A stretch of DNA of 60,352 nucleotides, counting the filler. It is 7 parts of 7 records of this genome, joined end to end, with 100 filler letters (N's around TTAATTAATTAA, not from the genome) between each part and the next. Parts side by side here need not be neighbours in the genome. Positions count along the whole stretch, not along the records: positions 35,732 to 49,612 come from SRR31156797_36287; 6 more parts are not named here. One strand, given 5' to 3'. Both the position numbers and the translations under genes were made by a program. The notes below the pieces were generated by a model that searched no databases, was not told the DNA's origin, and saw nothing but the letters and a program-made list of their open reading frames with translations. Shown piece after piece: positions 1 through 60,352 of this stretch; the first letter of the stretch is position 1; the number at the start of each line of letters is the position of its first letter.

Positions 1-30
1 GCCGGCGCAAGCCGTCTGAACGGCCTCTAA
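1..30. repeat. 30-bp direct repeat, left copy
   Basis: gccggcgcaagccgtctgaacggcctctaa at 1-30 is identical to 6991-7020. Confidence 0.95.
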
Positions 31-85
31 ATCGTCCCCGTTCCCGCCGCCGCCGACAGCATCGGCGGTGCCGCCCACGCGGCAA

Positions 86-850
86 CTATACCGTGACGTC
101 TTGATCGACGACCTTCACGAGCAGGACCCCGGTGATCTCCGATACCTCGCGCAGCCGGCTGATCATTTGGGAGGAAAGGACGGTCCCCGTGGCAAGCAAA
201 AGCTTGCCGTCCCTGCTAACCATGTCTTCGGCCAGAACGGCACCGTCCTGAAGGTCTTGAAGGAATTGACGCCCGGCGGCGGGATCCTCGTCGTCGGCGG
301 CAACGGCGATGTCATCGCTTGGCGTTTCGGATTGCTCTTCTAAATCCAGTCTGGGGGTTTCGACGGCGGCATATTCTTCGGCCGTCTTCAATGACCAGGG
401 GGTCTTGAACCCTTTGCGAATCCGGTCGACGAGCGTCGTCTTCGAGACCGGTTTCGTCACGAACGCGTTGACGTCCAGTTTCAACGCCGCCGCCAGCAAC
501 GGGCTGTCATGGAAGCCGGTCAGCATGACAATGGGAATATCGCGCCGGACGCCGGTCCGGCCAGCGCGGATCATGCGCAGAACATTGAAACCATTGATAT
601 GCGGCATGTTGAAATCGGTGATGATGCAATCCAACCGTGCCCGGCTTAGGTCGTAGGTGCCGGGGGCCGGCAGAGACCCGTCGTCCGGGAACTGTTCCTT
701 GAGAACCACCCCCAATTCGAACAGCGCCTTTTCGCCGTTGTCGGCCTCGACGAATTCGGCACCTTTGACCTTCTTCAGCGCATCAACCACAACACGGCGG
801 ATAAACCAGTGATCATCCGCGATGAGAAATCTGACTCGTGGAGCGTTCAT
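86..850 (-). CDS. Response regulator (REC) with a short C-terminal domain like those at HD-GYP N-termini (DUF3391-like)
   Basis: FLIADD, IITDFNMP, MLTG and FVTKP receiver motifs; C-terminus LQDGAVLAEDMVSRDGKLLLATGTVL. Confidence 0.85.
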   Translation of the reverse strand: MNAPRVRFLIADDHWFIRRVVVDALKKVKGAEFVEADNGEKALFELGVVLKEQFPDDGSLPAPGTYDLSRARLDCIITDFNMPHINGFNVLRMIRAGRTGVRRDIPIVMLTGFHDSPLLAAALKLDVNAFVTKPVSKTTLVDRIRKGFKTPWSLKTAEEYAAVETPRLDLEEQSETPSDDIAVAADDEDPAAGRQFLQDLQDGAVLAEDMVSRDGKLLLATGTVLSSQMISRLREVSEITGVLLVKVVDQDVTV

Positions 851-859
851 AACCGTCGA

Positions 860-3800
860 TCATCCATCTACCAATTGCCCGGCACGGTCCACAAACCATT
901 TCTCGATCTCCGCGAATTCGCTGCGGACAAGCTCCAGGGCATCGCCGATATCCGGCCAACTGCCGGACGCGGCCCGGTTCTGCAATTCGAAAAGCGCGTC
1001 TCCGAGGCGCACGGCTCCGGCCGAACGCGCGGCACCGTTGGCTGCGTGGCAGGCATCCCGCAACGCCATCGCATTCCGGTCCTCCATGGCCTTCTCGATA
1101 ATATCGCGATCATCGCAGGCCGCCTTCCGGAAAGCGTCCAGCAAGGAAAAGTCGAGCCCGCCATCCTCGCAACCCAGCAAGTCCATCAGCCAGTCGAAAT
1201 CGAACGGTCCGGCCGACTCGACCCCGAGCGACGAAGCCGCAGCGACGGTTGTCGGAGGATTCCGGTCGTCGCCATCGCTTGGATTTTTCGCGAGCCATTT
1301 TTTCAGGACGTGTTTCAAGCGCGGAATTTCCACCGGCTTCGCCACATAGTCGTTCATGCCGACCGCCAGGCACCGATCCGCTTCGCCGACGAGGGCATTG
1401 GCGGTGATCGCGACGATGGGAAGGTTCGGGCTTCCACCGTTGGCGTTTTCGGCAAGGCGAATTTCGCGGGTTAATTCGTAACCGTCCATTTCGGGCATGT
1501 GGCAGTCCGTCAGCAACAGACCGTAGTCCCGCCCGGCTTGCCACATGTCCAGCGCCTGACGGCCGTTTTCGGCCATTTCGCAGGCATATCCCAGGCGGTT
1601 CAACTGGCGCCGGATGACATCCCTGTTAATGGCATGGTCTTCGGCAACAAGGATCAACCGACCCTCGGCACTGGCCTCGTCCACAGATGGCGGCGTCACC
1701 GAATTCTGGGCGTCGTTCAAATCGGCATCGAGTTCGGCGAGAGAGTTCAGGATGGGACTGATCCGGCCCACCGCAACGGCGCATCCTTGGATGAACTCGG
1801 ACGGTTTCAGCGGATGACACCCGACGACCACCCGATTGGGATGAATCATTCCTTTCGGTTCCGACGGATTACCGGCAAGTTTGACGATCCGAAACCGTTC
1901 GGCGCTTTCGGCACCGTAAATCCTGTCGATTTCCTCCATCACATCGTCCCAGGGAAGTTCGGGGCCGACGACCAGCGCGTCGAAACTGCCGGCGGCATTG
2001 CCGAAAGGCGCATCGGAAAGATCGCCCAATTCGGCGATCGCCTTCCCCGTTGCGCCCCTGCCGGACAGCGCCCGCGACACGATTTCCTGAAGACCGGCGG
2101 TCTTCGGAAACAACAGGCAGAATCGAAGACCTTTCAGATCGATGGCATGGCCTTCCCGGTTCCCTCTTGCCTGGGCGGGATGGGAAGGAAGACGGACAGT
2201 GAACTGACTGCCGACTCCGGGAATGCTGTTCACGTCGATCCTGCCGCCCATCCTGTCGGCAAGATGATGGCAGATGGCCAAACCGAGACCGGTTCCGCCG
2301 AATTCCCGGGTAGTCGATGAATCGGCCTGGGTAAAGGGACGGAACAGATTGGCGAGCTGAGCGTCGTCCATCCCGATTCCGTTATCCTCGATGGTGATGT
2401 TCAACCACGGCGAACCGTCGGCGTTGTCTTCAAAGAGGGTCGAAATCTTGACCTGTCCCTTGCGCGTCAACTTCGACGAGAATTTGATGGCATTGCTTGT
2501 CAGGTTCAGGACGATCTGCCGCAAACGGGTTGGATCGCCGTAAATCCTTTCGGGACCGTCCGTCACCGCATCGAGCAGGATCTCGACGCCGTTCTTTTCC
2601 GCCTGAAGCCACATCATGTCGCCAACCGATTCGATGACCTCGACGACGGAGATCGGAATATTCTCGAGTTGAAGCTGCCCGGCCTCGATTTTCGAAAGAT
2701 CCAGAATATCGTTGATGATCGAGAGCAACGAGAAACCGGAATTGCGAATCGTCAACGCCATGCTTTTCTGTTCGGCATTGAGCCGGCTTTCCCGCAACAA
2801 GTCGATCATGCCGATGATCCCGTTCATCGGGGTGCGGATTTCGTGGCTCATGGTTGCCAGGAACCGGCTCTTCTCCTCGTTGGCGCGGTTCGCTTCCTCG
2901 GTGGCCAGCTTCAACTGGTCCTGCACCTCGACGATTTCCGTGATGTCAAAATGCATGACGACGCAACGGGTCCCGGGAACACCGTCGACGCCCCGGCAGA
3001 ATTTCTTGAACCATCGCCGCTGCCCCTGCGGGAATTGGCAGGAATAGACATGCTCCCACGAAGCCCGTTCCCCGTTCAGGACATCGGTCAGCGGCCGCAG
3101 GGTTGCATCACTGTCTTGGTCGGTCTGCTTCAAACATCTACGCAGGACGTCGCCATAGATTTCCCCCACCCACGCCTTCCTCGAAGGTCCGCCATACTCC
3201 TCGGCAAATCTGTCCCAGGTTTCGTTGACCTCGTGGATTCGGCCGTCTTCGTCGAGAAGCGCGATGCTCGCGGCGCTGGTGTCGAGGACGCTTTTGAGGG
3301 TCAGTTCACGCCGTTTGATCACTTGTTCCTTGGCTAACCTGTCCGAAATGTCGCGTACGAAGGCGACGAAACGGGGGTCGGCTTTGTCCTCGTCGATATA
3401 TTGCAGGGAAATTTCAACCGGAATTTCCGTTCCGTTCTTATGGCGATGTTTCGTCTGAAAGGTCGCCGTCCTATTCTTGCCGGCCAGGATCGACAGGATC
3501 TTGGCCCGAAAGGTCTCATCCGTGAATTCGGGTTTGATGTCGACCGGGGTCATGTTCATCAATTCATCGACATCGTAGCCGATCTGCCGAATGGCGCCCT
3601 GATTGGCGTATATGAACTTCAGGCTATTCGGTTCGAACATGAAGATGCAATCGACCGCGTTGTCGACGGCGGCCTTGAACTGCATGATCTTGGCCTCCGC
3701 CTCGATCCGCTCGCTGATGTCGCGAAGAACCCCGACATACTTTCTCGTATTGCCGATCATCATCGGACTGACATTAAGTTCGATCGGCACTTCCTGGCCG

Positions 3801-5224
3801 GATTTATGAAGGCCGTACAGAGTGCGGTTGCCGGCGATCCGTTGTGCCGTCGCGATGGTCGACGATGAAACCAGCCGTCGGTGAAGGTGGCGTTCTTTTT
3901 CCGGAAGGATCATTTCCAGCTGTCGGTTTTGTACTTCGTCGGTTTGGTAGCCGAAGATCCGGGCGGCGGCTTCGTTGATCGACTCGATGGTACTGTCGAC
4001 CCCGATGACGATGATTCCGTCGCCCGAGCTTTCCATGATCGCCCGCAGGTATTTTTCCCGTTCTTCGACTCTCCGCCGGTTCGCATCGGTAACGAACAGA
4101 TAGAACAAGACAACCAGAACGGCCACACCGGCCACCGACCATATGACCGACCGGATCTGTCCGGCTTGGTCGAAGGCCTCTTCGTAGGCCATTTCGGTCG
4201 TTATGCCGAAGTTGAAATCGTCCAGCCATTGCCAGACCCCGACCACCGGCACTCCCTGGTAGTCGCGATAGCCGGACAAGTCGATCCCGTTTTCGCCCCG
4301 GGTCGCGCTTGCCGCCATGCGGGTAAGGGGAAAGGGAGCCTCGGGGTTGGGCACAATACCATTTTTCGTCAGATCGAACCCCGGATCGCGGACAAAAAGG
4401 GCGGAACTCTCGCCATGTTCGGCTTCGGGAACCCCGAATTGCTTCAGCATCACGTCGTGAAGCGGCTCCGAAAGGACCTTTCCCCGGGCGTCGAAAGCGT
4501 AGGTTTCCCCTGTCGATCCAATCTGTCCGGCGCGCAGGATATCGGAGAACTCATGGGTTACGGCGATACGCGTGGTCAGATATCCGGTCACCTCGCCGGT
4601 CGCGTTGGTGATCGGCATTCCGACGAACATGGTCGGCAGGCCCATTTCCAGCTGCCCGTTGCGGTTGGGCAGCGGGACATCGGAATGCAGGACGTGCGAC
4701 AATGCGGGCATTCCGGAATCGAGCCGGTCGAAAAACCAGTCCTGGTGGGCGATCGGATTGGGGATCCCGATGTTTTCGTCGCGTAGCGAGGCAATGCTGA
4801 CCCGGTTGCGGTTGATCAGGAAGTAACCCAGATACCCCGACCGAATGATTTCCTGTGCAAGGGCGGTCCTCACCACCTTCTGGACGGGTGAGGTCGTAAG
4901 GGCCTCGCGCGACGCATCGAGCCCGTTCAACGCTTCCAGATACCCTGACAGGTCGTTCCGCTTGATCAGGGATTCGATGTTTTGAAACCGGTTGTCAGCC
5001 CAATATCTCAATGAATCGACGGTCAGTTGCAGGCGTCCGGAAAGGACTTCGGTAAGTGCCGTCTTCTGCTGCTCCACGACCAATTTTTGAAGCCCCAGGG
5101 ACAGCAGGCCGATGATTGCGGTCGCGACAAATCCGGACAGCAGGGATTTGCGGTTCGGCAACAGGTTCCGGATTGCGGACAGTGCGGATTCTGTTCGTGC
5201 CATCATGGGAGTTCCTTGGTTCAA
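860..5224 (-). CDS. Membrane hybrid histidine kinase: periplasmic Cache-like sensor, 3 PAS, HisKA, HATPase, degenerate REC, REC, Hpt
   Basis: Two TM segments; [12 protein letters not shown]-box; NLTSNAIKF; DNGIG; GGTGLGL; LLTDCHMP; Hpt CHAANGAARSAGA. Confidence 0.93.
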   Translation of the reverse strand: MNQGTPMMARTESALSAIRNLLPNRKSLLSGFVATAIIGLLSLGLQKLVVEQQKTALTEVLSGRLQLTVDSLRYWADNRFQNIESLIKRNDLSGYLEALNGLDASREALTTSPVQKVVRTALAQEIIRSGYLGYFLINRNRVSIASLRDENIGIPNPIAHQDWFFDRLDSGMPALSHVLHSDVPLPNRNGQLEMGLPTMFVGMPITNATGEVTGYLTTRIAVTHEFSDILRAGQIGSTGETYAFDARGKVLSEPLHDVMLKQFGVPEAEHGESSALFVRDPGFDLTKNGIVPNPEAPFPLTRMAASATRGENGIDLSGYRDYQGVPVVGVWQWLDDFNFGITTEMAYEEAFDQAGQIRSVIWSVAGVAVLVVLFYLFVTDANRRRVEEREKYLRAIMESSGDGIIVIGVDSTIESINEAAARIFGYQTDEVQNRQLEMILPEKERHLHRRLVSSSTIATAQRIAGNRTLYGLHKSGQEVPIELNVSPMMIGNTRKYVGVLRDISERIEAEAKIMQFKAAVDNAVDCIFMFEPNSLKFIYANQGAIRQIGYDVDELMNMTPVDIKPEFTDETFRAKILSILAGKNRTATFQTKHRHKNGTEIPVEISLQYIDEDKADPRFVAFVRDISDRLAKEQVIKRRELTLKSVLDTSAASIALLDEDGRIHEVNETWDRFAEEYGGPSRKAWVGEIYGDVLRRCLKQTDQDSDATLRPLTDVLNGERASWEHVYSCQFPQGQRRWFKKFCRGVDGVPGTRCVVMHFDITEIVEVQDQLKLATEEANRANEEKSRFLATMSHEIRTPMNGIIGMIDLLRESRLNAEQKSMALTIRNSGFSLLSIINDILDLSKIEAGQLQLENIPISVVEVIESVGDMMWLQAEKNGVEILLDAVTDGPERIYGDPTRLRQIVLNLTSNAIKFSSKLTRKGQVKISTLFEDNADGSPWLNITIEDNGIGMDDAQLANLFRPFTQADSSTTREFGGTGLGLAICHHLADRMGGRIDVNSIPGVGSQFTVRLPSHPAQARGNREGHAIDLKGLRFCLLFPKTAGLQEIVSRALSGRGATGKAIAELGDLSDAPFGNAAGSFDALVVGPELPWDDVMEEIDRIYGAESAERFRIVKLAGNPSEPKGMIHPNRVVVGCHPLKPSEFIQGCAVAVGRISPILNSLAELDADLNDAQNSVTPPSVDEASAEGRLILVAEDHAINRDVIRRQLNRLGYACEMAENGRQALDMWQAGRDYGLLLTDCHMPEMDGYELTREIRLAENANGGSPNLPIVAITANALVGEADRCLAVGMNDYVAKPVEIPRLKHVLKKWLAKNPSDGDDRNPPTTVAAASSLGVESAGPFDFDWLMDLLGCEDGGLDFSLLDAFRKAACDDRDIIEKAMEDRNAMALRDACHAANGAARSAGAVRLGDALFELQNRAASGSWPDIGDALELVRSEFAEIEKWFVDRAGQLVDG

Positions 5225-5230
5225 CGGGAT

Positions 5231-6433
5231 TTAAGGGCGATATCCGGCAAGCCATGCCGCCACCGAATCGGCCGGCATCGGTTTGGAAATCAGGAACCCC
5301 TGGGCAAGGTCGCATCCCAATTCGGCGATCAACTTCAGATGGGCTTGTGTCTCCACCCCCTCGGCCACCGTCGTAAGATTCAAGCTTGATGCCAATCCCA
5401 GGCTGCTTTCGAGGATCGAACGGGACCGCGCGTCATCGACGGCATCGAGAACGAAGCTCTTGTCGACCTTCAATTCGTGGAAGGGAAGACCCTTGAGTTG
5501 CTCCAGGGAGGAAAAGCCCGTGCCGAAATCGTCGATCGACAGCCTGAACTTCTTCAGCCGCATGCGAACCATGATGTCGAGCAGGATATCGCCGTCCCCG
5601 GCCAATGCCGATTCGGTGAGTTCCAGCACGATTTTTTCCGGATCGACACGGCATCGAGCGCAAAGTTCGGCCAGTCGGTCGGGATAAGCCAAATCGTTCA
5701 GCACCTTGGCCGACAGATTGATCGAAACGGACGGGGCATGATCGGCATCCTGCCAGGCGGCGCACCGCTTGACGCTTTGCTCGATCACCAGTTCGGTCAA
5801 ATCCCCGATATGTCCGCTTTGTTCGGCCGGGCCGATGAAACTGTCCGGCCCGACCACGCCGTGAACCGGGTGGCGCATCCGAAGCAGGGCTTCGAAACCG
5901 TGCAGCCGCCCCGAGATCGTTTGGATTTGCGGTTGGAACCAGACTTCGAAGTGCCCGGCTTCCAGGCCTTCGCCAATTTCAGCCGGAGTCATTGTCAACC
6001 CCTTCCGCCGTGCCGGTGCATCCGTGTGCGGGAGCCGGACCTTCTCCAGAATTCTTTTCAGGATATTGGCCGAAAGCGGCTTTTCGACGACGCCGACGAT
6101 GTTGAGATTACGGCTTTCCCCGAGCTTTTTGGCGGCCGAAAGCACCATGGAATCGACGCCGCTCATCAGAATGATCGCGGCTTGGATGCCCTGGTCGGCC
6201 AACCAGCGCAGAAACACCAGGCCGTCTTCTTCCGGCATATTGAGGTCGCAAAGAATCAAATCGGCGGAACCGGGGGCCGAGACCAGGAGTTCCCGGGCCT
6301 CGCGGCCGTTCCCGGCAATCGCGATGTTTCCCACACCCAACCGGCGAAGCAAAAACGAGGCGGTCTCTCTGACAAACGGATGATCGTCGACGACCAATGC
6401 ATCGACATTTTTTTCTTCAGCGGCAAGCATCAT
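5231..6433 (-). CDS. REC-EAL response regulator / c-di-GMP phosphodiesterase
   Basis: VVDDH and LCDLNMP receiver; FEALLR, SIDDFGTGFSS, EGVET motifs intact. Start taken at ATG 6433; ORF track extends to 6553. Confidence 0.9.
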   Translation of the reverse strand: MMLAAEEKNVDALVVDDHPFVRETASFLLRRLGVGNIAIAGNGREARELLVSAPGSADLILCDLNMPEEDGLVFLRWLADQGIQAAIILMSGVDSMVLSAAKKLGESRNLNIVGVVEKPLSANILKRILEKVRLPHTDAPARRKGLTMTPAEIGEGLEAGHFEVWFQPQIQTISGRLHGFEALLRMRHPVHGVVGPDSFIGPAEQSGHIGDLTELVIEQSVKRCAAWQDADHAPSVSINLSAKVLNDLAYPDRLAELCARCRVDPEKIVLELTESALAGDGDILLDIMVRMRLKKFRLSIDDFGTGFSSLEQLKGLPFHELKVDKSFVLDAVDDARSRSILESSLGLASSLNLTTVAEGVETQAHLKLIAELGCDLAQGFLISKPMPADSVAAWLAGYRP

Positions 6434-6658
6434 GGGAGCAACTCTTTCTTTCGCCAATAGTTGAATGCCCGACAAAACGGTGTTTTTTGTGCCCTGACCC
6501 GATTTCTGGTTGTCTTGAACAATGATGGACGGCCGTTGATCGCGAATTATCAAATATCAGGACAATCGCGTACCGGGCGCCGACCGGTCATGGTGCTCTG
6601 CAATGCATCGGAACCGCGTATCGCCGTTCGGCAACCGCGGTTTCTCAGAACCCGGTGT

Positions 6659-6674
6659 TGCAAATCGGATGCCA
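6659..6674 (-). promoter_or_regulatory. Sigma-54 (-24/-12) promoter
   Basis: Minus strand TGGCATCCGATTTGCA has GG-N10-GC spacing and lies upstream of, and co-oriented with, the three-gene operon. Confidence 0.65.
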
Positions 6675-6990
6675 GCTGAAAATTATTCTTATTCTCGCTT
6701 CGGCTGACGGATAACTGTCGGACGATCCGGCGCATGACACGAGGTTACCGGATGCGCCCGGTATGGTGGAATTGCGCCGAATAGGCAGGGACCGACCCAC
6801 CGATTGCCAACCGCCATGCACGGAGCAAAGCCCGTGAAGTCAAGAATCCGAACGCCACCGGCCGCGACAATTCGGACAATCGTTCGATTGCGATGACGGC
6901 ATCTGGAACGCGAATTCGCAACGCGAAATGCACCGTGCTTTGCAAAATAGGACAATCCATCGATGCCCGAAGAGGCCAAGGAACGGCCGG

Positions 6991-7020
6991 GCCGGCGCAA
7001 GCCGTCTGAACGGCCTCTAA
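6991..7020. repeat. 30-bp direct repeat, right copy (contig end)
   Basis: Identical to 1-30. Confidence 0.95.
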
Positions 7021-7120
7021 NNNNNNNNNNNNNNNNNNNNNNNNNNNNNNNNNNNNNNNNNNNNTTAATTAATTAANNNNNNNNNNNNNNNNNNNNNNNN
7101 NNNNNNNNNNNNNNNNNNNN
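7021..7120. other. Artificial contig linker
   Basis: N-run + TTAATTAATTAA (stops in all six frames) + N-run. Confidence 0.99.
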
Positions 7121-7580
7121 TCGGAATATTTACTTGCGTTGGCCCTGGGTCGGAACCGGGTGGTTCTTGTCTGAGTTGTAATAATCTGTATATTTTTTCC
7201 TTTTTAACTGGCAGATGTCATCCCTATGGAAAGTCTCATGAATACTTTTGACGTCATCTGTAAAATATATCCATGAAAACAGTTTTGAATAGGATGGTAC
7301 GAGTTGAGTTTTGACTGCAAATACAGGAACCAGGGAAAGATTCGTTCAAGCATTCAAAGGGGTAAACCCGGCCCATTTTTTCTTAAAAGTTAACCAGGTT
7401 AATTAAAGAAAAAATCCCTTGTTTTCTCTCTGGTTCTTTAATAATGTTTAATTAATAAATTTGTTTATCAAGGACTAACAGATCATTCTCCTTCAAAGGG
7501 GCTTTTGTTATTTATTTCAACAACGCTCTTGGTGGACATCAATATAGAGTCTTTATGAAAAAAATCGCACTGGAGGCCAT

Positions 7581-7730
7581 ATGTCAAGTTCTACATCTTG
7601 TGAAGTGATTCATGCTTTAAATTCAACTCCTGGAACCAAACAACTTGTATTTGCTTTGGACAACTTAACTGATTGGGAAACAGTGGCAGATGCTACACCG
7701 AAAGGTCCTTCAGCTCATCTTTATTTGTGA
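7581..7730 (+). pseudogene. 49-aa ORF resembling a truncated DUF4347 N-terminus (or a small peptide gene)
   Basis: GGAGG at 7572-7576, ATG 7581, TGA 7728-7730; MSSSTSCEVIHALNSTPGTKQLVFALDNLTDWETVADATPKGPSAHLYL. Confidence 0.4.
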
Positions 7731-7816
7731 GCGATGCAGCTTTTGTATGAAACATCAGGCCAGTTAATATCAGCCTGATAACAGGCGCCATCATTACAAA
7801 TTGAGGTAGAACGGCT

Positions 7817-8665
7817 ATGTCAAAGCAATCATCACCAAAATTCCACTTTATTTCCGGTCTTCCCCGCTCCGGCTCCACACTGCTTGCTGCGCTCCTGCGC
7901 CAGAATCCACGTTATCACGCCTCCATGACCAGCGGATTAGGTGCCCTGGTCCATGGCACCATGCAGATCATGAGCCCAGGCTCTGAAGTCGCCCTGACTT
8001 TAGAGGATGGACAACGGGAGGCAGTTTTAAAAGGCCTGTTCCATTCTTTTTATCAAAATACCGATCAAGAAATTGTTTTTGATACCAATCGTGGTTGGAC
8101 CTCCCGCATGCCGCTGTTAGAAGCCCTTTATCCCGACTCAAAGGTGATTGCCTGTGTCCGTGATCTGCCTTGGGTGGTTGACAGTCTGGAATGCCGTGCC
8201 AGAGAGAACCCTTATCATTTCACCCGCTTATTCGGGCAGGGACAAGGTACGGTTTACAGTCGTGCTGAAGCCATGATGCAGCACGATGGCATTATCGGAC
8301 GCGCCTATACCGGTTTAAAAGAAGCCTTTTATGGGGAACAAGCCGGCAATTTATTAATTATCGAATACGAACTGCTCGCCAAATTGCCGGACAGGGTCAT
8401 GCCCTTAATATATAAGTTTATTGGGGAACCTTATTTTCAACACGACTTTGAAAATGTTGAATTTGATGCCCCTGAATTTGACGACGCTTTAGGTGCAAGC
8501 GGCCTGCATAAAGTGAGGCCAAAGGTTGAATTACAATCCCGCCGCACCATTTTACCGCCTGATTTATTTAAAAAGTTTCAAGGGATGAACTTTTGGCAAG
8601 ACCTTAATGCCAGCCAGGCCAATGTCATAACCGCACAAAATAAAGAACACCAGGACGCTAAATAG
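7817..8665 (+). CDS. PAPS-dependent sulfotransferase, RaxST-like
   Basis: 5'-PSB loop HFISGLPRSGSTLLAALLRQNP; VFDTNRGW; CVRD..W.VDS.E; GLKEAFYG; LHKVR; LPPDLF. Confidence 0.88.
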   Translation: MSKQSSPKFHFISGLPRSGSTLLAALLRQNPRYHASMTSGLGALVHGTMQIMSPGSEVALTLEDGQREAVLKGLFHSFYQNTDQEIVFDTNRGWTSRMPLLEALYPDSKVIACVRDLPWVVDSLECRARENPYHFTRLFGQGQGTVYSRAEAMMQHDGIIGRAYTGLKEAFYGEQAGNLLIIEYELLAKLPDRVMPLIYKFIGEPYFQHDFENVEFDAPEFDDALGASGLHKVRPKVELQSRRTILPPDLFKKFQGMNFWQDLNASQANVITAQNKEHQDAK

Positions 8666-8676
8666 AGGAGGTGAGC

Positions 8677-11600
8677 ATGACGTCAGAACAACGGACTTCC
8701 CAAATTGCGATTGTAGACCAATCTATTACTCATTACCAAACATTAGTCAATGAAGCTGAAGCCAAAGGCTTAAAAGTGATCTTGCTCTCTGGCAGCGGTG
8801 ATGGTGTTGATGAACTGGCACAGGCACTGGGCAGCCAAACCGACATAGACGCCCTTCACATCTTTTCTCATGGGGCAGAAGGCCGGATTGTCTTAGGTGA
8901 TGATGTTTTAAGTTCCGATACCCTTGCCGAACATTCCAAAGCATTAGAAGTCATTAAAGGCAGCCTCTCTGAAGAAGGCGATATTTTGCTTTACGGCTGT
9001 AATGTTGCCAGCGGGGATACGGGCGATCAATTTATTGAAGACCTGGCCATTGTGACCCAATCCGATATTGCCGCTTCCGACGATTTAACGGGACATAGTG
9101 ATAAAGGTGGGGATTGGGAGCTTGAAAATAACTTTGGTTTAATCGGTTCTAAATCTTTAGGGTTCGCTTTTGATTTTTCAAAATTCAACAGCACTTTAGG
9201 TTCATTAACCTTCACTGGGTCTGATCAAACTTTTTCCAGTGGGGACTCTTATAGGGGGTATACCCTAACCATTGCAGCGGATGCCGAAGCTTATATTAAA
9301 GATAATGCCTTTGTAATTAAAAACAACAATACTGCTGATAATGGAAGAACGAGTGTTGTTTTTACAAGTTCATCCAATTTTACGTGGACAGGTTGGACGA
9401 TAAAAGTTGTTGATAATGGAGTGGCACAACCATTTTTTACGTGGGGCCCCCCCGGTATGGCATTTAGTTCCGATCCCACTGCTTTTACATATGTCAATCT
9501 TTATGATATGTATGCTGGTAATAGTTCCGATGTTGGACCGACATCGAGCTTAACCATTGATTTTGGTAATAATGTTGGTACTTCTGGTGTAAGTAGGTTG
9601 TATATACAATCAATTTCCTTGCCATCAGGAGTTGATCCTGAACCTCCACCTAGTTCAAACACAGCTCCTGTTTTTACTTCAAGTAACTCTTTTTCCGTCA
9701 ATGAAAACGCCACCAATGACAGTAGTGTTTTATTGGATGTTCAAGCGAATGACGGCGATGGCGGGGCAAGTGATGCCAATGTCACCTATGCCATTACGGG
9801 CGGAACCGGACAGAATCTCTTTTCCCTTGACAGTGATGATGGCGAAATCCGGCTCAATGCAACAGGCGCTTCTACCTTAGATCATGAAACCGCAGCCAGT
9901 TACACGTTAATTGTACAGGCAGATGACGGTGAAGCATCCAATAACACCACCACCCAAAATATTACCGTTAATATTAATGACATTAACGAATCCCCCACTA
10001 TTGACACCAATAACGGTTTAACCGTCAATGAAGGCGCTGCCGCCACCATTGCCAATACGCGGCTCAATGAAGGCGACCCGGACGATTCCGGCACAGGCCT
10101 TACCTACACCATTACCACAGGCACCTTGAACGGCTCAGTGTGGATCGATGCTGATGACAGCGGAACCATTAATAATGCCGAATCGGCTTTGGGTATTAAC
10201 GGCACCTTTACTCAAGACGATATTGATAATAACCGGGTCAAATATCTGCACAATGGCTCGGAAACCAACAGCGACAGCTTTGGATTCAGCCTGGCCGACG
10301 GTGGCGAAGATGGTGCATCTGCACTGACCAATCAAACGTTTAGTATTACCGTTACCCCCCAAAATGATGCGCCCGCCCTTGGCGGAACGCCGGCAGATGA
10401 TGCCGCACTTGAAGATGTGGCAACAGCAATTGATCTCTCTGCTTACCATGTCAGCGATGCCGAGGGTGACACCCTGACCCTGACCCTTGGGGTTGACCGG
10501 GGCACCATCGCCTCAACCGACGGTATCGGGACAACCTCGGGCGTAACCATTGCCAACTCAGGCACCGCTTCCATGACCCTGGAGGGAACTGCAGCCAACC
10601 TGAACACCTATCTGAATGACACCAGCAAGATCACCTATACAACTGCAGCCAACGACATGGCCAGCACCACCCTCACCGTGACACCCAATGACGGCACGGA
10701 AAACGGTATGGCAGATACTGTCACCATCAACATCACCCCGGCCAATGATTTGCCTGTTGCCGGATTTGATACGGCAATAGATTTTGACGGTACCAATGAT
10801 TATGTGGCTATGGCGGATAACGGCTACAGCATTACTACAAGCTTAACCATGGAGGCCTGGATTAATCCGGATAATGTGTCTGGTGTTCAGCACATCATGG
10901 GAAAATGGACCGCCATTGGAGATGTGGATACAAATAATAGTTCAGATAGTTACCTGGTTGGCATTAATAATGGAAAGGTCGGGGTCTGGCTGTCTGATGA
11001 TGGTTCAAATGAGGAAGCCTTTACAAGTAATTCATCTATTGCAAACAATACCTGGACCCATGTGGCTTTGGTTTTTAATTCCGGAACGGCTCAGATATAT
11101 ATAAACGGGGTCCTGGATAAAACATATGCAACCACCACACCAATCAATTCATTGAATCAGAGTGCCTTAGATTTGACTTTGGGCGCAACCCATTCCGGTA
11201 ATATCTCTTACTATTTTTCCGGAAACATGGACGAGGTCCGTGTTTGGGATACTGCTTTAAGTCAAAATCAAATTCAAACGAATCTTTACCACACCCTTGG
11301 TGGAGATGAGTCTAATCTGGTTGGCTATTGGAACATGGATGAGGGAAGTGGAACCTCGATTTCTGATCGTTCCGAGAACAGCCATACCGGCACCCTATAC
11401 GATGGTGTCAATTTTGCTGCCAGCGACCTGACCTTAGCGGTTTCCATAGAAGAAGACAATACCGCAGGTGTTGCAGTGCAGACCTTTGGTGGTTCTGATG
11501 TTGATAATGATGGCAATACACAGACAGATACGCTTCAGACCATTATTACGGCACTGCCGGTTCATGGCCGTTTATTTCAAACCACGGATGGTTCAACCTC

Positions 11601-14600
11601 TAACGGAACTGAAATTACAGCCATTGGGACAGCTGTTACACATACCGCCAGCAAAGTGATTTATGTACCTGATGCTGATTTTAATGGCAACGATTCAATA
11701 GCTTATGGGGTAAATGACGGCATTGCTGACTCGGCAAATACTGTCACACAATCAATCACGGTTACGGCGGTTAATGATGCACCGGTTTTAGATAATGCGC
11801 AATCTCCTGCACTTGTTGCAATAGTCGAAGACCTGGATGCACCATCAGGCAGCTCAACTGTAAACGCCACTTTGGTCTCTGATTTGATTGATAATGGGGC
11901 GAGTCTAAGCAATTACACAGATGTTGAAAATAATCCTGTGGGTATCGCTGTTGCAGCAGTGAATAGCGGGACACTTCATTATACAATTAATGGGGGAAAT
12001 ACCTGGGCTGTGCTAGGCGCCGTAACAGCAAATTCAGCAAGGGTGCTGTTTGCTGATGCAAATACCTGGGTCTACTTTGAACCCGATGATAATGTTGACG
12101 GGACTGTTTCTGATGCCCTGACGTTTAAAGCCTGGGATAGAACCGGTGGCTACACCAATGGTCAGGCAGGGGTCAATACGACCTCGGGGACCGCTTTTTC
12201 AAGTGCCACGGATACGGTGTCGGTTTCCATCACCCCCGTCAATGATACCCCAACCCTAAATTTGGATGCCGATGATTCTTCCGGGGCAGGCGGCAGTGAC
12301 TTTACCACCACCTTTTCTGCCGAAGGGGGTGCTGTTGTTGTGGCTGATTCCGATGCAGCGCTGGCAGATGTGGATTCTGGTGATCAAATCGAATCCTTAA
12401 CCGTTACCCTCACCAACCGCCCGGATGGTGACGGCGTTGAAAGCGTCAGCTTAAATGCCACAGCAACCACTGCAGCCTCAAATGCGGGCCTGGCAGTGGG
12501 GTATACGGCGGCAACGGGCGTTCTTCTTATCTCAGGCGCTGCAAGTCCAACGGTTTATCAGACCATTGCCCGGGGTGTGCAATATAACAATACAGATGCA
12601 GCCACTGATATTGACACCACCGACCGCAGCATCACCTTTGTGGCCAACGACGGAGAAGCAGACTCTGCTACGGCCACCGCCACCCTGTCCATTGTCACGG
12701 CACCTGTGATTGATCTTGGCGGCGATGGGGGAAGCGGAGACCTGAATGCCGGTTACACCGAAGGTGACGGGGCAGAACACCTTGCCGCCGGGGCCACCAT
12801 CACTGAACCTGATGGTGACAATTTAAATCAAATTGTCATCCAGCTCACCAATGCACAAGATGGTGCAAGTGAAAGCATTCGTTTAGCCGGCCGCTCTGAT
12901 AATGAGTCGGTGGGTGGCATTCTCATTACCTATAATACTGCTACGCACATCACCTTGTCAGGCGATGAAAGCGCCACCAATTATCAAAACCTGTTGCAGG
13001 AACTGCAATATACCAATACCTCTGAAGAGCCCGACGCCACCGATCGTACCATCACGGTGCAGGGGCGGGATGTGAACGGAAACACAGGGGGAATGGTCAC
13101 TTTGACCCTTGGCATGACGGCTGTCAATGATGCGCCCACATTAACAGCCACAGGCGGCAACCCGACATATGTTGAAGGTGCAGTTGCTTCAGACCTTTTT
13201 AATACGGTTTCTGCTTCCACAGTTGAAACAGCTGATCGTTTTTCTGACATGACCTTAACGGTCACCAATGTTGCAGATGGGGCTTTTGAAGTTCTCAGCT
13301 TTGATGGTTCGGATCTTGGGTTGACCGATGGGAATAGTGTGACAACAGCAACCAATGGACTTGATGTCTCTGTTTCAGTTACAGGTTCAACCGCAACTGT
13401 GACCTTTACAGGAGAAAGCGTAACCAGTGCTCAGATGCAGACACTGGTGGATGGGCTGACCTATCGACATACCAGTGATGATCCGACAACAGCAGGCAAT
13501 AGAGTCATTACCATCACAGAGCTACAGGATAATGGGGGTACTGCCAACAGCGGACTGGATACAATAACCCCGAATATCACGTCCACGGTAACGATTACAC
13601 CGGTTAATGATGCGCCGGTTATCTCCAATGTGTTTGGTGACAACAGCTCCCAAATCATTGCAGGAACCGGAGCCTCTGATGTGACGGATCTGAATGATGC
13701 AATTGTGAGCAACCCTGATTCCCCTGAATACAACGGCGGATCACTTGTCATCTCTCAGACCTCAGGTTCAACCAACGGCAACTGGGGAGTGGATGGCACC
13801 ACAGTGACTTGTGAGGGGGACGGCAATATTGCTGCTGGAGAGGCCGTGGCTGTCGGCGGCGTTAATATCGGTACAGTTCATGTGACTGACGACGGACAGG
13901 GGGGCAATGATCTAAGAATTGATCTTGGAGCGACTGCTACCTCTGCCAGACTTCAAACTTTGCTGCAGGCACTGACTTATTCTGCTCCCAATGGATTGGA
14001 TGCACGCAATTTTACTTTAACCCTTAATGATAATGATGGGACAGGTAATGGCGGGGATGAAGATGCGACAGGTTCCTTCACATTAAATGTCACCCCGAAT
14101 CCGCCTGTGATAACGAATCTTGATGGAGACAGCCTGGATTATAAAATGGGTGATGGGGCTGTGGTTATTGATCAGGGAACCTTGTCCAGTGTTACGGATG
14201 CGGATTCAGCAGATTTTAACAGCGGCACTTTAACAGTGAGCGTCTCCAGCAATCAGGATGCTGCTGAAGACCAACTCTCCGCTGATACCAGCGATGGGGT
14301 CTCGTTGGACGGCACCACCGCCGGCAGTAATATCAGAGTGAGCGGTATCATTATCGGAACTCTGGGTAATAATATCGACGTTGGAAATGACTTTGTGGTA
14401 AATCTGAATGCAAATGCCACATCTGCCAGAGTCGAAGAATTGATCAGGAACATTACATATCAAAATACCGACACCGTCAATGCAACTGAAAATACGCGAA
14501 CCGTAAGATTTGTAATGACAGATGGAGATGGCGGCACTTCGGCAGATAATGAGGTCACCATCACCGTATCACAAAATACAGACCCGGAAATTACAAGTGG

Positions 14601-16920
14601 AACAGATGCCACAGCAGCATATGGTGTCACAGAAAACACTACCAGCGTAACCACAGTGACGGCCACAGACCCAGACAATGATACGGTGACATTTTCCATT
14701 ACAGGTGGTGCCGATCAGTCAGAATTTTCCATAACAAATGATGGCATATTGAGCTTTCAGAGTTCACCGGATTTTGAAAACCCGACGGATAGTGATACGA
14801 ACAATACCTACATTGTGGATGTGACAGCAGATGACAGCAACAGCGGCAGGGATGTACAGACCATTACCGTGACTGTCAGTGATATTAACGAGGCGCCTGA
14901 GATCACTTCCAGCAAGACCATTACAGCACGTGAAGGAACCAGAGAAATTGGAACATTACTGGCAAATGATGATGACAATGATCCTTTGACTTGGCGTATT
15001 AACGGAGGAACCGATGCAGGACGGTTTACCATCAGCCCTTCTTCCGGTGGCCTCAGTTTTGTTTCCACTCCTGATTTTGAAAGACCTGGAGATGGTGACG
15101 GCAACAATCAGTATCAGGTGAACGTTCAGGTTGAAGACAATACCGGCTTGACAGATACAGCGGATTTAACTGTCACAGTAACCAATATCAATGAGGCCCC
15201 TGTGATCACCAGTCCGGGCACTCTGAGTGTTTCAGAGAGCATTGCTTCTGGAACCCGTATCCTGACATTGACAGCAGCAGATGATGATGATGAACTCCTT
15301 ACATTATCCATGGGGGGGACTGATGCAGACAGTTTTACCTTTGATGCCGCAACAGGCAATGTCTCCATCAACAGATCCCCAGACCATGATACACAGGACA
15401 GATATGAGCTGATGTTTACTGCCAGTGACGGCAGTTTAACTGATACCCAGGCATTTGTCTTACAGGTTCTTGACGGAGAGGATGACAGTGATGGGGACGG
15501 CACACCCGATGGCCTTGAAGGGTCAGGCGATTCAGATAATGACGGTATCCCCGATTATCAGGATCCGGATGATGATAATGACGGTATTCTTTCTGAAGAT
15601 GAAAACCGTGTTCCGTCATTGGGGGGAGAAGATGGGGCTGTTGGTGATGGTAATGGGGATGGTGTCCTTGATACTGAACAGGGGAGCGTTTCTTCAACAC
15701 CGTTCAGACAAACGGACCGTATCAGTGAAGAACCTGATGCGCCGGAAACCTTTGTGTCCTTAATAGCAGATTCAGATGAAGGCAAAGAAGACGCAGATGA
15801 TGCCAATCAGGCTGTTATCCGTGAATTGCAGCAGATGGATCTTCCTGAAGATGTTCCTGATGGAATGGATATGCCCTTGGGAATGATCAGTTTTAGTGCT
15901 GATATTCAAAATGTTGGAGAGACAGAAACATTCAGTCTTTATGTGGATGGTGATCTCAATATCAATGGCTACTGGAAACAGGATGCAGCTGGAGAATGGG
16001 TGAACCTTGCCAGTGATGCATATGGCGGTGCAATCGTTGAGGAAGGAAACAAACTTCGTCTGGATTTTCAAATAACCGATGGTGGTGAGTTTGATGAAGA
16101 TGGTAGGGAGGACGGCATCATTACAGATCCTGGTGCAATCGCTTACCTTGAAACCGATGACACCTGCCTGATCTTATTTCAACCGGATACAGATCAAGAT
16201 GGCATCCCTGATACCATTGAAACAGATATGGGAACACTTTTTGATGTAAAAGACAATGATGTTTTTAACAACCATACCCTCTTTGTCCATCAGCTTTATC
16301 GTGATTATTTAGGACGGGAAGGTGATGAGGATGGCGTGTCATACTGGTTGAATCACTTAAGTTCTAAAGCGATTTCTCAGCAAGGTGTTACCCAGAGCTT
16401 TTTTGAGTCAGCAGAATTTCAATATGGTACGGCAGGCATTATACGCTTTTATAATGGATTATTTGATCGATCCCCTAGTTTCTGTGAATATAATCGTCAG
16501 CAGTCAGAATTGACTCAAGATGGCGGAGTCGAGACTGTTCTGGGCAATCTGATGTCCTCCAATGAATACAACCAGATGTTTGGAGAAATGAGTGATGCGG
16601 ATGTTGTTGAAAGTGTTTATGGCAATGTCTTTAATGAAGAATCTACGCAATTGGATTTGAATACACTGTTAAACGACCTCTCCTCCGGAGATACTTTACC
16701 TTCTGTTCTTTTAGAAATGGTTCAATCAGAAGCGGCTGGTGCAGCAATGGATAAAACGGTTGCCATTGACCTTGTATATTTGGGATATCTGAATCGCAGT
16801 GCAGATGCACAAGGCCATGAGTATTGGACAGAACACTATGATGTATATCATTCAGAATCAGAATTTATGATTCAGGCGCTTGGATCTTCAACGGAATATA
16901 GTGATTTGGTTATAGGATAA
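8677..16920 (+). CDS. Giant surface adhesin: DUF4347, cadherin and cadherin-like repeats, LamG, Ig-like repeats, acidic Ca-binding repeats, choice-of-anchor U, C-terminal DUF4214
   Basis: HIFSHG/LYGCNVA/GGDWELE (DUF4347); DFDGTNDY..MDEVRVW..GYWNMDEG (LamG); NEAP/PDFE cadherins; DSDGDGTPD; ITDGGEFDEDG..ITDPG; LYRDYLGREGDEDGVSYW. AGGAGGT at 8666-8672 favours ATG 8677 over GTG 8671. Confidence 0.9.
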   Translation: MTSEQRTSQIAIVDQSITHYQTLVNEAEAKGLKVILLSGSGDGVDELAQALGSQTDIDALHIFSHGAEGRIVLGDDVLSSDTLAEHSKALEVIKGSLSEEGDILLYGCNVASGDTGDQFIEDLAIVTQSDIAASDDLTGHSDKGGDWELENNFGLIGSKSLGFAFDFSKFNSTLGSLTFTGSDQTFSSGDSYRGYTLTIAADAEAYIKDNAFVIKNNNTADNGRTSVVFTSSSNFTWTGWTIKVVDNGVAQPFFTWGPPGMAFSSDPTAFTYVNLYDMYAGNSSDVGPTSSLTIDFGNNVGTSGVSRLYIQSISLPSGVDPEPPPSSNTAPVFTSSNSFSVNENATNDSSVLLDVQANDGDGGASDANVTYAITGGTGQNLFSLDSDDGEIRLNATGASTLDHETAASYTLIVQADDGEASNNTTTQNITVNINDINESPTIDTNNGLTVNEGAAATIANTRLNEGDPDDSGTGLTYTITTGTLNGSVWIDADDSGTINNAESALGINGTFTQDDIDNNRVKYLHNGSETNSDSFGFSLADGGEDGASALTNQTFSITVTPQNDAPALGGTPADDAALEDVATAIDLSAYHVSDAEGDTLTLTLGVDRGTIASTDGIGTTSGVTIANSGTASMTLEGTAANLNTYLNDTSKITYTTAANDMASTTLTVTPNDGTENGMADTVTINITPANDLPVAGFDTAIDFDGTNDYVAMADNGYSITTSLTMEAWINPDNVSGVQHIMGKWTAIGDVDTNNSSDSYLVGINNGKVGVWLSDDGSNEEAFTSNSSIANNTWTHVALVFNSGTAQIYINGVLDKTYATTTPINSLNQSALDLTLGATHSGNISYYFSGNMDEVRVWDTALSQNQIQTNLYHTLGGDESNLVGYWNMDEGSGTSISDRSENSHTGTLYDGVNFAASDLTLAVSIEEDNTAGVAVQTFGGSDVDNDGNTQTDTLQTIITALPVHGRLFQTTDGSTSNGTEITAIGTAVTHTASKVIYVPDADFNGNDSIAYGVNDGIADSANTVTQSITVTAVNDAPVLDNAQSPALVAIVEDLDAPSGSSTVNATLVSDLIDNGASLSNYTDVENNPVGIAVAAVNSGTLHYTINGGNTWAVLGAVTANSARVLFADANTWVYFEPDDNVDGTVSDALTFKAWDRTGGYTNGQAGVNTTSGTAFSSATDTVSVSITPVNDTPTLNLDADDSSGAGGSDFTTTFSAEGGAVVVADSDAALADVDSGDQIESLTVTLTNRPDGDGVESVSLNATATTAASNAGLAVGYTAATGVLLISGAASPTVYQTIARGVQYNNTDAATDIDTTDRSITFVANDGEADSATATATLSIVTAPVIDLGGDGGSGDLNAGYTEGDGAEHLAAGATITEPDGDNLNQIVIQLTNAQDGASESIRLAGRSDNESVGGILITYNTATHITLSGDESATNYQNLLQELQYTNTSEEPDATDRTITVQGRDVNGNTGGMVTLTLGMTAVNDAPTLTATGGNPTYVEGAVASDLFNTVSASTVETADRFSDMTLTVTNVADGAFEVLSFDGSDLGLTDGNSVTTATNGLDVSVSVTGSTATVTFTGESVTSAQMQTLVDGLTYRHTSDDPTTAGNRVITITELQDNGGTANSGLDTITPNITSTVTITPVNDAPVISNVFGDNSSQIIAGTGASDVTDLNDAIVSNPDSPEYNGGSLVISQTSGSTNGNWGVDGTTVTCEGDGNIAAGEAVAVGGVNIGTVHVTDDGQGGNDLRIDLGATATSARLQTLLQALTYSAPNGLDARNFTLTLNDNDGTGNGGDEDATGSFTLNVTPNPPVITNLDGDSLDYKMGDGAVVIDQGTLSSVTDADSADFNSGTLTVSVSSNQDAAEDQLSADTSDGVSLDGTTAGSNIRVSGIIIGTLGNNIDVGNDFVVNLNANATSARVEELIRNITYQNTDTVNATENTRTVRFVMTDGDGGTSADNEVTITVSQNTDPEITSGTDATAAYGVTENTTSVTTVTATDPDNDTVTFSITGGADQSEFSITNDGILSFQSSPDFENPTDSDTNNTYIVDVTADDSNSGRDVQTITVTVSDINEAPEITSSKTITAREGTREIGTLLANDDDNDPLTWRINGGTDAGRFTISPSSGGLSFVSTPDFERPGDGDGNNQYQVNVQVEDNTGLTDTADLTVTVTNINEAPVITSPGTLSVSESIASGTRILTLTAADDDDELLTLSMGGTDADSFTFDAATGNVSINRSPDHDTQDRYELMFTASDGSLTDTQAFVLQVLDGEDDSDGDGTPDGLEGSGDSDNDGIPDYQDPDDDNDGILSEDENRVPSLGGEDGAVGDGNGDGVLDTEQGSVSSTPFRQTDRISEEPDAPETFVSLIADSDEGKEDADDANQAVIRELQQMDLPEDVPDGMDMPLGMISFSADIQNVGETETFSLYVDGDLNINGYWKQDAAGEWVNLASDAYGGAIVEEGNKLRLDFQITDGGEFDEDGREDGIITDPGAIAYLETDDTCLILFQPDTDQDGIPDTIETDMGTLFDVKDNDVFNNHTLFVHQLYRDYLGREGDEDGVSYWLNHLSSKAISQQGVTQSFFESAEFQYGTAGIIRFYNGLFDRSPSFCEYNRQQSELTQDGGVETVLGNLMSSNEYNQMFGEMSDADVVESVYGNVFNEESTQLDLNTLLNDLSSGDTLPSVLLEMVQSEAAGAAMDKTVAIDLVYLGYLNRSADAQGHEYWTEHYDVYHSESEFMIQALGSSTEYSDLVIG

Positions 16921-17051
16921 GATTTCATCCATATTCCTCTTTTGTTGAACCTTTTATCGGAAGGGGATTTCCGGGTCGGGTACAGGGGAAGTCCCATTTT
17001 GAATCAACGGTTACCATTGACGATATATCTTATCGGGCCATTGTAGTTCAT

Positions 17052-17151
17052 NNNNNNNNNNNNNNNNNNNNNNNNNNNNNNNNNNNNNNNNNNNNTTAAT
17101 TAATTAANNNNNNNNNNNNNNNNNNNNNNNNNNNNNNNNNNNNNNNNNNNN
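17052..17151. other. Artificial contig linker
   Basis: N-run + TTAATTAATTAA + N-run. Confidence 0.99.
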
Positions 17152-17152
17152 C

Positions 17153-17335
17153 TTCCGGATAACATTACAAACTGCGGAATATACTGATAGAAGTTTATTA
17201 CAGAGAGACAGAAAACAGCTCAACATCTTGTTAACTTCTGATAATGAAATATTTAGAAATCTTATTGAATTGTCATTTGCGTCCGAACATGGGGATAATG
17301 GGATAAACGAAGAATTGGCCTCTTACATTCTATGA
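17153..17335 (+). CDS. 3' end of a hypothetical protein (truncated by contig edge)
   Basis: Frame open from the contig edge (FRITLQTAEY...ELASYIL*); its TGA overlaps ATG 17332 (ATGA). Confidence 0.45.
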   Translation, partial: FRITLQTAEYTDRSLLQRDRKQLNILLTSDNEIFRNLIELSFASEHGDNGINEELASYIL

Positions 17336-17730
17336 ACGATATGATAACTAATATGCGACGAATACTGGTTCTTATTTTTATTACATTCGTAATAACTGGC
17401 TGCCAGAGTTTACAGCCTAAGAACGAAAATATTGTAGTTTCGTATCTTGACGGCGCTGAACTTCAGATTGAAACCAGGCATCAAGTACAGGAGCTTGAGA
17501 AGGCTCTCCAAGACATGCTAATACTTCCTCCAAAACAGTTACGACAGAAACGTTACTCGGACTATCAAAAGAATAAAGGAACATGGACTCTTCCCCAGAT
17601 CTTATCTGCTTACTTCGTGCCTCAAAGACCTATGTCCGTTGACTACGATTACTTCTATTTTGATGTTGCAACTGATGCCGCAAGATCAATAGTAAAAAAA
17701 ACACTTACAAATTTGCAATCTTTGGACTAA
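17332..17730 (+). CDS. Hypothetical lipoprotein
   Basis: MRRILVLIFITFVITGC: basic N-terminus, hydrophobic core, lipobox-like ITGC. Confidence 0.75.
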   Translation: MNDMITNMRRILVLIFITFVITGCQSLQPKNENIVVSYLDGAELQIETRHQVQELEKALQDMLILPPKQLRQKRYSDYQKNKGTWTLPQILSAYFVPQRPMSVDYDYFYFDVATDAARSIVKKTLTNLQSLD

Positions 17731-17750
17731 TTGTTTTGGGAAAATCTATC

Positions 17751-18259
17751 ATGGATGGAAAATGTGTACATCATCCAGGTCGAGAGGCAACTGCAGATTT
17801 TGATAACAAAAAATATTGCGGCCAGTGTGAACAGGCTCAAGTCAATGCCAGCAAGGCCGTTGATTGACATGTCGAGCCAAAAAAGTGTTTCGTTTGGTAT
17901 CTTGGAGGAGACACCTGGTCCGCTATCAGGGGAACTGGATGTGCTCATTGGGTGGCACATCAAAAAGGGATTAAACACGGATTACCGATTCATCGATGCT
18001 TAAAAGGGTACACAATTAAAGTGGCTGATAAAAATGGGGGGGGCGAAATGAGATCAAATCATTAGAACAGGTTAAAGTCGGGGATATTTTTATTAATCCC
18101 CCAAAAACACACTGTGGGATAGTATCAAAAGTACAAACGATCCAGGGAAAGCCACTAAAACTCAAAATAGAAATCCAACACGATTCTAGTCGGCAAGGGC
18201 GTGTTGCCAAAAATGATTTTAGTACGTACTTTGGTGGAAAAGGGACATTCTTTCCATGA
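17751..18259 (+). pseudogene. Disrupted gene: Cys/His zinc-finger-like N-terminus + NlpC/P60/CHAP-like amidase domain
   Basis: Reconstructed MDGKCVHHPGREA..YCGQC..VD*HVEPK..GTGCAHWVAHQ..[frameshift at A5/G8, 18030-18043]..KVGDIFI..THCGIV..IEIQHDS..GTFFP*; in-frame TGA at 17865-17867. Confidence 0.65.
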
Positions 18260-18264
18260 TCATG

Positions 18265-18384
18265 AGCTAACGAGGCCTATTAATACGGACAGTTCTCCGC
18301 ACCGTTTGACCTGTGCATATCGCTTCGCTCATTATTCACATTTCAATCGTCACTCAGGCCTACCGGTTATTGGCGACGTTACCC
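18265..18384 (+). mobile_element. attC-like integron cassette recombination site (degenerate)
   Basis: Begins agcTAAC 6 nt after the stop codon and ends GTTaccc; inner arms gcctattaatacgg / ccggttattggc are imperfectly complementary; 120 bp. Confidence 0.55.
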
Positions 18385-18492
18385 ATCCCTCTTGATCATC
18401 TCCACGGCTGCGGCGGGGGGTAGGCCGGATATTTCATGAATTCGTCGGAGTCAGAAGTGTTTTTAGATAATCCGCTGTGTTTGCGTCTCACA

Positions 18493-20487
18493 TCAGCAGC
18501 TGGTTTCAACACGGTTTCGACCGGCATTTTTGGCCCGGTACAGGGCTTGATCCGCTTTTTGAATCAGGGTATCCTGATTTTCAATATCCGGCCCGTATTT
18601 GCTGACGCCGATGCTCACGGTCAATTTAAGCCCCGGGAAACGATCCGACAGCAAATTCCCAAGCTGTTCGATCTCACTGCGGACCCGTTCGGCATAGGCC
18701 TGGGCTTTTGAAAGGCCTGAGTCATTGAGGATAACGATAAATTCCTCCCCGCCAAACCGGCCCACATGATCGGATGGCCGCGAGACTTTCTTTAACGTCC
18801 CGGCGATGAGCTTAAGCACATTGTCACCAGCCTGATGGCCGAACCGGTCATTGAATTTTTTAAAAAAATCCACATCAATCATGATTACGGCAAAGGGGGT
18901 ATTATCACCGGTGGCTTTCTTAAATGCTTTTCCCAGGCAGTCTTCCACGGCCATCCGGTTCAACAGCCCGGTCAGCCCGTCCCGGCGGGAGGCGGACCTG
19001 GCCTTTAAATAGGCTGAAGCATTGTCCAAAGCCAGGCCCAGTTCATTGGCCACGACGCCAATGGAAGAAAAGAGTTCCGGCTCGATGCTTTTACCCGATA
19101 CGGCATGATCCATTCCAAGAATGCCGATGACAGTGTCACGGCTGCAGAAAGGGACGATCAGCATCTGCCGGACCGAGAATTTTTCCAACGCCTCTTTTTC
19201 ACCCCGGGCAGTTCCGGAAATCACAACCGGTTTTCTGTTTCGCAGGCATTGAATAAACCCGCCGGCATCCTTATCCAGGGGGATGCGCACCGATGCCAGA
19301 TGATCTGAAAATTTCCCCTGGTCCAGAAATTCCATGACCTCAAGGTGGCGCCGGGGCTTTGCCACTTTTAAAATATAAATGCGGTCAAAACCGAAATCAT
19401 CGCAGACCGCCTTCAGTGTGCCTGAAATAATTTTTTTCGGGTCCAGGCTGCGGTGGGGAGCGGTTATGCTGGCGGTCACGGTCCCGGCTGCTTTTGCGGA
19501 GTCATTTCCTGGCCCGGGGAAAAAATGGCCGGCATTGATGGCGCTTAGTTTCAGGTTGGCCTGGAGCAGGTTAACCCTGACCTGATCAGAGGACGGGAAT
19601 GAAAATCGGTAGAACCGGGCGGTATTTTCTATCTCTTCATCCATTTTACGGATGACTTTTTCAAAATCAATGTCATCAAGGCAGATCATCCTGCCAACTT
19701 CCGGCTGCAACGCCGGCGGACTGATAATATCCACAGCCCCCATCCCCTGGGTCCAGGCCAGAAAATTGGCCAGGGAAACAATGGAGATAAACTGCATATC
19801 TTCATGGGGAATATTCAGGTGCCCGAACCTGCGATGATGATATTGTATGACCAGGCAAAGGGGTTCTGGCAGATTCCAGATCTCCCCATAGTACGCCCCC
19901 AGGTCATCATGGCCCAGTCCCATGATCCCCCGTTCCGCTTCAGACATCTGTCCGGCAAAACCGGAGATGTTGTCCATGAAATCCGCATAATTCACCCGTC
20001 CGGCCTGATCCAGAACGATTTTCCCTATATCATGGAGCAGGCCGCCAATATAGGCATCTTCATGCCGGAGATATCCGACCTCCTTTGCAATAGCCTGGCT
20101 CAGGCTGGCCACACAAAGGCAGTGGCGCCAAAAGAACTTACGATTGAGAAGGCTCCGGCTGCCGGATGAGATCACCTTTTCAAACAGGGTCACCCCCAGG
20201 CAGATCTTTTTGATTTCATCAAGTCCCAGGTAGTGTACCGCCTCTGAAACCGCTGTAATCTTCCTTCTTAAGCTGATAAAAGAGGAATTTACAATGGCCA
20301 GAACCTTTGTTGAAATGCCGGGATCCGTTTCCAGCAGCTTGACGACATCTTCCATGGGGGCGTTGGGGTCATTGCAGACAGCCAGCGTCTTTGCCACGAC
20401 CTGGATAAAGCTCGGCAGCTCATTATCCTCTTTTTTCAAGGCCTTTTTAATTTCAGATATATCCGGAAGGTTGAGTCGACTATTCAT
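18493..20487 (-). CDS. HDOD-GAF-GGDEF diguanylate cyclase
   Basis: HDOD (ELPS..VNSS..GLLHDIGK..HH); GAF-like middle region; DGLTGLLNR, DVDFFKKFND..GHQAGD, RPSD I-site, RFGGEEF A-site. Confidence 0.92.
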   Translation of the reverse strand: MNSRLNLPDISEIKKALKKEDNELPSFIQVVAKTLAVCNDPNAPMEDVVKLLETDPGISTKVLAIVNSSFISLRRKITAVSEAVHYLGLDEIKKICLGVTLFEKVISSGSRSLLNRKFFWRHCLCVASLSQAIAKEVGYLRHEDAYIGGLLHDIGKIVLDQAGRVNYADFMDNISGFAGQMSEAERGIMGLGHDDLGAYYGEIWNLPEPLCLVIQYHHRRFGHLNIPHEDMQFISIVSLANFLAWTQGMGAVDIISPPALQPEVGRMICLDDIDFEKVIRKMDEEIENTARFYRFSFPSSDQVRVNLLQANLKLSAINAGHFFPGPGNDSAKAAGTVTASITAPHRSLDPKKIISGTLKAVCDDFGFDRIYILKVAKPRRHLEVMEFLDQGKFSDHLASVRIPLDKDAGGFIQCLRNRKPVVISGTARGEKEALEKFSVRQMLIVPFCSRDTVIGILGMDHAVSGKSIEPELFSSIGVVANELGLALDNASAYLKARSASRRDGLTGLLNRMAVEDCLGKAFKKATGDNTPFAVIMIDVDFFKKFNDRFGHQAGDNVLKLIAGTLKKVSRPSDHVGRFGGEEFIVILNDSGLSKAQAYAERVRSEIEQLGNLLSDRFPGLKLTVSIGVSKYGPDIENQDTLIQKADQALYRAKNAGRNRVETSC

Positions 20488-20634
20488 TATAAAGCCCCTT
20501 GAGAAATAAAGACATATTGTTCAAGATTGAATGGGGTACAACTCATATCTGTCAGGCAGGCTTTAAAGATGTCAGAAATCTCCCAGCATACAATCCAGTT
20601 AAATACAAGAATACAATACCGGGATACCCTGGAG

Positions 20635-20722
20635 TTATGGCAACCCGGCTGTCTGCATCTTATCCAAGGCACAGACCCGTGGCTTTCCGGCCCCGCCTCT
20701 CGACGGGTGTGGCTTTATGTTT
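20635..20722 (-). ncRNA. c-di-GMP-I (GEMM) riboswitch
   Basis: Minus strand AAAG-CCACACCCGUC-GAGA-GGCGGGGCCGG-AAA-GCCACGGGUC...GACAGCCGGGUUGCC matches the GEMM P2 GNRA hairpin, AAAGCC junction and P3 ends; about 150 nt 5' of the GGDEF gene. Confidence 0.88.
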
Positions 20723-21495
20723 ATGTATATCCTTTCCGGTTATGATTTGCTATATCTTTTTTGCGCTTTTCAATCATTATTTTGCGCCATGGACGCACAT
20801 GAAGCAGGGTATCCAGGCCCCTGACAACGGACACCGCCCCCATCATCCTTGATATCACCATCAAGAACCTGTACGCCTGTGATGATCCGGGTCAAACCAT
20901 ATGCAAGGGCGGACCTTCTTTAAATTCACCAATAAGTGAATCTCAACTATCCGTGATCAGCCAGGCTTAAAGACCATGCATGTTCTGATTTCCCGCATGG
21001 TTAACTGAAAGAAAAGCACTTGTGATCGACGCGGCTTCAGAGTCAAAATCAACCGTATTGCTGAATGGAATCGCATTTACATTTTTCTCAATTTTTTCAA
21101 TCTATGGCCGTCTGTTAGCGGTAAAAAATTATTAGTCTTTGAGCTGGACGAGTTAGCGCATGTTACTTTTTCACAACATCATCACATTTATTACATTCTT
21201 TCCACAGCGATTATAATGCCTTAAAGAGACCGTTTCCCTTCGCAGATCAATTCAATTAGCAGTTGGCCGGAAACGTCCCAAAAACATATTTTCAGAATAC
21301 TCTCTCAAGCATAAAAAAAGGAAAAATTCCTTTACTAAAAATGCCATTTCGCTACCTACCTTGGGGACAGCTGAGACTGTTGCCATGCGCTAAACTCAAG
21401 CGTTCACAATAAAGTAGGAGAGTTTGACAAGGATTGCGTAATCATTGAATTCCGGGTTACATAAGCCTGGGTTCCGAGCGGGCAGAAGAACGCCA

Positions 21496-21524
21496 TTGAC
21501 AAGCTATGCTTGATTTTGTACTTT
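21496..21524 (+). promoter_or_regulatory. Putative sigma-70 promoter for dppA
   Basis: TTGACA-17 nt-TACTTT about 65 nt upstream of the ATG. Confidence 0.5.
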
Positions 21525-21587
21525 TTTTCAAATCACATGCTGGTTCTCTTTAAAAGTTGTTAACCTGTTACAGAGGAGAAGATTGAG

Positions 21588-22907
21588 ATGAAATGGCGAC
21601 ACATCGTTCCAACCGTTTGTTTTGCGGTCTTGTTCAGCTTCGTTGCCCTGTCAGCCCAGGCCAAGACTTTTGTTTATTGTTCCGAAGGAAGCCCCGAAGG
21701 GTTCACCCCTGCTTTTTACACATCGGGCACCTCCTTTGACGCCTCTTCCCGGCAGATTTTCGATAAGCTGGTGCTTTTTGAACGGGGCACCACCAAGACC
21801 ATGCCGGGCCTTGCAACCTCCTGGGAGGTGACCAACGGCGGCACGGTCTACACCTTCCATTTGAGGAAAGGGGTCAAGTTCCACACCACCAAGTTCTTCA
21901 CCCCCACCCGGGAATTCAACGCAGATGATGTTATCTTCTCCTTTGATCGTCAGCGGGACCCGGCCCACCCCTTCCACAAGGTGTCCGGCGGGGCCTATGA
22001 GTATTTCAACTCCATGGGCATGCCGGAGCTGATCAAATCCATCGTTAAAAAAGACGATTACACCGTTGTCTTCAACCTGCACCGGCCTGAAGCGCCCTTT
22101 ATCGCCAACCTGGCCATGGATTTTGCCTCCATCCACTCTGCCGAGTATGCGGACAAAATGATGAAGGCCGGCACCCCGGAGCAGTTTGACCAGCAGCCCA
22201 TCGGCACCGGGCCCTTTGCCTTTGTATCCTATCAGAAAGACTCTTTCATCCGGTTCATGGCCTTTGACCATTATTGGCGGGGCCGGGCCAAGATCGACAA
22301 GCTGGTTTTCAGCATCACCCCGGACGCATCCGTACGGTTTGCCAAGCTCAAGGCCGGGGAATGCCATCTGATGCCCTACCCCAATCCCGCCGACCTTGCC
22401 CAGATGCGGGCGGACAAGAGCATCAACCTCATGGAGCAGGAAGGCCTCAATGTGGGGTATCTTGCCTTTAACACCCAGAAAGTGGAAGCGTTCAGGAATG
22501 TTAAGGTGCGCCGGGCCCTGTCCATGGCCATCAACAAGCAGAATATCATCGACGCGGTGTTCCTGGGGGCCGGTAAGATCGCCAAGAACCCCATTCCCCC
22601 CACCATCTGGTCCTACAATGAAGCAGTGGAGGATTATCCTTACGATCCTGCAAAAGCCAAGGCCCTCCTGGCCGAGGCCGGTTACCCCAACGGGTTTGAG
22701 ACCAATGTCTGGGCCATGCCCGTGTCACGTCCCTACAATCCCAACGCCCGCCGCATGGCTGAGATCATCCAGGAGGACTGGGCCAAGGTCGGCGTAAAAG
22801 CCAAGATCGTCACCTTTGAGTGGGGAGAGTACCTGAAACGCTCCAAGGCCGGGGAACATGAAAGCGTTCTTCTGGGCTGGACCGGCGACAACGGCGACCC
22901 GGACAAC
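21588..22907 (+). CDS. dppA: Dipeptide ABC transporter substrate-binding protein (3'-truncated)
   Basis: Signal peptide ending AQA; FVYCSEGSPEGF, LRKGVKFH, ANLAMDFASI, WAMPVSRPYNPNARRMAE, GWTGDNGDPDN. Confidence 0.92.
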
Positions 22908-23007
22908 NNNNNNNNNNNNNNNNNNNNNNNNNNNNNNNNNNNNNNNNNNNNTTAATTAATTAANNNNNNNNNNNNNNNNNNNNNNNNNNNNNNNNNNNNN
23001 NNNNNNN
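22908..23007. other. Artificial contig linker
   Basis: N-run + TTAATTAATTAA + N-run. Confidence 0.99.
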
Positions 23008-23008
23008 G

Positions 23009-23833
23009 ATGGCACGGTTGGAACTGCTCCGGATCGTCGCGGAACAGGATCTTTCCGCGAGCGTTCTGCGAGATCTTCAAACTCAGTTGGCTGCGCTGTA
23101 TGCTGGCGAGTATGCTCTCGCGAACTTCGAAGGGGAGCGTTTGATGGTCCTGGATGCCGTCCAGCACTCTTTCACCAAAGGCGGCTTTGGCGGGGGGCAC
23201 CTCATTCCGGGGCAGTTCACCGGTTTTATTTCCGGTGTTGTGGAACTGCCGAAGGGACGGCGGACGACGATATTCAAGAGAGTAATACTTTGGCCGATGG
23301 ACATCGGGATCAGCATGATCCATGTGCGGCGGGACAAGACAGTCGCCAAAGTTCACGAGGTCTACGACGAGATACGCGAACGCAGCAAGCTTTCTCCCTA
23401 CCAGCGTCGTGTGCGTCACATCGGTAGCTGGGAGCAAATCGCCGACTCCATGAATCCATACAGATATGGCCTTGTCAGTTTGTTGCTTCCCAATGAAAGC
23501 CGAGTCTCGGAGTTGGCCTTTCAACTTCGCGCGGATCATGAGGCCACGGTGACCGTCTTGGCCCTCAAGCGTTACTACACGGACAAAGGGGCTTATCCAT
23601 CGGACTTGAAGAGCCTCATTGACACTGGGTATCTTCGCAGCATCCCAATGGATCCATTCAGTGACGATCCCTTGATCTATAAGCGTGTCGATAGCGAATT
23701 CCTGCTGTACAGTGTCAGCCGGGACTTTGTCGATGGCGGAGGCAAACGCGGTGTGGACGATGAGGGCAAGCTTCGGATATGGGCTGAGAATGGCGATCGG
23801 GTCTTCTGGCCGCTTGGGGGAGAGGTGGAGTGA
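23009..23833 (+). CDS. Hypothetical protein with GspG/pseudopilin-like C-terminus (probably 5'-truncated)
   Basis: ALKRYYTDKGAYPSDLKSL..YLRSIPMDPFS..LYSV..DGG; starts at the contig edge. Confidence 0.65.
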   Translation: MARLELLRIVAEQDLSASVLRDLQTQLAALYAGEYALANFEGERLMVLDAVQHSFTKGGFGGGHLIPGQFTGFISGVVELPKGRRTTIFKRVILWPMDIGISMIHVRRDKTVAKVHEVYDEIRERSKLSPYQRRVRHIGSWEQIADSMNPYRYGLVSLLLPNESRVSELAFQLRADHEATVTVLALKRYYTDKGAYPSDLKSLIDTGYLRSIPMDPFSDDPLIYKRVDSEFLLYSVSRDFVDGGGKRGVDDEGKLRIWAENGDRVFWPLGGEVE

Positions 23834-23959
23834 GGTCTGCTCGACCGGAGGCGGGGAAAACGTTGCAATTCTCTATTCGGCCTCATAGGATAGCTTCCCG
23901 AAAATTGGTCCTATTGGTCCCATGGGACCTAAGCTGAACCATCCTATGATGTCAGGGAG

Positions 23960-25441
23960 ATGCTCATGAGTACGGGAAGATGTCCTCACCACTGTCACGG
24001 CTGTCATTCGTTCTCCCGCCGCGATTTCCTGAAGGGCTCGACGGCTGTGCTGGCTGGCTCGTCGATTCTCGGTGGCTGTAGCTCGCTGCAATCTAACAAG
24101 AGCGTCGCCGAGCCGATCAAGCCGTGCGGGCCGGCCTCGACCTGCGTGCCGACGATTCGGGCGGCGTTCGTCCGGCGCAAAGAAGCATACGGCATGTGGT
24201 GGCCCGGTGCGGTTTACGATGGCGAGGCGGCGCGACAGCAGTATGCCACTGCGATGGCACAAACCGCCGCCAAGATCGGCGCCAGACTCGACCTGCGACC
24301 CGAGCCTATCTACAGCGCTGCCGACGGAGAGGCCTGGATTGCCCAGGCCGAGGCCGAGAAGGTCGATGGCCTGATGCTGGTCATGCTGGATCGTCAGCAG
24401 CATTCCTGGCCCACCGCCCAGAAGGTTGCGGCCAGCGCCGTTCCGTCGATCATCTTCTCACCCCTGGGGACCTCGTTCACCACCAACACGATTCACCTGG
24501 TCGATACTCCGGGCTGCGTCGTCTACGCGACGAACGATTTCAGTCAGCCCGCCTACGGGATGAAAATGCTGTGCGCCAAGGCCAAGATGGCGAAGACGCG
24601 CTGCATTGTGATCAAAGGCGAGAAACGCTACGATGCGCCGCTGGCCGATACGGGCATCACGCTACGGCACATTCCCGCCACCTCGTTCATCGAAGAATAC
24701 AATCGCACGCCGGACAGCGAAGCGATCGTGGCGATGGCCGATGAGTACATGGGTCGCGCCCGCAAGCGCATCGATGCGACGCGGCAGGATGTGCTCAATG
24801 GGCTCAAGAGCTACTACGTTGCCGGTCGCCTGCTCGAACGCGAAGGGGGCGATGCGATTACCATGGATTGTCTCGGCGCCCTGGGCCAGATCGATGTGAG
24901 CCTGCCCTGCATTGCCTGGTCGCGCATGAACGACGAAGGCATTCCCGCCGCCTGCGAAGCGGATACCGGTGCCGTGGCCTCCCACGTGCTCGTCAACTAC
25001 CTGTTCGACCGGCCGGGCTTCCAACAGGACCCGGTGGCCGATACGATTGACGATACCGTGATCGGGGCGCACTGCTCGTGCCCGACGCGCCTCAACGGCT
25101 ACGACCAGAAGCCCGAGCCCTTCGATATCAAGCACCATCATGGCAACCGGGATGCGGTCCCGCGCACGATCTGGCGCATGGGCCAGCGCGTTACCAGCGT
25201 CGACTTGCTGCCCGGTCGAGAAGGAATGCCGTCGGCCGTGCTCGTCTCGGCCGGTACGGTCACGGATAACATGGAGGTCCCGCCCAGTGGCGGATGTGTC
25301 GTCTCCGTGAAGGTCAAGTTCGATGGCAACCACCCGGTATTGAGTTTCCCCGGCTTCCACCAGATCTTCTTCTATGGTGACTACAAGGAGCAGATGAAGG
25401 ATTTCTGCCAACTCTGTGGCTTCGAGGCCCAGATCGCCTAG
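23960..25441 (+). CDS. Tat-signal protein with L-fucose/arabinose isomerase-like fold
   Basis: SRRDFLK twin-arginine motif, GGC lipobox-like; DAITMDC, PCIAWS, ACEAD, GAHCSCP, GFHQ. Confidence 0.7.
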   Translation: MLMSTGRCPHHCHGCHSFSRRDFLKGSTAVLAGSSILGGCSSLQSNKSVAEPIKPCGPASTCVPTIRAAFVRRKEAYGMWWPGAVYDGEAARQQYATAMAQTAAKIGARLDLRPEPIYSAADGEAWIAQAEAEKVDGLMLVMLDRQQHSWPTAQKVAASAVPSIIFSPLGTSFTTNTIHLVDTPGCVVYATNDFSQPAYGMKMLCAKAKMAKTRCIVIKGEKRYDAPLADTGITLRHIPATSFIEEYNRTPDSEAIVAMADEYMGRARKRIDATRQDVLNGLKSYYVAGRLLEREGGDAITMDCLGALGQIDVSLPCIAWSRMNDEGIPAACEADTGAVASHVLVNYLFDRPGFQQDPVADTIDDTVIGAHCSCPTRLNGYDQKPEPFDIKHHHGNRDAVPRTIWRMGQRVTSVDLLPGREGMPSAVLVSAGTVTDNMEVPPSGGCVVSVKVKFDGNHPVLSFPGFHQIFFYGDYKEQMKDFCQLCGFEAQIA

Positions 25442-25516
25442 TTCGGCCGGCGCGGAACGGTATGATGACGAATGACGCTGCGACTGGACGCGCGGCACTG
25501 AAATGGAGCGGCAATT

Positions 25517-26452
25517 GTGAAATATCGTCGGTTGGGCAAGACGGATCTGGACGTGTCGGTGGTCGGTGTGGGAACGTGGCAACTGGGAGGGGAGTGGGGC
25601 AAGCTGTTCGAGCAGGCGGAAGTAGATGCCATGCTCGCCAAAGCCGCCGAGCTGGGCATCAACCTGATTGATACGGCCGAGTGCTACGGCGATCACCTTT
25701 CCGAGAAGCTGGTGGGCCAGGCGATCAAAGGCCGGCGCGAGAACTGGATTGTCGCGACCAAGTTCGGGCATCGGTTCAAGGAACGCTTCGAGCGGGACGA
25801 CGTCTACGACCCGGTGCTGGTTCGCGAACAATTGGAAGCCTCGCTGCGTGCCCTGCAAACCGACTACATTGATCTCTATCAGTTCCACAGTGGCACCGAC
25901 ACGATGTTTCAGACGCCCGGATTGTGGGAGATGCTGCACGAGCTGGTCGAGTCCGGCGTCATCAGGCATCTCGGCATCTCGATCACCAGCAGCTATGAAG
26001 GGACACTCCAGGTCGATGGGGCGTCGGACGTCGGAGCCGGTGCCATTCAGGTGGTGTACAACCGCCTCCAGTGCCGAGCGGAGGAGCTATTCTTCGAGGG
26101 GGCGGTGCGGCAGGAACTGGGCGTGCTGGCGCGCGTGCCTCTGGCCAGTGGATTCCTCAGCGGCAAATATGGCAAAGACGCGCAATTCTCGGAAACGGAT
26201 GTCCGTGCGATCTGGAAAAGTGACCAGCAGCGGCGTGACTATGTCGAACAGGTCGAGCAGACTCGCCAGGAGGTCCCTGAGGGCGTGCCGATGGCACAGT
26301 GGGCCCTGGCGTGGTGCCTCCAGCACCCGGCGGTTACCTGCGTGATCCCGGGCTGCAAGAACATCGAACAGGTGGAGTCAAACGCCCGGGCGGCCGATCT
26401 GCCCATGGTGGCGGAAACCCACCCGCAGGCGGTTTCCGAGGCGGGCAAATAA
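25517..26452 (+). CDS. Aldo/keto reductase
   Basis: MKYRRLGKT..GTWQLGG, IDTAECYG, ATKFG, SLRALQTDYIDLYQFH, PLASGFLSGKY, IPG. Confidence 0.93.
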   Translation: MKYRRLGKTDLDVSVVGVGTWQLGGEWGKLFEQAEVDAMLAKAAELGINLIDTAECYGDHLSEKLVGQAIKGRRENWIVATKFGHRFKERFERDDVYDPVLVREQLEASLRALQTDYIDLYQFHSGTDTMFQTPGLWEMLHELVESGVIRHLGISITSSYEGTLQVDGASDVGAGAIQVVYNRLQCRAEELFFEGAVRQELGVLARVPLASGFLSGKYGKDAQFSETDVRAIWKSDQQRRDYVEQVEQTRQEVPEGVPMAQWALAWCLQHPAVTCVIPGCKNIEQVESNARAADLPMVAETHPQAVSEAGK

Positions 26453-26520
26453 AAACCGAGCAGGCCTCGATGATTCTCAGCTTGCTCGGATCAGATTCTG
26501 GGAGGAAATGGCGTAGAGGC

Positions 26521-26703
26521 TTACGAGGGGCGTCGGGCCGCGCGTTGGGCTTTGCGCATGCGACGGCGCTCACGCTCCGAGGGCTTCTCGTAATAGGCGT
26601 TGCGCTTCATATCACGGATGAGGCCTTCTTTCTCACACAGCTTTTTGAAGCGTCTAATCATTTGCTGCACCGACTCGCCTGTACGCATCTTAACCTTTAG
26701 CAC
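26521..26703 (-). CDS. rpsU: 30S ribosomal protein S21
   Basis: ESVQQMIRRFKKLCEKEGLIRDMKRNAYYEKPSE; AAGGAG RBS before GTG at 26703. Confidence 0.93.
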   Translation of the reverse strand: MLKVKMRTGESVQQMIRRFKKLCEKEGLIRDMKRNAYYEKPSERERRRMRKAQRAARRPS

Positions 26704-26992
26704 GCAATCGACTCCTTTAATATGTGGATATCCGGTCCAAATCAACGATACTGAAAGCACTTACGCTCAATCTCGACGTAATACGCGAATCTCTAAATCT
26801 AATAGCTGGGCTCGACGTTTACAAGTCCAAAATCGAGGCGTGGCTGGCTTTTTCGGCAAATTATGGGCCCCTGGGCCCTCCTGGCGGTCGTCCCCGGCCG
26901 GCGCCGGAACCGGCTTTGGCAGCGGCAGTTGCGCTTGAAAACGGGGCGCCGGTGTGCTATCATGGCCGTGTTTTTAGGAGGTATGGTTCTAC

Positions 26993-28309
26993 TTGGAAAA
27001 GTTTCGTCAGACCCTGAAAGTCAAAAAGGAGCGTGCCATTCTGGTGGCCGCGATTCTGTCGAGGTCGAATGGCTCGGATGATCTGGGCGAGTTGACGGCT
27101 CTGGCCGAGAGTGCCGGGGCGATGGTGGTCGACCGTTTTCAACAGAAAATCCGCACGATCAATCCCGCGACGTATATCGGCAAGGGCAAGGCCGCCCAAC
27201 TGGCGCGGCGTGTCAAGCAGCATCAGGCGGATGTGATCATCTTCGAGAACGATCTCTCTCCGGGCCAGATCCGGGAGTTGGAGAAGCTGGCCGAGGCCAA
27301 GGTGCTGGACCGTAGCGAGTTGATTCTCGATATTTTCGCGACCCGGGCCAAGACCAAGCAGGCCAAGCTCCAGGTCGAGCTGGCCCAGTTGGAGTACACC
27401 TACCCGCGCCTGACGCGGATGTGGTCCCACCTCGATACGGTGGCCGGTGCCGGGGGGGCGGGCTCGGTCGGTGCGGTCGGCGGAATCGGTACGCGCGGTC
27501 CGGGCGAGCAGCAGTTGGAAATCGACCGGCGCCTGGTCACCAAACGCATCAGCGAGCTCAAGCGTGAACTGGCGGGCATCGACAAACGCAAGCTGCGCGA
27601 GATCCAGGGTCGCCATGGCCTGTTCAAGATCAGCCTGGTCGGCTACACCAACGCGGGCAAGAGCACACTGCTGAACACCCTGACCGATGCCGGCGCGTTC
27701 GTCGAGGACCGGCTCTTTGCCACGCTCGATACACGGACGCGGAAGTGGTCGCCTTCCAAGGGTGTTGAAGTTCTGCTCAGTGACACGGTGGGCTTCGTGC
27801 GGAAGCTGCCCCACCAACTCGTGGCGTCGTTCAAGGCGACGCTGGAGGAGACGGTCAACGCCGATCTGCTGCTGCACGTCATCGACGTGTCCAGCGACGA
27901 CGCGCTCGGTCAGATGGAGTCGGTCAATGCGGTGCTCGACGAGATCGATTGCGGGCGCAAGCCTACGCTGCTGGTACTCAACAAGGTCGATGCCATCACG
28001 AACATCAGCCAGTTGGAGACGCTTGAGACGGTCTATCCTGACGCCGTGGCGATTTCGGCCAAGAGCGGCTTGGGCCTCGATGAATTGTGCGAGAAAGTCA
28101 CCGAGTGCTATCGCGGCAGCGAGGTGGTACTGCGCGTCAGCAGCCATCAGTCCAACGGGAAGGTCCAGAGTTTCTTGCGCGCTCATGGTCGGATCATTAA
28201 CGAAGAGTACGGCGACAGTTCCGTTTTCATCGAAGTCAAGATGGGCCAGAACCAACTGCCCGAGCTCCAACGCCTCAAGCCCGACACCCTCGAAATCGTC
28301 GGGCACTAG
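26993..28309 (+). CDS. hflX: Ribosome-splitting GTPase HflX
   Basis: YIGKGK, ILDIFA.RA, LQVELAQL, GPGE, GYTNAGKST, LFATLD, DTVGF, NKVD. Confidence 0.96.
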   Translation: MEKFRQTLKVKKERAILVAAILSRSNGSDDLGELTALAESAGAMVVDRFQQKIRTINPATYIGKGKAAQLARRVKQHQADVIIFENDLSPGQIRELEKLAEAKVLDRSELILDIFATRAKTKQAKLQVELAQLEYTYPRLTRMWSHLDTVAGAGGAGSVGAVGGIGTRGPGEQQLEIDRRLVTKRISELKRELAGIDKRKLREIQGRHGLFKISLVGYTNAGKSTLLNTLTDAGAFVEDRLFATLDTRTRKWSPSKGVEVLLSDTVGFVRKLPHQLVASFKATLEETVNADLLLHVIDVSSDDALGQMESVNAVLDEIDCGRKPTLLVLNKVDAITNISQLETLETVYPDAVAISAKSGLGLDELCEKVTECYRGSEVVLRVSSHQSNGKVQSFLRAHGRIINEEYGDSSVFIEVKMGQNQLPELQRLKPDTLEIVGH

Positions 28310-28378
28310 AAGCGCGTGGCCGGCGCCTGAGCATCGTCGCGAGATAAGCGAGTGAAAGTTGATTGGAGGGAGACGGCC

Positions 28379-28471
28379 ATGAGACAGAGTCCGTTTGCAC
28401 GTTACCGAGGTTTGACTAGCGAAGTCATAACTGTCCTTCTCGTGGTTGTGGTTCTTGCTGCCCTCTTTCTC
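28379..28471 (+). CDS. 5' end of a membrane or prepilin-like protein (truncated)
   Basis: GGAGG RBS; MRQSPFARYRGLTSEVITVLLVVVVLAALFL runs into the linker. Confidence 0.4.
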
Positions 28472-28571
28472 NNNNNNNNNNNNNNNNNNNNNNNNNNNNN
28501 NNNNNNNNNNNNNNNTTAATTAATTAANNNNNNNNNNNNNNNNNNNNNNNNNNNNNNNNNNNNNNNNNNNN
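28472..28571. other. Artificial contig linker
   Basis: N-run + TTAATTAATTAA + N-run. Confidence 0.99.
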
Positions 28572-28572
28572 A

Positions 28573-30444
28573 TTTATCCGCTACCGTGGTCTGGCAAAGG
28601 ATACAAATCTGTCCGGCCGGTTACAGGCTAACATGCTCATGATGCGAATGAATGTTAAAGATTTCATACTTACAGGCAATGAAAAAGATATCCAGGAGTA
28701 TCGCCACTATCTGGATCAAATGCACCATTTTCTGAAAGAGGCAAAAAAAGAAATTATTAACCCGAAACGAGCTGAAAAAATTGGCTTTATTGACAAAGAA
28801 GTAGAGGAATACAAAGAGGCATTTGAAAAAGTTATTTCTTTCAAAACAGAACGAAACAAAATGGTGAATACCATATTAAATATAATCGGACCCCGTAATG
28901 AAAAAGATTTAACTGAAATCATGACATCGGCAGAGCAGGATGGGGATGTCGAAGCCGGGTATCAAGCCGGAATGGCACTACGTAATCTTCTCCTTGGGCG
29001 TCTTTATGTAATGAAATACCTTGACACCAACAAACAAGGGGATACCGACCGGGCAATGGCAGAATTCAAGGAATTTGATGAGCACATGCATAAGCTGGAC
29101 AATCTAATAGAAAATCCAAGCAGACAAGCTCTGTTGAAAAAAATAGAAGAGGGAGATGAACGGTACAAGACGACTTTCGCAGCACTAAACACTCTTATTA
29201 CTGCACGAAATGAAATTATTAAAAATACATTGGATCGCATTGGGCCGGAGATTGCCGAAGCGGTAGAGGCTGTCAAATTATCAGTTAAGTCAGAACAGGA
29301 CGAACTCGGACCTCAGCTACAATCGGACAGCCATTGGGTGGAAGGAATTGTATCGGCACTATCGATCATAGCAGTCCTTCTGGGTTTGGGACTGGCATTT
29401 TTAATAACTACCAAAATGGTTAAACTCATTAGACTAGCAGGCGGATTGGCAGATAAGGTGGCTTCAGGTGACCTGACTCATTCAATAAATATTGATCAAA
29501 AAGACGAATTGGGAATGCTGATTTCATCATTGAATAAAATGTCTGATCACATGAGATCAATGATTGAAGATGTGGATAATGGCGTAAAAAGCATGACTTC
29601 ATCTTCAGAACAACTGTCCTCAACGTCCGAGAAGATGTTGTCCAATATAGAGCAGACTACCGAAAATTCGGGAAGCGTCGCCAGTGCGGCGGAAGAAATG
29701 TTAACAAATATGAATAGTGTTGCCGCTGCCACACAGCAAACAACTGGGAATATCCAGATGATTGTTGCTGCGGCAGAAGAAATGACATCGACCATTAATG
29801 AAATTGCAAAAAATACTGCCAAAGGAAGTGAAACAACTGCTCAGGCAGTCGAGAAGGCCAAGACTGTTTCAGATAAAGTAGATGCCCTTGGAATGGCTGC
29901 CGATGAAATAAGCAAAGTGACCGAAACCATCGCAGATATTTCTGAACAAACCAACCTGTTGGCCCTTAATGCAACCATAGAAGCAGCAAGAGCCGGTGAA
30001 GCTGGAAAGGGATTCGCTGTTGTGGCCAGCGAGATTAAAGCACTTGCACAACAGACAGCAGAGGCGACAAATGAAATAGATTTAAAAATTGAAAGCGTTC
30101 AAACAACCACAAAAGAATCCGTCAATGCGATTGAGGTCATAGTTAAAGTCATTAACGATATAAATGAGACGGTCACAACAGTCGCAGCCGCCATGGAAGA
30201 ACAATCTGCAACAACCCAAGAAATAGCAAATAATGTAACTCAAGCGGCTTCCGGGTTAGATGAAGTCAATGAAAATGTAAGTCAGACATCCAATATTGCT
30301 GGAGAAGTCACACAAAGCATTACAAATGTCAGCCAAGCCGCCAATGAGGTAAGTGAAAGCAGCAAGCATGTTATGGGCAGTGCTGAGGATTTATCGAAAT
30401 TAGCTGAAAAACTAAATGAGATGGTAAGTCGTTTTAAAATATAG
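28573..30444 (+). CDS. Methyl-accepting chemotaxis protein (helical sensor, TM, HAMP, MA domain), 5'-truncated
   Basis: [34 protein letters not shown]; frame open from the contig edge. Confidence 0.95.
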
Positions 30445-30691
30445 ATGAAATTGGTGTCTTGCCGAGTCTTTCTCGGTTAGGGCCATGGAAATTGTTTGAA
30501 ACTATTATTAAAATAGAAATAGGGGCGCCCGGGCGCCCTGCAAAATGACCCAGTTCCATTTTTCCCCACCTTTTTTTATTCATGCATCAGCACTGCCATT
30601 ATTGCGCTTGACTTTTTTAATTACACTTATTAGAACGAAAGCAGACTGTTTCAATCAGTAATCTTATCTCATAGAAAAATAATATCTCTTT

Positions 30692-30770
30692 GGCTCATGT
30701 TGCGTTTCAGGATCTTTTTATAAACCGATCAGCTTAACTATTTGAAATAGTTTGCAAAATGACCATTATA
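30692..30770 (+). mobile_element. Partial copy (left end) of a MITE/IS-end element
   Basis: ggctcatgttgcgtttcag..atcagcttaact..aatagtttgcaaaat aligns with the element starting at 33670. Confidence 0.6.
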
Positions 30771-30855
30771 GTTTAACTATATGAAAATGTGAATATTGTT
30801 ATTTATTTCAATGTATTATGCCGAATTAGGTGTTAACAATGAAAAGGAGAACCAT

Positions 30856-32406
30856 ATGAAAAAAATGAATTGTATGATGGGAACCATTGCTGCATTCTTT
30901 ATTTTAATACTTTTGGCTGGCTCAGCTTCCAGTCAAACTGACAAACCCAATATTCTTGTTCTTTGGGGGGATGATATAGGGCAATCAAATATCAGTGCTT
31001 ACACCCATGGGTTAATAGGGTATCAAACCCCGAATATCGATCGTATTTCCAAAGAAGGTATCACTTTTACAGATTATTATGGTGAGCAAAGTTGTACCGC
31101 AGGTCGCTCCTCTTTTATTATGGGACAGTCTGTTATTCGAACCGGACTTTCCAAAGTTGGATTCCCCGGTGCCAAAGAGGGAATGCAGGTGGAGGACCCC
31201 ACCATCGCCGGTCTTCTTAAGGGTCAAGGCTATGCCACTGGTCAGTTTGGCAAAAATCACTTGGGTGACAGGGATGAGATGCTGCCCAGTAATCACGGTT
31301 TTGATGAATTTTTTGGAAATCTTTATCATCTCAACGCCGAAGAAGAACCGGAAAATGAAGATTACCCGAAAAATCCTGAATTTCGTAAAAAATTCGGCCC
31401 GCGTGGTGTCATTAAATCCTTTGCCGACGGCAGGATAGAAGATACTGGTCCATTGACCAAGAAGCGCATGGAAATTGTTGATGATGAAACCTCAGACGCC
31501 GCCATCGACTTCATCAAACGCCAGGCTGCAGCAGGAAGTCCTTTTTTCTGCTGGTGGAGTGGTACCCGGATGCATTTTCGCACCCATGTAAAGAAAGAAC
31601 TGCGAGGCATTTCCGGTCAGGACGAATATGCCGACGGTATGGTTGAACATGACATGCACATCGGCAAGTTTCTCAAGGTCCTGGATGAGCTTGGTATTGC
31701 CGATAACACTATCGTTTTCTACTCCACTGACAACGGGCCCCATATGAACACCTGGCCCGATGCCGCCATGACGCCTTTCCGCGGCGAAAAAAACACCAAT
31801 TGGGAAGGTGGCTGGCGTGTACCTGCCATGGTTCGCTGGCCAGGAAACATCAAGGCCGGAGTCTGGTCTAATGAGATTATGCACCACATGGACTGGCTGC
31901 CGACTTTCCTGGCCGCAGCAGGCGATTCGAATATTAAAGAAAAGCTTAAAAAGGGCGGCGTTTCAGCTATTGGCAGAACCTATAAGGTACATCTTGACGG
32001 ATATAATTTCCTGCCATATCTGACGGGTGAAGAGGAAAAGGGGCCCCGCCATGAAATATTTTATTTTTCCGACGATGGTGATCTCACCGCCCTTCGCTAC
32101 GATGACTGGAAACTGGTTTTCATGGAACAGCGGGCGAAAGGTACTCTGGAATTATGGGCCAACCCCTTTACACCGCTGAGAGTGCCGCTTCTTTTTAACC
32201 TGCGCCGGGATCCATACGAACGGGCCCAGTTGACCTCAAATACATACTATGACTGGCTGATAGATCGTGTATACTTGTTGCTTCCAGCCCAGACCTATAC
32301 AGGAGAATTCCTCAAAAGCTTTAAGGAATTTCCTCCCCGCCAGGAAGCTGCAAGCTTTAATTTGGACAAGGTGATGGAGGCACTGACTGATCCAGCTTCA
32401 CATTAA
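30856..32406 (+). CDS. Secreted Cys-type arylsulfatase
   Basis: Signal peptide; WGDDIG, SCTAGR (CxxxR formylglycine motif), GKNHLG, TDNG; AAGGAG RBS before ATG 30856. Confidence 0.93.
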   Translation: MKKMNCMMGTIAAFFILILLAGSASSQTDKPNILVLWGDDIGQSNISAYTHGLIGYQTPNIDRISKEGITFTDYYGEQSCTAGRSSFIMGQSVIRTGLSKVGFPGAKEGMQVEDPTIAGLLKGQGYATGQFGKNHLGDRDEMLPSNHGFDEFFGNLYHLNAEEEPENEDYPKNPEFRKKFGPRGVIKSFADGRIEDTGPLTKKRMEIVDDETSDAAIDFIKRQAAAGSPFFCWWSGTRMHFRTHVKKELRGISGQDEYADGMVEHDMHIGKFLKVLDELGIADNTIVFYSTDNGPHMNTWPDAAMTPFRGEKNTNWEGGWRVPAMVRWPGNIKAGVWSNEIMHHMDWLPTFLAAAGDSNIKEKLKKGGVSAIGRTYKVHLDGYNFLPYLTGEEEKGPRHEIFYFSDDGDLTALRYDDWKLVFMEQRAKGTLELWANPFTPLRVPLLFNLRRDPYERAQLTSNTYYDWLIDRVYLLLPAQTYTGEFLKSFKEFPPRQEAASFNLDKVMEALTDPASH

Positions 32407-32418
32407 TCCGTATTTCCC

Positions 32419-32452
32419 GCCACACCCGGTTGTTACACCAACCGGGTGTGGC
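32419..32452 (+). terminator. Stem-loop downstream of the sulfatase
   Basis: gccacacccggttg / caaccgggtgtggc perfect 14-bp stem; weak U tract. Confidence 0.55.
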
Positions 32453-32667
32453 AGCAGCTACCGGCTCCAGGTGAGCGATGTTCAGGCAGACGGCCGGGCA
32501 AAGATTGGATATTTTAACCCCAGGCTCATTCATGTGGCTGACACATGGATTTCAACACAAAAAAACTTGATCAAACTTTTCATCAGACTGCCATGGACAA
32601 AATCTTTGAGGTGGTCTTTGTAAAAAGCAGCAGTGAAACTCCATAGCTAAAGAAAAAAAGGAAAAAT

Positions 32668-33657
32668 ATGTATAAATTAAATAGATTGAGCCTTGTCGTA
32701 TTGTTTCTGTTTTGTTCATGTATTAATTTTGTCTGGGCCCAAAACGATTCATTGCAATCCTGGAATGAAGGGTCAAGCAAAACGGCTATTATTGAATTTG
32801 TCCAGGCCGTAACCGATACATCCAGTCCCGACTATGTTCCGGCCGGTGAACGTATCGCAGTTTTTGACAATGACGGGACTCTCTGGTCCGAAAAACCTGC
32901 TTACTTCCAACTCTATTTTGCCATGGATCGGGTCAAAGAGCTGGCAGCAGATCATCCGGAATGGAAGAGCCAACAACCGTTTCAAGCTGTGCTTGAAGGA
33001 GATATGGAAACTCTTGCGGCCTCAGGAGAAAAGGGGTTACTCCAATTAATAATGGCCACCCACGCAGGAATGACAAGCGACGATTTTACCAATGTCGTCA
33101 AAAAATGGCTGCAAACCGCAAAACATCCCACCTTAAAAAAACCGTTCACTGAACTTGTTTTCAAGCCCATGCTCGAACTTTTGGATTACCTGCGGGAAAA
33201 CGATTTTAAAACCTATATTGTATCCGGGGGCGGTATTGAGTTTATGAGGCCCTGGACTGAAGAGATATATGGTATTCCGCCGGAACAGGTCGTGGGCAGT
33301 TCAATCGTTACAAAATTTGAACTGCATAACCGAAAACCCGTGTTGATAAGGGAACCCAAACTCAATTTTATCGACGATAAAGCTGGAAAACCGGTTGGCA
33401 TCAACCAGCATATTGGTCGACGCCCTATTTTTGCCTTTGGCAATTCCGATGGTGATTTACAGATGTTGCAATATACGACGCTCGGTGTCACCGCAAAACG
33501 TTTTGCAGGGATTGTTCATCATACAGATGAAATAAGGGAATTTTCCTATGATCGAGACTCTCATATCGGCCGTTTGGACAAAGCACTGAATGAAGCTGAT
33601 TTACATGGCTGGACCGTGGTGGATATGAAAAAGGAATGGAAGGTTATCTACCCTTGA
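32668..33657 (+). CDS. Secreted HAD-family hydrolase (nonspecific acid phosphatase-like)
   Basis: Signal peptide; FDNDGTLW, IVSGGG, GK, FGNSDGD. Confidence 0.9.
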   Translation: MYKLNRLSLVVLFLFCSCINFVWAQNDSLQSWNEGSSKTAIIEFVQAVTDTSSPDYVPAGERIAVFDNDGTLWSEKPAYFQLYFAMDRVKELAADHPEWKSQQPFQAVLEGDMETLAASGEKGLLQLIMATHAGMTSDDFTNVVKKWLQTAKHPTLKKPFTELVFKPMLELLDYLRENDFKTYIVSGGGIEFMRPWTEEIYGIPPEQVVGSSIVTKFELHNRKPVLIREPKLNFIDDKAGKPVGINQHIGRRPIFAFGNSDGDLQMLQYTTLGVTAKRFAGIVHHTDEIREFSYDRDSHIGRLDKALNEADLHGWTVVDMKKEWKVIYP

Positions 33658-33669
33658 TTTAATGAAAAA

Positions 33670-33801
33670 GGCTCATGTTGCGTTTCAAGGTCTTTTTATG
33701 GGTTGGTCAGCTTAACCTTTTGCAATAGTTGACAAAATAGCCATGTGTTTAAAATATATATCTTCTGAATCAAAAATAAGATCCAAAACGCAACATGAAC
33801 C
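33670..33801. mobile_element. 132-bp MITE-like element with terminal inverted repeats
   Basis: ggctcatgttgcgttt ... aaacgcaacatgaacc (16-bp IR, one mismatch); no ORF. Confidence 0.7.
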
Positions 33802-33999
33802 TTTTCCGAAAACGCAAGTTGATAAAAATGAAGCTCTTAATTTATAATAACTTACAGCAAATCTTAAACTCTTTAGGTCTATATGGTAATTAGATGACCA
33901 TATAGAGAAAGGAGGTACTATACGAATCTAATTTCAAGAGACAAGACATTCTTTGATGTGGAATATGGTGTAACTCTCAAATAGATAAGGAGGAGAAGT

Positions 34000-35244
34000 A
34001 TGAAAAGAATAGTATTAGTCGCGGTTATTATATTAGCTGCTTTTACCTTTTCAAGTCAGGCCTTTGCTCAAATAACGATTGAGCAACTCGGTGAAAAGCT
34101 TTATTTTGACCAAAACCTTTCGCTTAACAGCAATCAGTCCTGTGCAAGCTGTCACGACCCTGCCTTTGGTTTTGTCGATCCAAAGAATGTACAATTTGGC
34201 TCCCCGGTTTCAGAGGGATCCGTAGCTGAAACATCCGGAGTGTTAAACTCACCAAGTGCGGCTTACGCTGCTTTTAGCCCGTTCTTTCACTTTGATCGTG
34301 TTGAAGGATTGTTCGTCGGCGGTCAGTTCTGGAATGGCCGAGCCAACACACTGGCCGAGCAGGCTGCTGGCCCATTCCTTAATCCAGTAGAGATGGCCAT
34401 GCCAGACAAGTGGGCAGTGGTGGATCGACTGAGAACCAGTGTAGACCCTGCCCCTAATTACAAGGCCATGTTCGATGAAGTTTTTGGTATTGATCTAAGT
34501 GCCATTCCTCCGTATGACAGTCCAACCCCTGTGGACGAAGCTGATTTTCCCCCCGGAGTACTGGAAGTGTATGACCGCATGGCGAAAGCCATCGGTGAGT
34601 TCGAAAAGACTGAGCTGTTCACAAAGTTTGACTCTAAGTATGACTACTATCTGGCCGGCTTGACGACCTTGACGAAGCAAGAAGAGAAGGGACTCAAATT
34701 CTTCAATAATCAGGGTAAATGTGCGCTTTGCCATTTGCCGGATCCCACTTTGGCACCCGATGGTGTCAACCTGTTTCCACCGATGTTCACCGACTTCACA
34801 TACGACAACCTGGGTGTGCCGCAGAATGTGAATATCCCTGGTACACCCATTGACCCAGGCTTGGGTGGTCGTGAGGACATCTCTGCCATAGATCCCGAAG
34901 GCCAAATTGGTAAGCATAAGGTAATGACTCTGCGTAATATTGAACTGACGCCACCCTATGCGCATAACGGTGTGTTCGCGACCCTGGAAGAGATAGTTCA
35001 TTTCTATAACACCCGTGATGTCCTTGGGGTGTGTGTCGACAACAATGACCCCGGATTTGGCGTCACCTGCTGGCCTCCACCGGAAGTGCCAGAAAACGTG
35101 AATGTCGCCGAGTTAGGTCGCCTCAAATTAAGTGCGGCTGATGAGGCAGACATCGTAGCATTCCTGAAGACTCTGAGCGATGGATGGGGTCCAGCAAATA
35201 ATATGGCTCCACTACCGCGTCCGGTGATGCCACCGATGCCTTAG
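34000..35244 (+). CDS. Di-haem cytochrome c peroxidase / MauG-family protein
   Basis: Signal peptide; LGEKLYFD, CASCH, GQFWNGRA..L.EQA.GP, CALCH, LRNIELTPPYAHNG. Confidence 0.9.
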   Translation: MKRIVLVAVIILAAFTFSSQAFAQITIEQLGEKLYFDQNLSLNSNQSCASCHDPAFGFVDPKNVQFGSPVSEGSVAETSGVLNSPSAAYAAFSPFFHFDRVEGLFVGGQFWNGRANTLAEQAAGPFLNPVEMAMPDKWAVVDRLRTSVDPAPNYKAMFDEVFGIDLSAIPPYDSPTPVDEADFPPGVLEVYDRMAKAIGEFEKTELFTKFDSKYDYYLAGLTTLTKQEEKGLKFFNNQGKCALCHLPDPTLAPDGVNLFPPMFTDFTYDNLGVPQNVNIPGTPIDPGLGGREDISAIDPEGQIGKHKVMTLRNIELTPPYAHNGVFATLEEIVHFYNTRDVLGVCVDNNDPGFGVTCWPPPEVPENVNVAELGRLKLSAADEADIVAFLKTLSDGWGPANNMAPLPRPVMPPMP

Positions 35245-35277
35245 CTAAAAGCCCAATTGAATAGAACCTTTTCATGA

Positions 35278-35309
35278 AAAGATGCCCGGCTTGATAGTTG
35301 GGCATCTTT
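35278..35309 (+). terminator. Rho-independent terminator
   Basis: aaagatgcccggct-tgat-agttgggcatcttt followed by T-rich sequence. Confidence 0.65.
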
Positions 35310-35631
35310 ATTTGTATGTTGAGTGTTTAATTAATCGCAATACAATATGCCAAAATAGAGTCTTTCCAAATCTGTTAAATCACCTATTCTCGCTATTAAA
35401 GTTGAATTACAGATATGTGCAATGTATCAAAGTTTTCCGATCCGTTGAAAATCTTTGATAGCTAATAAGTGTTGGTTTATGTCGCGTTTTGAGATCTTTT
35501 AAATTTTAGTAACAAAAAGCAAGAATTAAATTGCATTACGGACTGTTATGATGGTAAATGTTCGCGCCTTGCTATTAACGAGTTACACTCGGACTGGAGC
35601 TGATGAAGGTAAATATCAAGACCCTGATAGA

Positions 35632-35731
35632 NNNNNNNNNNNNNNNNNNNNNNNNNNNNNNNNNNNNNNNNNNNNTTAATTAATTAANNNNNNNNNNNNN
35701 NNNNNNNNNNNNNNNNNNNNNNNNNNNNNNN
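35632..35731. other. Artificial contig linker
   Basis: N-run + TTAATTAATTAA + N-run. Confidence 0.99.
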
Positions 35732-35887
35732 AGCGCCCGTGTGGTTGCTAGAGCTTTAATGCATAAAAGAAGGGCTTTTGCCGTCAGGTTAGGATTCGGA
35801 GCGATGATAAAAGCCGGTTGGCCTGTCTGTACAAAAGTAAATAAAAAAGAAACATACCTGCCCGGTTATAAGCACAAATGGGATTAA
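35732..35887 (+). CDS. Probable 3' end of an upstream gene of the polysaccharide locus
   Basis: Frame open from the contig edge to TAA 35885-35887, 6 nt before the flippase ATG. Confidence 0.35.
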   Translation, partial: SARVVARALMHKRRAFAVRLGFGAMIKAGWPVCTKVNKKETYLPGYKHKWD

Positions 35888-35893
35888 AAAATA

Positions 35894-37384
35894 ATGCTGT
35901 CGGATATTAAATCCATATTCAAACATTCCTCGGTATACGGATTTTCAACCATTCTTCAAAAGGGGATTGGTTTTTTTATGATCCCTGTATATACGGGGTT
36001 CTTATCCCCATCAGATTACGGGATACTTGAATTGATGGAACTGACCATCAACATTATATCAATGCTGATAGGTCTTCGTCTCGGTTCAGGAATTATCCGG
36101 TTTTACCACGAGTATGAAACAGAAGAAGAACGAATCGAATTGTTTTCAACGGCCTTGATTTTCGTCGTGTGCAGCACCATTTTATTAGTTGCTGTTTTGC
36201 AGCTCTTTACACATCAGTTTGCAGATTGGGTACTTGGCGATAGTAACTATTTTAACTATTTTCAAATCATTTTCACGGCAATGGGGCTCCAGATTATTGC
36301 AACTGTGCCGGAAAGCATACTTTTAGCAGAAAAAAAATCGGCAATTTATTCTGGTGTTACAATTTTCACCCTTTTTTCCTACCTTGCTTTAAATGTATTA
36401 TTTCTTGTCATTATAAAAATAGGGGTAATTGGCATACTTTTAAGTATGCTAATTACAAAAATACTGAATACTTCATTTTTACTGATTATATCACGTCGAA
36501 AATATTCGTTCCGGTTTTCCTTTCAAAAATTAAAGAAGATGGTGAAATTTACGCTTCCGCTTGTTCCCGCATCTTTTTTTATGTTTGCCATGCACTATGC
36601 CGATCGTTTTTTTATTCAAAAATTTTGTGATCTTAATGAATTGGGTCTTTATTCTTTGGGATATAAATTTGGTATGATAATTTCTGTTTTAATCTCAGGG
36701 CCGTTTTTTCGTATATGGAATACAAAAAGATTTGAAATGGCAAAAGATGAAGATGCTAAACAGAAAATGGGGCTGTTTTTCACATACTATACGCTGGTCA
36801 TCACTATAGCGGCTTTGGGCATTTCAATTTTTATACGCGAAGTCATTCTGATTATGACACCGGAATCCTATTCCGGTGCAACTTCCATAGTGGCCGCCAT
36901 AACCATTGCCTATGTTTTATATGGTATTTCCAATTTTTTTAATCTTGGCATGATGCTGACATATAAAACAAAATACTTGGCCTACACCCAGATGGGCGTG
37001 TCCGTGTTTAATATAATCATAAATTATTTCCTGATTCAGTGGTGGGGTGTCAATGGGGCTGTGGCAGCAACATTGCTTTCGTTTTTTTTCTTATCAATTA
37101 TTTCATTGGTGGTTTCCCAACACCTCTACCCCATTCGAATAGAGTATATGAGAATTGGTATACTTTGGATCTTGTATTTTTCTTTCTATTGGGCTTCGTC
37201 CTTTATTCGGTTTGGAATTGTTTGGTCTTTAACTTTGAAGGCATTACTTTTTATCGGATTTCCCCTGATATTGTATTTGACGGGCTTTTTTACAAAAATA
37301 GAAATTGAAAAAACCAAAGAATTGTCAACTGCCATAATGACGACTGTGAAAAATAATACCTTGGTTTTGTTAAAAGGAAAGTAA
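35894..37384 (+). CDS. Wzx/MOP-family oligosaccharide flippase
   Basis: Many TM helices; KHSSVYG, LSPSDYG, YADRFFI, LGLYSLGYKF. Confidence 0.88.
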   Translation: MLSDIKSIFKHSSVYGFSTILQKGIGFFMIPVYTGFLSPSDYGILELMELTINIISMLIGLRLGSGIIRFYHEYETEEERIELFSTALIFVVCSTILLVAVLQLFTHQFADWVLGDSNYFNYFQIIFTAMGLQIIATVPESILLAEKKSAIYSGVTIFTLFSYLALNVLFLVIIKIGVIGILLSMLITKILNTSFLLIISRRKYSFRFSFQKLKKMVKFTLPLVPASFFMFAMHYADRFFIQKFCDLNELGLYSLGYKFGMIISVLISGPFFRIWNTKRFEMAKDEDAKQKMGLFFTYYTLVITIAALGISIFIREVILIMTPESYSGATSIVAAITIAYVLYGISNFFNLGMMLTYKTKYLAYTQMGVSVFNIIINYFLIQWWGVNGAVAATLLSFFFLSIISLVVSQHLYPIRIEYMRIGILWILYFSFYWASSFIRFGIVWSLTLKALLFIGFPLILYLTGFFTKIEIEKTKELSTAIMTTVKNNTLVLLKGK

Positions 37385-37387
37385 TAT

Positions 37388-38326
37388 ATGTCATTTAAGC
37401 TTACCATTTTAACCTTTCACAAGGTTGTGGACAATCCGTATTTTATACCGCCAATGGCAGTCAGTGTAAAAACCTTCAAAGGCCTCTTAAAAAGGCTGCA
37501 TTGGTTAGGGCGTATAATCTCCTTATCCCAGGCGGCAGAAGAAATAAAAAATGATACACTCAGGGGAAACAATTTAGCCATTACATTTGATGATGGTTAT
37601 CTTGATAATTATGGAACAGCTGCGAATATTCTTTTAAACTACCGCCTGCCGGCAACGTTTTTCGTCCCTTTTAACCAAATAGAGAAACAGGAAATATTTT
37701 GGTGGGACCATGTGTTTTTTTTGGTGGAAAAGAACTTTCAACGGTTTCACCAGTGGTTTGCCGAATTGAACCAAACAATTTCAATTGATGGATCTAAAGC
37801 CCCGGAAAAATATGCAAGACAGGTTGTTCAGGTTTTGAACGGACTTTCAGAAAACAAAAGACACCAGATTATATCAGGTTTAAATGCTGAATTTGGAAAG
37901 TATAAGGGTCCTAGACAACTGATGACCTGGGATGAGATAAAAAGTCTTGTTCACAAGGGTTTTGAAATAGGGTCCCATACCCTATCCCACATACCGTTAA
38001 CACACCTTGACGACCGGCAAGCGAAATATGAAATTTCATACTCAAAAAAATGCCTATCGGACAAAATCGGACAGGATGTAAAAGGATTTTGTTATCCAAG
38101 AGGGGCTTTTGAAAGTCCGCACTTAGAAATGGTCAGACAAAGTGGATATACTTATGCTGTCAGTACAAAATTCGGATCAAATACAAAATCTTCTAATACA
38201 TTCGCGTTTAATAGGAGAGCCATTTCCGATTATCCAGATTTTAGAAATACGGTTGCAAGCGGCATTCATCTTTTTGAACTTACAGGGGCTCTTGATAGTG
38301 TTTTGTTAAAAAGGCGGATCGCTTAA
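37388..38326 (+). CDS. Polysaccharide deacetylase (CE4/NodB)
   Basis: LTFHKV, ITFDDGY, MTWDEI, IGSHTLSH, FCYPRG. Confidence 0.92.
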   Translation: MSFKLTILTFHKVVDNPYFIPPMAVSVKTFKGLLKRLHWLGRIISLSQAAEEIKNDTLRGNNLAITFDDGYLDNYGTAANILLNYRLPATFFVPFNQIEKQEIFWWDHVFFLVEKNFQRFHQWFAELNQTISIDGSKAPEKYARQVVQVLNGLSENKRHQIISGLNAEFGKYKGPRQLMTWDEIKSLVHKGFEIGSHTLSHIPLTHLDDRQAKYEISYSKKCLSDKIGQDVKGFCYPRGAFESPHLEMVRQSGYTYAVSTKFGSNTKSSNTFAFNRRAISDYPDFRNTVASGIHLFELTGALDSVLLKRRIA

Positions 38327-38327
38327 A

Positions 38328-39593
38328 TTGGCTTTAAAATCTATACTTTTTATTCTGATTGTACTTTGTGCTTGTGCCGGCTCAATTATAATTACCCCGT
38401 TCATCGGATTGTGTGGTTATATTTTATCCTACAATATTAACCCCATTGGATTCTGGTGGGGAAAACAGCTTCCAGATATATTTCAACGGTATTCATTGAT
38501 TTTTTCATTGGCCTGTTTCGGGGGGATGATCATCCATTGGGGAAAATTGAAATACCGCAGAATTCTGGATCGGCAGGAGATTCTTCTAATACTCTTCATA
38601 ATTATAATTTGGTTATCTACCTTGACGGGTGTGCAGACACTCAATTTAGGTGAGAATAGTATGAAGATGACAAAAATTTGTATTATTCTTCTTGCCGCCT
38701 CTCACATAATAACAAATTTAAAATATTTGAATATTGTAGTATGGATTTATATATTAAGCTCATTATATAGCGGATTCGAGATTTATACCGCAGACTATCT
38801 ATCCTTTGCGGGTGGAAGGCTCCAAAGTGGCGTTGGGGGGTCTGATTTTGCTGAAGGCAACTTTTTAGCAGCCCACTATTTAATGGTTTTACCCTGGGTC
38901 GGCATTTATTTCATAAAAGGAAACATAAAAAATAAAATTATTTGTGTCTCGGCAGCCGCCATTATCGTCAACACCCTTATTTTAATAGAATCTAGGGGCG
39001 CGTTTTTAGCATTAGGGCTTGGGTCTGTCTGTGCCATTATTATTGCCGGGAAAAAATATAGAAACAAAATTATATTAGTTTTATTAATGGGCATTTCTGG
39101 TTTTATCTACCTGTCAGATACCTCCTTTTGGACTCGGATGGACACCATTGAAACAAGTGAGGCGTCCATGGACCGTTCTGCTGCAGGGAGAATCGAAGCC
39201 TGGTATGCCGCCATCGAAATGTTCAAGGATTATCCTTATGGCGTTGGAGAAGGCAATTTTAAAGTCTTAGTGGGTTCTTACAACCCTGATGCTGCAGGCC
39301 GGGATACCCATAACACTTTTTTTCGGTGCTTATCTGAACTTGGTCTGCAGGGACTTTTAACACTCCTGTTTATGATTTATACAGCATTTTCGTATCTGGG
39401 TATGATACAGAAGCATTTGGATATAAACTCACCTATTGGTCAAGAATACAATTTGCATATTATTGCGTTGCGAATTAGTTTGATGATGTACCTTGTAACA
39501 ACACTTTTTCTTAGCCACACTTATATCGAAGAATTATATTGGTTATTAATGTTCCCATTGTTTTTAAAAAGATGTTATGAAAATGAATTCTAA
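38328..39593 (+). CDS. O-antigen ligase/polymerase (Wzy_C) family membrane protein, exosortase-locus type
   Basis: Multi-TM; ESRGAFL, SAAGRIEAW, PYGVGEGNF, DTHNTF..ELGLQG. Confidence 0.85.
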   Translation: MALKSILFILIVLCACAGSIIITPFIGLCGYILSYNINPIGFWWGKQLPDIFQRYSLIFSLACFGGMIIHWGKLKYRRILDRQEILLILFIIIIWLSTLTGVQTLNLGENSMKMTKICIILLAASHIITNLKYLNIVVWIYILSSLYSGFEIYTADYLSFAGGRLQSGVGGSDFAEGNFLAAHYLMVLPWVGIYFIKGNIKNKIICVSAAAIIVNTLILIESRGAFLALGLGSVCAIIIAGKKYRNKIILVLLMGISGFIYLSDTSFWTRMDTIETSEASMDRSAAGRIEAWYAAIEMFKDYPYGVGEGNFKVLVGSYNPDAAGRDTHNTFFRCLSELGLQGLLTLLFMIYTAFSYLGMIQKHLDINSPIGQEYNLHIIALRISLMMYLVTTLFLSHTYIEELYWLLMFPLFLKRCYENEF

Positions 39594-40656
39594 ATCCTCT
39601 GTTTGTGTTGTCTCTCCTTTTCCGCCGCCATTCGGAGGAATGGCAGTTCAGGCAGAAAAGTTAGCCTGCCTTTTGGAAAAAGAGGGGTATAAGGTAACTA
39701 AAGTTGCAACAAATAATGAATTTCCATACCGATGGCGCTTCCTTGAAAGACTCCCCTTCTTTAGAACCATTGCAAGGCAGATATTGTTCCTGATTTCTTT
39801 GAACAGGTTGTTGTCAGGCGTTTCAACCGTTTATTTTTTAACAGGCTTTTTTAATTTCTTTTTCTGGGTAACCTACCCCGGGCTTGTTCTTATTTTACTT
39901 AGAAAAAAAAGAGTGATTTTAAGTGCCCGGGGGGGAGGGGCAAGATTATTTTTCAAAAAACACAGGGTTTTCATTAAACCCATACTTCGAAAACTTGACG
40001 CAATCACAGTTCCTTCGGGATTTTTAAAAGCCGCTTTTCAAGAAGAATTGGGGATAGATACCATTGTCCTTCCCAATATAGCAGATCTCAAGCAATTTAA
40101 ATTCAGACGACGTGATCGTTTTTCACCAAGGTTGATAGCAACCCGCTCCCTTGAAGAAATATATGACCTGCCAACCGTCATCAAGGCATTTTCACGTATA
40201 AAATCCCGTTACCCTGAGGCACATTTGGGGATTCTGGGCGGTGGGAGTCTGAGGCAGATGCTAGAAACAATGGTGGAAGAATTAGGGCTTAAAAAAAATG
40301 TGATGTTTTACGGTGAAGTTACACACAATCGGATTTCTGAAATTTACAATCAATACGATATTTTCATAAATGCCTCCAAGGTTGACAACCTTCCCGGTTC
40401 AGTTCTGGAGGCGTTTGCCGCAGGTCTGCCTGTGATATCAACCCGGGCCGGCGGAATTCCTTTCATGGTAACCCATAGGGAGAACGGGCTGTTGTCAGAT
40501 ATTGGTGACGATAAGACCCTTGCCAAACATGTTCGGCAAATACTTGAAACCCCTGAACTCGGCAGAGCGCTTACCATGAAAGGATATGGGGAACTCCGCA
40601 GATACACCTGGCCTTATATCAAAACCGTATTATTTCCCCTGCTGACCGATGAATAA
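39577..40656 (+). CDS. Glycosyltransferase family 4
   Basis: PFPPPFGGMA, TRSLEEIYD, DNLPGSVLEAFAAGLPVIST. Confidence 0.9.
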   Translation: MKMNSKSSVCVVSPFPPPFGGMAVQAEKLACLLEKEGYKVTKVATNNEFPYRWRFLERLPFFRTIARQILFLISLNRLLSGVSTVYFLTGFFNFFFWVTYPGLVLILLRKKRVILSARGGGARLFFKKHRVFIKPILRKLDAITVPSGFLKAAFQEELGIDTIVLPNIADLKQFKFRRRDRFSPRLIATRSLEEIYDLPTVIKAFSRIKSRYPEAHLGILGGGSLRQMLETMVEELGLKKNVMFYGEVTHNRISEIYNQYDIFINASKVDNLPGSVLEAFAAGLPVISTRAGGIPFMVTHRENGLLSDIGDDKTLAKHVRQILETPELGRALTMKGYGELRRYTWPYIKTVLFPLLTDE

Positions 40657-41632
40657 GACCGACGTCTATATAACAGTTGACACGGAACACAGCATCGGAG
40701 GGGCTTTTCAGAATCCAAAATTCAAGCCGGTTGGAAATAAAAAGAGGGTTTTCGGGAGAATAGGTGATAAACAATATGGTATCCCCCTTATCATGGATAT
40801 CGCAGACCGTTACGGATTGAAAATCGTCTTCTTTGTGGAGGTCCTGAATAAATACGTATTTGGAGAGGATGAGACCAGAAAAGTATGCGATTACATTCAG
40901 GAAAGAGGTCACGAAATTCAGCTTCATCTGCATCCTCATTATTTGAATTTTAAAGAAATTCACCCTGAAAAATTAAAATATAAAGATAATTTATACCTTT
41001 ACGGCCTTGATGAGCAGACTGCGCTGCTTGAAAAGGGCCGGTACTTGCTGGAAAGATATGATGTACAAACTCCTGTGGCATTTCGGGCAGGAAACTACGG
41101 GTTCAACAGATCGTCTCTAACAGCGTTGAAGAATACCGGATTCAGATATGACAGCTCCTATAATCATACATTCATCAGACAGGTCCAGGGATTTGGGAAC
41201 CTGGTCCTGAACGACGCTAAAAAAATCGATGGAATTTGGGAATTTCCCATTACCAATTTCATCCAAACATTTCCAAAGCGGAAACCAAAGCCGCTTGATC
41301 TGAACGGGGTTAGTTCGAATGAGATGATCCGTACACTGCAATGGGCGAACAAGTCCGGACTGTTGAAACATATTACAATCATTCTGCATTCATTCAGTTT
41401 TCTTGAACCATTGGATGTCCAATATTCCAAAGTCCGGGTCCGGCAGTATGTGATAAATCGATTTAATGCAATCTGTCGTTTTTTGTCCGAAAACAAAAAT
41501 AGCTTTTGCGTCAGAGGATTCAATGGATTGGTTGTTGATGAATCAGACGCTTCCAGCCACGAATTTTTACAAATGCCGAAATGGGCCTCTGCGAGGCGGT
41601 TGGCCCAACAGGCATTGCACCGATTTATTTAG
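40649..41632 (+). CDS. Polysaccharide deacetylase-like (CE4 superfamily)
   Basis: ITVDTE, GHEIQLHLH, FRAGNYG, YDSSYN, ILHSFS. Confidence 0.82.
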   Translation: MNKTDVYITVDTEHSIGGAFQNPKFKPVGNKKRVFGRIGDKQYGIPLIMDIADRYGLKIVFFVEVLNKYVFGEDETRKVCDYIQERGHEIQLHLHPHYLNFKEIHPEKLKYKDNLYLYGLDEQTALLEKGRYLLERYDVQTPVAFRAGNYGFNRSSLTALKNTGFRYDSSYNHTFIRQVQGFGNLVLNDAKKIDGIWEFPITNFIQTFPKRKPKPLDLNGVSSNEMIRTLQWANKSGLLKHITIILHSFSFLEPLDVQYSKVRVRQYVINRFNAICRFLSENKNSFCVRGFNGLVVDESDASSHEFLQMPKWASARRLAQQALHRFI

Positions 41633-41667
41633 GTTCATTATGAATTTAAACCAAATGATATTATTAG

Positions 41668-43785
41668 ATGATGAGAGGTAAAATGGGAACATCCAGGATA
41701 AAGGCGGGGATTATAGGTACTGGTTTTATTGCAGACCTTCACATGGAAGCGTTGAACCGGATTAAAGACGTAGAGGTCGTATGTTGTTGCGATACGAATA
41801 TGGGGCGCTCCCAAAGTTTCTCCAAACGATGGAAGATCAGGTCCTGCTATGATGATCTAGCCAAGATGATTGAAGTTGAAAAAATGGATGTGGCCCATGT
41901 TTTGGTTCCACCCAATTTTCATTTACCGGTTTCCCAAACCCTTATGGAAAAAGGTGTCCATCTTTTTCTTGAAAAGCCAATGGGGTTGACCAGCCAGGAG
42001 TGCTCTGAAATCGTAAACACCGGAAAAAAAAACAATGTTCAGGTCGGTATTAATCATAATTTTGTTTTTTATCCCCTTTTCCAAAAATTAAAAAAAGATT
42101 TGGCAAATAATAAAATCGGTAACCCCGAATATATCTGCGCATATTACGGTGGGCCGCTTGGGCAGCTTGATTTTAATCAATTCGGCAACTGGATGTTTCA
42201 AAAACCGGGAAATATACTTTTGGAGCAGGGTCCCCACCCCATATCCCAGGTGACAAATATCCTGGGCGACATCAAAAGTATCTCCGCAAAAACAGGTCCG
42301 AAAAAAGAGTTGGGGAAAAATCAGTTTTTTTATGACCGGTGGCAGGCCCTGGCTGAGTGTGAACAAGGCAATGCTTTTTTACATCTTTCATTTGGAAAGC
42401 AATACTCCAACCAGCGCAATTTTCATGTATTCGGCCGTGACGGATCCATATTTATTGATTTTTTAAACAACAGATATCTGGTTCAGAAAAAATCTCTTTT
42501 TCCTGACTATCTGGACCCAACGGCAAATGCCATGAGATACACCTGGCCGGCGATGGGCGGTCTAAAGGATTTCAGCGACTACGCCATGTCCAAAGTAAAG
42601 CTTAAAGACCGTTCAGACTCGTTTTTTATAACCATGAAAAATTCAGTGAAAGCTTTTTATGATGCATTTTCAAAAGGAGAAGCGCTTCCCTGTACCGGGG
42701 AGGACGGAGAAAAGGTCATCAAAGCCTGTGAAAGATGGATTGATGCATCACAGATAGAGGAAAACCCGAAACAAACCTATGTGTTTAAAACAGCCCAGGA
42801 TGATGATGAGGTTCTTGTAACCGGTGCCACCGGCTTTATCGGCAGCTGCCTGGTAGAACAATTGATTGAAAAAGGTATAAAAGTCAGAATCTTGGTCCGG
42901 AATATTCATGGTCTTGCCCCTAGTCTGTATTCGGATAATGTCAGGATTATTCAGGGCGATATTACAGATAAAGAATGTATCAAAAATGCAGTTAAAGGCG
43001 TTAAAACCGTTTATCATCTTGCTCACAGCCTTGGGAAGAATTGGGATGAATTTGACCGCTTTAACATTCAGCCTGCTCGCTATTTTGCCGAGGCCTGCCT
43101 TGAAGAAAAATCAACCCTTGTATTTGCCAGCACCATTGCGGTTTATTATTATGGGGATTTATCTTCAGGGATTGTGAAACATGACAGTCCCATTGATTCG
43201 GAACCCGAACTTAGAAACGGGTATGCCAGATCAAAAGTTGTGGCAGAAAACATGTTGATGGAAATGCATAAAAAACAAGGGCTTTCCCTTATCATTGTCC
43301 GGCCGGGTATTGTCGTTGGAAAGAACGGCATCCTGGAACACAGCGGTGTTGGATTGTGGACCCGGGATAATGTCTGCGCATATTGGGGCAGCGGCAAAAA
43401 TGAACTGCCCTTCGTGCTGGTGGAAGATACTGCCCGGGCCTTGGTCAATATCATGGAAAAAGAGGGCCTGGAAGGTAGTCGACTTAATCTGGTGGGTGAT
43501 GTCAGATTGTCGGCAAGGGAATATATTGACGCTTTGAAATTGTATTCCAAGAGAGATATTTCGGCGTTTGCCTACCCTTCAAGGCTTATGTACCTGTCTG
43601 ATGCCTGCAAAATCCTAATAAAGAAAATCGGTGGAGATAAAAACACATTCCTAAGTTACCGGGACCTTGCCAACCGCTCTGTAAATGCGAAATTTGATAC
43701 AGGTTTTGAAAAACAGGCACTCTCTTGGCAACCGTCTTCAAATAGAGAGGAGTTCATTCAAAAAGCCTTATCTTGGGCGTTTTAG
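41668..43785 (+). CDS. Gfo/Idh/MocA oxidoreductase fused to an NAD-dependent epimerase/dehydratase (extended SDR)
   Basis: N-terminal GIIGTGFIA..LEKP; C-terminal VTGATGFIG, YARSK (YxxxK), RPGIVVG. Confidence 0.88.
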   Translation: MMRGKMGTSRIKAGIIGTGFIADLHMEALNRIKDVEVVCCCDTNMGRSQSFSKRWKIRSCYDDLAKMIEVEKMDVAHVLVPPNFHLPVSQTLMEKGVHLFLEKPMGLTSQECSEIVNTGKKNNVQVGINHNFVFYPLFQKLKKDLANNKIGNPEYICAYYGGPLGQLDFNQFGNWMFQKPGNILLEQGPHPISQVTNILGDIKSISAKTGPKKELGKNQFFYDRWQALAECEQGNAFLHLSFGKQYSNQRNFHVFGRDGSIFIDFLNNRYLVQKKSLFPDYLDPTANAMRYTWPAMGGLKDFSDYAMSKVKLKDRSDSFFITMKNSVKAFYDAFSKGEALPCTGEDGEKVIKACERWIDASQIEENPKQTYVFKTAQDDDEVLVTGATGFIGSCLVEQLIEKGIKVRILVRNIHGLAPSLYSDNVRIIQGDITDKECIKNAVKGVKTVYHLAHSLGKNWDEFDRFNIQPARYFAEACLEEKSTLVFASTIAVYYYGDLSSGIVKHDSPIDSEPELRNGYARSKVVAENMLMEMHKKQGLSLIIVRPGIVVGKNGILEHSGVGLWTRDNVCAYWGSGKNELPFVLVEDTARALVNIMEKEGLEGSRLNLVGDVRLSAREYIDALKLYSKRDISAFAYPSRLMYLSDACKILIKKIGGDKNTFLSYRDLANRSVNAKFDTGFEKQALSWQPSSNREEFIQKALSWAF

Positions 43786-43797
43786 GGTATTATCGCT

Positions 43798-44907
43798 ATG
43801 AAAAAAATACTTCATGTAATCGAGCGGTTCAATGTGGCAGGCGCAGAAGTGGTTGTCCGAGATATTTTAAAAGCCGCAGATAAGGATAAATGGGAAACAG
43901 AAGTATGCGTACTCCATGATATCGGTGTAATCGGGAAAGAAATGTTTGAACAAGGTTATCCTATTCATTTTTTAGACTGGACCCAGGAAGGCTTAAGTGA
44001 TGCCGCAGTCGCGAAAAAATTAAAATCTGTGATACGGAATAGAAATATTGATATCGTCCATGCTCATAATGTAACGCCATGGTATTTTTCATATAGAGCC
44101 CTGAAAAAGGAGTCCATAAAACTCTGTGTAACGATACACGGATTCATAAAAGGCCAAGGAAGTTTAAGGAAAAAACTATTCTATATTTTCCTGTCCAGAT
44201 TCACAGACCAGATTATTATGGTCTCTGAGTCGATTCAAAAGGATGTTTCAAAGCTTCCTTTGATGAATTTGAAGGACTCGAAGGTGATTGTTAACGGTAT
44301 TGAATTGGTCCAAAACGAGGAAGTCGATTACGAGGCCGTTAGGCAGGAAATCGGACTCAAGCAGGAAGATTTTGTAATCGGGACTGTTGGAAGACTTTAT
44401 GAAGAAAAAAACATTGAAATGCAGCTTGAGATGGTTGGACAATTGGCCAAAAAGATTCCAAATTTAAAATTGGTTATTGTATCAAAAAAATATGACTATA
44501 TCAAAAAACTGGAAGTAATGATTGATGATTTAGGCATCGGGGATAAGGTTGTCTTTACCGGGCTGCGCAGGGATATTCCGAGAGTTTTATCAATGTTTGA
44601 TATTTTTGTGATGACATCTTTTTCAGAAGGGACATCAATCGCGCTTTTAGAGGCTATGTCTTCAGGACTTCCTGTCGTTGTCAGTGAGGTGGGAGGCAAC
44701 CCGGATGTTATACGGCATAACGACAATGGTTTATTATTCAATGTTGACGATTTGACTGATTTTTGCAGCCACATACAGATGCTTTATAAAGACGCGGCTC
44801 TTCGCAAGGATTTAGCTGCAAAGGCAAAAGTCTCCAGCAAACGATATGCCATTGAAAACATGATAAAAGAATACGATTCTGTTTATCAAAAACTTTCTAA
44901 CCTGTAA
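43798..44907 (+). CDS. Glycosyltransferase family 4
   Basis: AGAE, IVHAH, GTVGRL..EKN, SEGTSIALLEAMSSGLPVV. Confidence 0.92.
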   Translation: MKKILHVIERFNVAGAEVVVRDILKAADKDKWETEVCVLHDIGVIGKEMFEQGYPIHFLDWTQEGLSDAAVAKKLKSVIRNRNIDIVHAHNVTPWYFSYRALKKESIKLCVTIHGFIKGQGSLRKKLFYIFLSRFTDQIIMVSESIQKDVSKLPLMNLKDSKVIVNGIELVQNEEVDYEAVRQEIGLKQEDFVIGTVGRLYEEKNIEMQLEMVGQLAKKIPNLKLVIVSKKYDYIKKLEVMIDDLGIGDKVVFTGLRRDIPRVLSMFDIFVMTSFSEGTSIALLEAMSSGLPVVVSEVGGNPDVIRHNDNGLLFNVDDLTDFCSHIQMLYKDAALRKDLAAKAKVSSKRYAIENMIKEYDSVYQKLSNL

Positions 44908-44931
44908 TTCACTTTTAAAAGGAAATGGAAT

Positions 44932-46146
44932 TTGATGTATTCTAATTTTGCGATTCTGCCTAATTGCAATGTAAGGGCAATGGAAGGGGTTGTTTCTTCC
45001 CTGGGAAAAAGAGGAATCCCTTTGGTCTGCCTTAGCACAACCGATCAATGCAGTGCGTTTCATTCGAAATATGCTCAAAAAAAATTAATATCTCCCCCAA
45101 CAACGAGTGAGGAAGATTTTTTAAAATTTCTGATATCAAAGGTGCCTAGGGGGGTATTATATGCATCTGACGATCAAACTACCCTATTGTTTTCAAAAAA
45201 TGCAGATTTATTAAAAAAAGAAGGTTTTTTAATAAATATTCCCGAATACTTTCAACTGAAAACCGGATTTGATAAATGGCTCTGCTTTAAGAAAGCAACC
45301 AGCATAGGTATTCCTTGTGCTTACAGTTATAAGATATCCTGCAAGGATGATCTTTCCTATATAAAAGAAAATATGGCGGTTCCTTATATCTTAAAAGCGA
45401 CAACATTAGCGGGTGGAAATTATATTAAAATAAATCATAAAAGCGAATTAGAAAATGCCTATAAAAAAATACAGGCCACCATTGAAAAACAAAAAAATTC
45501 TATCCTGAATCCGGAAATAATTGCCCAGGAGTGGCTTGAGTATGAGATGGAAGACATTTGGTGCCTTGAGGCGTATTATGATAAAGGCGGTGTCCCACAA
45601 GGATTTATGCCGATTCGGAAAATAAGAACGGAGATAAAGCCGGATGGGACATACGGAAGCCGGTTATACGCTGGTGAATCCCGCCAATGTCCTGAACTGA
45701 CAGAATTATCCAGAAAGCTGCTGGATAGTTTAGACTGGAAAGGGTTTGCACATTTTGACTGGATTTTTTCCAGAAAAAAGAATCAATTTTTTTTAACAGA
45801 GATAAATCCGAGATTACCTGGGTTTAGTTTTTATCCATCCAATGCAGGTTTTGAAATGGCTTATTACTATTATGCCGACCTCACAGATCATTCTTATCAT
45901 ATTCCTAAATTTCGCCCCTCCTTGTATTTTGAACCTTTAAGATATCCTGGCGATATCTCGGCTTCAATATCTACCATTATTAGAAAACAGTACAGCGTAA
46001 AAACCTTTCTTCACTCTTATATCAGCATTCTTTTTTCAAATAGGCCTATCATCTTTGATTTTTTAGATATCCATGATTTTCGAATGACCGGCTATAATCT
46101 ATTTCGGATGGTATCTACAGTGCTCAGGGAATGTTTGAAAAAATAA
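44932..46146 (+). CDS. ATP-grasp carboxylate-amine ligase (D-aspartate-ligase-like)
   Basis: FDKW..IGIP, PYILKA, IAQEWL, GFAHFDW, FLTEINPR. Confidence 0.8.
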   Translation: MMYSNFAILPNCNVRAMEGVVSSLGKRGIPLVCLSTTDQCSAFHSKYAQKKLISPPTTSEEDFLKFLISKVPRGVLYASDDQTTLLFSKNADLLKKEGFLINIPEYFQLKTGFDKWLCFKKATSIGIPCAYSYKISCKDDLSYIKENMAVPYILKATTLAGGNYIKINHKSELENAYKKIQATIEKQKNSILNPEIIAQEWLEYEMEDIWCLEAYYDKGGVPQGFMPIRKIRTEIKPDGTYGSRLYAGESRQCPELTELSRKLLDSLDWKGFAHFDWIFSRKKNQFFLTEINPRLPGFSFYPSNAGFEMAYYYYADLTDHSYHIPKFRPSLYFEPLRYPGDISASISTIIRKQYSVKTFLHSYISILFSNRPIIFDFLDIHDFRMTGYNLFRMVSTVLRECLKK

Positions 46147-46212
46147 TTCGTAAAAACCAAGATAAGGCTCTTTCTTTACTTTGGTATAATTAAAAAAGAT
46201 AAGGATAAAAAC

Positions 46213-48816
46213 ATGGGTCCATTCTATCAATCTAAAATTCTTTCAAAGTTTAGGGGCTTTTTAAATTTATTGTCTATGAGTCGTGGCGAGGATAAACTTT
46301 CTGTCTATAGACAGATATATGAGATGATATATCTCTTTATATCAAGGGGACTGAGTCCCAATTACTACAATGATGCCGGGTTTGCCTCCAAAGATATCCC
46401 ATGGGAAACCAAAAAACTGTATTTGAGTTCAAAAAATTACTATAAGGCTGTATGGAAACTCAATAATAAAGATTACAGAAAACTGTCACAGAACAAAATG
46501 GCTGAAAAAGCCATGTTTTCATTATACAATATTCCGACACCGGCCTATCTTGGATATTTAGATGTGGCGAACGGCAGAACCCCTGAAGGTGCTCCTCTTT
46601 GTTCCGACGGGGATCTGTATTCGTACCTGGCGGGTCTCGTTGGACGGAGAGTCTGTTTCAAACTGCTGGAAGGATGGGGTGGCAAAGGATTTAAGGTTGT
46701 TGATGTGATAAAAAAAGACGGACAGGTTTGTTTAAGGCATTTAAACGGAGACATACAGCGCATTGATGCGTTTTATGACAATACCCTTAAATTTTCTTCC
46801 AATACTTCCTATCTGATGGAGGATTATTTCCAGCAGCATGAAAGCCTGCTCCGACTAAACCCCTCAAGCGTCAACACCATCAGAATCTGGGTGGTCACCC
46901 GGCCGGGCGAGAACCCTACAAGAGTGGTCGGTGCTTTTCTAAGGCTAGGTCGCAAAGGTAGTCTTGTCGATAATACGGACGCTGGCGGTTTTATATGCGG
47001 CATAGATCTTGATGGCGGACGACTGAAACATGGAGAAGAAGTATCCAGCAAAGAGATCATGTACGAAGTCCACCCAGACACAGGTGAACGGATAAAGGGC
47101 GAAAAAATACCATACTGGCATGACGCAAAAGCGCTTGCCATCAAAACCGTAACAACCTTTCCACACATTAACTTTGCTGGAATTGATGTCGCCATTGGCC
47201 CCCAAGGGCCGGTAATCATTGAGATGAACGTGCCGCCGGACCCAAGCGGCGGTGTTCAACTCGGGTTTTGCAGAAAGGATCTGGTTTCTGCGGAACCATG
47301 GTCTAAGCAAAAGGTTTTTAGTGATGCAGACGCACTCTTTCAAGAACTGTACAAAGTTTACCTTAAGTCAACGGATATAAAATTTCAGTCTGATTACGTA
47401 AAAGCCGGTACCATTTATTTTGCCATACCTAAATACAAACCTGGAGGTATAAAAAAACATATGGCAATATGCTGGTCTTTTCTGGAGCTACATGCCCATC
47501 CGCTATTAACGGCAGTAGAGGCCCTTTTAAAAACCACGCTTCCAAACAGCAGGATATACCGAAGCTATACTGAACTATTGGATTACAAGTTCAATCCGGA
47601 TGCATATGCTGAAAAAGCTATCGAAAATGGTGCTTTGCTGTCGGTGGTCAGCACGACAAAGTGGTCCGGAGACAAGTTCATCCAAGTACCGGATGTGGAA
47701 CATTATTTTTACCGGTTTGTTGACTATCATCGGCGAAAAATTAATATTCCGTTGATTGCCATTACCGGATCATGCGGCAAGACAACCACTAAAGAACTTT
47801 GTGCTGCCGTTCTTCAGCAAAAATATTCGCTGATTGCAACCGACCATAATTACAACACGGAGATAGGAGCAGCACTGACTCTTTTGAAAACTAAACAATC
47901 TGCTGAAATGGGAATTCTGGAGCTTGGATCTGCCGGTCCGGACAGTATTCGCAGAAAAGCTCAGATTGTCAAACCGACAGCAGGTTTGATCACAAAAATC
48001 GGTAAGGCCCACTTGGAAGGCTTTGGCAGTGTTGAGGGCGTTAAGCGGATAAAGGGGCAGTTATTTGAGCAAGTCGCAGAAAACCAAGGGCTTTTTTTTC
48101 TAAATCTGGATGACGAGCATATTAGGGACATCGCAGGCGGATATAAAAATATTATGACATATGGTTGCCATTCCGACGCCATGATACAGGGAAAAGTCCT
48201 TGAAAGCACCCCCTATCTCAAACTAGAATGGATATTGAATACCTCAGCTTTTAAGGAACAAAAGGGAGAGGCATATACGATCTCCACCCAATTGTTTGGA
48301 GGTTATAATCTAAGCAATGTTCTTGCAGCGATAAGCGTTGGTTTATATTATGGTGTTCCTGCTCAGGATATCTGCTCAGCCATATCTTCATACCGACCGG
48401 ACAATAACCGCTCCCAAATCGTTCACTGTGAGGATACCACATTGATTGTAGATGCATATAATGCAAATCCGACAAGTATGGCCGCGGCACTTGAAAGCTT
48501 CAGCAAAATGCCTGCTGAATCAAAGGTTGTCATTCTCGGAGATATGCTGGAACTTGGAAAATTCAGCAGGCAAGAGCACAGCAGAATTTTAAAGATGCTA
48601 ACAGCTATGGATTTGGATAAAGTCTTTCTTGTTGGCAATGAATTTGGGAAGTTCGAGGGAGAATATCCATACTGTTTTTTCAAAAATATTCAAAGTCTAA
48701 TGGACTCTGTTCAGGTTTATACCGTTCCTAAAACAACGGTATTCATCAAGGGTTCTAATAGTATTCAACTTGAAAAATTGGTAGAGCGCTTTAAGGATAC
48801 CTGTACTGTAAAATGA
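46213..48816 (+). CDS. Fusion: sugar-transfer-associated ATP-grasp domain + divergent MurF-like Mur ligase
   Basis: aa ~1-355: NK..IPTP, FK..GWGGKG, QH..L..LNPSSVNTIR, R.G..VDN..AGG, HPDTG, IPYW, GIDVAI..GPVIIEMN. aa ~370-867: ITGSCGKTTTKE, AHLEGFGS, NNRSQ, DAYNANPTSM, LGDMLELG, IKGS. Confidence 0.9.
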   Translation: MGPFYQSKILSKFRGFLNLLSMSRGEDKLSVYRQIYEMIYLFISRGLSPNYYNDAGFASKDIPWETKKLYLSSKNYYKAVWKLNNKDYRKLSQNKMAEKAMFSLYNIPTPAYLGYLDVANGRTPEGAPLCSDGDLYSYLAGLVGRRVCFKLLEGWGGKGFKVVDVIKKDGQVCLRHLNGDIQRIDAFYDNTLKFSSNTSYLMEDYFQQHESLLRLNPSSVNTIRIWVVTRPGENPTRVVGAFLRLGRKGSLVDNTDAGGFICGIDLDGGRLKHGEEVSSKEIMYEVHPDTGERIKGEKIPYWHDAKALAIKTVTTFPHINFAGIDVAIGPQGPVIIEMNVPPDPSGGVQLGFCRKDLVSAEPWSKQKVFSDADALFQELYKVYLKSTDIKFQSDYVKAGTIYFAIPKYKPGGIKKHMAICWSFLELHAHPLLTAVEALLKTTLPNSRIYRSYTELLDYKFNPDAYAEKAIENGALLSVVSTTKWSGDKFIQVPDVEHYFYRFVDYHRRKINIPLIAITGSCGKTTTKELCAAVLQQKYSLIATDHNYNTEIGAALTLLKTKQSAEMGILELGSAGPDSIRRKAQIVKPTAGLITKIGKAHLEGFGSVEGVKRIKGQLFEQVAENQGLFFLNLDDEHIRDIAGGYKNIMTYGCHSDAMIQGKVLESTPYLKLEWILNTSAFKEQKGEAYTISTQLFGGYNLSNVLAAISVGLYYGVPAQDICSAISSYRPDNNRSQIVHCEDTTLIVDAYNANPTSMAAALESFSKMPAESKVVILGDMLELGKFSRQEHSRILKMLTAMDLDKVFLVGNEFGKFEGEYPYCFFKNIQSLMDSVQVYTVPKTTVFIKGSNSIQLEKLVERFKDTCTVK

Positions 48817-49436
48817 AAATTATAGAAGCTTTTATATTATATTACCGTGTTAAGGCCCTCTCTTTATATTTAAGATCAAAAGGCATCTATTGTACGATAA
48901 ACGCCCATTTCAGGGATAAAAAAACTGCGCACAAATGGAGTACCGCATACAGTATTATAACAGGAAAAGTCCAATTGGGGGCTTTGCGTTCATTGGATAA
49001 AGGATATGACCTTGATGGAAACCGCTGGTATGAAGTCGCTTGGGATACTGGCGGAAGTGATGAAATACCAGCGAAAAACTGTTCTGCCATCAAAGAAAAT
49101 GCTTTGGCTTTATACGGTCCTGACAAAATCGTTTTTGCTGCAGAAGGATATGAGTCTGGTACGGCTAGGCGGAAACCGAATGTTAATGACATTCCCGTGT
49201 CAAAGCATGTTTACGGAGCAGCAATTGATATCAACTTACACTGGGACCGTATAGGTGGGCCGTGGAGCGGTAAGGCTAGAAGGCTTATGAGTGATTTTGG
49301 CTTGTTAAGACCCGTGTCAAATGAATGTTGGCATGTTGAACTCAATAAAAAAAAATCCCCGAGGTATTTACCCTATGAAATCCTATGGTTCTGGTTAAAA
49401 TCCAGGAGGAAGAGTATGTCCAACCACCTCAATTAA
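48813..49436 (+). CDS. M15-family (VanY/LAS-type) zinc peptidase
   Basis: SKHVYGAAID (SxHxxGxAxD) and NECWH (ExWH); ATGA overlap with the upstream fusion gene. Confidence 0.8.
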   Translation: MKIIEAFILYYRVKALSLYLRSKGIYCTINAHFRDKKTAHKWSTAYSIITGKVQLGALRSLDKGYDLDGNRWYEVAWDTGGSDEIPAKNCSAIKENALALYGPDKIVFAAEGYESGTARRKPNVNDIPVSKHVYGAAIDINLHWDRIGGPWSGKARRLMSDFGLLRPVSNECWHVELNKKKSPRYLPYEILWFWLKSRRKSMSNHLN

Positions 49437-49612
49437 TCAAGCTATAAACCGTTTTCCAGCAGGCCGTTACAACTGAAGCGCTTCCCAAGGTGATCGATTC
49501 TCATCCTCGATTATTACTTCGAAGGGGTCCGTGGGCTCACGACCATGATTTGAAAAGCTTGAAATCCTGGTCATCAGAAAATCACTTTAAATCATATTTA
49601 AGCAGAAAACCC

Positions 49613-49712
49613 NNNNNNNNNNNNNNNNNNNNNNNNNNNNNNNNNNNNNNNNNNNNTTAATTAATTAANNNNNNNNNNNNNNNNNNNNNNNNNNNNNNNN
49701 NNNNNNNNNNNN
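49613..49712. other. Artificial contig linker
   Basis: N-run + TTAATTAATTAA + N-run. Confidence 0.99.
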
Positions 49713-49809
49713 GCGGACCATATTTTAAAAATGGAATCCATTCATTGTGATTTACCGCTATCTGACATTTATTGGGATATTGAGTTCAAATTATAGAGGA
49801 GGCAAGCCA

Positions 49810-50976
49810 TTGAAGAAATATTATGTTGTCTCCTTTGCACTGATTGGCGTTCTCTTCTGGCTGTATACCACAAAAAACAACGAGATTGTCGGCGAACAGA
49901 TCGTTTTGGGGCAAAGCTGTGCACTCACAGGTCCGGCAGCCCAGCTTGGCCAGCAAATGATGAAAGGGGCAACTGCCTGTTTTTCATTTATTAACAGTCA
50001 AGGCGGCGTACATGGCCGAACCATCCGCTTGATTACCCACGATGATTATTACGAGCCGGATTATGCCAGGAAAAACACCATTGAACTGATCACCCGGCAA
50101 CATGTTTTCGCCATGTTTGGTCAGGTGGGAACGCCCAATTCCAAGGCAGCGATACCGGTGGCACAAAAATATAATGTTCCTTTCCTTATGCCTTTTACCG
50201 GCGCTGAATTTCTACGAAACCCGCCCAGTCCACTGATTGTCAACCTGCGCAACAGCTATTATGCTGAAACAGAAGCGCTGGTGGAATATTTAAGGTTAAC
50301 GTATCATATCGACAAAATTGCTGTTTTCTACCAAAATGACAGTTATGGTAAAGCTGGCCGCGAAGGTGTAAGACGAGCACTGGAAAAGCGCGGCCTGAGA
50401 ATTGCGGCCGAAGGCCGCTACCGAAGGAACACCTTGTCCTATCGCAACGCCCTGCAAACCATCAAACTATCAGAATCCGAGGCGGTGATCATGATTGGCG
50501 CATATAAACCGTGTGCCGAGTTTATCAAATCGGCAAAAAAAATTGGCATGGGCCATACCGTATTTTGTAATCTTTCGTTTGTTGGCAGTGATGATCTGAT
50601 CCAGGCGCTTGAGGAACAAACTGATAATGTTTTGATTTCACAGGTCGTACCGCTTCCGTGGGACAATAAAAATGTGGCTGCCCAAGAGTATCGCAACATT
50701 TATAAAGCGTATTATCCCGACGATCTTTACGGTTTTGTTTCATTTGAAGGATTCCTTGCCGCCAAACTGGTTGTCAAGGCCTTGGAAAAGGCGGGCAAGG
50801 ACCTTACCCGGAAAAATTTCATGGAGGCCTTTGAACAGCTTGACAAGACTGTGTTAAAGGGTTTTAAAATAACGATAACACCCGATGACAGGCAGGCATT
50901 GGAAAGGGTTTTCATTACGGATTACCACGATGGAAAGTTTCGAAAACTTCAAGATGTGTGGGTGACCAATGATTAA
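49810..50976 (+). CDS. Type I periplasmic (LivJ-like) ligand-binding protein
   Basis: LGQSCALTGPAA.LG, GGVHGR, DDYYEP, VGTP, YQNDSYG; GAGGAGG RBS before TTG 49810. Confidence 0.88.
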   Translation: MKKYYVVSFALIGVLFWLYTTKNNEIVGEQIVLGQSCALTGPAAQLGQQMMKGATACFSFINSQGGVHGRTIRLITHDDYYEPDYARKNTIELITRQHVFAMFGQVGTPNSKAAIPVAQKYNVPFLMPFTGAEFLRNPPSPLIVNLRNSYYAETEALVEYLRLTYHIDKIAVFYQNDSYGKAGREGVRRALEKRGLRIAAEGRYRRNTLSYRNALQTIKLSESEAVIMIGAYKPCAEFIKSAKKIGMGHTVFCNLSFVGSDDLIQALEEQTDNVLISQVVPLPWDNKNVAAQEYRNIYKAYYPDDLYGFVSFEGFLAAKLVVKALEKAGKDLTRKNFMEAFEQLDKTVLKGFKITITPDDRQALERVFITDYHDGKFRKLQDVWVTND

Positions 50977-53900
50977 TCGTGTACTACCATACCTTCGATC
51001 GTTAGACGTATCTGTCCAAAGCCGCTTCCTTGTTGTTGTGATCACGATTTTAATTCTTTCTTCTGCCGCAGGATTGGGGGGATATGTAATATTTTCGAAA
51101 AACCTATTCCAGGATATGTATGACCTGCATGTGAATCCGATCCTGCACCTGAATGAAATGAAAAATATCTACACCATCAACACCCTTGATACTATTGATG
51201 AGATGCTCAGTGGCCATGTTTCTCCGGATGATGCAAAGGATATCCTTGAGCTTGCCCAAAACCTGGTAAAAAAAGAGTGGCAGGCATATAGTTTCATTTC
51301 TGAATCTAAAAATCATCATCACGACCTGTTTAACCATGCTGCAAAAAAGCATTTCCTTGACGAAGGACAGAATACTTTTGAAACGATTCAACAACGGATA
51401 AACGAGTTGATGGATGCCATAGAAACTGACAACAGGGCAGCGATACCGGATCTGCTTTCCCAGCAGATCCGGCCGGTTATCATCAATGCCATCGACATCC
51501 TGAATGACATGATTGAATTTGAGGCAGCCGGTATCGAATACAGCACTGACTTTATGCAGCAGCATTTTAACCACCTGCTTTTTATTGTATTACCCATTTT
51601 TGTTCTTGGTTTTGCACTGATTTTTATTTTTGTCAGGTTTATCCTGTCCAATATCAGAGGCATTACTCAACAGCTCAGTCACTCACAGCAGGCACTTTCA
51701 AAAGCAAACCTGCTGCTGGAACATCGGGTTGAAAAACGGACATATGAAATTCAAAAAGCCAAGGAGCAGTTTGAATCCCTGGTTGAGAATATGGGGGATA
51801 GTTTTGTTGTTTTCCGGTATGATCCCAATGGCATCGTCTTTTATATCAACAGTTCAGTAAAATCCGTGTTTGGCATTTCACGCGAGAAGATTCTCGGCAC
51901 TGACTGGTCAAAAGCCATTAAATGGAGCCGGGATTCACTGGAACGTTCCCAAAAGAGTGTAATGAAACTTCTAACCAAAAAAACAGCCTTTGTCCAAAGC
52001 GAACTTTCGTTTATTCATCCGGACGGCCAAGAAAGGTTTATACGAACTTCGGACCATGTTGTATGTGACAACAAGGATCAAGTTGTATCCATTGACGGAT
52101 TTCTTGAAGACATCACCTTGAGCAGACGAACACAAATGGAAAAAAGACAGAGTGAAGAGGCCCTGTTGGTTGCAAACCAGAACCTGACCCGGTCTGTTGC
52201 GCTGGCCGAGGAAATGGCCGAAAAAGCCGAATCAGCCAATAAAGCCAAAAGTGAATTTCTGGCCAATATGAGCCACGAAATCCGAACGCCTATGAATGCC
52301 ATCATCGGGATGTCCAGCCTGACTATGCAGATGGATCTGGAAAAAAAGACACGCAATTACGTTTCCAAGGTGCACCGGTCGGCAGAGTCGTTGCTGGGCA
52401 TCCTCAACGACATCCTCGATTTTTCCAAAATTGAGTCGGGAAAAATGGATCTGGAAAACATCAATTTTCGCCTGGAGGATGTGATGCTAAACCTGTTGAA
52501 TATCATCGGTATCAAGGCTGGCAAGAAGGGGCTGGAAATGATGTATAATATCACGCCCAAAACTCCTACGGCGTTAATAGGCGACCCCATGAGGCTGGGA
52601 CAAGTCCTGTTGAATTTGTGTAATAATGCGGTTAAATTTACAGACAGGGGGGGAGATATTATTGTTTCGGTTTCCATGGAGGAAAACAATGACAAAGGCA
52701 ATCAGATCAGACTACGATTTTCAGTGAAAGATTCCGGTATCGGGATAAGCGAAAAAGAGCAGAAAACTCTGTTTCAGCCATTCAGCCAGGCCGACACCTC
52801 CGTCACCCGGAAATACGGCGGAACAGGTTTGGGACTATCCATTTCCAGGCAACTGGCCCGGATGATGGGGGGCAGGATGTGGGTTGAAAGTGAGCCCGGG
52901 GCCGGGAGCACCTTTTATTTCACGGTACTGTTAGGCAAACAGGAAGAACAGCCGGCGTCTTTCCGTATTGAAGACCAGGGACTTACATCTTTGCACGTTC
53001 TGATTGTCGATGACAACGATACCTGCCGTGAAATACTGACCCAGCAGCTTTGCAGTTACAACGTGACTTGTGATCAGGCTCCCTCAGGAGACGCTGCGTT
53101 GACGATGTTGAAACAAATGGATGACCATGATGCCTATGACCTGGTGTTGATGGACTGGCGTATGCCCGGGTTGGATGGTATTGAGACAGCTAAGTTGATT
53201 CAAAACGAGACAGGGCTTAGCCATATTCCGACGATCATTATGATTTCGGCCTACGACCGCCTTCAAATCCATAACGCAGTCAAAAATCTTAAATTGGCTG
53301 ATTTTCTTGCAAAACCCATCACGCCTTCCAAGCTGCATAATGCGGTCCTAAAAGCTATGGGCTACAAAGCCCTTGAATCAGATCAAAGCGCCAACAGCCC
53401 TGAAAAGGTGACAGATGCTATTGATAAACTGCGCGGTGCCAGGGTACTTCTGGTAGAAGACAATGAAATAAACCAGGAACTGGCCATGGAACTTTTAATG
53501 AATAACGGCATCCGGGTAGATTGTGCCTTTGACGGGCAGCAGGCTCTGGAAAGACTTGGCCGGAACCACTATGACGGCATTTTAATGGACTGCCAGATGC
53601 CGATAATGGACGGCTATACCGCCACCGAAAAAATACGGCAGAACCCAAAATTTAATAAGTTGCCAATTATCGCCATGACTGCCCATGCCATGGTTGGAGA
53701 CCGTCAAAAGAGCCTTGATGCCGGCATGAATGATTATATTTCCAAACCGCTCAACGTGAACAGGATGTTTATGACCATGGCCCAATGGATAGTCCCCATT
53801 GAACCAACCAAAGGAAGCGCTATGAATCCCTCCAACAAGGTTGCAGAGCCGGGCCTGCCAAATATTGCCGGCATCGATATAAAAGTGGGTTTAAAGGTAA

Positions 53901-54466
53901 CCCAAAACAATGTCAAACTGTACCGTAAGCTGCTTTTAAAATTCTTATACACACACACAGATTTCGCCAAAACCTTTAAAAATGCCTTGGAAAGCGATAA
54001 TCCCCAGGCCGCGAAAATCGCCGCTCACACCTTGAAGGGAGTGGCCGCAAACCTTGGGATGATGGATGTGCGCACCTGCGCATCTGCTCTGGAAAAGGCC
54101 GTCGAGGAGGCTGCGGAGAATGTGGATACCTTGCTTGGTGAAGTTTCGGCCAAATTAAAACCCGTACTGGCCGGGCTGCAGACCCTGCAGGAAGGTTCCT
54201 TTGTCGAACAAACAAATGCGGATGATATCGTTGAGTTCAATCGTATTGAACCCCTGCTGGATGAGCTTGGAACCAGCCTGGATGAAAATGACACCAAATC
54301 AATTGAGCTGGCCAAAAAACTAATTCCTTTTTTTCGGGACACAAAGCATGAAGTAGCCTTTGAACAAATAATGCAGTCGATTAATGATTATGACTTTGAG
54401 CAGGCTGAAAACGATCTGAAAGAACTTGCATCCTTCATTCAGCTACCATCAGGACTTGTGCCTTAA
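50969..54466 (+). CDS. Hybrid histidine kinase: 4-helix sensor, PAS, HisKA, HATPase, 2 REC, Hpt
   Basis: [48 protein letters not shown]. Confidence 0.94.
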   Translation: MINRVLPYLRSLDVSVQSRFLVVVITILILSSAAGLGGYVIFSKNLFQDMYDLHVNPILHLNEMKNIYTINTLDTIDEMLSGHVSPDDAKDILELAQNLVKKEWQAYSFISESKNHHHDLFNHAAKKHFLDEGQNTFETIQQRINELMDAIETDNRAAIPDLLSQQIRPVIINAIDILNDMIEFEAAGIEYSTDFMQQHFNHLLFIVLPIFVLGFALIFIFVRFILSNIRGITQQLSHSQQALSKANLLLEHRVEKRTYEIQKAKEQFESLVENMGDSFVVFRYDPNGIVFYINSSVKSVFGISREKILGTDWSKAIKWSRDSLERSQKSVMKLLTKKTAFVQSELSFIHPDGQERFIRTSDHVVCDNKDQVVSIDGFLEDITLSRRTQMEKRQSEEALLVANQNLTRSVALAEEMAEKAESANKAKSEFLANMSHEIRTPMNAIIGMSSLTMQMDLEKKTRNYVSKVHRSAESLLGILNDILDFSKIESGKMDLENINFRLEDVMLNLLNIIGIKAGKKGLEMMYNITPKTPTALIGDPMRLGQVLLNLCNNAVKFTDRGGDIIVSVSMEENNDKGNQIRLRFSVKDSGIGISEKEQKTLFQPFSQADTSVTRKYGGTGLGLSISRQLARMMGGRMWVESEPGAGSTFYFTVLLGKQEEQPASFRIEDQGLTSLHVLIVDDNDTCREILTQQLCSYNVTCDQAPSGDAALTMLKQMDDHDAYDLVLMDWRMPGLDGIETAKLIQNETGLSHIPTIIMISAYDRLQIHNAVKNLKLADFLAKPITPSKLHNAVLKAMGYKALESDQSANSPEKVTDAIDKLRGARVLLVEDNEINQELAMELLMNNGIRVDCAFDGQQALERLGRNHYDGILMDCQMPIMDGYTATEKIRQNPKFNKLPIIAMTAHAMVGDRQKSLDAGMNDYISKPLNVNRMFMTMAQWIVPIEPTKGSAMNPSNKVAEPGLPNIAGIDIKVGLKVTQNNVKLYRKLLLKFLYTHTDFAKTFKNALESDNPQAAKIAAHTLKGVAANLGMMDVRTCASALEKAVEEAAENVDTLLGEVSAKLKPVLAGLQTLQEGSFVEQTNADDIVEFNRIEPLLDELGTSLDENDTKSIELAKKLIPFFRDTKHEVAFEQIMQSINDYDFEQAENDLKELASFIQLPSGLVP

Positions 54467-54474
54467 TGCCTTTT

Positions 54475-57024
54475 TTACTTGGCTGAAATCCATTTTGCCA
54501 TGGTTATATACATCTCATTCGGATCAATGGGTTTAGCAATATGATCGTTCATTCCGGCATCCAAGGCCTTTTCCCGGTCACCCACCATTGCATTTGCAGT
54601 CATGGCAATGATGGGTAATCCTTTAAGATTTTTCTGTTCGCGTATTTTTCGGGTCGCCTCATATCCGTCCATGACCGGCATCTGACAGTCCATCAGCACA
54701 CCATCAACATTTTGATCCGCCAAAAAGTTAAGTGCTTCCCGGCCATCATTCGCCGTTTCAACCACAATATTATTCTGGGCTAAAAGTTCCACAGTCAGTT
54801 CTTGGTTGATGTCATTATCCTCGACAAGTAGAATTCTGCTGCCGGCGATTTTTGTCAGTGCCTGGCGAACTCTACCTTGGTTTATTGCAGCAGATGAGTC
54901 TATTTTATCCAAATGCTCAACTTGCTTGCCAAGACGGAGCGCAAAGTAAAAAGTACTGCCGACATCCTTTACACTCTCCATCCAAATGCGACCATCCATC
55001 AGTTGAACGATTTTCTTTGAGATCATTAGGCCAAGCCCGGTTCCGCCATATTGACGGGTCGTCGAGCCATCGGCCTGGGTGAATGGCTGGAATAATTTTT
55101 TTTGTTGTTCGGGAGACATACCAATGCCTGTATCCTGAACTGAAAATTGCAAAACAGCGGTTGATTCGTCTTCTTCCGTCATGGTTATTTTAAGACAGAC
55201 CATGCCCCCTTCATTGCTGAATTTCACAGCATTGCCACCAAGGTTGATCAATATCTGGCTTATTCGATGGGGGTCACCAACCAAGGCTCTTGGGACATCA
55301 CGATCAACTTTTACCACAACTGGAACACCCTTTTTTCGGGCGCTTAAATTGATCGTGTTAACCATGTTGTCGATGACCTCTTTGAGCTGAAAATCGGAAT
55401 TTTCCATTTCCAACTTTCCGGCATCAATTTTTGAGAAATCAAGGATGTCATTGAGAATGACAAGGAGGCTTCCTGCTGAGCAGTGTGCCTTTTCAATATA
55501 ATTTTTTTGTTTATTATCAAGATCTGTCTGCAGGGCCAGATGCATCATACCAAGGATGGCGTTCATGGGTGTCCGGATCTCATGGCTCATGTTGGCCAGG
55601 AATTCGGATTTAGCCTGGTTGGCGGCTTCGGCTTCGAATTTGGCTATCTGCAGTTCCGTATTGGCGGTTTCAAGATCAATCGTCCTTTCACTGACACGCG
55701 TTTCGAGTTCATCATGGGCTTGCTGCAAGGCAGTCAGCAAATCTTGTTTTTCATTGATGGATCTGCCGATGGAATGAATCATTTTATTCAGTATTTTTCC
55801 CAATGCCTTGGTTTCCCTTGTCCCGGTAATGGGGATGTCAGCGGATGATATTCCGCCCTTTTCAATGCCTTCAGCGGAAACCATCAGTTTTCTTAAGGGA
55901 TTTGTCAGGGTTTTTGAAAGAAGTACGGATAAAATAATGGAGAATGCAAGAAAGATGATTGACAGGTAGATAATAGTTTTTACCAGGACCCGGGCTGCAC
56001 TTTCGATTTCATCCACATAAACGGAGCTTGCAATATACCAGTCAAGGGGTTGAAAGTATTCAATATAGGCCCGTTTTAAAAATTTGAATTCCCCTTTATG
56101 CCCCGGCTTTTCCCAGATATATTCATAAACCTTTTCAGGCGTTTTGGAAGCCGTTATAAAATATTTAAGTAGGGGATTTCCTGTGGCGGGATTAATGAGG
56201 AGGCCACCGTCAGTTCCGGTAAGGGAAGGGTGGACAAGCATTTCATTGTCGCCGTTGAAAATAAACATGTAGCCGGTTTTGGCCAGGTGGACCTTTGAAA
56301 ATGTCTGCTGGAGTTCTGAGACAATAGCATCCAGCCGTTTTTGGGCGTCCAGTTCAATATCTTCAATATAAACCCCGGTTCCGATCACCCAACCCCATGG
56401 TTTGAAAAGTGAGGCATAAGAAATTTTGGGCTGATATTCCGTAAGGCCACTTTCGGTGGGTTTGGGCCACAGGTAATCGACATATCCCTGCCCCTGGGCA
56501 AGACAGATATCCACAAATGCCTGGAAAAGGTTCTGTCCAATACCCAGGGCGCAGTTGAATTTTGGATCGTCAAGAATGGTGTTATCCAGTTCAGGAATCG
56601 TCGGATGCATGATCATTTTGGGTATCGGTTGTCCAGTGTCATTAATCCACAGGTAACCCACTCCCTTGTCATATCTCATGTTCCGGATAATGGCGATGGC
56701 TTCCTTTTTCGCCTCATCCTGGGTCAAAATGCCTTGGTTGACCTTATCGTTGAGGTAATGGATCGCAACAATAGCCATATTGACAACATTTTTTCTTTCG
56801 TGTTTCCGTGTTTCAAGTAGACTCTTTTTATGAAAAAGCAGACTGTCGTATTCATTTTCGACATTCAGCACAACCGTGTTCAGTATATTTCTTGCGTTTT
56901 CCTCCTGAAGCTCGGACAGGGTTTTTAAGGTTTCTTTCTGCACACAATAGATGATGCCGGTAACAGTTAAGACAACAATAAACACGACTATCATCAGTAT
57001 TCTTGATCGCAAGGATTCTAACAT
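54475..57024 (-). CDS. Hybrid histidine kinase: tandem Cache sensors, HAMP, HisKA, HATPase, REC
   Basis: RY..GYLWIND..MHP..Y.WPKP (sCache_2), second Cache, [17 protein letters not shown]. Confidence 0.94.
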
Positions 57025-57551
57025 TTATTCTCCGGATAATGTCTAACAAGGACGATATGTGTCACTAATATTATTCTAATACCATTTTTTTCAGTCAGAG
57101 TGCCAGGTATTTTCGACCATTGCATAGATAAAATCAAGATAAGATTTGGCATGGAAATAAGTCCCGGCATGATCAAAGTGCCTAAAATACGAAAATGACC
57201 CGGTTCAGTATTCATGCCTTTTGGCCATGCCTTTAAAGGCTACTCCCAGCCTTTAATAATTATGGTCGGTATCCCCTAAAAAACTAATATAACGGCACAA
57301 GAATTACCGTGAAATAAAATAACTTTTGAAAGATTCTTTTCGTTAGTGTAGACTTTTATACATCGTAAATCGTTTACTTTATTTTTTTCTTAACGATTAA
57401 AGTCGCATTCTGAAGGGTTGCAAAAGATTCAGACCTTCGCAACCACCCGATATATAGCGGTCCGGCCTGTTGGAAATAATATCCCTGCAACAAAACACAA
57501 AGGGAATTTAAAAATAGAAGTCTTTTTCATATGAAAAATCCCGGAGGAAAT

Positions 57552-58478
57552 ATGGACAATAAACCAATCCTTAAAATCGGCTATTTAAATATTGCCGACC
57601 ATCTCATTCTTGGTGTTACGGAAAGAAAGGTATTAAAAAAAGAGGAGATGTTTAAATATCTTCATCTTAAAACCGTACCTTTCATAGACTGGCAGACCCT
57701 GAGCCGTGCATTTTCCAGTGACGAAATCAATGCGGCATTTATGCTGGCACCGCTGGCCATGGACCATTTCAGAAAAGGGGAGGACATAAGACTGGTCCTT
57801 TTAGGCCATCGTAACGGCAGCGTATTGATCACAAACAAAAGCGCAAATATTAAAACCATCCAGGATTTAAAGGGAAAAGACATTTTAATTCCTTTTCATT
57901 TGTCCACGCATAACATACTTTTGCACAAATTGCTGAAAGATCATAACCTGGAAATAGGTATTGGGAAGGATGTTGAAGTTCAGACCGTAGCACCCTCCAA
58001 AATGCCCACCCATGTTGAAATTGACACCGAAGGGTCCATCGGGGGATTTCTGGTGGCAGAACCCTTTGGTTCCAACGTCATTAAAGCCGGATTGGGTGAT
58101 GAATTTGAATTGTCCAAAAATATCTGGCCTGGGCACCCTTGCTGTGTGCTGGTGGTCAAAACCGACATTGTCCGCTATTTTCCCAATGCGATTCAGGAAC
58201 TGACCAACAGCCTTGTCAAATCGGGCAGATTCATAAAAGAGAATACCGAAGAGGCAGCCAGAATAGGCGTCTTTTTCCTGAATCAGGATATAAATGTCGT
58301 AAGAAACATTTTGAGTTCACCAGCGGACCGCATCACAACTGACCACCTCATGCCCCAAATCGAAGATTTTGAGCAGATCCAGAACTATATTATTAATGTA
58401 ACAGGCAATATTTACGAAAAAATAGATTTAAAAAAATTTATCTATACAGGATTTGCCTCGGAAGCCGGAGCAACTTGA
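57552..58478 (+). CDS. CmpA/NrtA/NasS-like solute-binding protein lacking a signal peptide
   Basis: LKIGYL..DHL, FMLAPLAM, GHRNGS, STHN, VAEPF, WPGHPCCV; GGAGG RBS before ATG 57552. Confidence 0.82.
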   Translation: MDNKPILKIGYLNIADHLILGVTERKVLKKEEMFKYLHLKTVPFIDWQTLSRAFSSDEINAAFMLAPLAMDHFRKGEDIRLVLLGHRNGSVLITNKSANIKTIQDLKGKDILIPFHLSTHNILLHKLLKDHNLEIGIGKDVEVQTVAPSKMPTHVEIDTEGSIGGFLVAEPFGSNVIKAGLGDEFELSKNIWPGHPCCVLVVKTDIVRYFPNAIQELTNSLVKSGRFIKENTEEAARIGVFFLNQDINVVRNILSSPADRITTDHLMPQIEDFEQIQNYIINVTGNIYEKIDLKKFIYTGFASEAGAT

Positions 58479-58687
58479 CAACCATTAACCCATCTTTTTG
58501 AACCAAGGACATTAAGCCTATAAAATTATATAGTTATATGTTGTATAGCACTACACTATTGGCAATGCAATATCGTGTCATTTAAAAATGATAGAATTTT
58601 TTATGGTAATGATGTACTTAAAAAGTTCATATTTCACGGATATCACCCGTCGCAAAGTGCTTGATGAAAACACAAGGGGGTAGCACC

Positions 58688-59689
58688 ATGACAGAAAGCG
58701 AAATCACATCAGAGGAAAAAATACATGTCCTGGTGGTGGATGATGAAAAGAGTATCCTGAACCTGGTAAAACGGCTGGTTCTGCAAGAAGGGCATGACTG
58801 TCTTGTTGCTTCAAACGGACTTGAGGCTATCACAGTGATGGAAGAAACAGTCGTAGATGTGGTGATAACTGATATTCTCATGCCTGATATGGACGGCATT
58901 GAACTGACAAGACAGATAAAAGAAAACTACTCAGCAGATGTTATCATGATGACCGGGTACTTTAAAGACTTGTCCTACGAAAATGCCATCACAAAGGGAG
59001 CCAAGGATTTTATTCAAAAACCGTTCAGCACGAAAGAATTTCAGATCCGACTTAATCGGGTGATCAAGGAACGTGAGACCAATCAGGAACTCAAAAAAAG
59101 CCTGAAGCGGATGAATGAAATTGTAGACGGGGTGATAAACAGTCTGTCTTTAACGGTGGATGCAAGAGACCCGTATACGGCCGGCCATCAAAAACGGGTG
59201 GCACAACTTGCCATTGAAATCGCCAAATCCATGGGACTCCCCCAAACGGGGATCTCCAGTATCCGCATGGCCGGGATTTTACATGATTTAGGAAAAATCG
59301 CCATCCCGGCTGAAATCCTGTCAAAACCCAGCACGCTGTCGGACATCGAATTCAGTTTGATAAAAACCCACCCCCAGGTGGGTTACGACATTCTTAAAAA
59401 CATCAATTTCCCCACGCCTGTCGCCCAAATCGTTCATCAGCACCATGAACGCATGGACGGATCAGGCTATCCTTTCGGACTTTCAGGAAATGATATTCTG
59501 CCCGAAGCAAGAATATTAACAGTGGCTGATGTAGTTGAAGCCATGTATTCCCACAGGCCTTACCGGCCGGGACTTGGCATAGACAAGGCATTGGCGGAAA
59601 TCAAAAAAAACAGGGGCAAGTTTTATGATCCGGACGTTGTGGATGCCTGCCTTAAAACAATGGCCGAGGACTTTAAATTTGACGGGTGA
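58688..59689 (+). CDS. REC-HD-GYP cyclic dinucleotide phosphodiesterase
   Basis: VVDDE, ITDILMP; RDPYTAGHQKRV, LHDLGK, HHERMDGSGYP, VADVVEAM..HRPYR. Confidence 0.93.
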   Translation: MTESEITSEEKIHVLVVDDEKSILNLVKRLVLQEGHDCLVASNGLEAITVMEETVVDVVITDILMPDMDGIELTRQIKENYSADVIMMTGYFKDLSYENAITKGAKDFIQKPFSTKEFQIRLNRVIKERETNQELKKSLKRMNEIVDGVINSLSLTVDARDPYTAGHQKRVAQLAIEIAKSMGLPQTGISSIRMAGILHDLGKIAIPAEILSKPSTLSDIEFSLIKTHPQVGYDILKNINFPTPVAQIVHQHHERMDGSGYPFGLSGNDILPEARILTVADVVEAMYSHRPYRPGLGIDKALAEIKKNRGKFYDPDVVDACLKTMAEDFKFDG

Positions 59690-59694
59690 TCCAT

Positions 59695-59730
59695 ATTGGT
59701 GTTTAATTACTGAGTTAATTAAACACCAAT
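59695..59730. terminator. Perfect 15-bp inverted repeat between convergent genes
   Basis: attggtgtttaatta-ctgagt-taattaaacaccaat. Confidence 0.55.
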
Positions 59731-59816
59731 AAGTTATGTATTGATTCTCAGGTGCCCCCCCTTGGAAAACCCAAAGCATTGTCAAAAAATTTTGCCTTTT
59801 CAGACGAAGGTTTACC

Positions 59817-60352
59817 TTATTTTAATTTTGATATCCGTCCTTGCCCCAGATATAGGGGATTAATAAACCGAAGATAAAATTTGATAAACAAGGTTGCCAT
59901 TAACAATCCAGCCACCCGGTAGATCGCCTTAACCATAAGCGCAGGGGATCGCAGTACTTTGAGAATTTTGAAAACCCCCGCCAGTTTAGGCACCATGCTG
60001 CTGATCAACCAGACAGCAACCAAGACGACAATCGCATAGATCGAGATGCTGCTCGACAATACTGAAATGATAAGTGGCGAAAAAAGATAGAGGACAAGGC
60101 CGATAAAAACAAGTAACGGAGCCCACAATAAGGGCATACATTTTAATGCTTTCCCAAATGTGGACTGGGCAACTTCCAACTGATCAAGATAATCTTTCGT
60201 CGGTTCCTTCATCCAGCGGGCGATTGCCAAAAATTTCCATGGACTGCTCAATTTTTTTTCGGCATCTTTTTGTTTGAAATACTGGCAGCCTGATTCGTTC
60301 TTGAATTTTTGTAAATCATCCTGGCTCATTTTATACGCATCAAACATTAGAG
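59817..60352 (-). CDS. 3' part of a membrane protein (5' end outside the window)
   Basis: ORF runs to the window edge; 2-3 hydrophobic segments near the C-terminus. Confidence 0.6.
   Translation of the reverse strand, partial: LMFDAYKMSQDDLQKFKNESGCQYFKQKDAEKKLSSPWKFLAIARWMKEPTKDYLDQLEVAQSTFGKALKCMPLLWAPLLVFIGLVLYLFSPLIISVLSSSISIYAIVVLVAVWLISSMVPKLAGVFKILKVLRSPALMVKAIYRVAGLLMATLFIKFYLRFINPLYLGQGRISKLK

Follow-up and report, generated by a model that had tools for sequence, protein, structure and literature searches.

An ATP-grasp–MurF-like fusion and a candidate zinc peptidase at the end of a Wzx/Wzy-type polysaccharide operon

The contig characterized here may well be part of a Wzx/Wzy-type surface-polysaccharide operon that ends in a portable cytoplasmic module of three genes for peptide assembly, a reading to which we give about an even chance. 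The three genes encode a stand-alone ATP-grasp ligase, a protein in which an ATPgrasp_ST domain is fused to a MurF-like ligase, and a LAS/M15-like zinc peptidase candidate. The first-pass annotation of this DNA knew of no described pathway with this combination; likewise, the literature that we searched held no description of it, and the accessible part of the lipocone paper (PMC12419801) does not treat the module.

Operon and contig

The window—the whole stretch of DNA that was analysed, 60,352 nucleotides in length—consists of seven contigs, and the locus takes up the entirety of one of them (13,881 bp; GC 0.40). The joints of the window are N44-TTAATTAATTAA-N44 linkers; because these bound the locus contig, the window flanks of the locus are not its genomic neighbours. 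The contig ends 162 nt ahead of the first gene and 176 nt past the last, cutting the locus on both sides. Positions 35,894–49,436 hold ten open reading frames (ORFs), tightly packed and all in one orientation (the fusion is given below as its two parts):

35732..49612, no strand: locus contig, linker-bounded, with the whole locus inside
35894..37384, + strand: Wzx-type oligosaccharide flippase, 496 aa (Polysacc_synt 71.1 bits, Polysacc_synt_3 63 bits)
37388..38326, + strand: CE4 polysaccharide deacetylase, 312 aa (Polysacc_deac_1, PF01522, 85 bits)
38328..39593, + strand: Wzy_C membrane protein of polymerase or ligase type, 421 aa (PF04932, 63.2 bits)
39577..40656, + strand: GT4 glycosyltransferase, 359 aa (Glycos_transf_1, 110 bits)
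40649..41632, + strand: DUF2334/CE4-like protein, 327 aa, a weak call (DUF2334 24.6 bits, cut-off 26)
41668..43785, + strand: GFO/IDH/MocA oxidoreductase::SDR epimerase/dehydratase fusion, 705 aa (PF01408 90 bits, PF01370 108 bits)
43798..44907, + strand: GT4 glycosyltransferase, 369 aa (Glycos_transf_1 127 bits, Glyco_transf_4 72 bits)
44932..46146, + strand: stand-alone ATP-grasp carboxylate-amine ligase with an EINPR motif, 404 aa (CPSase_L_D2 23.2 bits, Pfam cut-off 19.8)
46213..47310, + strand: ATPgrasp_ST domain of the fusion, residues ~1–366 (PF14397 133.8 bits, Pfam gathering threshold 31.4)
47317..48816, + strand: MurF-like ligase part of the fusion, residues ~369–867 (TIGR01143 297.5 bits; N-domain insertion)
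48813..49436, + strand: LAS/M15-like zinc peptidase candidate, 207 aa (start overlaps the fusion stop)

Successive genes are spaced by +3, +1, −17, −8, +35, +12, +24, +66 and −4 nt (range, −17 to +66), the last of these reflecting an ATGA in which the stop of the fusion gene overlaps the start of the peptidase-like gene. A promoter/terminator scan did no better than on shuffled sequences (53 versus 38.3 ± 6.5 and 15 versus 13.1 ± 3.8). A flippase, a Wzy-type membrane protein and glycosyltransferases all lie in this one operon, which is the pattern of a Wzx/Wzy locus. Pfam and NCBIfam searches of the ten genes on the 13,881-bp contig, cut as it is at both ends, revealed no initiating transferase (phosphoglycosyltransferase), no chain-length or export gene, and none for a uronic-acid dehydrogenase, an aminotransferase or a racemase.

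The ORFs and their Pfam and NCBIfam matches bear out the co-oriented, closely spaced cluster that had been described, with most of its domain calls; the exceptions are a second CE4 deacetylase, which proved a weak call, and an M15 peptidase, for which the indication comes from a motif and the fold, not from Pfam. The first CE4 protein (37388..38326) has weak PdaB/PgaB-type NCBIfam matches and carries an insertion, given that its PF01522 match spans residues 59–256 against a profile of 124 positions. The DUF2334/CE4-like protein has no NCBIfam match at all and reaches PF01522 only at E = 0.005, hence the weakness of that call. Two glycan proteins match NCBIfam models below their cut-offs: the Wzy_C protein (TIGR03097, PEP_O_lig_1; 120 bits, cut-off 188) and the GT4 enzyme at 43798..44907 (TIGR03088, stp2; 165 bits). 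The 705-aa protein, with PF01408 (GFO_IDH_MocA) at residues 11–130 and PF01370 (Epimerase) at residues 382–607, is predicted to be a sugar-nucleotide modifying enzyme; its UDP-GlcNAc 3-dehydrogenase-like (79 bits) and HpnA-like (100 bits) NCBIfam matches are both under cut-off.

The three terminal genes

The stand-alone ATP-grasp ligase has PRK12767-type matches of about 33 bits, and its Atlas clusters bear the name carboxylate--amine ligase at 0.98. The ATPgrasp_ST domain of the fusion retains K95, K150, R224, D325 and E337, which are invariant in 42 relatives, together with N339, conserved in at least 90% of them. Its structural model (pLDDT 92.3) has a RimK/LysX-like ATP-grasp fold, preceded by roughly 100 additional residues that form a helical region at the N-terminus. 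The best PDB matches were RimK (E = 3.6e-9), followed by ArgX/LysX (PDB 5zct, 7qys, 3vpb and 3vpd across the group; E = 3.6e-9 to 1e-7), enzymes that add an amino acid to the carboxylate of a larger substrate; identity to the domain is 12–17% and TM is 0.40–0.57, and the context differs.

ATPgrasp_ST, or 'sugar-transfer associated ATP-grasp', was reportedly predicted by Iyer et al. in 2009 to act in cell-surface polysaccharide synthesis, and we know of no biochemically characterised member. The domain in the window matches this family and its polysaccharide-operon setting, and differs by the fused MurF-like ligase. Among the 150 best representatives of the 8588 representative ATPgrasp_ST clusters (E ≤ 0.001), one is such a fusion. 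All 21 of the long ATPgrasp_ST proteins examined are tandem ATPgrasp_ST proteins that have no Mur ligase, and one protein is fused to GT2; the tandem arrangement and the GT2 fusion fit stepwise peptide assembly linked to glycans.

The second part of the fusion scores above the subfamily threshold for MurF (TIGR01143, 297.5 bits against a cut-off of 288.6), with Mur_ligase_M (PF08245) at 129.5 bits and Mur_ligase_C (PF02875) at 59.2 bits, and matches PDB MurF chains at E = 1.5e-39. It shares with MurF (PDB 3zm5, 2am1, 1gg4 and 4cvk) the middle and C-terminal Mur domains, aligning from about residue 46–54 on, and its P-loop (GSCGKTTTKE), DAYNANPTSM and LGDMLELG align with solved MurF. The differences lie in the ATPgrasp_ST domain ahead of it, in the setting—a polysaccharide operon instead of a dcw-type cluster—and in the N-domain. 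An insertion of 40–52 residues occurs there in all seven members of its clade and in none of eight canonical MurFs, whereas the TTD(S/T)R motif is present in all eight canonical MurFs and in none of the seven clade members. Pfam detected no PF01225 N-terminal domain, and the canonical MurF N-domain as defined by PF01225 together with TTDSR...FFALKGExFDG is not found in this protein. Phylogenetically, it falls in a distinct clade with stand-alone copies (SH-aLRT 94); its nearest canonical relatives are Bacteroidota-type MurFs (37–41% identity). Stand-alone relatives of the ligase part are P0005–P0008, and in P0011 a MurF-like domain is fused to Gly_transf_sug. Given the insertion and the loss of TTDSR, the MurF-like part is, judged from its sequence, unlikely to be a housekeeping MurF, and the altered N-domain fits the earlier inference of a MurF unit outside the housekeeping peptidoglycan role.

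For the third protein, the sole Pfam match was Peptidase_M15_4 (E = 0.01; 16.8 bits, below the cut-off of 25), and neither it nor its relatives reached an M15 gathering score (four of nine relatives match, with a best E of 0.0017). An HxxGxAxD...ExWH pattern (H132, D139, E171 and H174) is invariant in all nine aligned relatives; these residues, in an H-x(6)-D and E-x-x-H arrangement, we take to be the zinc ligands and catalytic Glu. AHxWSTAY, R34, D66, D68, W72 and W77 are further invariants of the family, an N-terminal helix is specific to module-associated copies, and the N-terminus does not resemble a signal peptide, with no export signal apparent. The structural model has a pLDDT of 76, which falls below 50 at residues 104–118 and 125–134, and is poor over residues 104–134, including H132. 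Its top Foldseek matches are all VanY, VanXY, LdcB or VanX, at E ≥ 0.078, and VIA fold matches were led by DacB (4nt9; Z 7.1, rmsd 4.2, 111 aligned), with the others at Z 5.7 to 4.0 (LdcB 4oxd, 5.7; VanY 5zhf, 4.9; 1r44, 4.2). PDB sequence and profile searches gave no match; tRNA adenosine deaminase, a lone PDB row at E = 0.15, was taken as chance and rejected as a relative. It is the invariant motif and modelled fold matches restricted to LAS/M15 enzymes that suggest a peptidase, a call that is weak by sequence. With LAS enzymes (MEROPS M15; DacB/LdcB, VanY, VanXY and VanX) the protein has HxxGxAxD and ExxH in common; it differs from them in falling below every Pfam cut-off and in its extra motifs and helix. 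Distant copies of the domain are found as C-terminal domains of RHS-repeat and eCIS_core toxin-type proteins.

Recurrence of the module

Besides that of the window, one fused copy was found: P0004, an ATPgrasp_ST::MurF-like protein of 863 aa with 72% identity over 99% of the query. The fusion is real, and its halves also exist as stand-alone proteins, the ligase relatives being joined by P0126, an ATPgrasp_ST orthologue of 361 aa (60% identity) that ends at query residue 363. P0004 and the peptidase-like protein P0124 are each encoded on one contig of 27,140 bp; the fusion and peptidase-like genes most probably recur on one contig in a second organism. No flippase homologue on that contig was among the 120 matches listed. 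In each of three further loci (L001, L002 and L003), a 47–49% identical peptidase-like gene adjoins orthologous MurF-like ligase or ATPgrasp_ST genes: a MurF-like ligase 40% identical to that of the window in L001, two ATPgrasp_ST genes in L002 and a MurF-like ligase of 34% identity in L003. All four module-type peptidase-like copies adjoin the clade's MurF-like ligase or ATPgrasp_ST genes, in loci of very different GC content (0.36, 0.35 and 0.60 for L001, L002 and L003, respectively); the bacteria in which the genes keep company are uncultured and not related to one another. The proposal that the three terminal genes make up one module is strengthened by the ATGA overlap, the recurrence in a second organism and these three loci.

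Association with the glycan genes is another matter. The flippase has 351 homologues at E ≤ 1e-20, with six closest clusters at 64–77% identity among the matches listed; against this stand a single relative for the fusion and two for the peptidase-like protein. It follows that most of the close glycan loci appear to be without the module, which looks like a portable add-on and not a conserved part of the glycan pathway. The last three genes are not conserved with the glycan genes, a result close to what the first-pass annotation had itself named as grounds for refuting its proposal. The 10 kb on one side of L003 encode two PaaK/F390-synthetase-like adenylate-forming ORFs along with a GNAT protein and another MurF-like ligase, and a glycosyltransferase was not seen there; contig ends cut the other side of L003, as well as L001 and L002. 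A scan of genome contigs with the fusion alignment returned only a 30%-identical MurF from an Acutalibacteraceae metagenome-assembled genome, which is weak evidence for rarity because the scan patterns were narrow and came from the ATP-grasp part. Among plasmids, tblastn with the fusion matched 128 records, none with coverage of at least 80% and the best being ordinary Bacteroidales murF genes (37–41%), and the peptidase-like protein had no match.

Possible roles of the module

Amino-acid decoration of capsules and O-antigens is chemically known, and the enzymes are mostly uncharted. Mpl with LdcA in recycling, and VanA, VanX and VanY with MurF in resistance, pair a Mur-type ligase with a cytoplasmic peptidase that shapes or polices the attached peptide. 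The module has the same logic, with other families, no Ddl-type ligase, no LdcA (S66) and a glycan operon as its setting. A MurF-type ligase tied to the decoration of capsules or O-antigens was not found in the literature searched.

The scheme that we prefer, and whose truth we hold to be finely balanced, is cytoplasmic peptide decoration of the glycan repeat unit with editing by the peptidase. Gene order, domain identities, intact catalytic motifs, the fusion itself and the recurrence of the module are established by the data. Which acceptor and which amino acids are used, with what chirality and in what sequence of steps, we infer, as we do the link to the glycan; it is operon position in one contig that points to that link. 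The stand-alone ATP-grasp and the ATPgrasp_ST domain would each form one amide bond through an acyl-phosphate; between them they may either build a dipeptide or attach an initial amino acid to a sugar that bears a carboxyl or amino group, within a repeat unit carried on a nucleotide or lipid. Next, the MurF-like half of the fusion would activate a carboxylate on the precursor and couple an amino acid or dipeptide there, in the way that MurF attaches D-Ala-D-Ala; with its altered N-domain it presumably recognizes a substrate different from UDP-MurNAc-tripeptide. The LAS/M15-like peptidase, translationally coupled to the fusion, could serve as a cytoplasmic editor that trims a terminal residue or destroys a competing dipeptide, by analogy with LdcA, VanX and VanY on peptidoglycan precursors. 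Once decorated, the unit would pass to Wzx for flipping and to the Wzy_C protein for polymerisation or ligation. Two structural results were counted for this mechanism: the ATPgrasp_ST fold is nearest to those of RimK and LysX/ArgX, enzymes by which carboxylates on larger substrates are extended or acylated, and the fold matches of the peptidase are stem-peptide carboxypeptidases (DacB, LdcB and VanY). Counted against it are a glycan link seen in this single contig, the L003 flank that shows no glycosyltransferase, the scarcity of the module among close glycan loci, the sugar-modifying and initiating enzymes not found on the contig, and the weak sequence assignment of the peptidase. More speculative still are three points of the first-pass annotation: D-amino acids in the peptide, amine acceptors freed by the deacetylases, and cross-linking.

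The same fold matches, being LD-/DD-carboxypeptidases and VanX, VanY or VanXY, also accord with a module that works apart from the glycan genes, in the remodelling or salvage of peptidoglycan precursors by van-cassette or Mpl/LdcA logic, which we consider unlikely. An ATP-grasp would make an alternative dipeptide, the MurF-like ligase would load a muropeptide precursor and the LAS peptidase would remove the normal dipeptide or terminal residue. Although the ligase exceeds the murF cut-off and aligns with solved MurF in its middle and C-terminal domains, the N-domain, which in MurF binds the UDP-MurNAc part, is rebuilt, and neither ATP-grasp belongs to the Ddl/VanA family (the stand-alone one scores 19.7 bits against 245.65 for TIGR01205; the fused one is an ATPgrasp_ST with a RimK-like fold). 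The L003 module stands without visible glycan genes, and the presence of the peptidase-like domain on RHS-repeat and eCIS_core proteins suggests a common substrate, for example, cell-wall peptide; in the window, however, the genes belong to a Wzx/Wzy/glycosyltransferase operon and share its translational packing, with no VanH-, VanRS- or Mur-pathway neighbours on the contig by Pfam and NCBIfam. Membership of a van-type D-Ala-D-Lac/Ser cassette was rejected, as the fused ATP-grasp has no Ddl match and the contig has no VanH-type dehydrogenase or two-component genes.

Rather improbably, the product of the module could be a small peptide or acyl-peptide, either free or bound to a carrier, for instance a natural product or a signal; its placement at the end of the operon would then be incidental. 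Short intergenic gaps, with a GT4 gene only 24 nt upstream of the first ATP-grasp, speak against this, as do the ATPgrasp_ST::GT2 and MurF-like::Gly_transf_sug fusions and the lack of transporter, carrier-protein or tailoring genes on the contig (Pfam); the gene set of L003, by contrast, resembles small-molecule amide assembly, and the glycan genes are far commoner than the module. We also entertain, as distinctly improbable, the idea that the operon makes a further polymer of peptidoglycan type: a heteropolysaccharide, exported by Wzx/Wzy, with a dipeptide end that the MurF-like ligase has put on its repeat unit. If so, the energy-rich terminal peptide bond could be spent outside the cell on ATP-independent cross-linking, or on tethering the glycan (to itself, peptidoglycan or proteins), and the number of units left with a reactive end would be set by the LAS peptidase. 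Very improbable indeed is a cyanophycin-synthetase-like iterative polyamide synthetase with the peptidase as depolymerase or primer-generating hydrolase: CphA1 has the same order of ATP-grasp and Mur-ligase-like domains in one chain of about 870 aa, and TeCphA1 ranks 41st among the ATP-grasp fold matches, but both domains are of other subfamilies (the ligase being MurF-like, not CphA-M-like), the halves are separate genes in relatives, Pfam detected no CphA N-domain, and membership was rejected at 58 bits against a TIGR02068 cut-off of 850, with only the Mur part covered (residues 507–776).

Returning to peptide decoration as the preferred reading, the locus offers a compact, testable case in which an uncharacterised ATP-grasp family is naturally fused to a distinct MurF-like clade, beside an unclassified zinc-peptidase-like family that is also found on RHS and eCIS proteins as a toxin-type domain. 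Knowing the chemistry would put right a recurrent mis-annotation, the clade being usually annotated as MurF, and give ATPgrasp_ST a function. Whether other glycans have recruited peptide assembly in the style of peptidoglycan would become clear as well.

Operon architecture and contig boundaries

Ten same-strand open reading frames span positions 35894–49436, with successive gene spacings of +3, +1, −17, −8, +35, +12, +24, +66 and −4 nt; an ATGA motif forms the overlap between the stop codon of the fusion and the start of the last gene. The open reading frames, family scans and this overlap bear out the gene cluster described in the first-pass annotation, although only one of its two CE4 deacetylases (gene 2) was firmly recovered, the other (gene 5) being a weak call.

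Genes of the operon in order, all on the + strand (assignments from family scans)
Gene 1: flippase (Polysacc_synt)
Gene 2, 37388–38326: CE4 deacetylase
Gene 3: Wzy_C membrane protein
Gene 4: GT4
Gene 5: DUF2334/CE4-like (24.6 bits against a cut-off of 26)
Gene 6: GFO/IDH/MocA–SDR fusion
Gene 7: second GT4
Gene 8: generic ATP-grasp ligase
Gene 9: 867-amino-acid fusion of ATPgrasp_ST (133.8 bits) and MurF-like ligase (TIGR01143, 297.5 bits against a cut-off of 288.6)
Gene 10, 48813–49436: 207-amino-acid peptidase-like protein (sole Pfam match Peptidase_M15_4, E = 0.01)

In the gene 2 product, the 124-position CE4 profile is spread over residues 59–256, indicating a catalytic domain with an insertion of roughly 75 residues.

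The window comprises seven contigs concatenated through six N44-TTAATTAATTAA-N44 linkers (7021–7120, 17052–17151, 22908–23007, 28472–28571, 35632–35731 and 49613–49712), so that adjacency across linkers is meaningless; contig GC ranges from 0.40 to 0.60, and the sequences may derive from a mixed bin. The locus fills one whole 13,881-bp contig (35732–49612), and the cytochrome c peroxidase that precedes it in the window, like the binding protein and histidine kinase that follow, is therefore not a neighbour. Because this contig ends 162 nt upstream of the first gene and 176 nt downstream of the last, missing genes for an initiating transferase, export, sugar acids and racemases cannot be counted as absences. 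Other contigs encode a sulfotransferase followed by a 2749-amino-acid surface protein with DUF4347, cadherin, LamG, Ig-like and DUF4214 domains (7817–16920), and dense signalling genes (860–6553 and 18493–20487), namely those for a 1454-amino-acid hybrid PAS/dCache histidine kinase that has an Hpt domain, for a REC-EAL protein and for an HDOD-GAF-GGDEF protein.

The ATPgrasp_ST–MurF-like fusion

The fusion is real, as it is present in two independent assemblies. Among 5.8 billion clustered proteins, a search that scored the 8000 candidates with most words in common gave 133 matches, only one of which has the same architecture (P0004; 863 amino acids, 72% identity, 99% coverage). With fusion residues 1–455 as query, exhaustive HMMER searching of 1.84 billion representatives identified ATPgrasp_ST relatives numbering 8588 (E ≤ 0.001). 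P0004 is the only one of the top 150 to extend into the ligase part, and in the same 150 all 21 other proteins of at least 500 amino acids (P0222–P0272) carry tandem ATPgrasp_ST domains, a domain scan finding a Mur ligase domain in none of the 21 (P0231 additionally carries PGA_cap and LRR domains, and P0262 GT2). A stand-alone ATPgrasp_ST orthologue (P0126; 361 amino acids, 60% identity) stops at query residue 363. The fusion is rare and consists of two genes, found apart elsewhere, cleanly joined end to end. Further MurF-like fusions occurred among the 133 matches: Gly_transf_sug::MurF-like (P0011, 672 amino acids), SusD-like::MurF-like (P0013, 659 amino acids; possibly a gene-call artefact) and Pept_tRNA_hydro (Pth)::Mur ligase (P0105, 632 amino acids).

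In the ATP-grasp half, K95, K150, R224, D325 and E337 are invariant across 42 aligned relatives, and the structural model (pLDDT 92.3) best matches RimK (E = 3.6e-9), followed by ArgX/LysX and, after these, Ddl-type ligases; these enzymes couple amino acids to carboxylates, which in many cases belong to larger substrates.

Solved MurF chains align with the MurF-like half from approximately their residue 46–54 through the end (E = 1.5e-39), with conserved P-loop and C-terminal stretches. In a tree of 66 sequences (quick search, LG+G4), the window protein, P0004, four stand-alone homologues (P0005–P0008) and the ligases of metagenome loci L001 and L003 group as a single clade (SH-aLRT 94), whose sister group of 23 canonical MurFs contains some with Bacteroidia names (joint support 100). 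N-terminal alignment revealed an N-domain insertion of 40–52 residues in seven of seven clade members and none of eight canonical MurFs, whereas TTD(S/T)R was found in all eight canonical proteins and none of the seven; the clade has GSCGKTTTKE where canonical proteins have TNGKTTTK. The MurF assignment holds by score (TIGR01143 above cut-off) but not for the N-terminal domain. As the N-domain of canonical Mur ligases binds the UDP-MurNAc part of the substrate, its alteration suggests MurF-derived ligases using a different acceptor. In NCBI, one clade member, from Porticoccaceae/Pseudomonadales MAGs, is labelled MurF, probably wrongly.

The peptidase-like protein and recurrence of the module

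The M15 peptidase proposed for gene 10 met mixed evidence. The clustered set holds two homologues (P0124, 67%; P0125, 49%), and JGI metagenomes yield eight loci. H132-x2-G-x-A-x-D139 and E171-x-W-H174 are invariant in nine aligned sequences, which also share AHxWSTAY, R34, D66, D68, W72 and W77, but Pfam M15 stays below cut-off in all nine (four match; best E = 0.0017), and neither sequence nor profile searches of the PDB gave a match. A structural model of intermediate quality (pLDDT 76.4, with residues 104–134 poorly modelled) has LAS enzymes only as its top fold matches: Foldseek ranked VanY, VanXYc, LdcB and VanX highest, at E ≥ 0.078, and VIA gave DacB (Z = 7.1), LdcB (5.7 and 5.3), VanY (4.9), VanX (4.2) and hedgehog (~4). 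Atlas placed M15B/VanY clusters at 0.88–0.90. We accept the protein as a candidate divergent LAS-type zinc peptidase outside Pfam M15. It probably acts in the cytoplasm, since its N-terminus is a charged helix without a signal peptide.

The terminal genes form a unit on current evidence, as first proposed. P0004 and P0124 each map to one 27,140-bp contig. In L001, the peptidase-like gene and the gene for a MurF-like ligase (40% identical to that of the window) converge; in L002 the peptidase-like gene adjoins two tandem ATPgrasp_ST genes, and in L003 it adjoins a MurF-like ligase (34% identical across 502 residues, the distinctive N-terminal region among them). With GC of 0.36, 0.35 and 0.60 and peptidase-like proteins 53–65% identical to each other, these loci are not from one organism.

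Four more distant copies (27–41% identity, tblastn) occur in other settings: three as C-terminal domains of toxin-type proteins, namely eCIS_core (DUF4157) proteins in contractile-injection-system loci (L004, 8720–10399; L006, 438–2102) and an RHS-repeat protein (L008, 2–1498), and one at the C-terminus of a 5′-cut open reading frame with no Pfam match (L007). The domain has the appearance of an unclassified effector of toxin type, and such carriers suggest a target shared by many bacteria, for which a cell-wall-type peptide is the simplest candidate. Remodelling or salvage of peptidoglycan precursors would also involve such peptides; we consider it unlikely, the ligase clade being read as using another acceptor.

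Possible link to the glycan and proposed function

The module is tied to the glycan only by its position in the operon, on one truncated contig. A GT4 lies only 24 nt before the first ATP-grasp, GT2::ATPgrasp_ST (P0262) and Gly_transf_sug::MurF-like (P0011) fusions exist, and the ATPgrasp_ST family is named for its association with sugar transferases, all of which favour a glycan role. Conservation of the module with the glycan genes, whose absence would count against the original proposal, was not found: of 351 flippase homologues (E ≤ 1e-20), six clusters are 64–77% identical (one of them on a 5.7-Mb contig, another labelled Deltaproteobacteria), whereas the fusion has one relative, so the module is missing from most close relatives of the glycan genes. 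This scarcity is expected of a variable decoration cassette, but also of an unrelated passenger. In GC-rich L003, two PaaK/F390-synthetase-like open reading frames, a GNAT, two MurF-like ligases (494 amino acids with the N-domain insertion; 437 without the N-domain) and the peptidase-like gene (4938–12054) form an amide-assembly cluster without a visible glycosyltransferase, none occurring within 10 kb on one side (the other sides of L001–L003 are contig ends). A free small peptide as product, compatible with such a cluster, seems slightly less probable again than precursor remodelling, and a cyanophycin-like polyamide is very improbable.

We give roughly even chances to decoration of the repeat unit with a peptide in the cytoplasm, and leave a minor share of the probability to none of these readings. 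Each of the two ATP-grasp domains would form one amide bond, giving a dipeptide or attaching a first residue to a carboxyl of the sugar or to an amine that has been freed; the MurF-like domain would couple the peptide to a precursor carboxylate; the LAS peptidase would edit, trimming a terminal residue or removing a competing dipeptide; and Wzx and the Wzy_C protein would export and assemble the decorated unit. The same editing logic links LdcA to Mpl, or VanX/VanY to MurF.

In the main full texts of papers outside subscription journals, we found none that describes an ATPgrasp_ST–MurF fusion, or a polysaccharide locus combining a MurF-like ligase and an M15-type peptidase; the single 'MurF-like' match, PMC13726279, deals with a MurF′–alanine racemase chimera in Bacteroidota, a different protein. 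The module is rare and apparently undescribed, within an ordinary-looking polysaccharide operon, and would belong to a known kind, the amidoligase decoration of surface glycans.

Follow-up and report, generated by a model that had tools for sequence, protein, structure and literature searches.

A very rare ATP-grasp–MurF-like fusion encoded in a Wzx/Wzy surface-polysaccharide operon

Mur ligases are textbook enzymes of peptidoglycan synthesis, and an equally familiar partnership ties one of them to the ATP-grasp enzymes: Ddl, an ATP-grasp, supplies D-Ala-D-Ala to MurF. The known offshoots of the Mur ligases (folylpolyglutamate synthase, CapB, MurT, CphA, CfbE and the pseudomurein ligases) are ancient and distant. 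Among these, pMurC/D/E and their ATP-grasp partner put peptide on a non-murein sugar, as archaeal enzymes that are separate proteins. Only one well-studied enzyme, cyanophycin synthetase CphA1, unites an ATP-grasp with a Mur-type ligase in a single chain, and both its sites form amide bonds on one growing product.

Natural chimeras that fuse a Mur ligase to a pathway partner have been described as MurE-MurF, MurC-Ddl, MurC-MurB, MurG-MurC and MurD-FtsW (PMC10214165), of which MurC-Ddl likewise joins a Mur ligase to an ATP-grasp. However, all of these are peptidoglycan enzymes, and in the accessible part of that source none combines MurF with an ATP-grasp or includes PF14397, nor does the term ATP-grasp occur. 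The same text assigns the incoming amino acid or dipeptide to the C-domain of Mur ligases and the acceptor to the N-domain, where the uridine pocket also sits according to the available part of PMC11569785. The one characterised ATP-grasp from a polysaccharide cluster that we found, in the accessible part of PMC11800379, is the C-terminal domain of Cj1438 (Cj1438C) of C. jejuni, which amidates C6 of GlcA on the growing capsule chain, so that its substrate is a sugar carboxylate and not a free amino acid. As in our case, it is fused to a pathway enzyme, but it belongs to the TupA-like family instead of PF14397, it has a GT2 where our protein has a Mur ligase, and its amines are serinol or ethanolamine phosphate. 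Literature searches found no paper on ATPgrasp_ST or PF14397 and nothing relevant on MurF paralogues in connection with ATP-grasp enzymes or polysaccharides.

One chain with two ligase domains

The window, i.e. the whole stretch of 60,352 nucleotides that we analysed, contains the reading frame described in the original prediction as an ATP-grasp::MurF fusion, and it is indeed a single ORF of 867 amino acids with no internal stop, preceded by AAGGA 7 nt 5' of its ATG (Table 1). Pfam places ATPgrasp_ST (PF14397) at residues 82-342 (8.8e-39; 133.8 bits against a gathering threshold of 31.4), Mur_ligase_M at 517-709 (2.1e-37) and Mur_ligase_C at 733-848 (9.4e-16), and the murF model TIGR01143 is narrowly passed over residues 460-860 only (297.5 bits, cut-off 288.6). 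Among 1.84 billion representative proteins, there was one other full-length fusion, P0002 (72% identity), which is collinear with ours over residues 7-865 in a single stretch and conserves the linker. Both halves were also found as stand-alone proteins, the ATP-grasps ending directly before the linker and the MurF-like proteins aligning from directly after it.

Such stand-alone versions would suit an artefact in which faulty assembly or sequencing has merged two adjacent genes, as would run X2 (a second study, ~94% identical), in which two contigs abut at 47246/47248, a domain boundary, and leave the junction unbridged. We nevertheless regard an artefact as virtually negligible. The linker shows neither a stop nor a change of frame, and in run X1, which may be the source sample, the junction lies within continuous contig cover with no loose ends reported there (30 of 30 bins covered, with a zero-difference piece over 46897-47322). 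Chimeric assembly is unlikely above all because P0002, from another assembly, is collinear at full length, which is better evidence than contig cover. Run X3 gave no cover. Variants between strains are biased towards third codon positions in the ATP-grasp half as well as in the MurF half (20/14/6). We conclude that the ORF encodes a genuine, very rare ATP-grasp–MurF-like enzyme.

Table 1 Features of the fusion ORF and its operon, in positions of the window
Feature	Position	Strand	Basis
Strong terminator-like hairpin, upstream of flippase	35278-35309		terminator scan
Wzx-type flippase, opening the operon	35894..37384	+	Pfam Polysacc_synt 1.3e-19
Polysaccharide deacetylase (NodB type)	37388..38326	+	Pfam Polysacc_deac_1 5.3e-24
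Wzy-type polymerase / O-antigen-ligase-like	38328..39593	+	Pfam Wzy_C 3.1e-17
GT4 glycosyltransferase	39577..40656	+	Pfam Glycos_transf_1 9.7e-32
DUF2334-like (deacetylase-like), weak	40649..41632	+	Pfam DUF2334 2.1e-5, 24.6 bits, below cut-off 26
GFO/IDH/MocA oxidoreductase fused to SDR epimerase/dehydratase (sugar-nucleotide tailoring)	41668..43785	+	Pfam GFO_IDH_MocA 2.4e-25, Epimerase 7.2e-31; NCBIfam
GT4 glycosyltransferase	43798..44907	+	Pfam Glycos_transf_1 7e-37
404-aa carboxylate-amine ligase (second ATP-grasp), candidate for making a dipeptide	44932..46146	+	NCBIfam, Atlas
Fusion ORF, 867 aa, ATP-grasp + MurF-like	46213..48816	+	
ATP-grasp_ST domain, residues 82-342	46456..47238	+	Pfam; family homology from ~residue 6 to 363
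Fusion linker, ~residues 364-371, SKQKVFSD	47302..47325	+	alignments A5 and A3; match ranges 6-363 and 372-859
MurF-type N-terminal (acceptor-binding) domain, D-x-R changed to Q-S-D	47326..47748	+	model vs A. baumannii MurF
Clade-specific insert, residues 405-458, three helices, K..W..W...E...P signature	47425..47586	+	alignments, AF2
Central ATP-binding domain; P-loop GSCGKTTT; HNYNTEIGAAL replacing GNxNNxIGxPL	47761..48339	+	Pfam, alignments
C-terminal domain, MurF-like throughout	48409..48756	+	Pfam
207-aa ORF, tentative M15/LAS (VanX/VanY-like) zinc peptidase	48813..49436	+	motifs, weak matches

A MurF half with a kept ATP site and a changed acceptor end

The MurF half is ~40% identical to MurF over the central and C-domains, and its AF2 model (pLDDT 94.9) matches MurF of A. 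baumannii from model residue 4. In structure comparisons, 4qf5_B aligned with 427 residues over model range 4-494 (Z 39.8, rmsd 2.9), followed by 3zl8 (Z 36.6), so that, as modelled, this half has the three-domain MurF fold including the MurF-type N-domain. The pseudomurein ligase structures 7tzi (Z 31.9) and 6vr8 (Z 30.1) also matched, but these enzymes are far more distant (76 bits with the pMurC model, cut-off 560).

To place the differences from MurF, the half was aligned with 29 canonical Bacteroidota-like MurFs and nine from other phyla. It belongs to a clade of ~20 sequences found, which have in common an insert of 48-54 residues in the N-domain; the ~50-aa insertion predicted at ~47428-47586 is this element, 54 residues long here and absent from 29/29 and 9/9 of the canonical proteins. 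AF2 models it as three helices (half-residues 44-58, 60-73 and 78-89; block pLDDT 94-97). A role as membrane anchor was considered and dropped, since in the model the insert forms a helical unit that is well packed.

A remodelled substrate-binding end next to an intact ATP site had been predicted, and both are found. The clade has lost seven of 48 near-universal MurF columns (D392, R394, G457, N549, P554, L555 and L582), all in the N-domain or the first half of the central domain and none in the C-domain. These losses fall on the acceptor side, i.e. the D-x-R motif, the K-G loop and the GNxNNxIGxPL loop. D-x-R and the K-G loop are 100% conserved in the 38 aligned MurFs; in the fusion, D392 is changed to Q, R394 to D and G457 to D, with the 54-residue insert between them, and these columns are kept in only 6-11% of the clade. 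In the HNYNTEIGAAL loop, N549 is kept in 0% and P554 in 6% of the clade. In contrast, the ATP-site residues G519-T526, E570, H600 (the AHL His) and K614 are invariant both in alignment A1 and in the 17-sequence clade. The C-domain retains 87-91% of the Bacteroidota-conserved columns, and 89-96% in the protein of this window, compared with 67-75% in MurF of other phyla. A C-domain as conserved as in true MurF, although indirect evidence on the incoming substrate, gives no sign of the novel dipeptide that had been proposed.

All the named motifs were where the original prediction had put them, including the retained GSCGKTTTKE (519-528), AHLEGFGS (599-606), DAYNANP (747-753) and LGDMLELG (775-782) as well as the changes of GNxNN to HNYNT (545-549) and of EMGxxH to ELGSAG (570-575). 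Three of the described changes need rewording: QSD is present at 392-394, but by alignment the change is D to Q and R to D within D-x-R rather than from DSR; FNPD (460-463) in place of GxxxD/NG occurs in the two fusions alone, (L/F)NGN being retained by most members of the clade; and KGSN (846-849) in place of KGSR is uninformative as a change because S. pneumoniae MurF normally carries KGSNS.

In a MurF tree of 66 rows, the clade nested inside Bacteroidota MurF (SH-aLRT 99* and 96*), as the Bacteroidota-like motifs had suggested, and an AU test (27 rows, LG+G4) rejected kinship with MurF of Phycisphaerae (p 2.7e-5), the lineage indicated by the HflX gene of the window. By these sequence comparisons, the half descends from a Bacteroidota-type MurF, with the clade as a recent offshoot. 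As to the suggested horizontal acquisition of the MurF half, it is the whole 28.4-60 kb block that looks foreign and not this half alone, with a GC3 of 0.34-0.51 versus 0.81 for HflX. Two flanking genes of this low-GC block had matches of 22-26% identity or none in the five genomes nearest by HflX, and at best 47% in nine of 401 Phycisphaerae genomes.

The protein could also be the organism's ordinary MurF, making UDP-MurNAc-pentapeptide and fused by chance to a neighbouring gene, since TIGR01143 is above cut-off and the ATP site and C-domain are intact. We consider this highly improbable. Fold, P-loop, catalytic Glu/His/Lys, DAYNANP/LGDMLELG and C-domain are those of MurF, especially of Bacteroidota, but the D and R found in all 29 + 9 MurFs are both replaced, the substrate loop has other residues in place of N549 and P554, the three-helix insert and an ATP-grasp have been added, and the Wzx/Wzy cluster that holds the gene is distant from dcw genes. 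Moreover, each of the five genomes nearest by HflX carries a canonical MurF, 27-31% identical and, by the AU test, of a different lineage.

The polysaccharide operon and its ATP-grasp enzymes

The fusion gene closes a Wzx/Wzy-type operon of 11 co-directional genes with overlaps or short gaps between them, with two deacetylase-like genes, two GT4 genes, another ATP-grasp and the coupled tentative M15 ORF. No uronic-acid-forming dehydrogenase, aminotransferase or priming glycosyltransferase was evident in the operon by Pfam. The 404-aa ATP-grasp reaches Atlas 0.98 to 'carboxylate--amine ligase' clusters, and its NCBIfam matches, all far below cut-offs, are PRK12767-type (3.1e-8), Ddl_archaea (the archaeal pseudomurein ATP-grasp model, 9e-7) and D-Ala-D-Ala ligase (3.5e-4).

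The fused ATP-grasp lies amid polysaccharide-synthesis genes, a setting to which the family name ATPgrasp_ST (sugar transfer) presumably refers. K150, E203, R244, D325, E337 and N339 are invariant in 46 sequences, and judged by these residues the half is probably catalytically intact. A genome scan with the 10-sequence alignment A5 found the subfamily at 47 loci in named genomes, sited in polysaccharide clusters. Homologues of the NodB-type deacetylase (21-33% identity) accompany it at 16 of the 47, another form of Mur ligase at six, and homologues of the first GT4 (39577..40656; 35-38% identity) at loci L213, L224, L225, L231 and L240. None of the 46 genomes searched carries an insert-type MurF.

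This distribution bears on the original idea that the ATP-grasp half has taken a Ddl-like role, passing a free and possibly novel dipeptide directly to the MurF half and thence to a non-murein acceptor. Both active sites lie on one chain, the M15-like ORF suits dipeptide chemistry, and Ddl and MurF are textbook partners. MurC-Ddl fusions exist as well (PMC10214165, as far as accessible). We still think a Ddl-like role rather unlikely: a dipeptide made solely for an insert-type MurF would have no user in the 46 genomes searched, none of which has one, and the ATP-grasp therefore acts, we infer, on a substrate of its own. No Ddl model was among the 25 NCBIfam matches listed for residues 1-365 or among the Pfam matches, the nearest named family among those listed being the RimK-related TIGR02291 (2.5e-6). 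The faint Ddl-type similarity belongs to the separate 404-aa ATP-grasp, and the well-conserved C-domain does not suggest a novel dipeptide.

A second way to use both sites would be that of cyanophycin synthetase, with the ATP-grasp site and the Mur-type site working in turn on a polyamide of repeating peptide units, here free or glycan-anchored. CphA1 is the known precedent for such a chain, its structures match the central and C-domains of our model (7wae, Z 31.2, 334 aligned; 7lgq, Z 29.2), and TIGR02068 gives a partial match (4.6e-16). However, that match has only 58 of the 850 bits required by the cut-off. CphA1 has another family of ATP-grasp, not PF14397, lacks a MurF N-domain and needs no glycan genes, whereas our Mur half is a complete MurF with N-domain, nested in Bacteroidota MurF and best matched by MurF itself (Z 39.8), in a context of glycan assembly. 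We therefore hold such polymerisation to be very unlikely.

Insert-type MurF was further sought by genome scans, which gave no relative with the whole fusion, no match with P0005 and, with the clade alignment A2, only canonical, mostly Bacteroidota, MurFs because their conserved words are common to both; one metagenome scan with P0271 also returned only canonical MurFs (25-39% identity). Its pairing with ATP-grasp_ST is seen in the two fusions and in P0352 and P0126, probably a split ATP-grasp/MurF pair on one contig (both 15,364 bp), and its tie to polysaccharide clusters in this one window.

The start codon of the 207-aa ORF overlaps the stop codon of the fusion (ATGA), so the two are translationally coupled. 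M15/LAS peptidases are marked by the zinc/catalytic motifs H-x6-D and E-x-x-H, and SKH132VYGAAID139 and E171CWH174 of this ORF are invariant in four homologues (SKHVYGxAID, ExWHxE), one of which, P0276, lies on a contig of the same size and source as that of P0002. We tentatively assign it as a VanX/VanY-like (M15) zinc peptidase, an assignment below every significance threshold: Peptidase_M15_4 (PF13539) matched with E 0.01 (16.8 bits, cut-off 25), Atlas gave 0.88-0.90, and eight of 50 weak rows in a structural search with a model of pLDDT only 71.5 were LAS peptidases (VIA Z<=3.5). PDB sequence searches with single sequence and profile found no match, Foldseek nothing at E<=0.001, and PHROGs only a non-significant tape-measure match.

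Proposed role and significance

The MurF half lacks the usual grip on the sugar nucleotide and is encoded in a surface-polysaccharide cluster; the fusion enzyme therefore probably assembles a short peptide on some sugar that is not the precursor of the cell wall. The reading we favour, with about even confidence, is that two carboxylate-amine ligases on one chain decorate a non-murein sugar stepwise with peptide during surface-polysaccharide assembly rather than in peptidoglycan synthesis. The ATP-grasp_ST half would begin with an amide bond on one of the sugars in the repeat unit, joining an amino acid to a sugar carboxylate or an acidic amino acid to a de-N-acetylated amino sugar, and so leave a free carboxylate. 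This the MurF half would phosphorylate and couple to an amino acid or to a dipeptide resembling D-Ala-D-Ala, supplied perhaps by the neighbouring 404-aa ATP-grasp or by the cell's own Ddl, and the coupled M15-like ORF may trim or edit the D-aminoacyl end. For such a step, the MurF half would rely on its ATP site and presumed C-terminal (di)peptide pocket, with the residues for the UDP-MurNAc-tripeptide side lost and the three-helix sub-domain gained there. The split forms and the probable P0352/P0126 pair fit two consecutive enzymes.

A bolder version, which we think distinctly unlikely, is that MurF-derived ligases, ATP-grasps and a VanX/VanY-like peptidase equip a polysaccharide, secreted or on the surface, with a murein-style stem peptide whose last two residues are a dipeptide of the D-Ala-D-Ala type. 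The enzyme may in that case work on the lipid-linked repeat unit, given the lost hold on UDP and the added helical sub-domain with its Trp. If true, such an end would carry bond energy outside the cell, so that transpeptidation could cross-link the glycan or attach it, making it a second, non-murein 'peptido-glycan'.

Compared with the described Mur-ligase offshoots, the clade is a recent branch of MurF that has kept its dipeptide-accepting end, rebuilt its acceptor end and twice been fused to an ATP-grasp of polysaccharide clusters. Should the proposed chemistry hold, annotators should take care, because the sources call clade members 'MurF', and the insert and seven lost positions would represent a natural re-engineering of Mur-ligase acceptor specificity. 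Bacteria could then graft murein-type peptide stems onto other glycans, with consequences for our view of surface-polymer anchoring or cross-linking.

The fused reading frame and its relatives

The ATP-grasp–MurF fusion is encoded by an open reading frame of 867 residues with no stop (46213-48816, +), with AAGGA 7 nt 5' of its ATG. Pfam found no Mur N-terminal domain anywhere in the fusion, and the NCBIfam murF model was passed narrowly (297.5 bits, cut-off 288.6, residues 460-860). All motifs quoted in the original prediction were found where it had placed them, and the insertion it had put at ~47428-47586 was borne out at residues 405-458 (nt 47425-47586). The ATP-site motifs conform to those of solved MurFs. 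Two differences from these are genuine: HNYNT stands in place of GN(Y/L)NN, and E(M/L)G..H lacks its His. KGSN, which had also been counted as altered, is no change, because S. pneumoniae MurF has the same form (KGSNS).

The fusion is not an assembly artefact, an explanation with a vanishingly small chance. An exhaustive search of 1.84 billion representatives gave 42,444 matches at E <= 0.001; of the top 150 listed, P0002 (863 aa) alone covers both halves, at 72% identity in a single collinear stretch over fusion residues 7-865 and with the linker kept (…DLVSAGRWPQQKVYSDAQELF…). A word-indexed search of 5.8 billion clusters agreed with this rarity. In sequencing run X1, Logan contigs covered 30/30 bins at the fusion locus and one error-free piece spans 46897-47322, although X1 is not independent since it is possibly the source sample. 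Run X2, from a second study (~94% identical), contains both halves at similar depth but fails to bridge the domain boundary, as one of its two contigs ends where the other begins, at 47246/47248. Strain differences, of which 40 are listed, occur in both halves (codon positions 3/1/2: 20/14/6), and 18 of them are synonymous.

Both halves also occur separately. Stand-alone ATP-grasps (P0278, P0279, P0122, P0280 and P0281; 54-61% identity) finish at '…DLLSxDPW', where the short linker of the fusion starts, and alignments of stand-alone MurF-like proteins (P0123, 46%; ~16 others, 31-42%) begin at fusion residues 367-395. An ATP-grasp_ST protein (P0352) and a MurF-like protein (P0126) are probably a split pair, because each is recorded on a 15,364-bp ENA contig, taken to be the same contig from size and source alone. 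Judged by sequence, these split forms show the origin of the fusion.

Features of the fusion (residue numbers) and Mur-family neighbours of ATP-grasp_ST genes in other genomes (L-numbered loci)
Feature	Position	Strand	Basis or context
ATPgrasp_ST (PF14397)	82-342		Pfam, 8.8e-39
Mur_ligase_M	517-709		Pfam
Mur_ligase_C	733-848		Pfam
Lost columns	D392, R394		D-x-R
Lost column	G457		K-G loop
Lost columns	N549, P554, L555		GNxNNxIGxPL loop
Lost column	L582		
Mur-Pth ORF	L206:6786-8723	-	Pfam
Mur-Pth ORF	L207:9820-11751	+	Pfam
Mur-Pth ORF	L213:6668-8605	-	Pfam
Mur-Pth ORF	L224:8019-9911	-	Pfam
Mur-family neighbour of ATP-grasp_ST	L208, L219		Locus flanks

The MurF half and its ancestry

The MurF half is part of a separate and rare clade, in which each of the 17 aligned sequences has an insert between 'G.hhFA' and '(L/F)NG(N/S)' with the signature K…W..W…E…P. 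The insert is absent from all 29 canonical Bacteroidota-like and all 9 other-phyla MurFs. In an AlphaFold model of the half (56-sequence alignment; pLDDT 94.9, pTM 0.93), the insert forms three predicted helices (half-residues 44-58, 60-73 and 78-89; block pLDDT 94-97), and the modelled match to MurF covers all three domains (A. baumannii 4qf5: Z 39.8, rmsd 2.9, 427 aligned, model 4-494; T. maritima 3zl8: Z 36.6).

Forty-eight columns were near-universal (conservation of >=90% among the canonical MurFs and >=85% among those from other phyla), and seven of these were lost, that is, changed in more than half of the clade, none of them in the C-domain. Bacteroidota-conserved C-domain columns are kept at 87-91% in the clade and 89-96% in the window, compared with 67-75% in genuine other-phyla MurFs. 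The available text of PMC10214165 assigns UDP-MurNAc-peptide to the N-domain of Mur ligases, ATP to the central domain and the incoming amino acid(s) to the C-domain, and that of PMC11569785 places the MurF uridine pocket on the N-domain. Because the losses spare a conserved C-domain, these roles suggest that the acceptor side of the clade was rebuilt and the donor side kept. Set beside these losses, an ordinary MurF is very improbable.

In a 66-row tree built from the central and C-domains (quick IQ-TREE, midpoint root, SH-aLRT as the only support), the clade fell inside the Bacteroidota MurF radiation (99*), in agreement with the resemblance noted earlier. It clusters there with MurFs of Chitinophagaceae and of one unclassified member of the Bacteroidota (96*), and a single branch sets the clade itself apart, at just 37% support. 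Phycisphaerae and other phyla make up the tree's other half (97*). When the two fusions were constrained to join seven Phycisphaerae MurFs, a group chosen after the first tree was seen, the cost was 229.6 lnL (p-AU 2.7e-5; 27-row subset, LG+G4). Two further unusual MurF fusions, P0009 (672 aa) and P0199 (670 aa), pair a glycosyltransferase region of PF04488 (DXD sugar-binding) with a MurF whose N-domain is canonical; on the tree both cluster with Parabacteroides MurFs (92% support). In L004, a contig titled Paratractidigestivibacter sp. (Actinomycetota), MurF falls among those of Prevotella/Muribaculaceae (99*), probably through mis-binning of the contig or transfer of the gene.

Genomic setting and ATP-grasp_ST loci elsewhere

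HflX (26993-28309) shows at most 82% identity to Sedimentisphaerales/Phycisphaerae MAGs, and its GC of 0.61 (GC3 0.81) resembles that of its nearest relatives' loci (0.60-0.64). MurFs of the nearest genomes by HflX share 27-31% identity with the MurF half (5/5 genomes). Across 401 sampled Phycisphaerae genomes, 51 had matches to the fusion at E <= 1e-40, the best (28-34%) covering the MurF part only. GC is ~0.58-0.62 (GC3 0.69-0.81) at 1-6500 and ~21500-28400 and 0.35-0.50 at 6500-21000 and 28400-60352, changing abruptly at ~28.4 kb, in the gap that separates hflX from an MCP gene; the operon-bearing block (28.4-60.3 kb) has GC3 0.34-0.51. Neither of two flanking low-GC genes has a close relative in the five nearest genomes, and in Phycisphaerae (9/401 genomes) their identity peaks at 47%. 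The blocks of low GC represent islands within a genome of high GC or else stem from a mis-joined contig, so the host of the operon is uncertain.

Elsewhere in the window, a c-di-GMP-I-GGC riboswitch (RF03167, 66.7 bits, E 1.3e-13; 20635-20722, -) lies directly 5' of an HDOD-GAF-GGDEF diguanylate cyclase gene (18493-20487, -), and thus a c-di-GMP synthase appears to be controlled by a c-di-GMP sensor. At 7817-16920 (+), a sulfotransferase gene precedes the gene of a 2749-aa surface protein whose domains are DUF4347, cadherin-like, LamG-like, Ig-like and DUF4214. At 23873-26452 (GC 0.59-0.65), long ORFs (493, 435 and 311 aa) overlap on both strands, the two longest without a Pfam match at E <= 1e-5.

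The fusion lies near the end of 11 co-directional genes (35894-49436), 3' of a strong hairpin (35278-35309), that include Wzx, a NodB-type deacetylase, Wzy, GT4, a DUF2334-like protein, a GFO/IDH/MocA-SDR fusion and a further GT4. A 404-aa carboxylate-amine-ligase-type ATP-grasp (Atlas 0.98) precedes it, with faint matches, all far below cut-offs, to PRK12767, archaeal pseudomurein ATP-grasp and Ddl models. The ATG of a final 207-aa ORF overlaps the fusion's stop codon. Its homologues form just two clusters among 5.8 billion, and one, P0276 (67%), comes from a 27,140-bp Logan contig of the same size and source as that of P0002. The ORF's invariant motifs SKHVYGxAID and ExWHxE match H-x6-D / E-x-x-H, which is characteristic of zinc peptidases of the VanX/VanY type. 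Matches to PF13539 (E 0.01) and to M15B/VanY clusters (Atlas 0.88-0.90) were sub-threshold. With its model (pLDDT 71.5), Foldseek gave no significant match; VIA gave Z <= 3.5, with LAS peptidases in 8/50 rows (DacB, VanYB, LdcB, Zn DD-peptidase, LysB4, VanX, Ply500 and VanXYg). The ORF is therefore a candidate M15-like zinc peptidase of the VanX/VanY type, at sub-threshold level.

Scanning 185,579 species genomes with A5, a 10-sequence ATP-grasp alignment, identified 47 loci (33-43% identity) in Massilia, Halieaceae, Porticoccaceae, Rheinheimera, Acidobacteriota, Desulfobacterales and others. In L213 the ATP-grasp gene overlaps a deacetylase gene. Within the 10-kb flanks, the window's deacetylase has a homologue at 16 of the 47, and several have GT4 (35-38%) and Wzy homologues; none has an insert-type MurF or a homologue of the M15-like ORF. 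A whole-genome clade-profile search of 46 of the genomes with these loci found canonical MurFs only, beginning at model position ~90 (E <= 1e-75 in 8/46). Given these absences, the ATP-grasp subfamily normally works without an insert-type MurF. Another Mur-family protein lies one gene from the ATP-grasp at six of the 47 loci (Halieaceae/Porticoccaceae), and all four of these checked by Pfam combine Mur_ligase_M, Mur_ligase_C and peptidyl-tRNA hydrolase. These Mur-Pth ORFs of polysaccharide clusters (616-646 aa; PF01195 E 1e-40 to 7e-44) have no Mur N-domain, and P0103 has the same Pfam set; no function described for such an architecture is known to us. Beside one of them, in a Porticoccaceae MAG, tandem ATP-grasp_ST genes overlap by 2 nt (L207:7346-8563 and 8562-9755, +).

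A proposed role in glycan decoration

Our best reading, from sequence, is that the fusion catalyses two consecutive amide-forming steps in the peptide decoration of a sugar in a Wzx/Wzy-made glycan. The ATP-grasp half would form an amide on the sugar, leaving a free carboxylate. The characterised precedent for this kind of step is Cj1438C, described in the available text of PMC11800379 as an ATP-grasp amidating the glucuronate C6-carboxylate as the C. jejuni capsule grows. Next, the MurF half would activate the carboxylate and couple a D-Ala-D-Ala-like dipeptide or an amino acid, and the M15-like protein would trim or edit the end. The original prediction, in which a Ddl-like ATP-grasp channels a novel dipeptide to an acceptor other than UDP-MurNAc-tripeptide, is unlikely. 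A CphA-like polymerase is less likely still and quite improbable, and an ordinary MurF and an artefact likewise rank below the Ddl substitute.

The available text of PMC10214165 names only MurE-MurF, MurC-Ddl, MurC-MurB, MurG-MurC, MurD-FtsW and MraY-MurG as natural Mur chimeras. We found no publication on PF14397 or a MurF paralogue in a polysaccharide cluster, in a search that covered main texts and few subscription journals. This analysis describes a MurF-derived ligase clade, its acceptor end apparently rebuilt, that has twice been found fused to ATP-grasp_ST.
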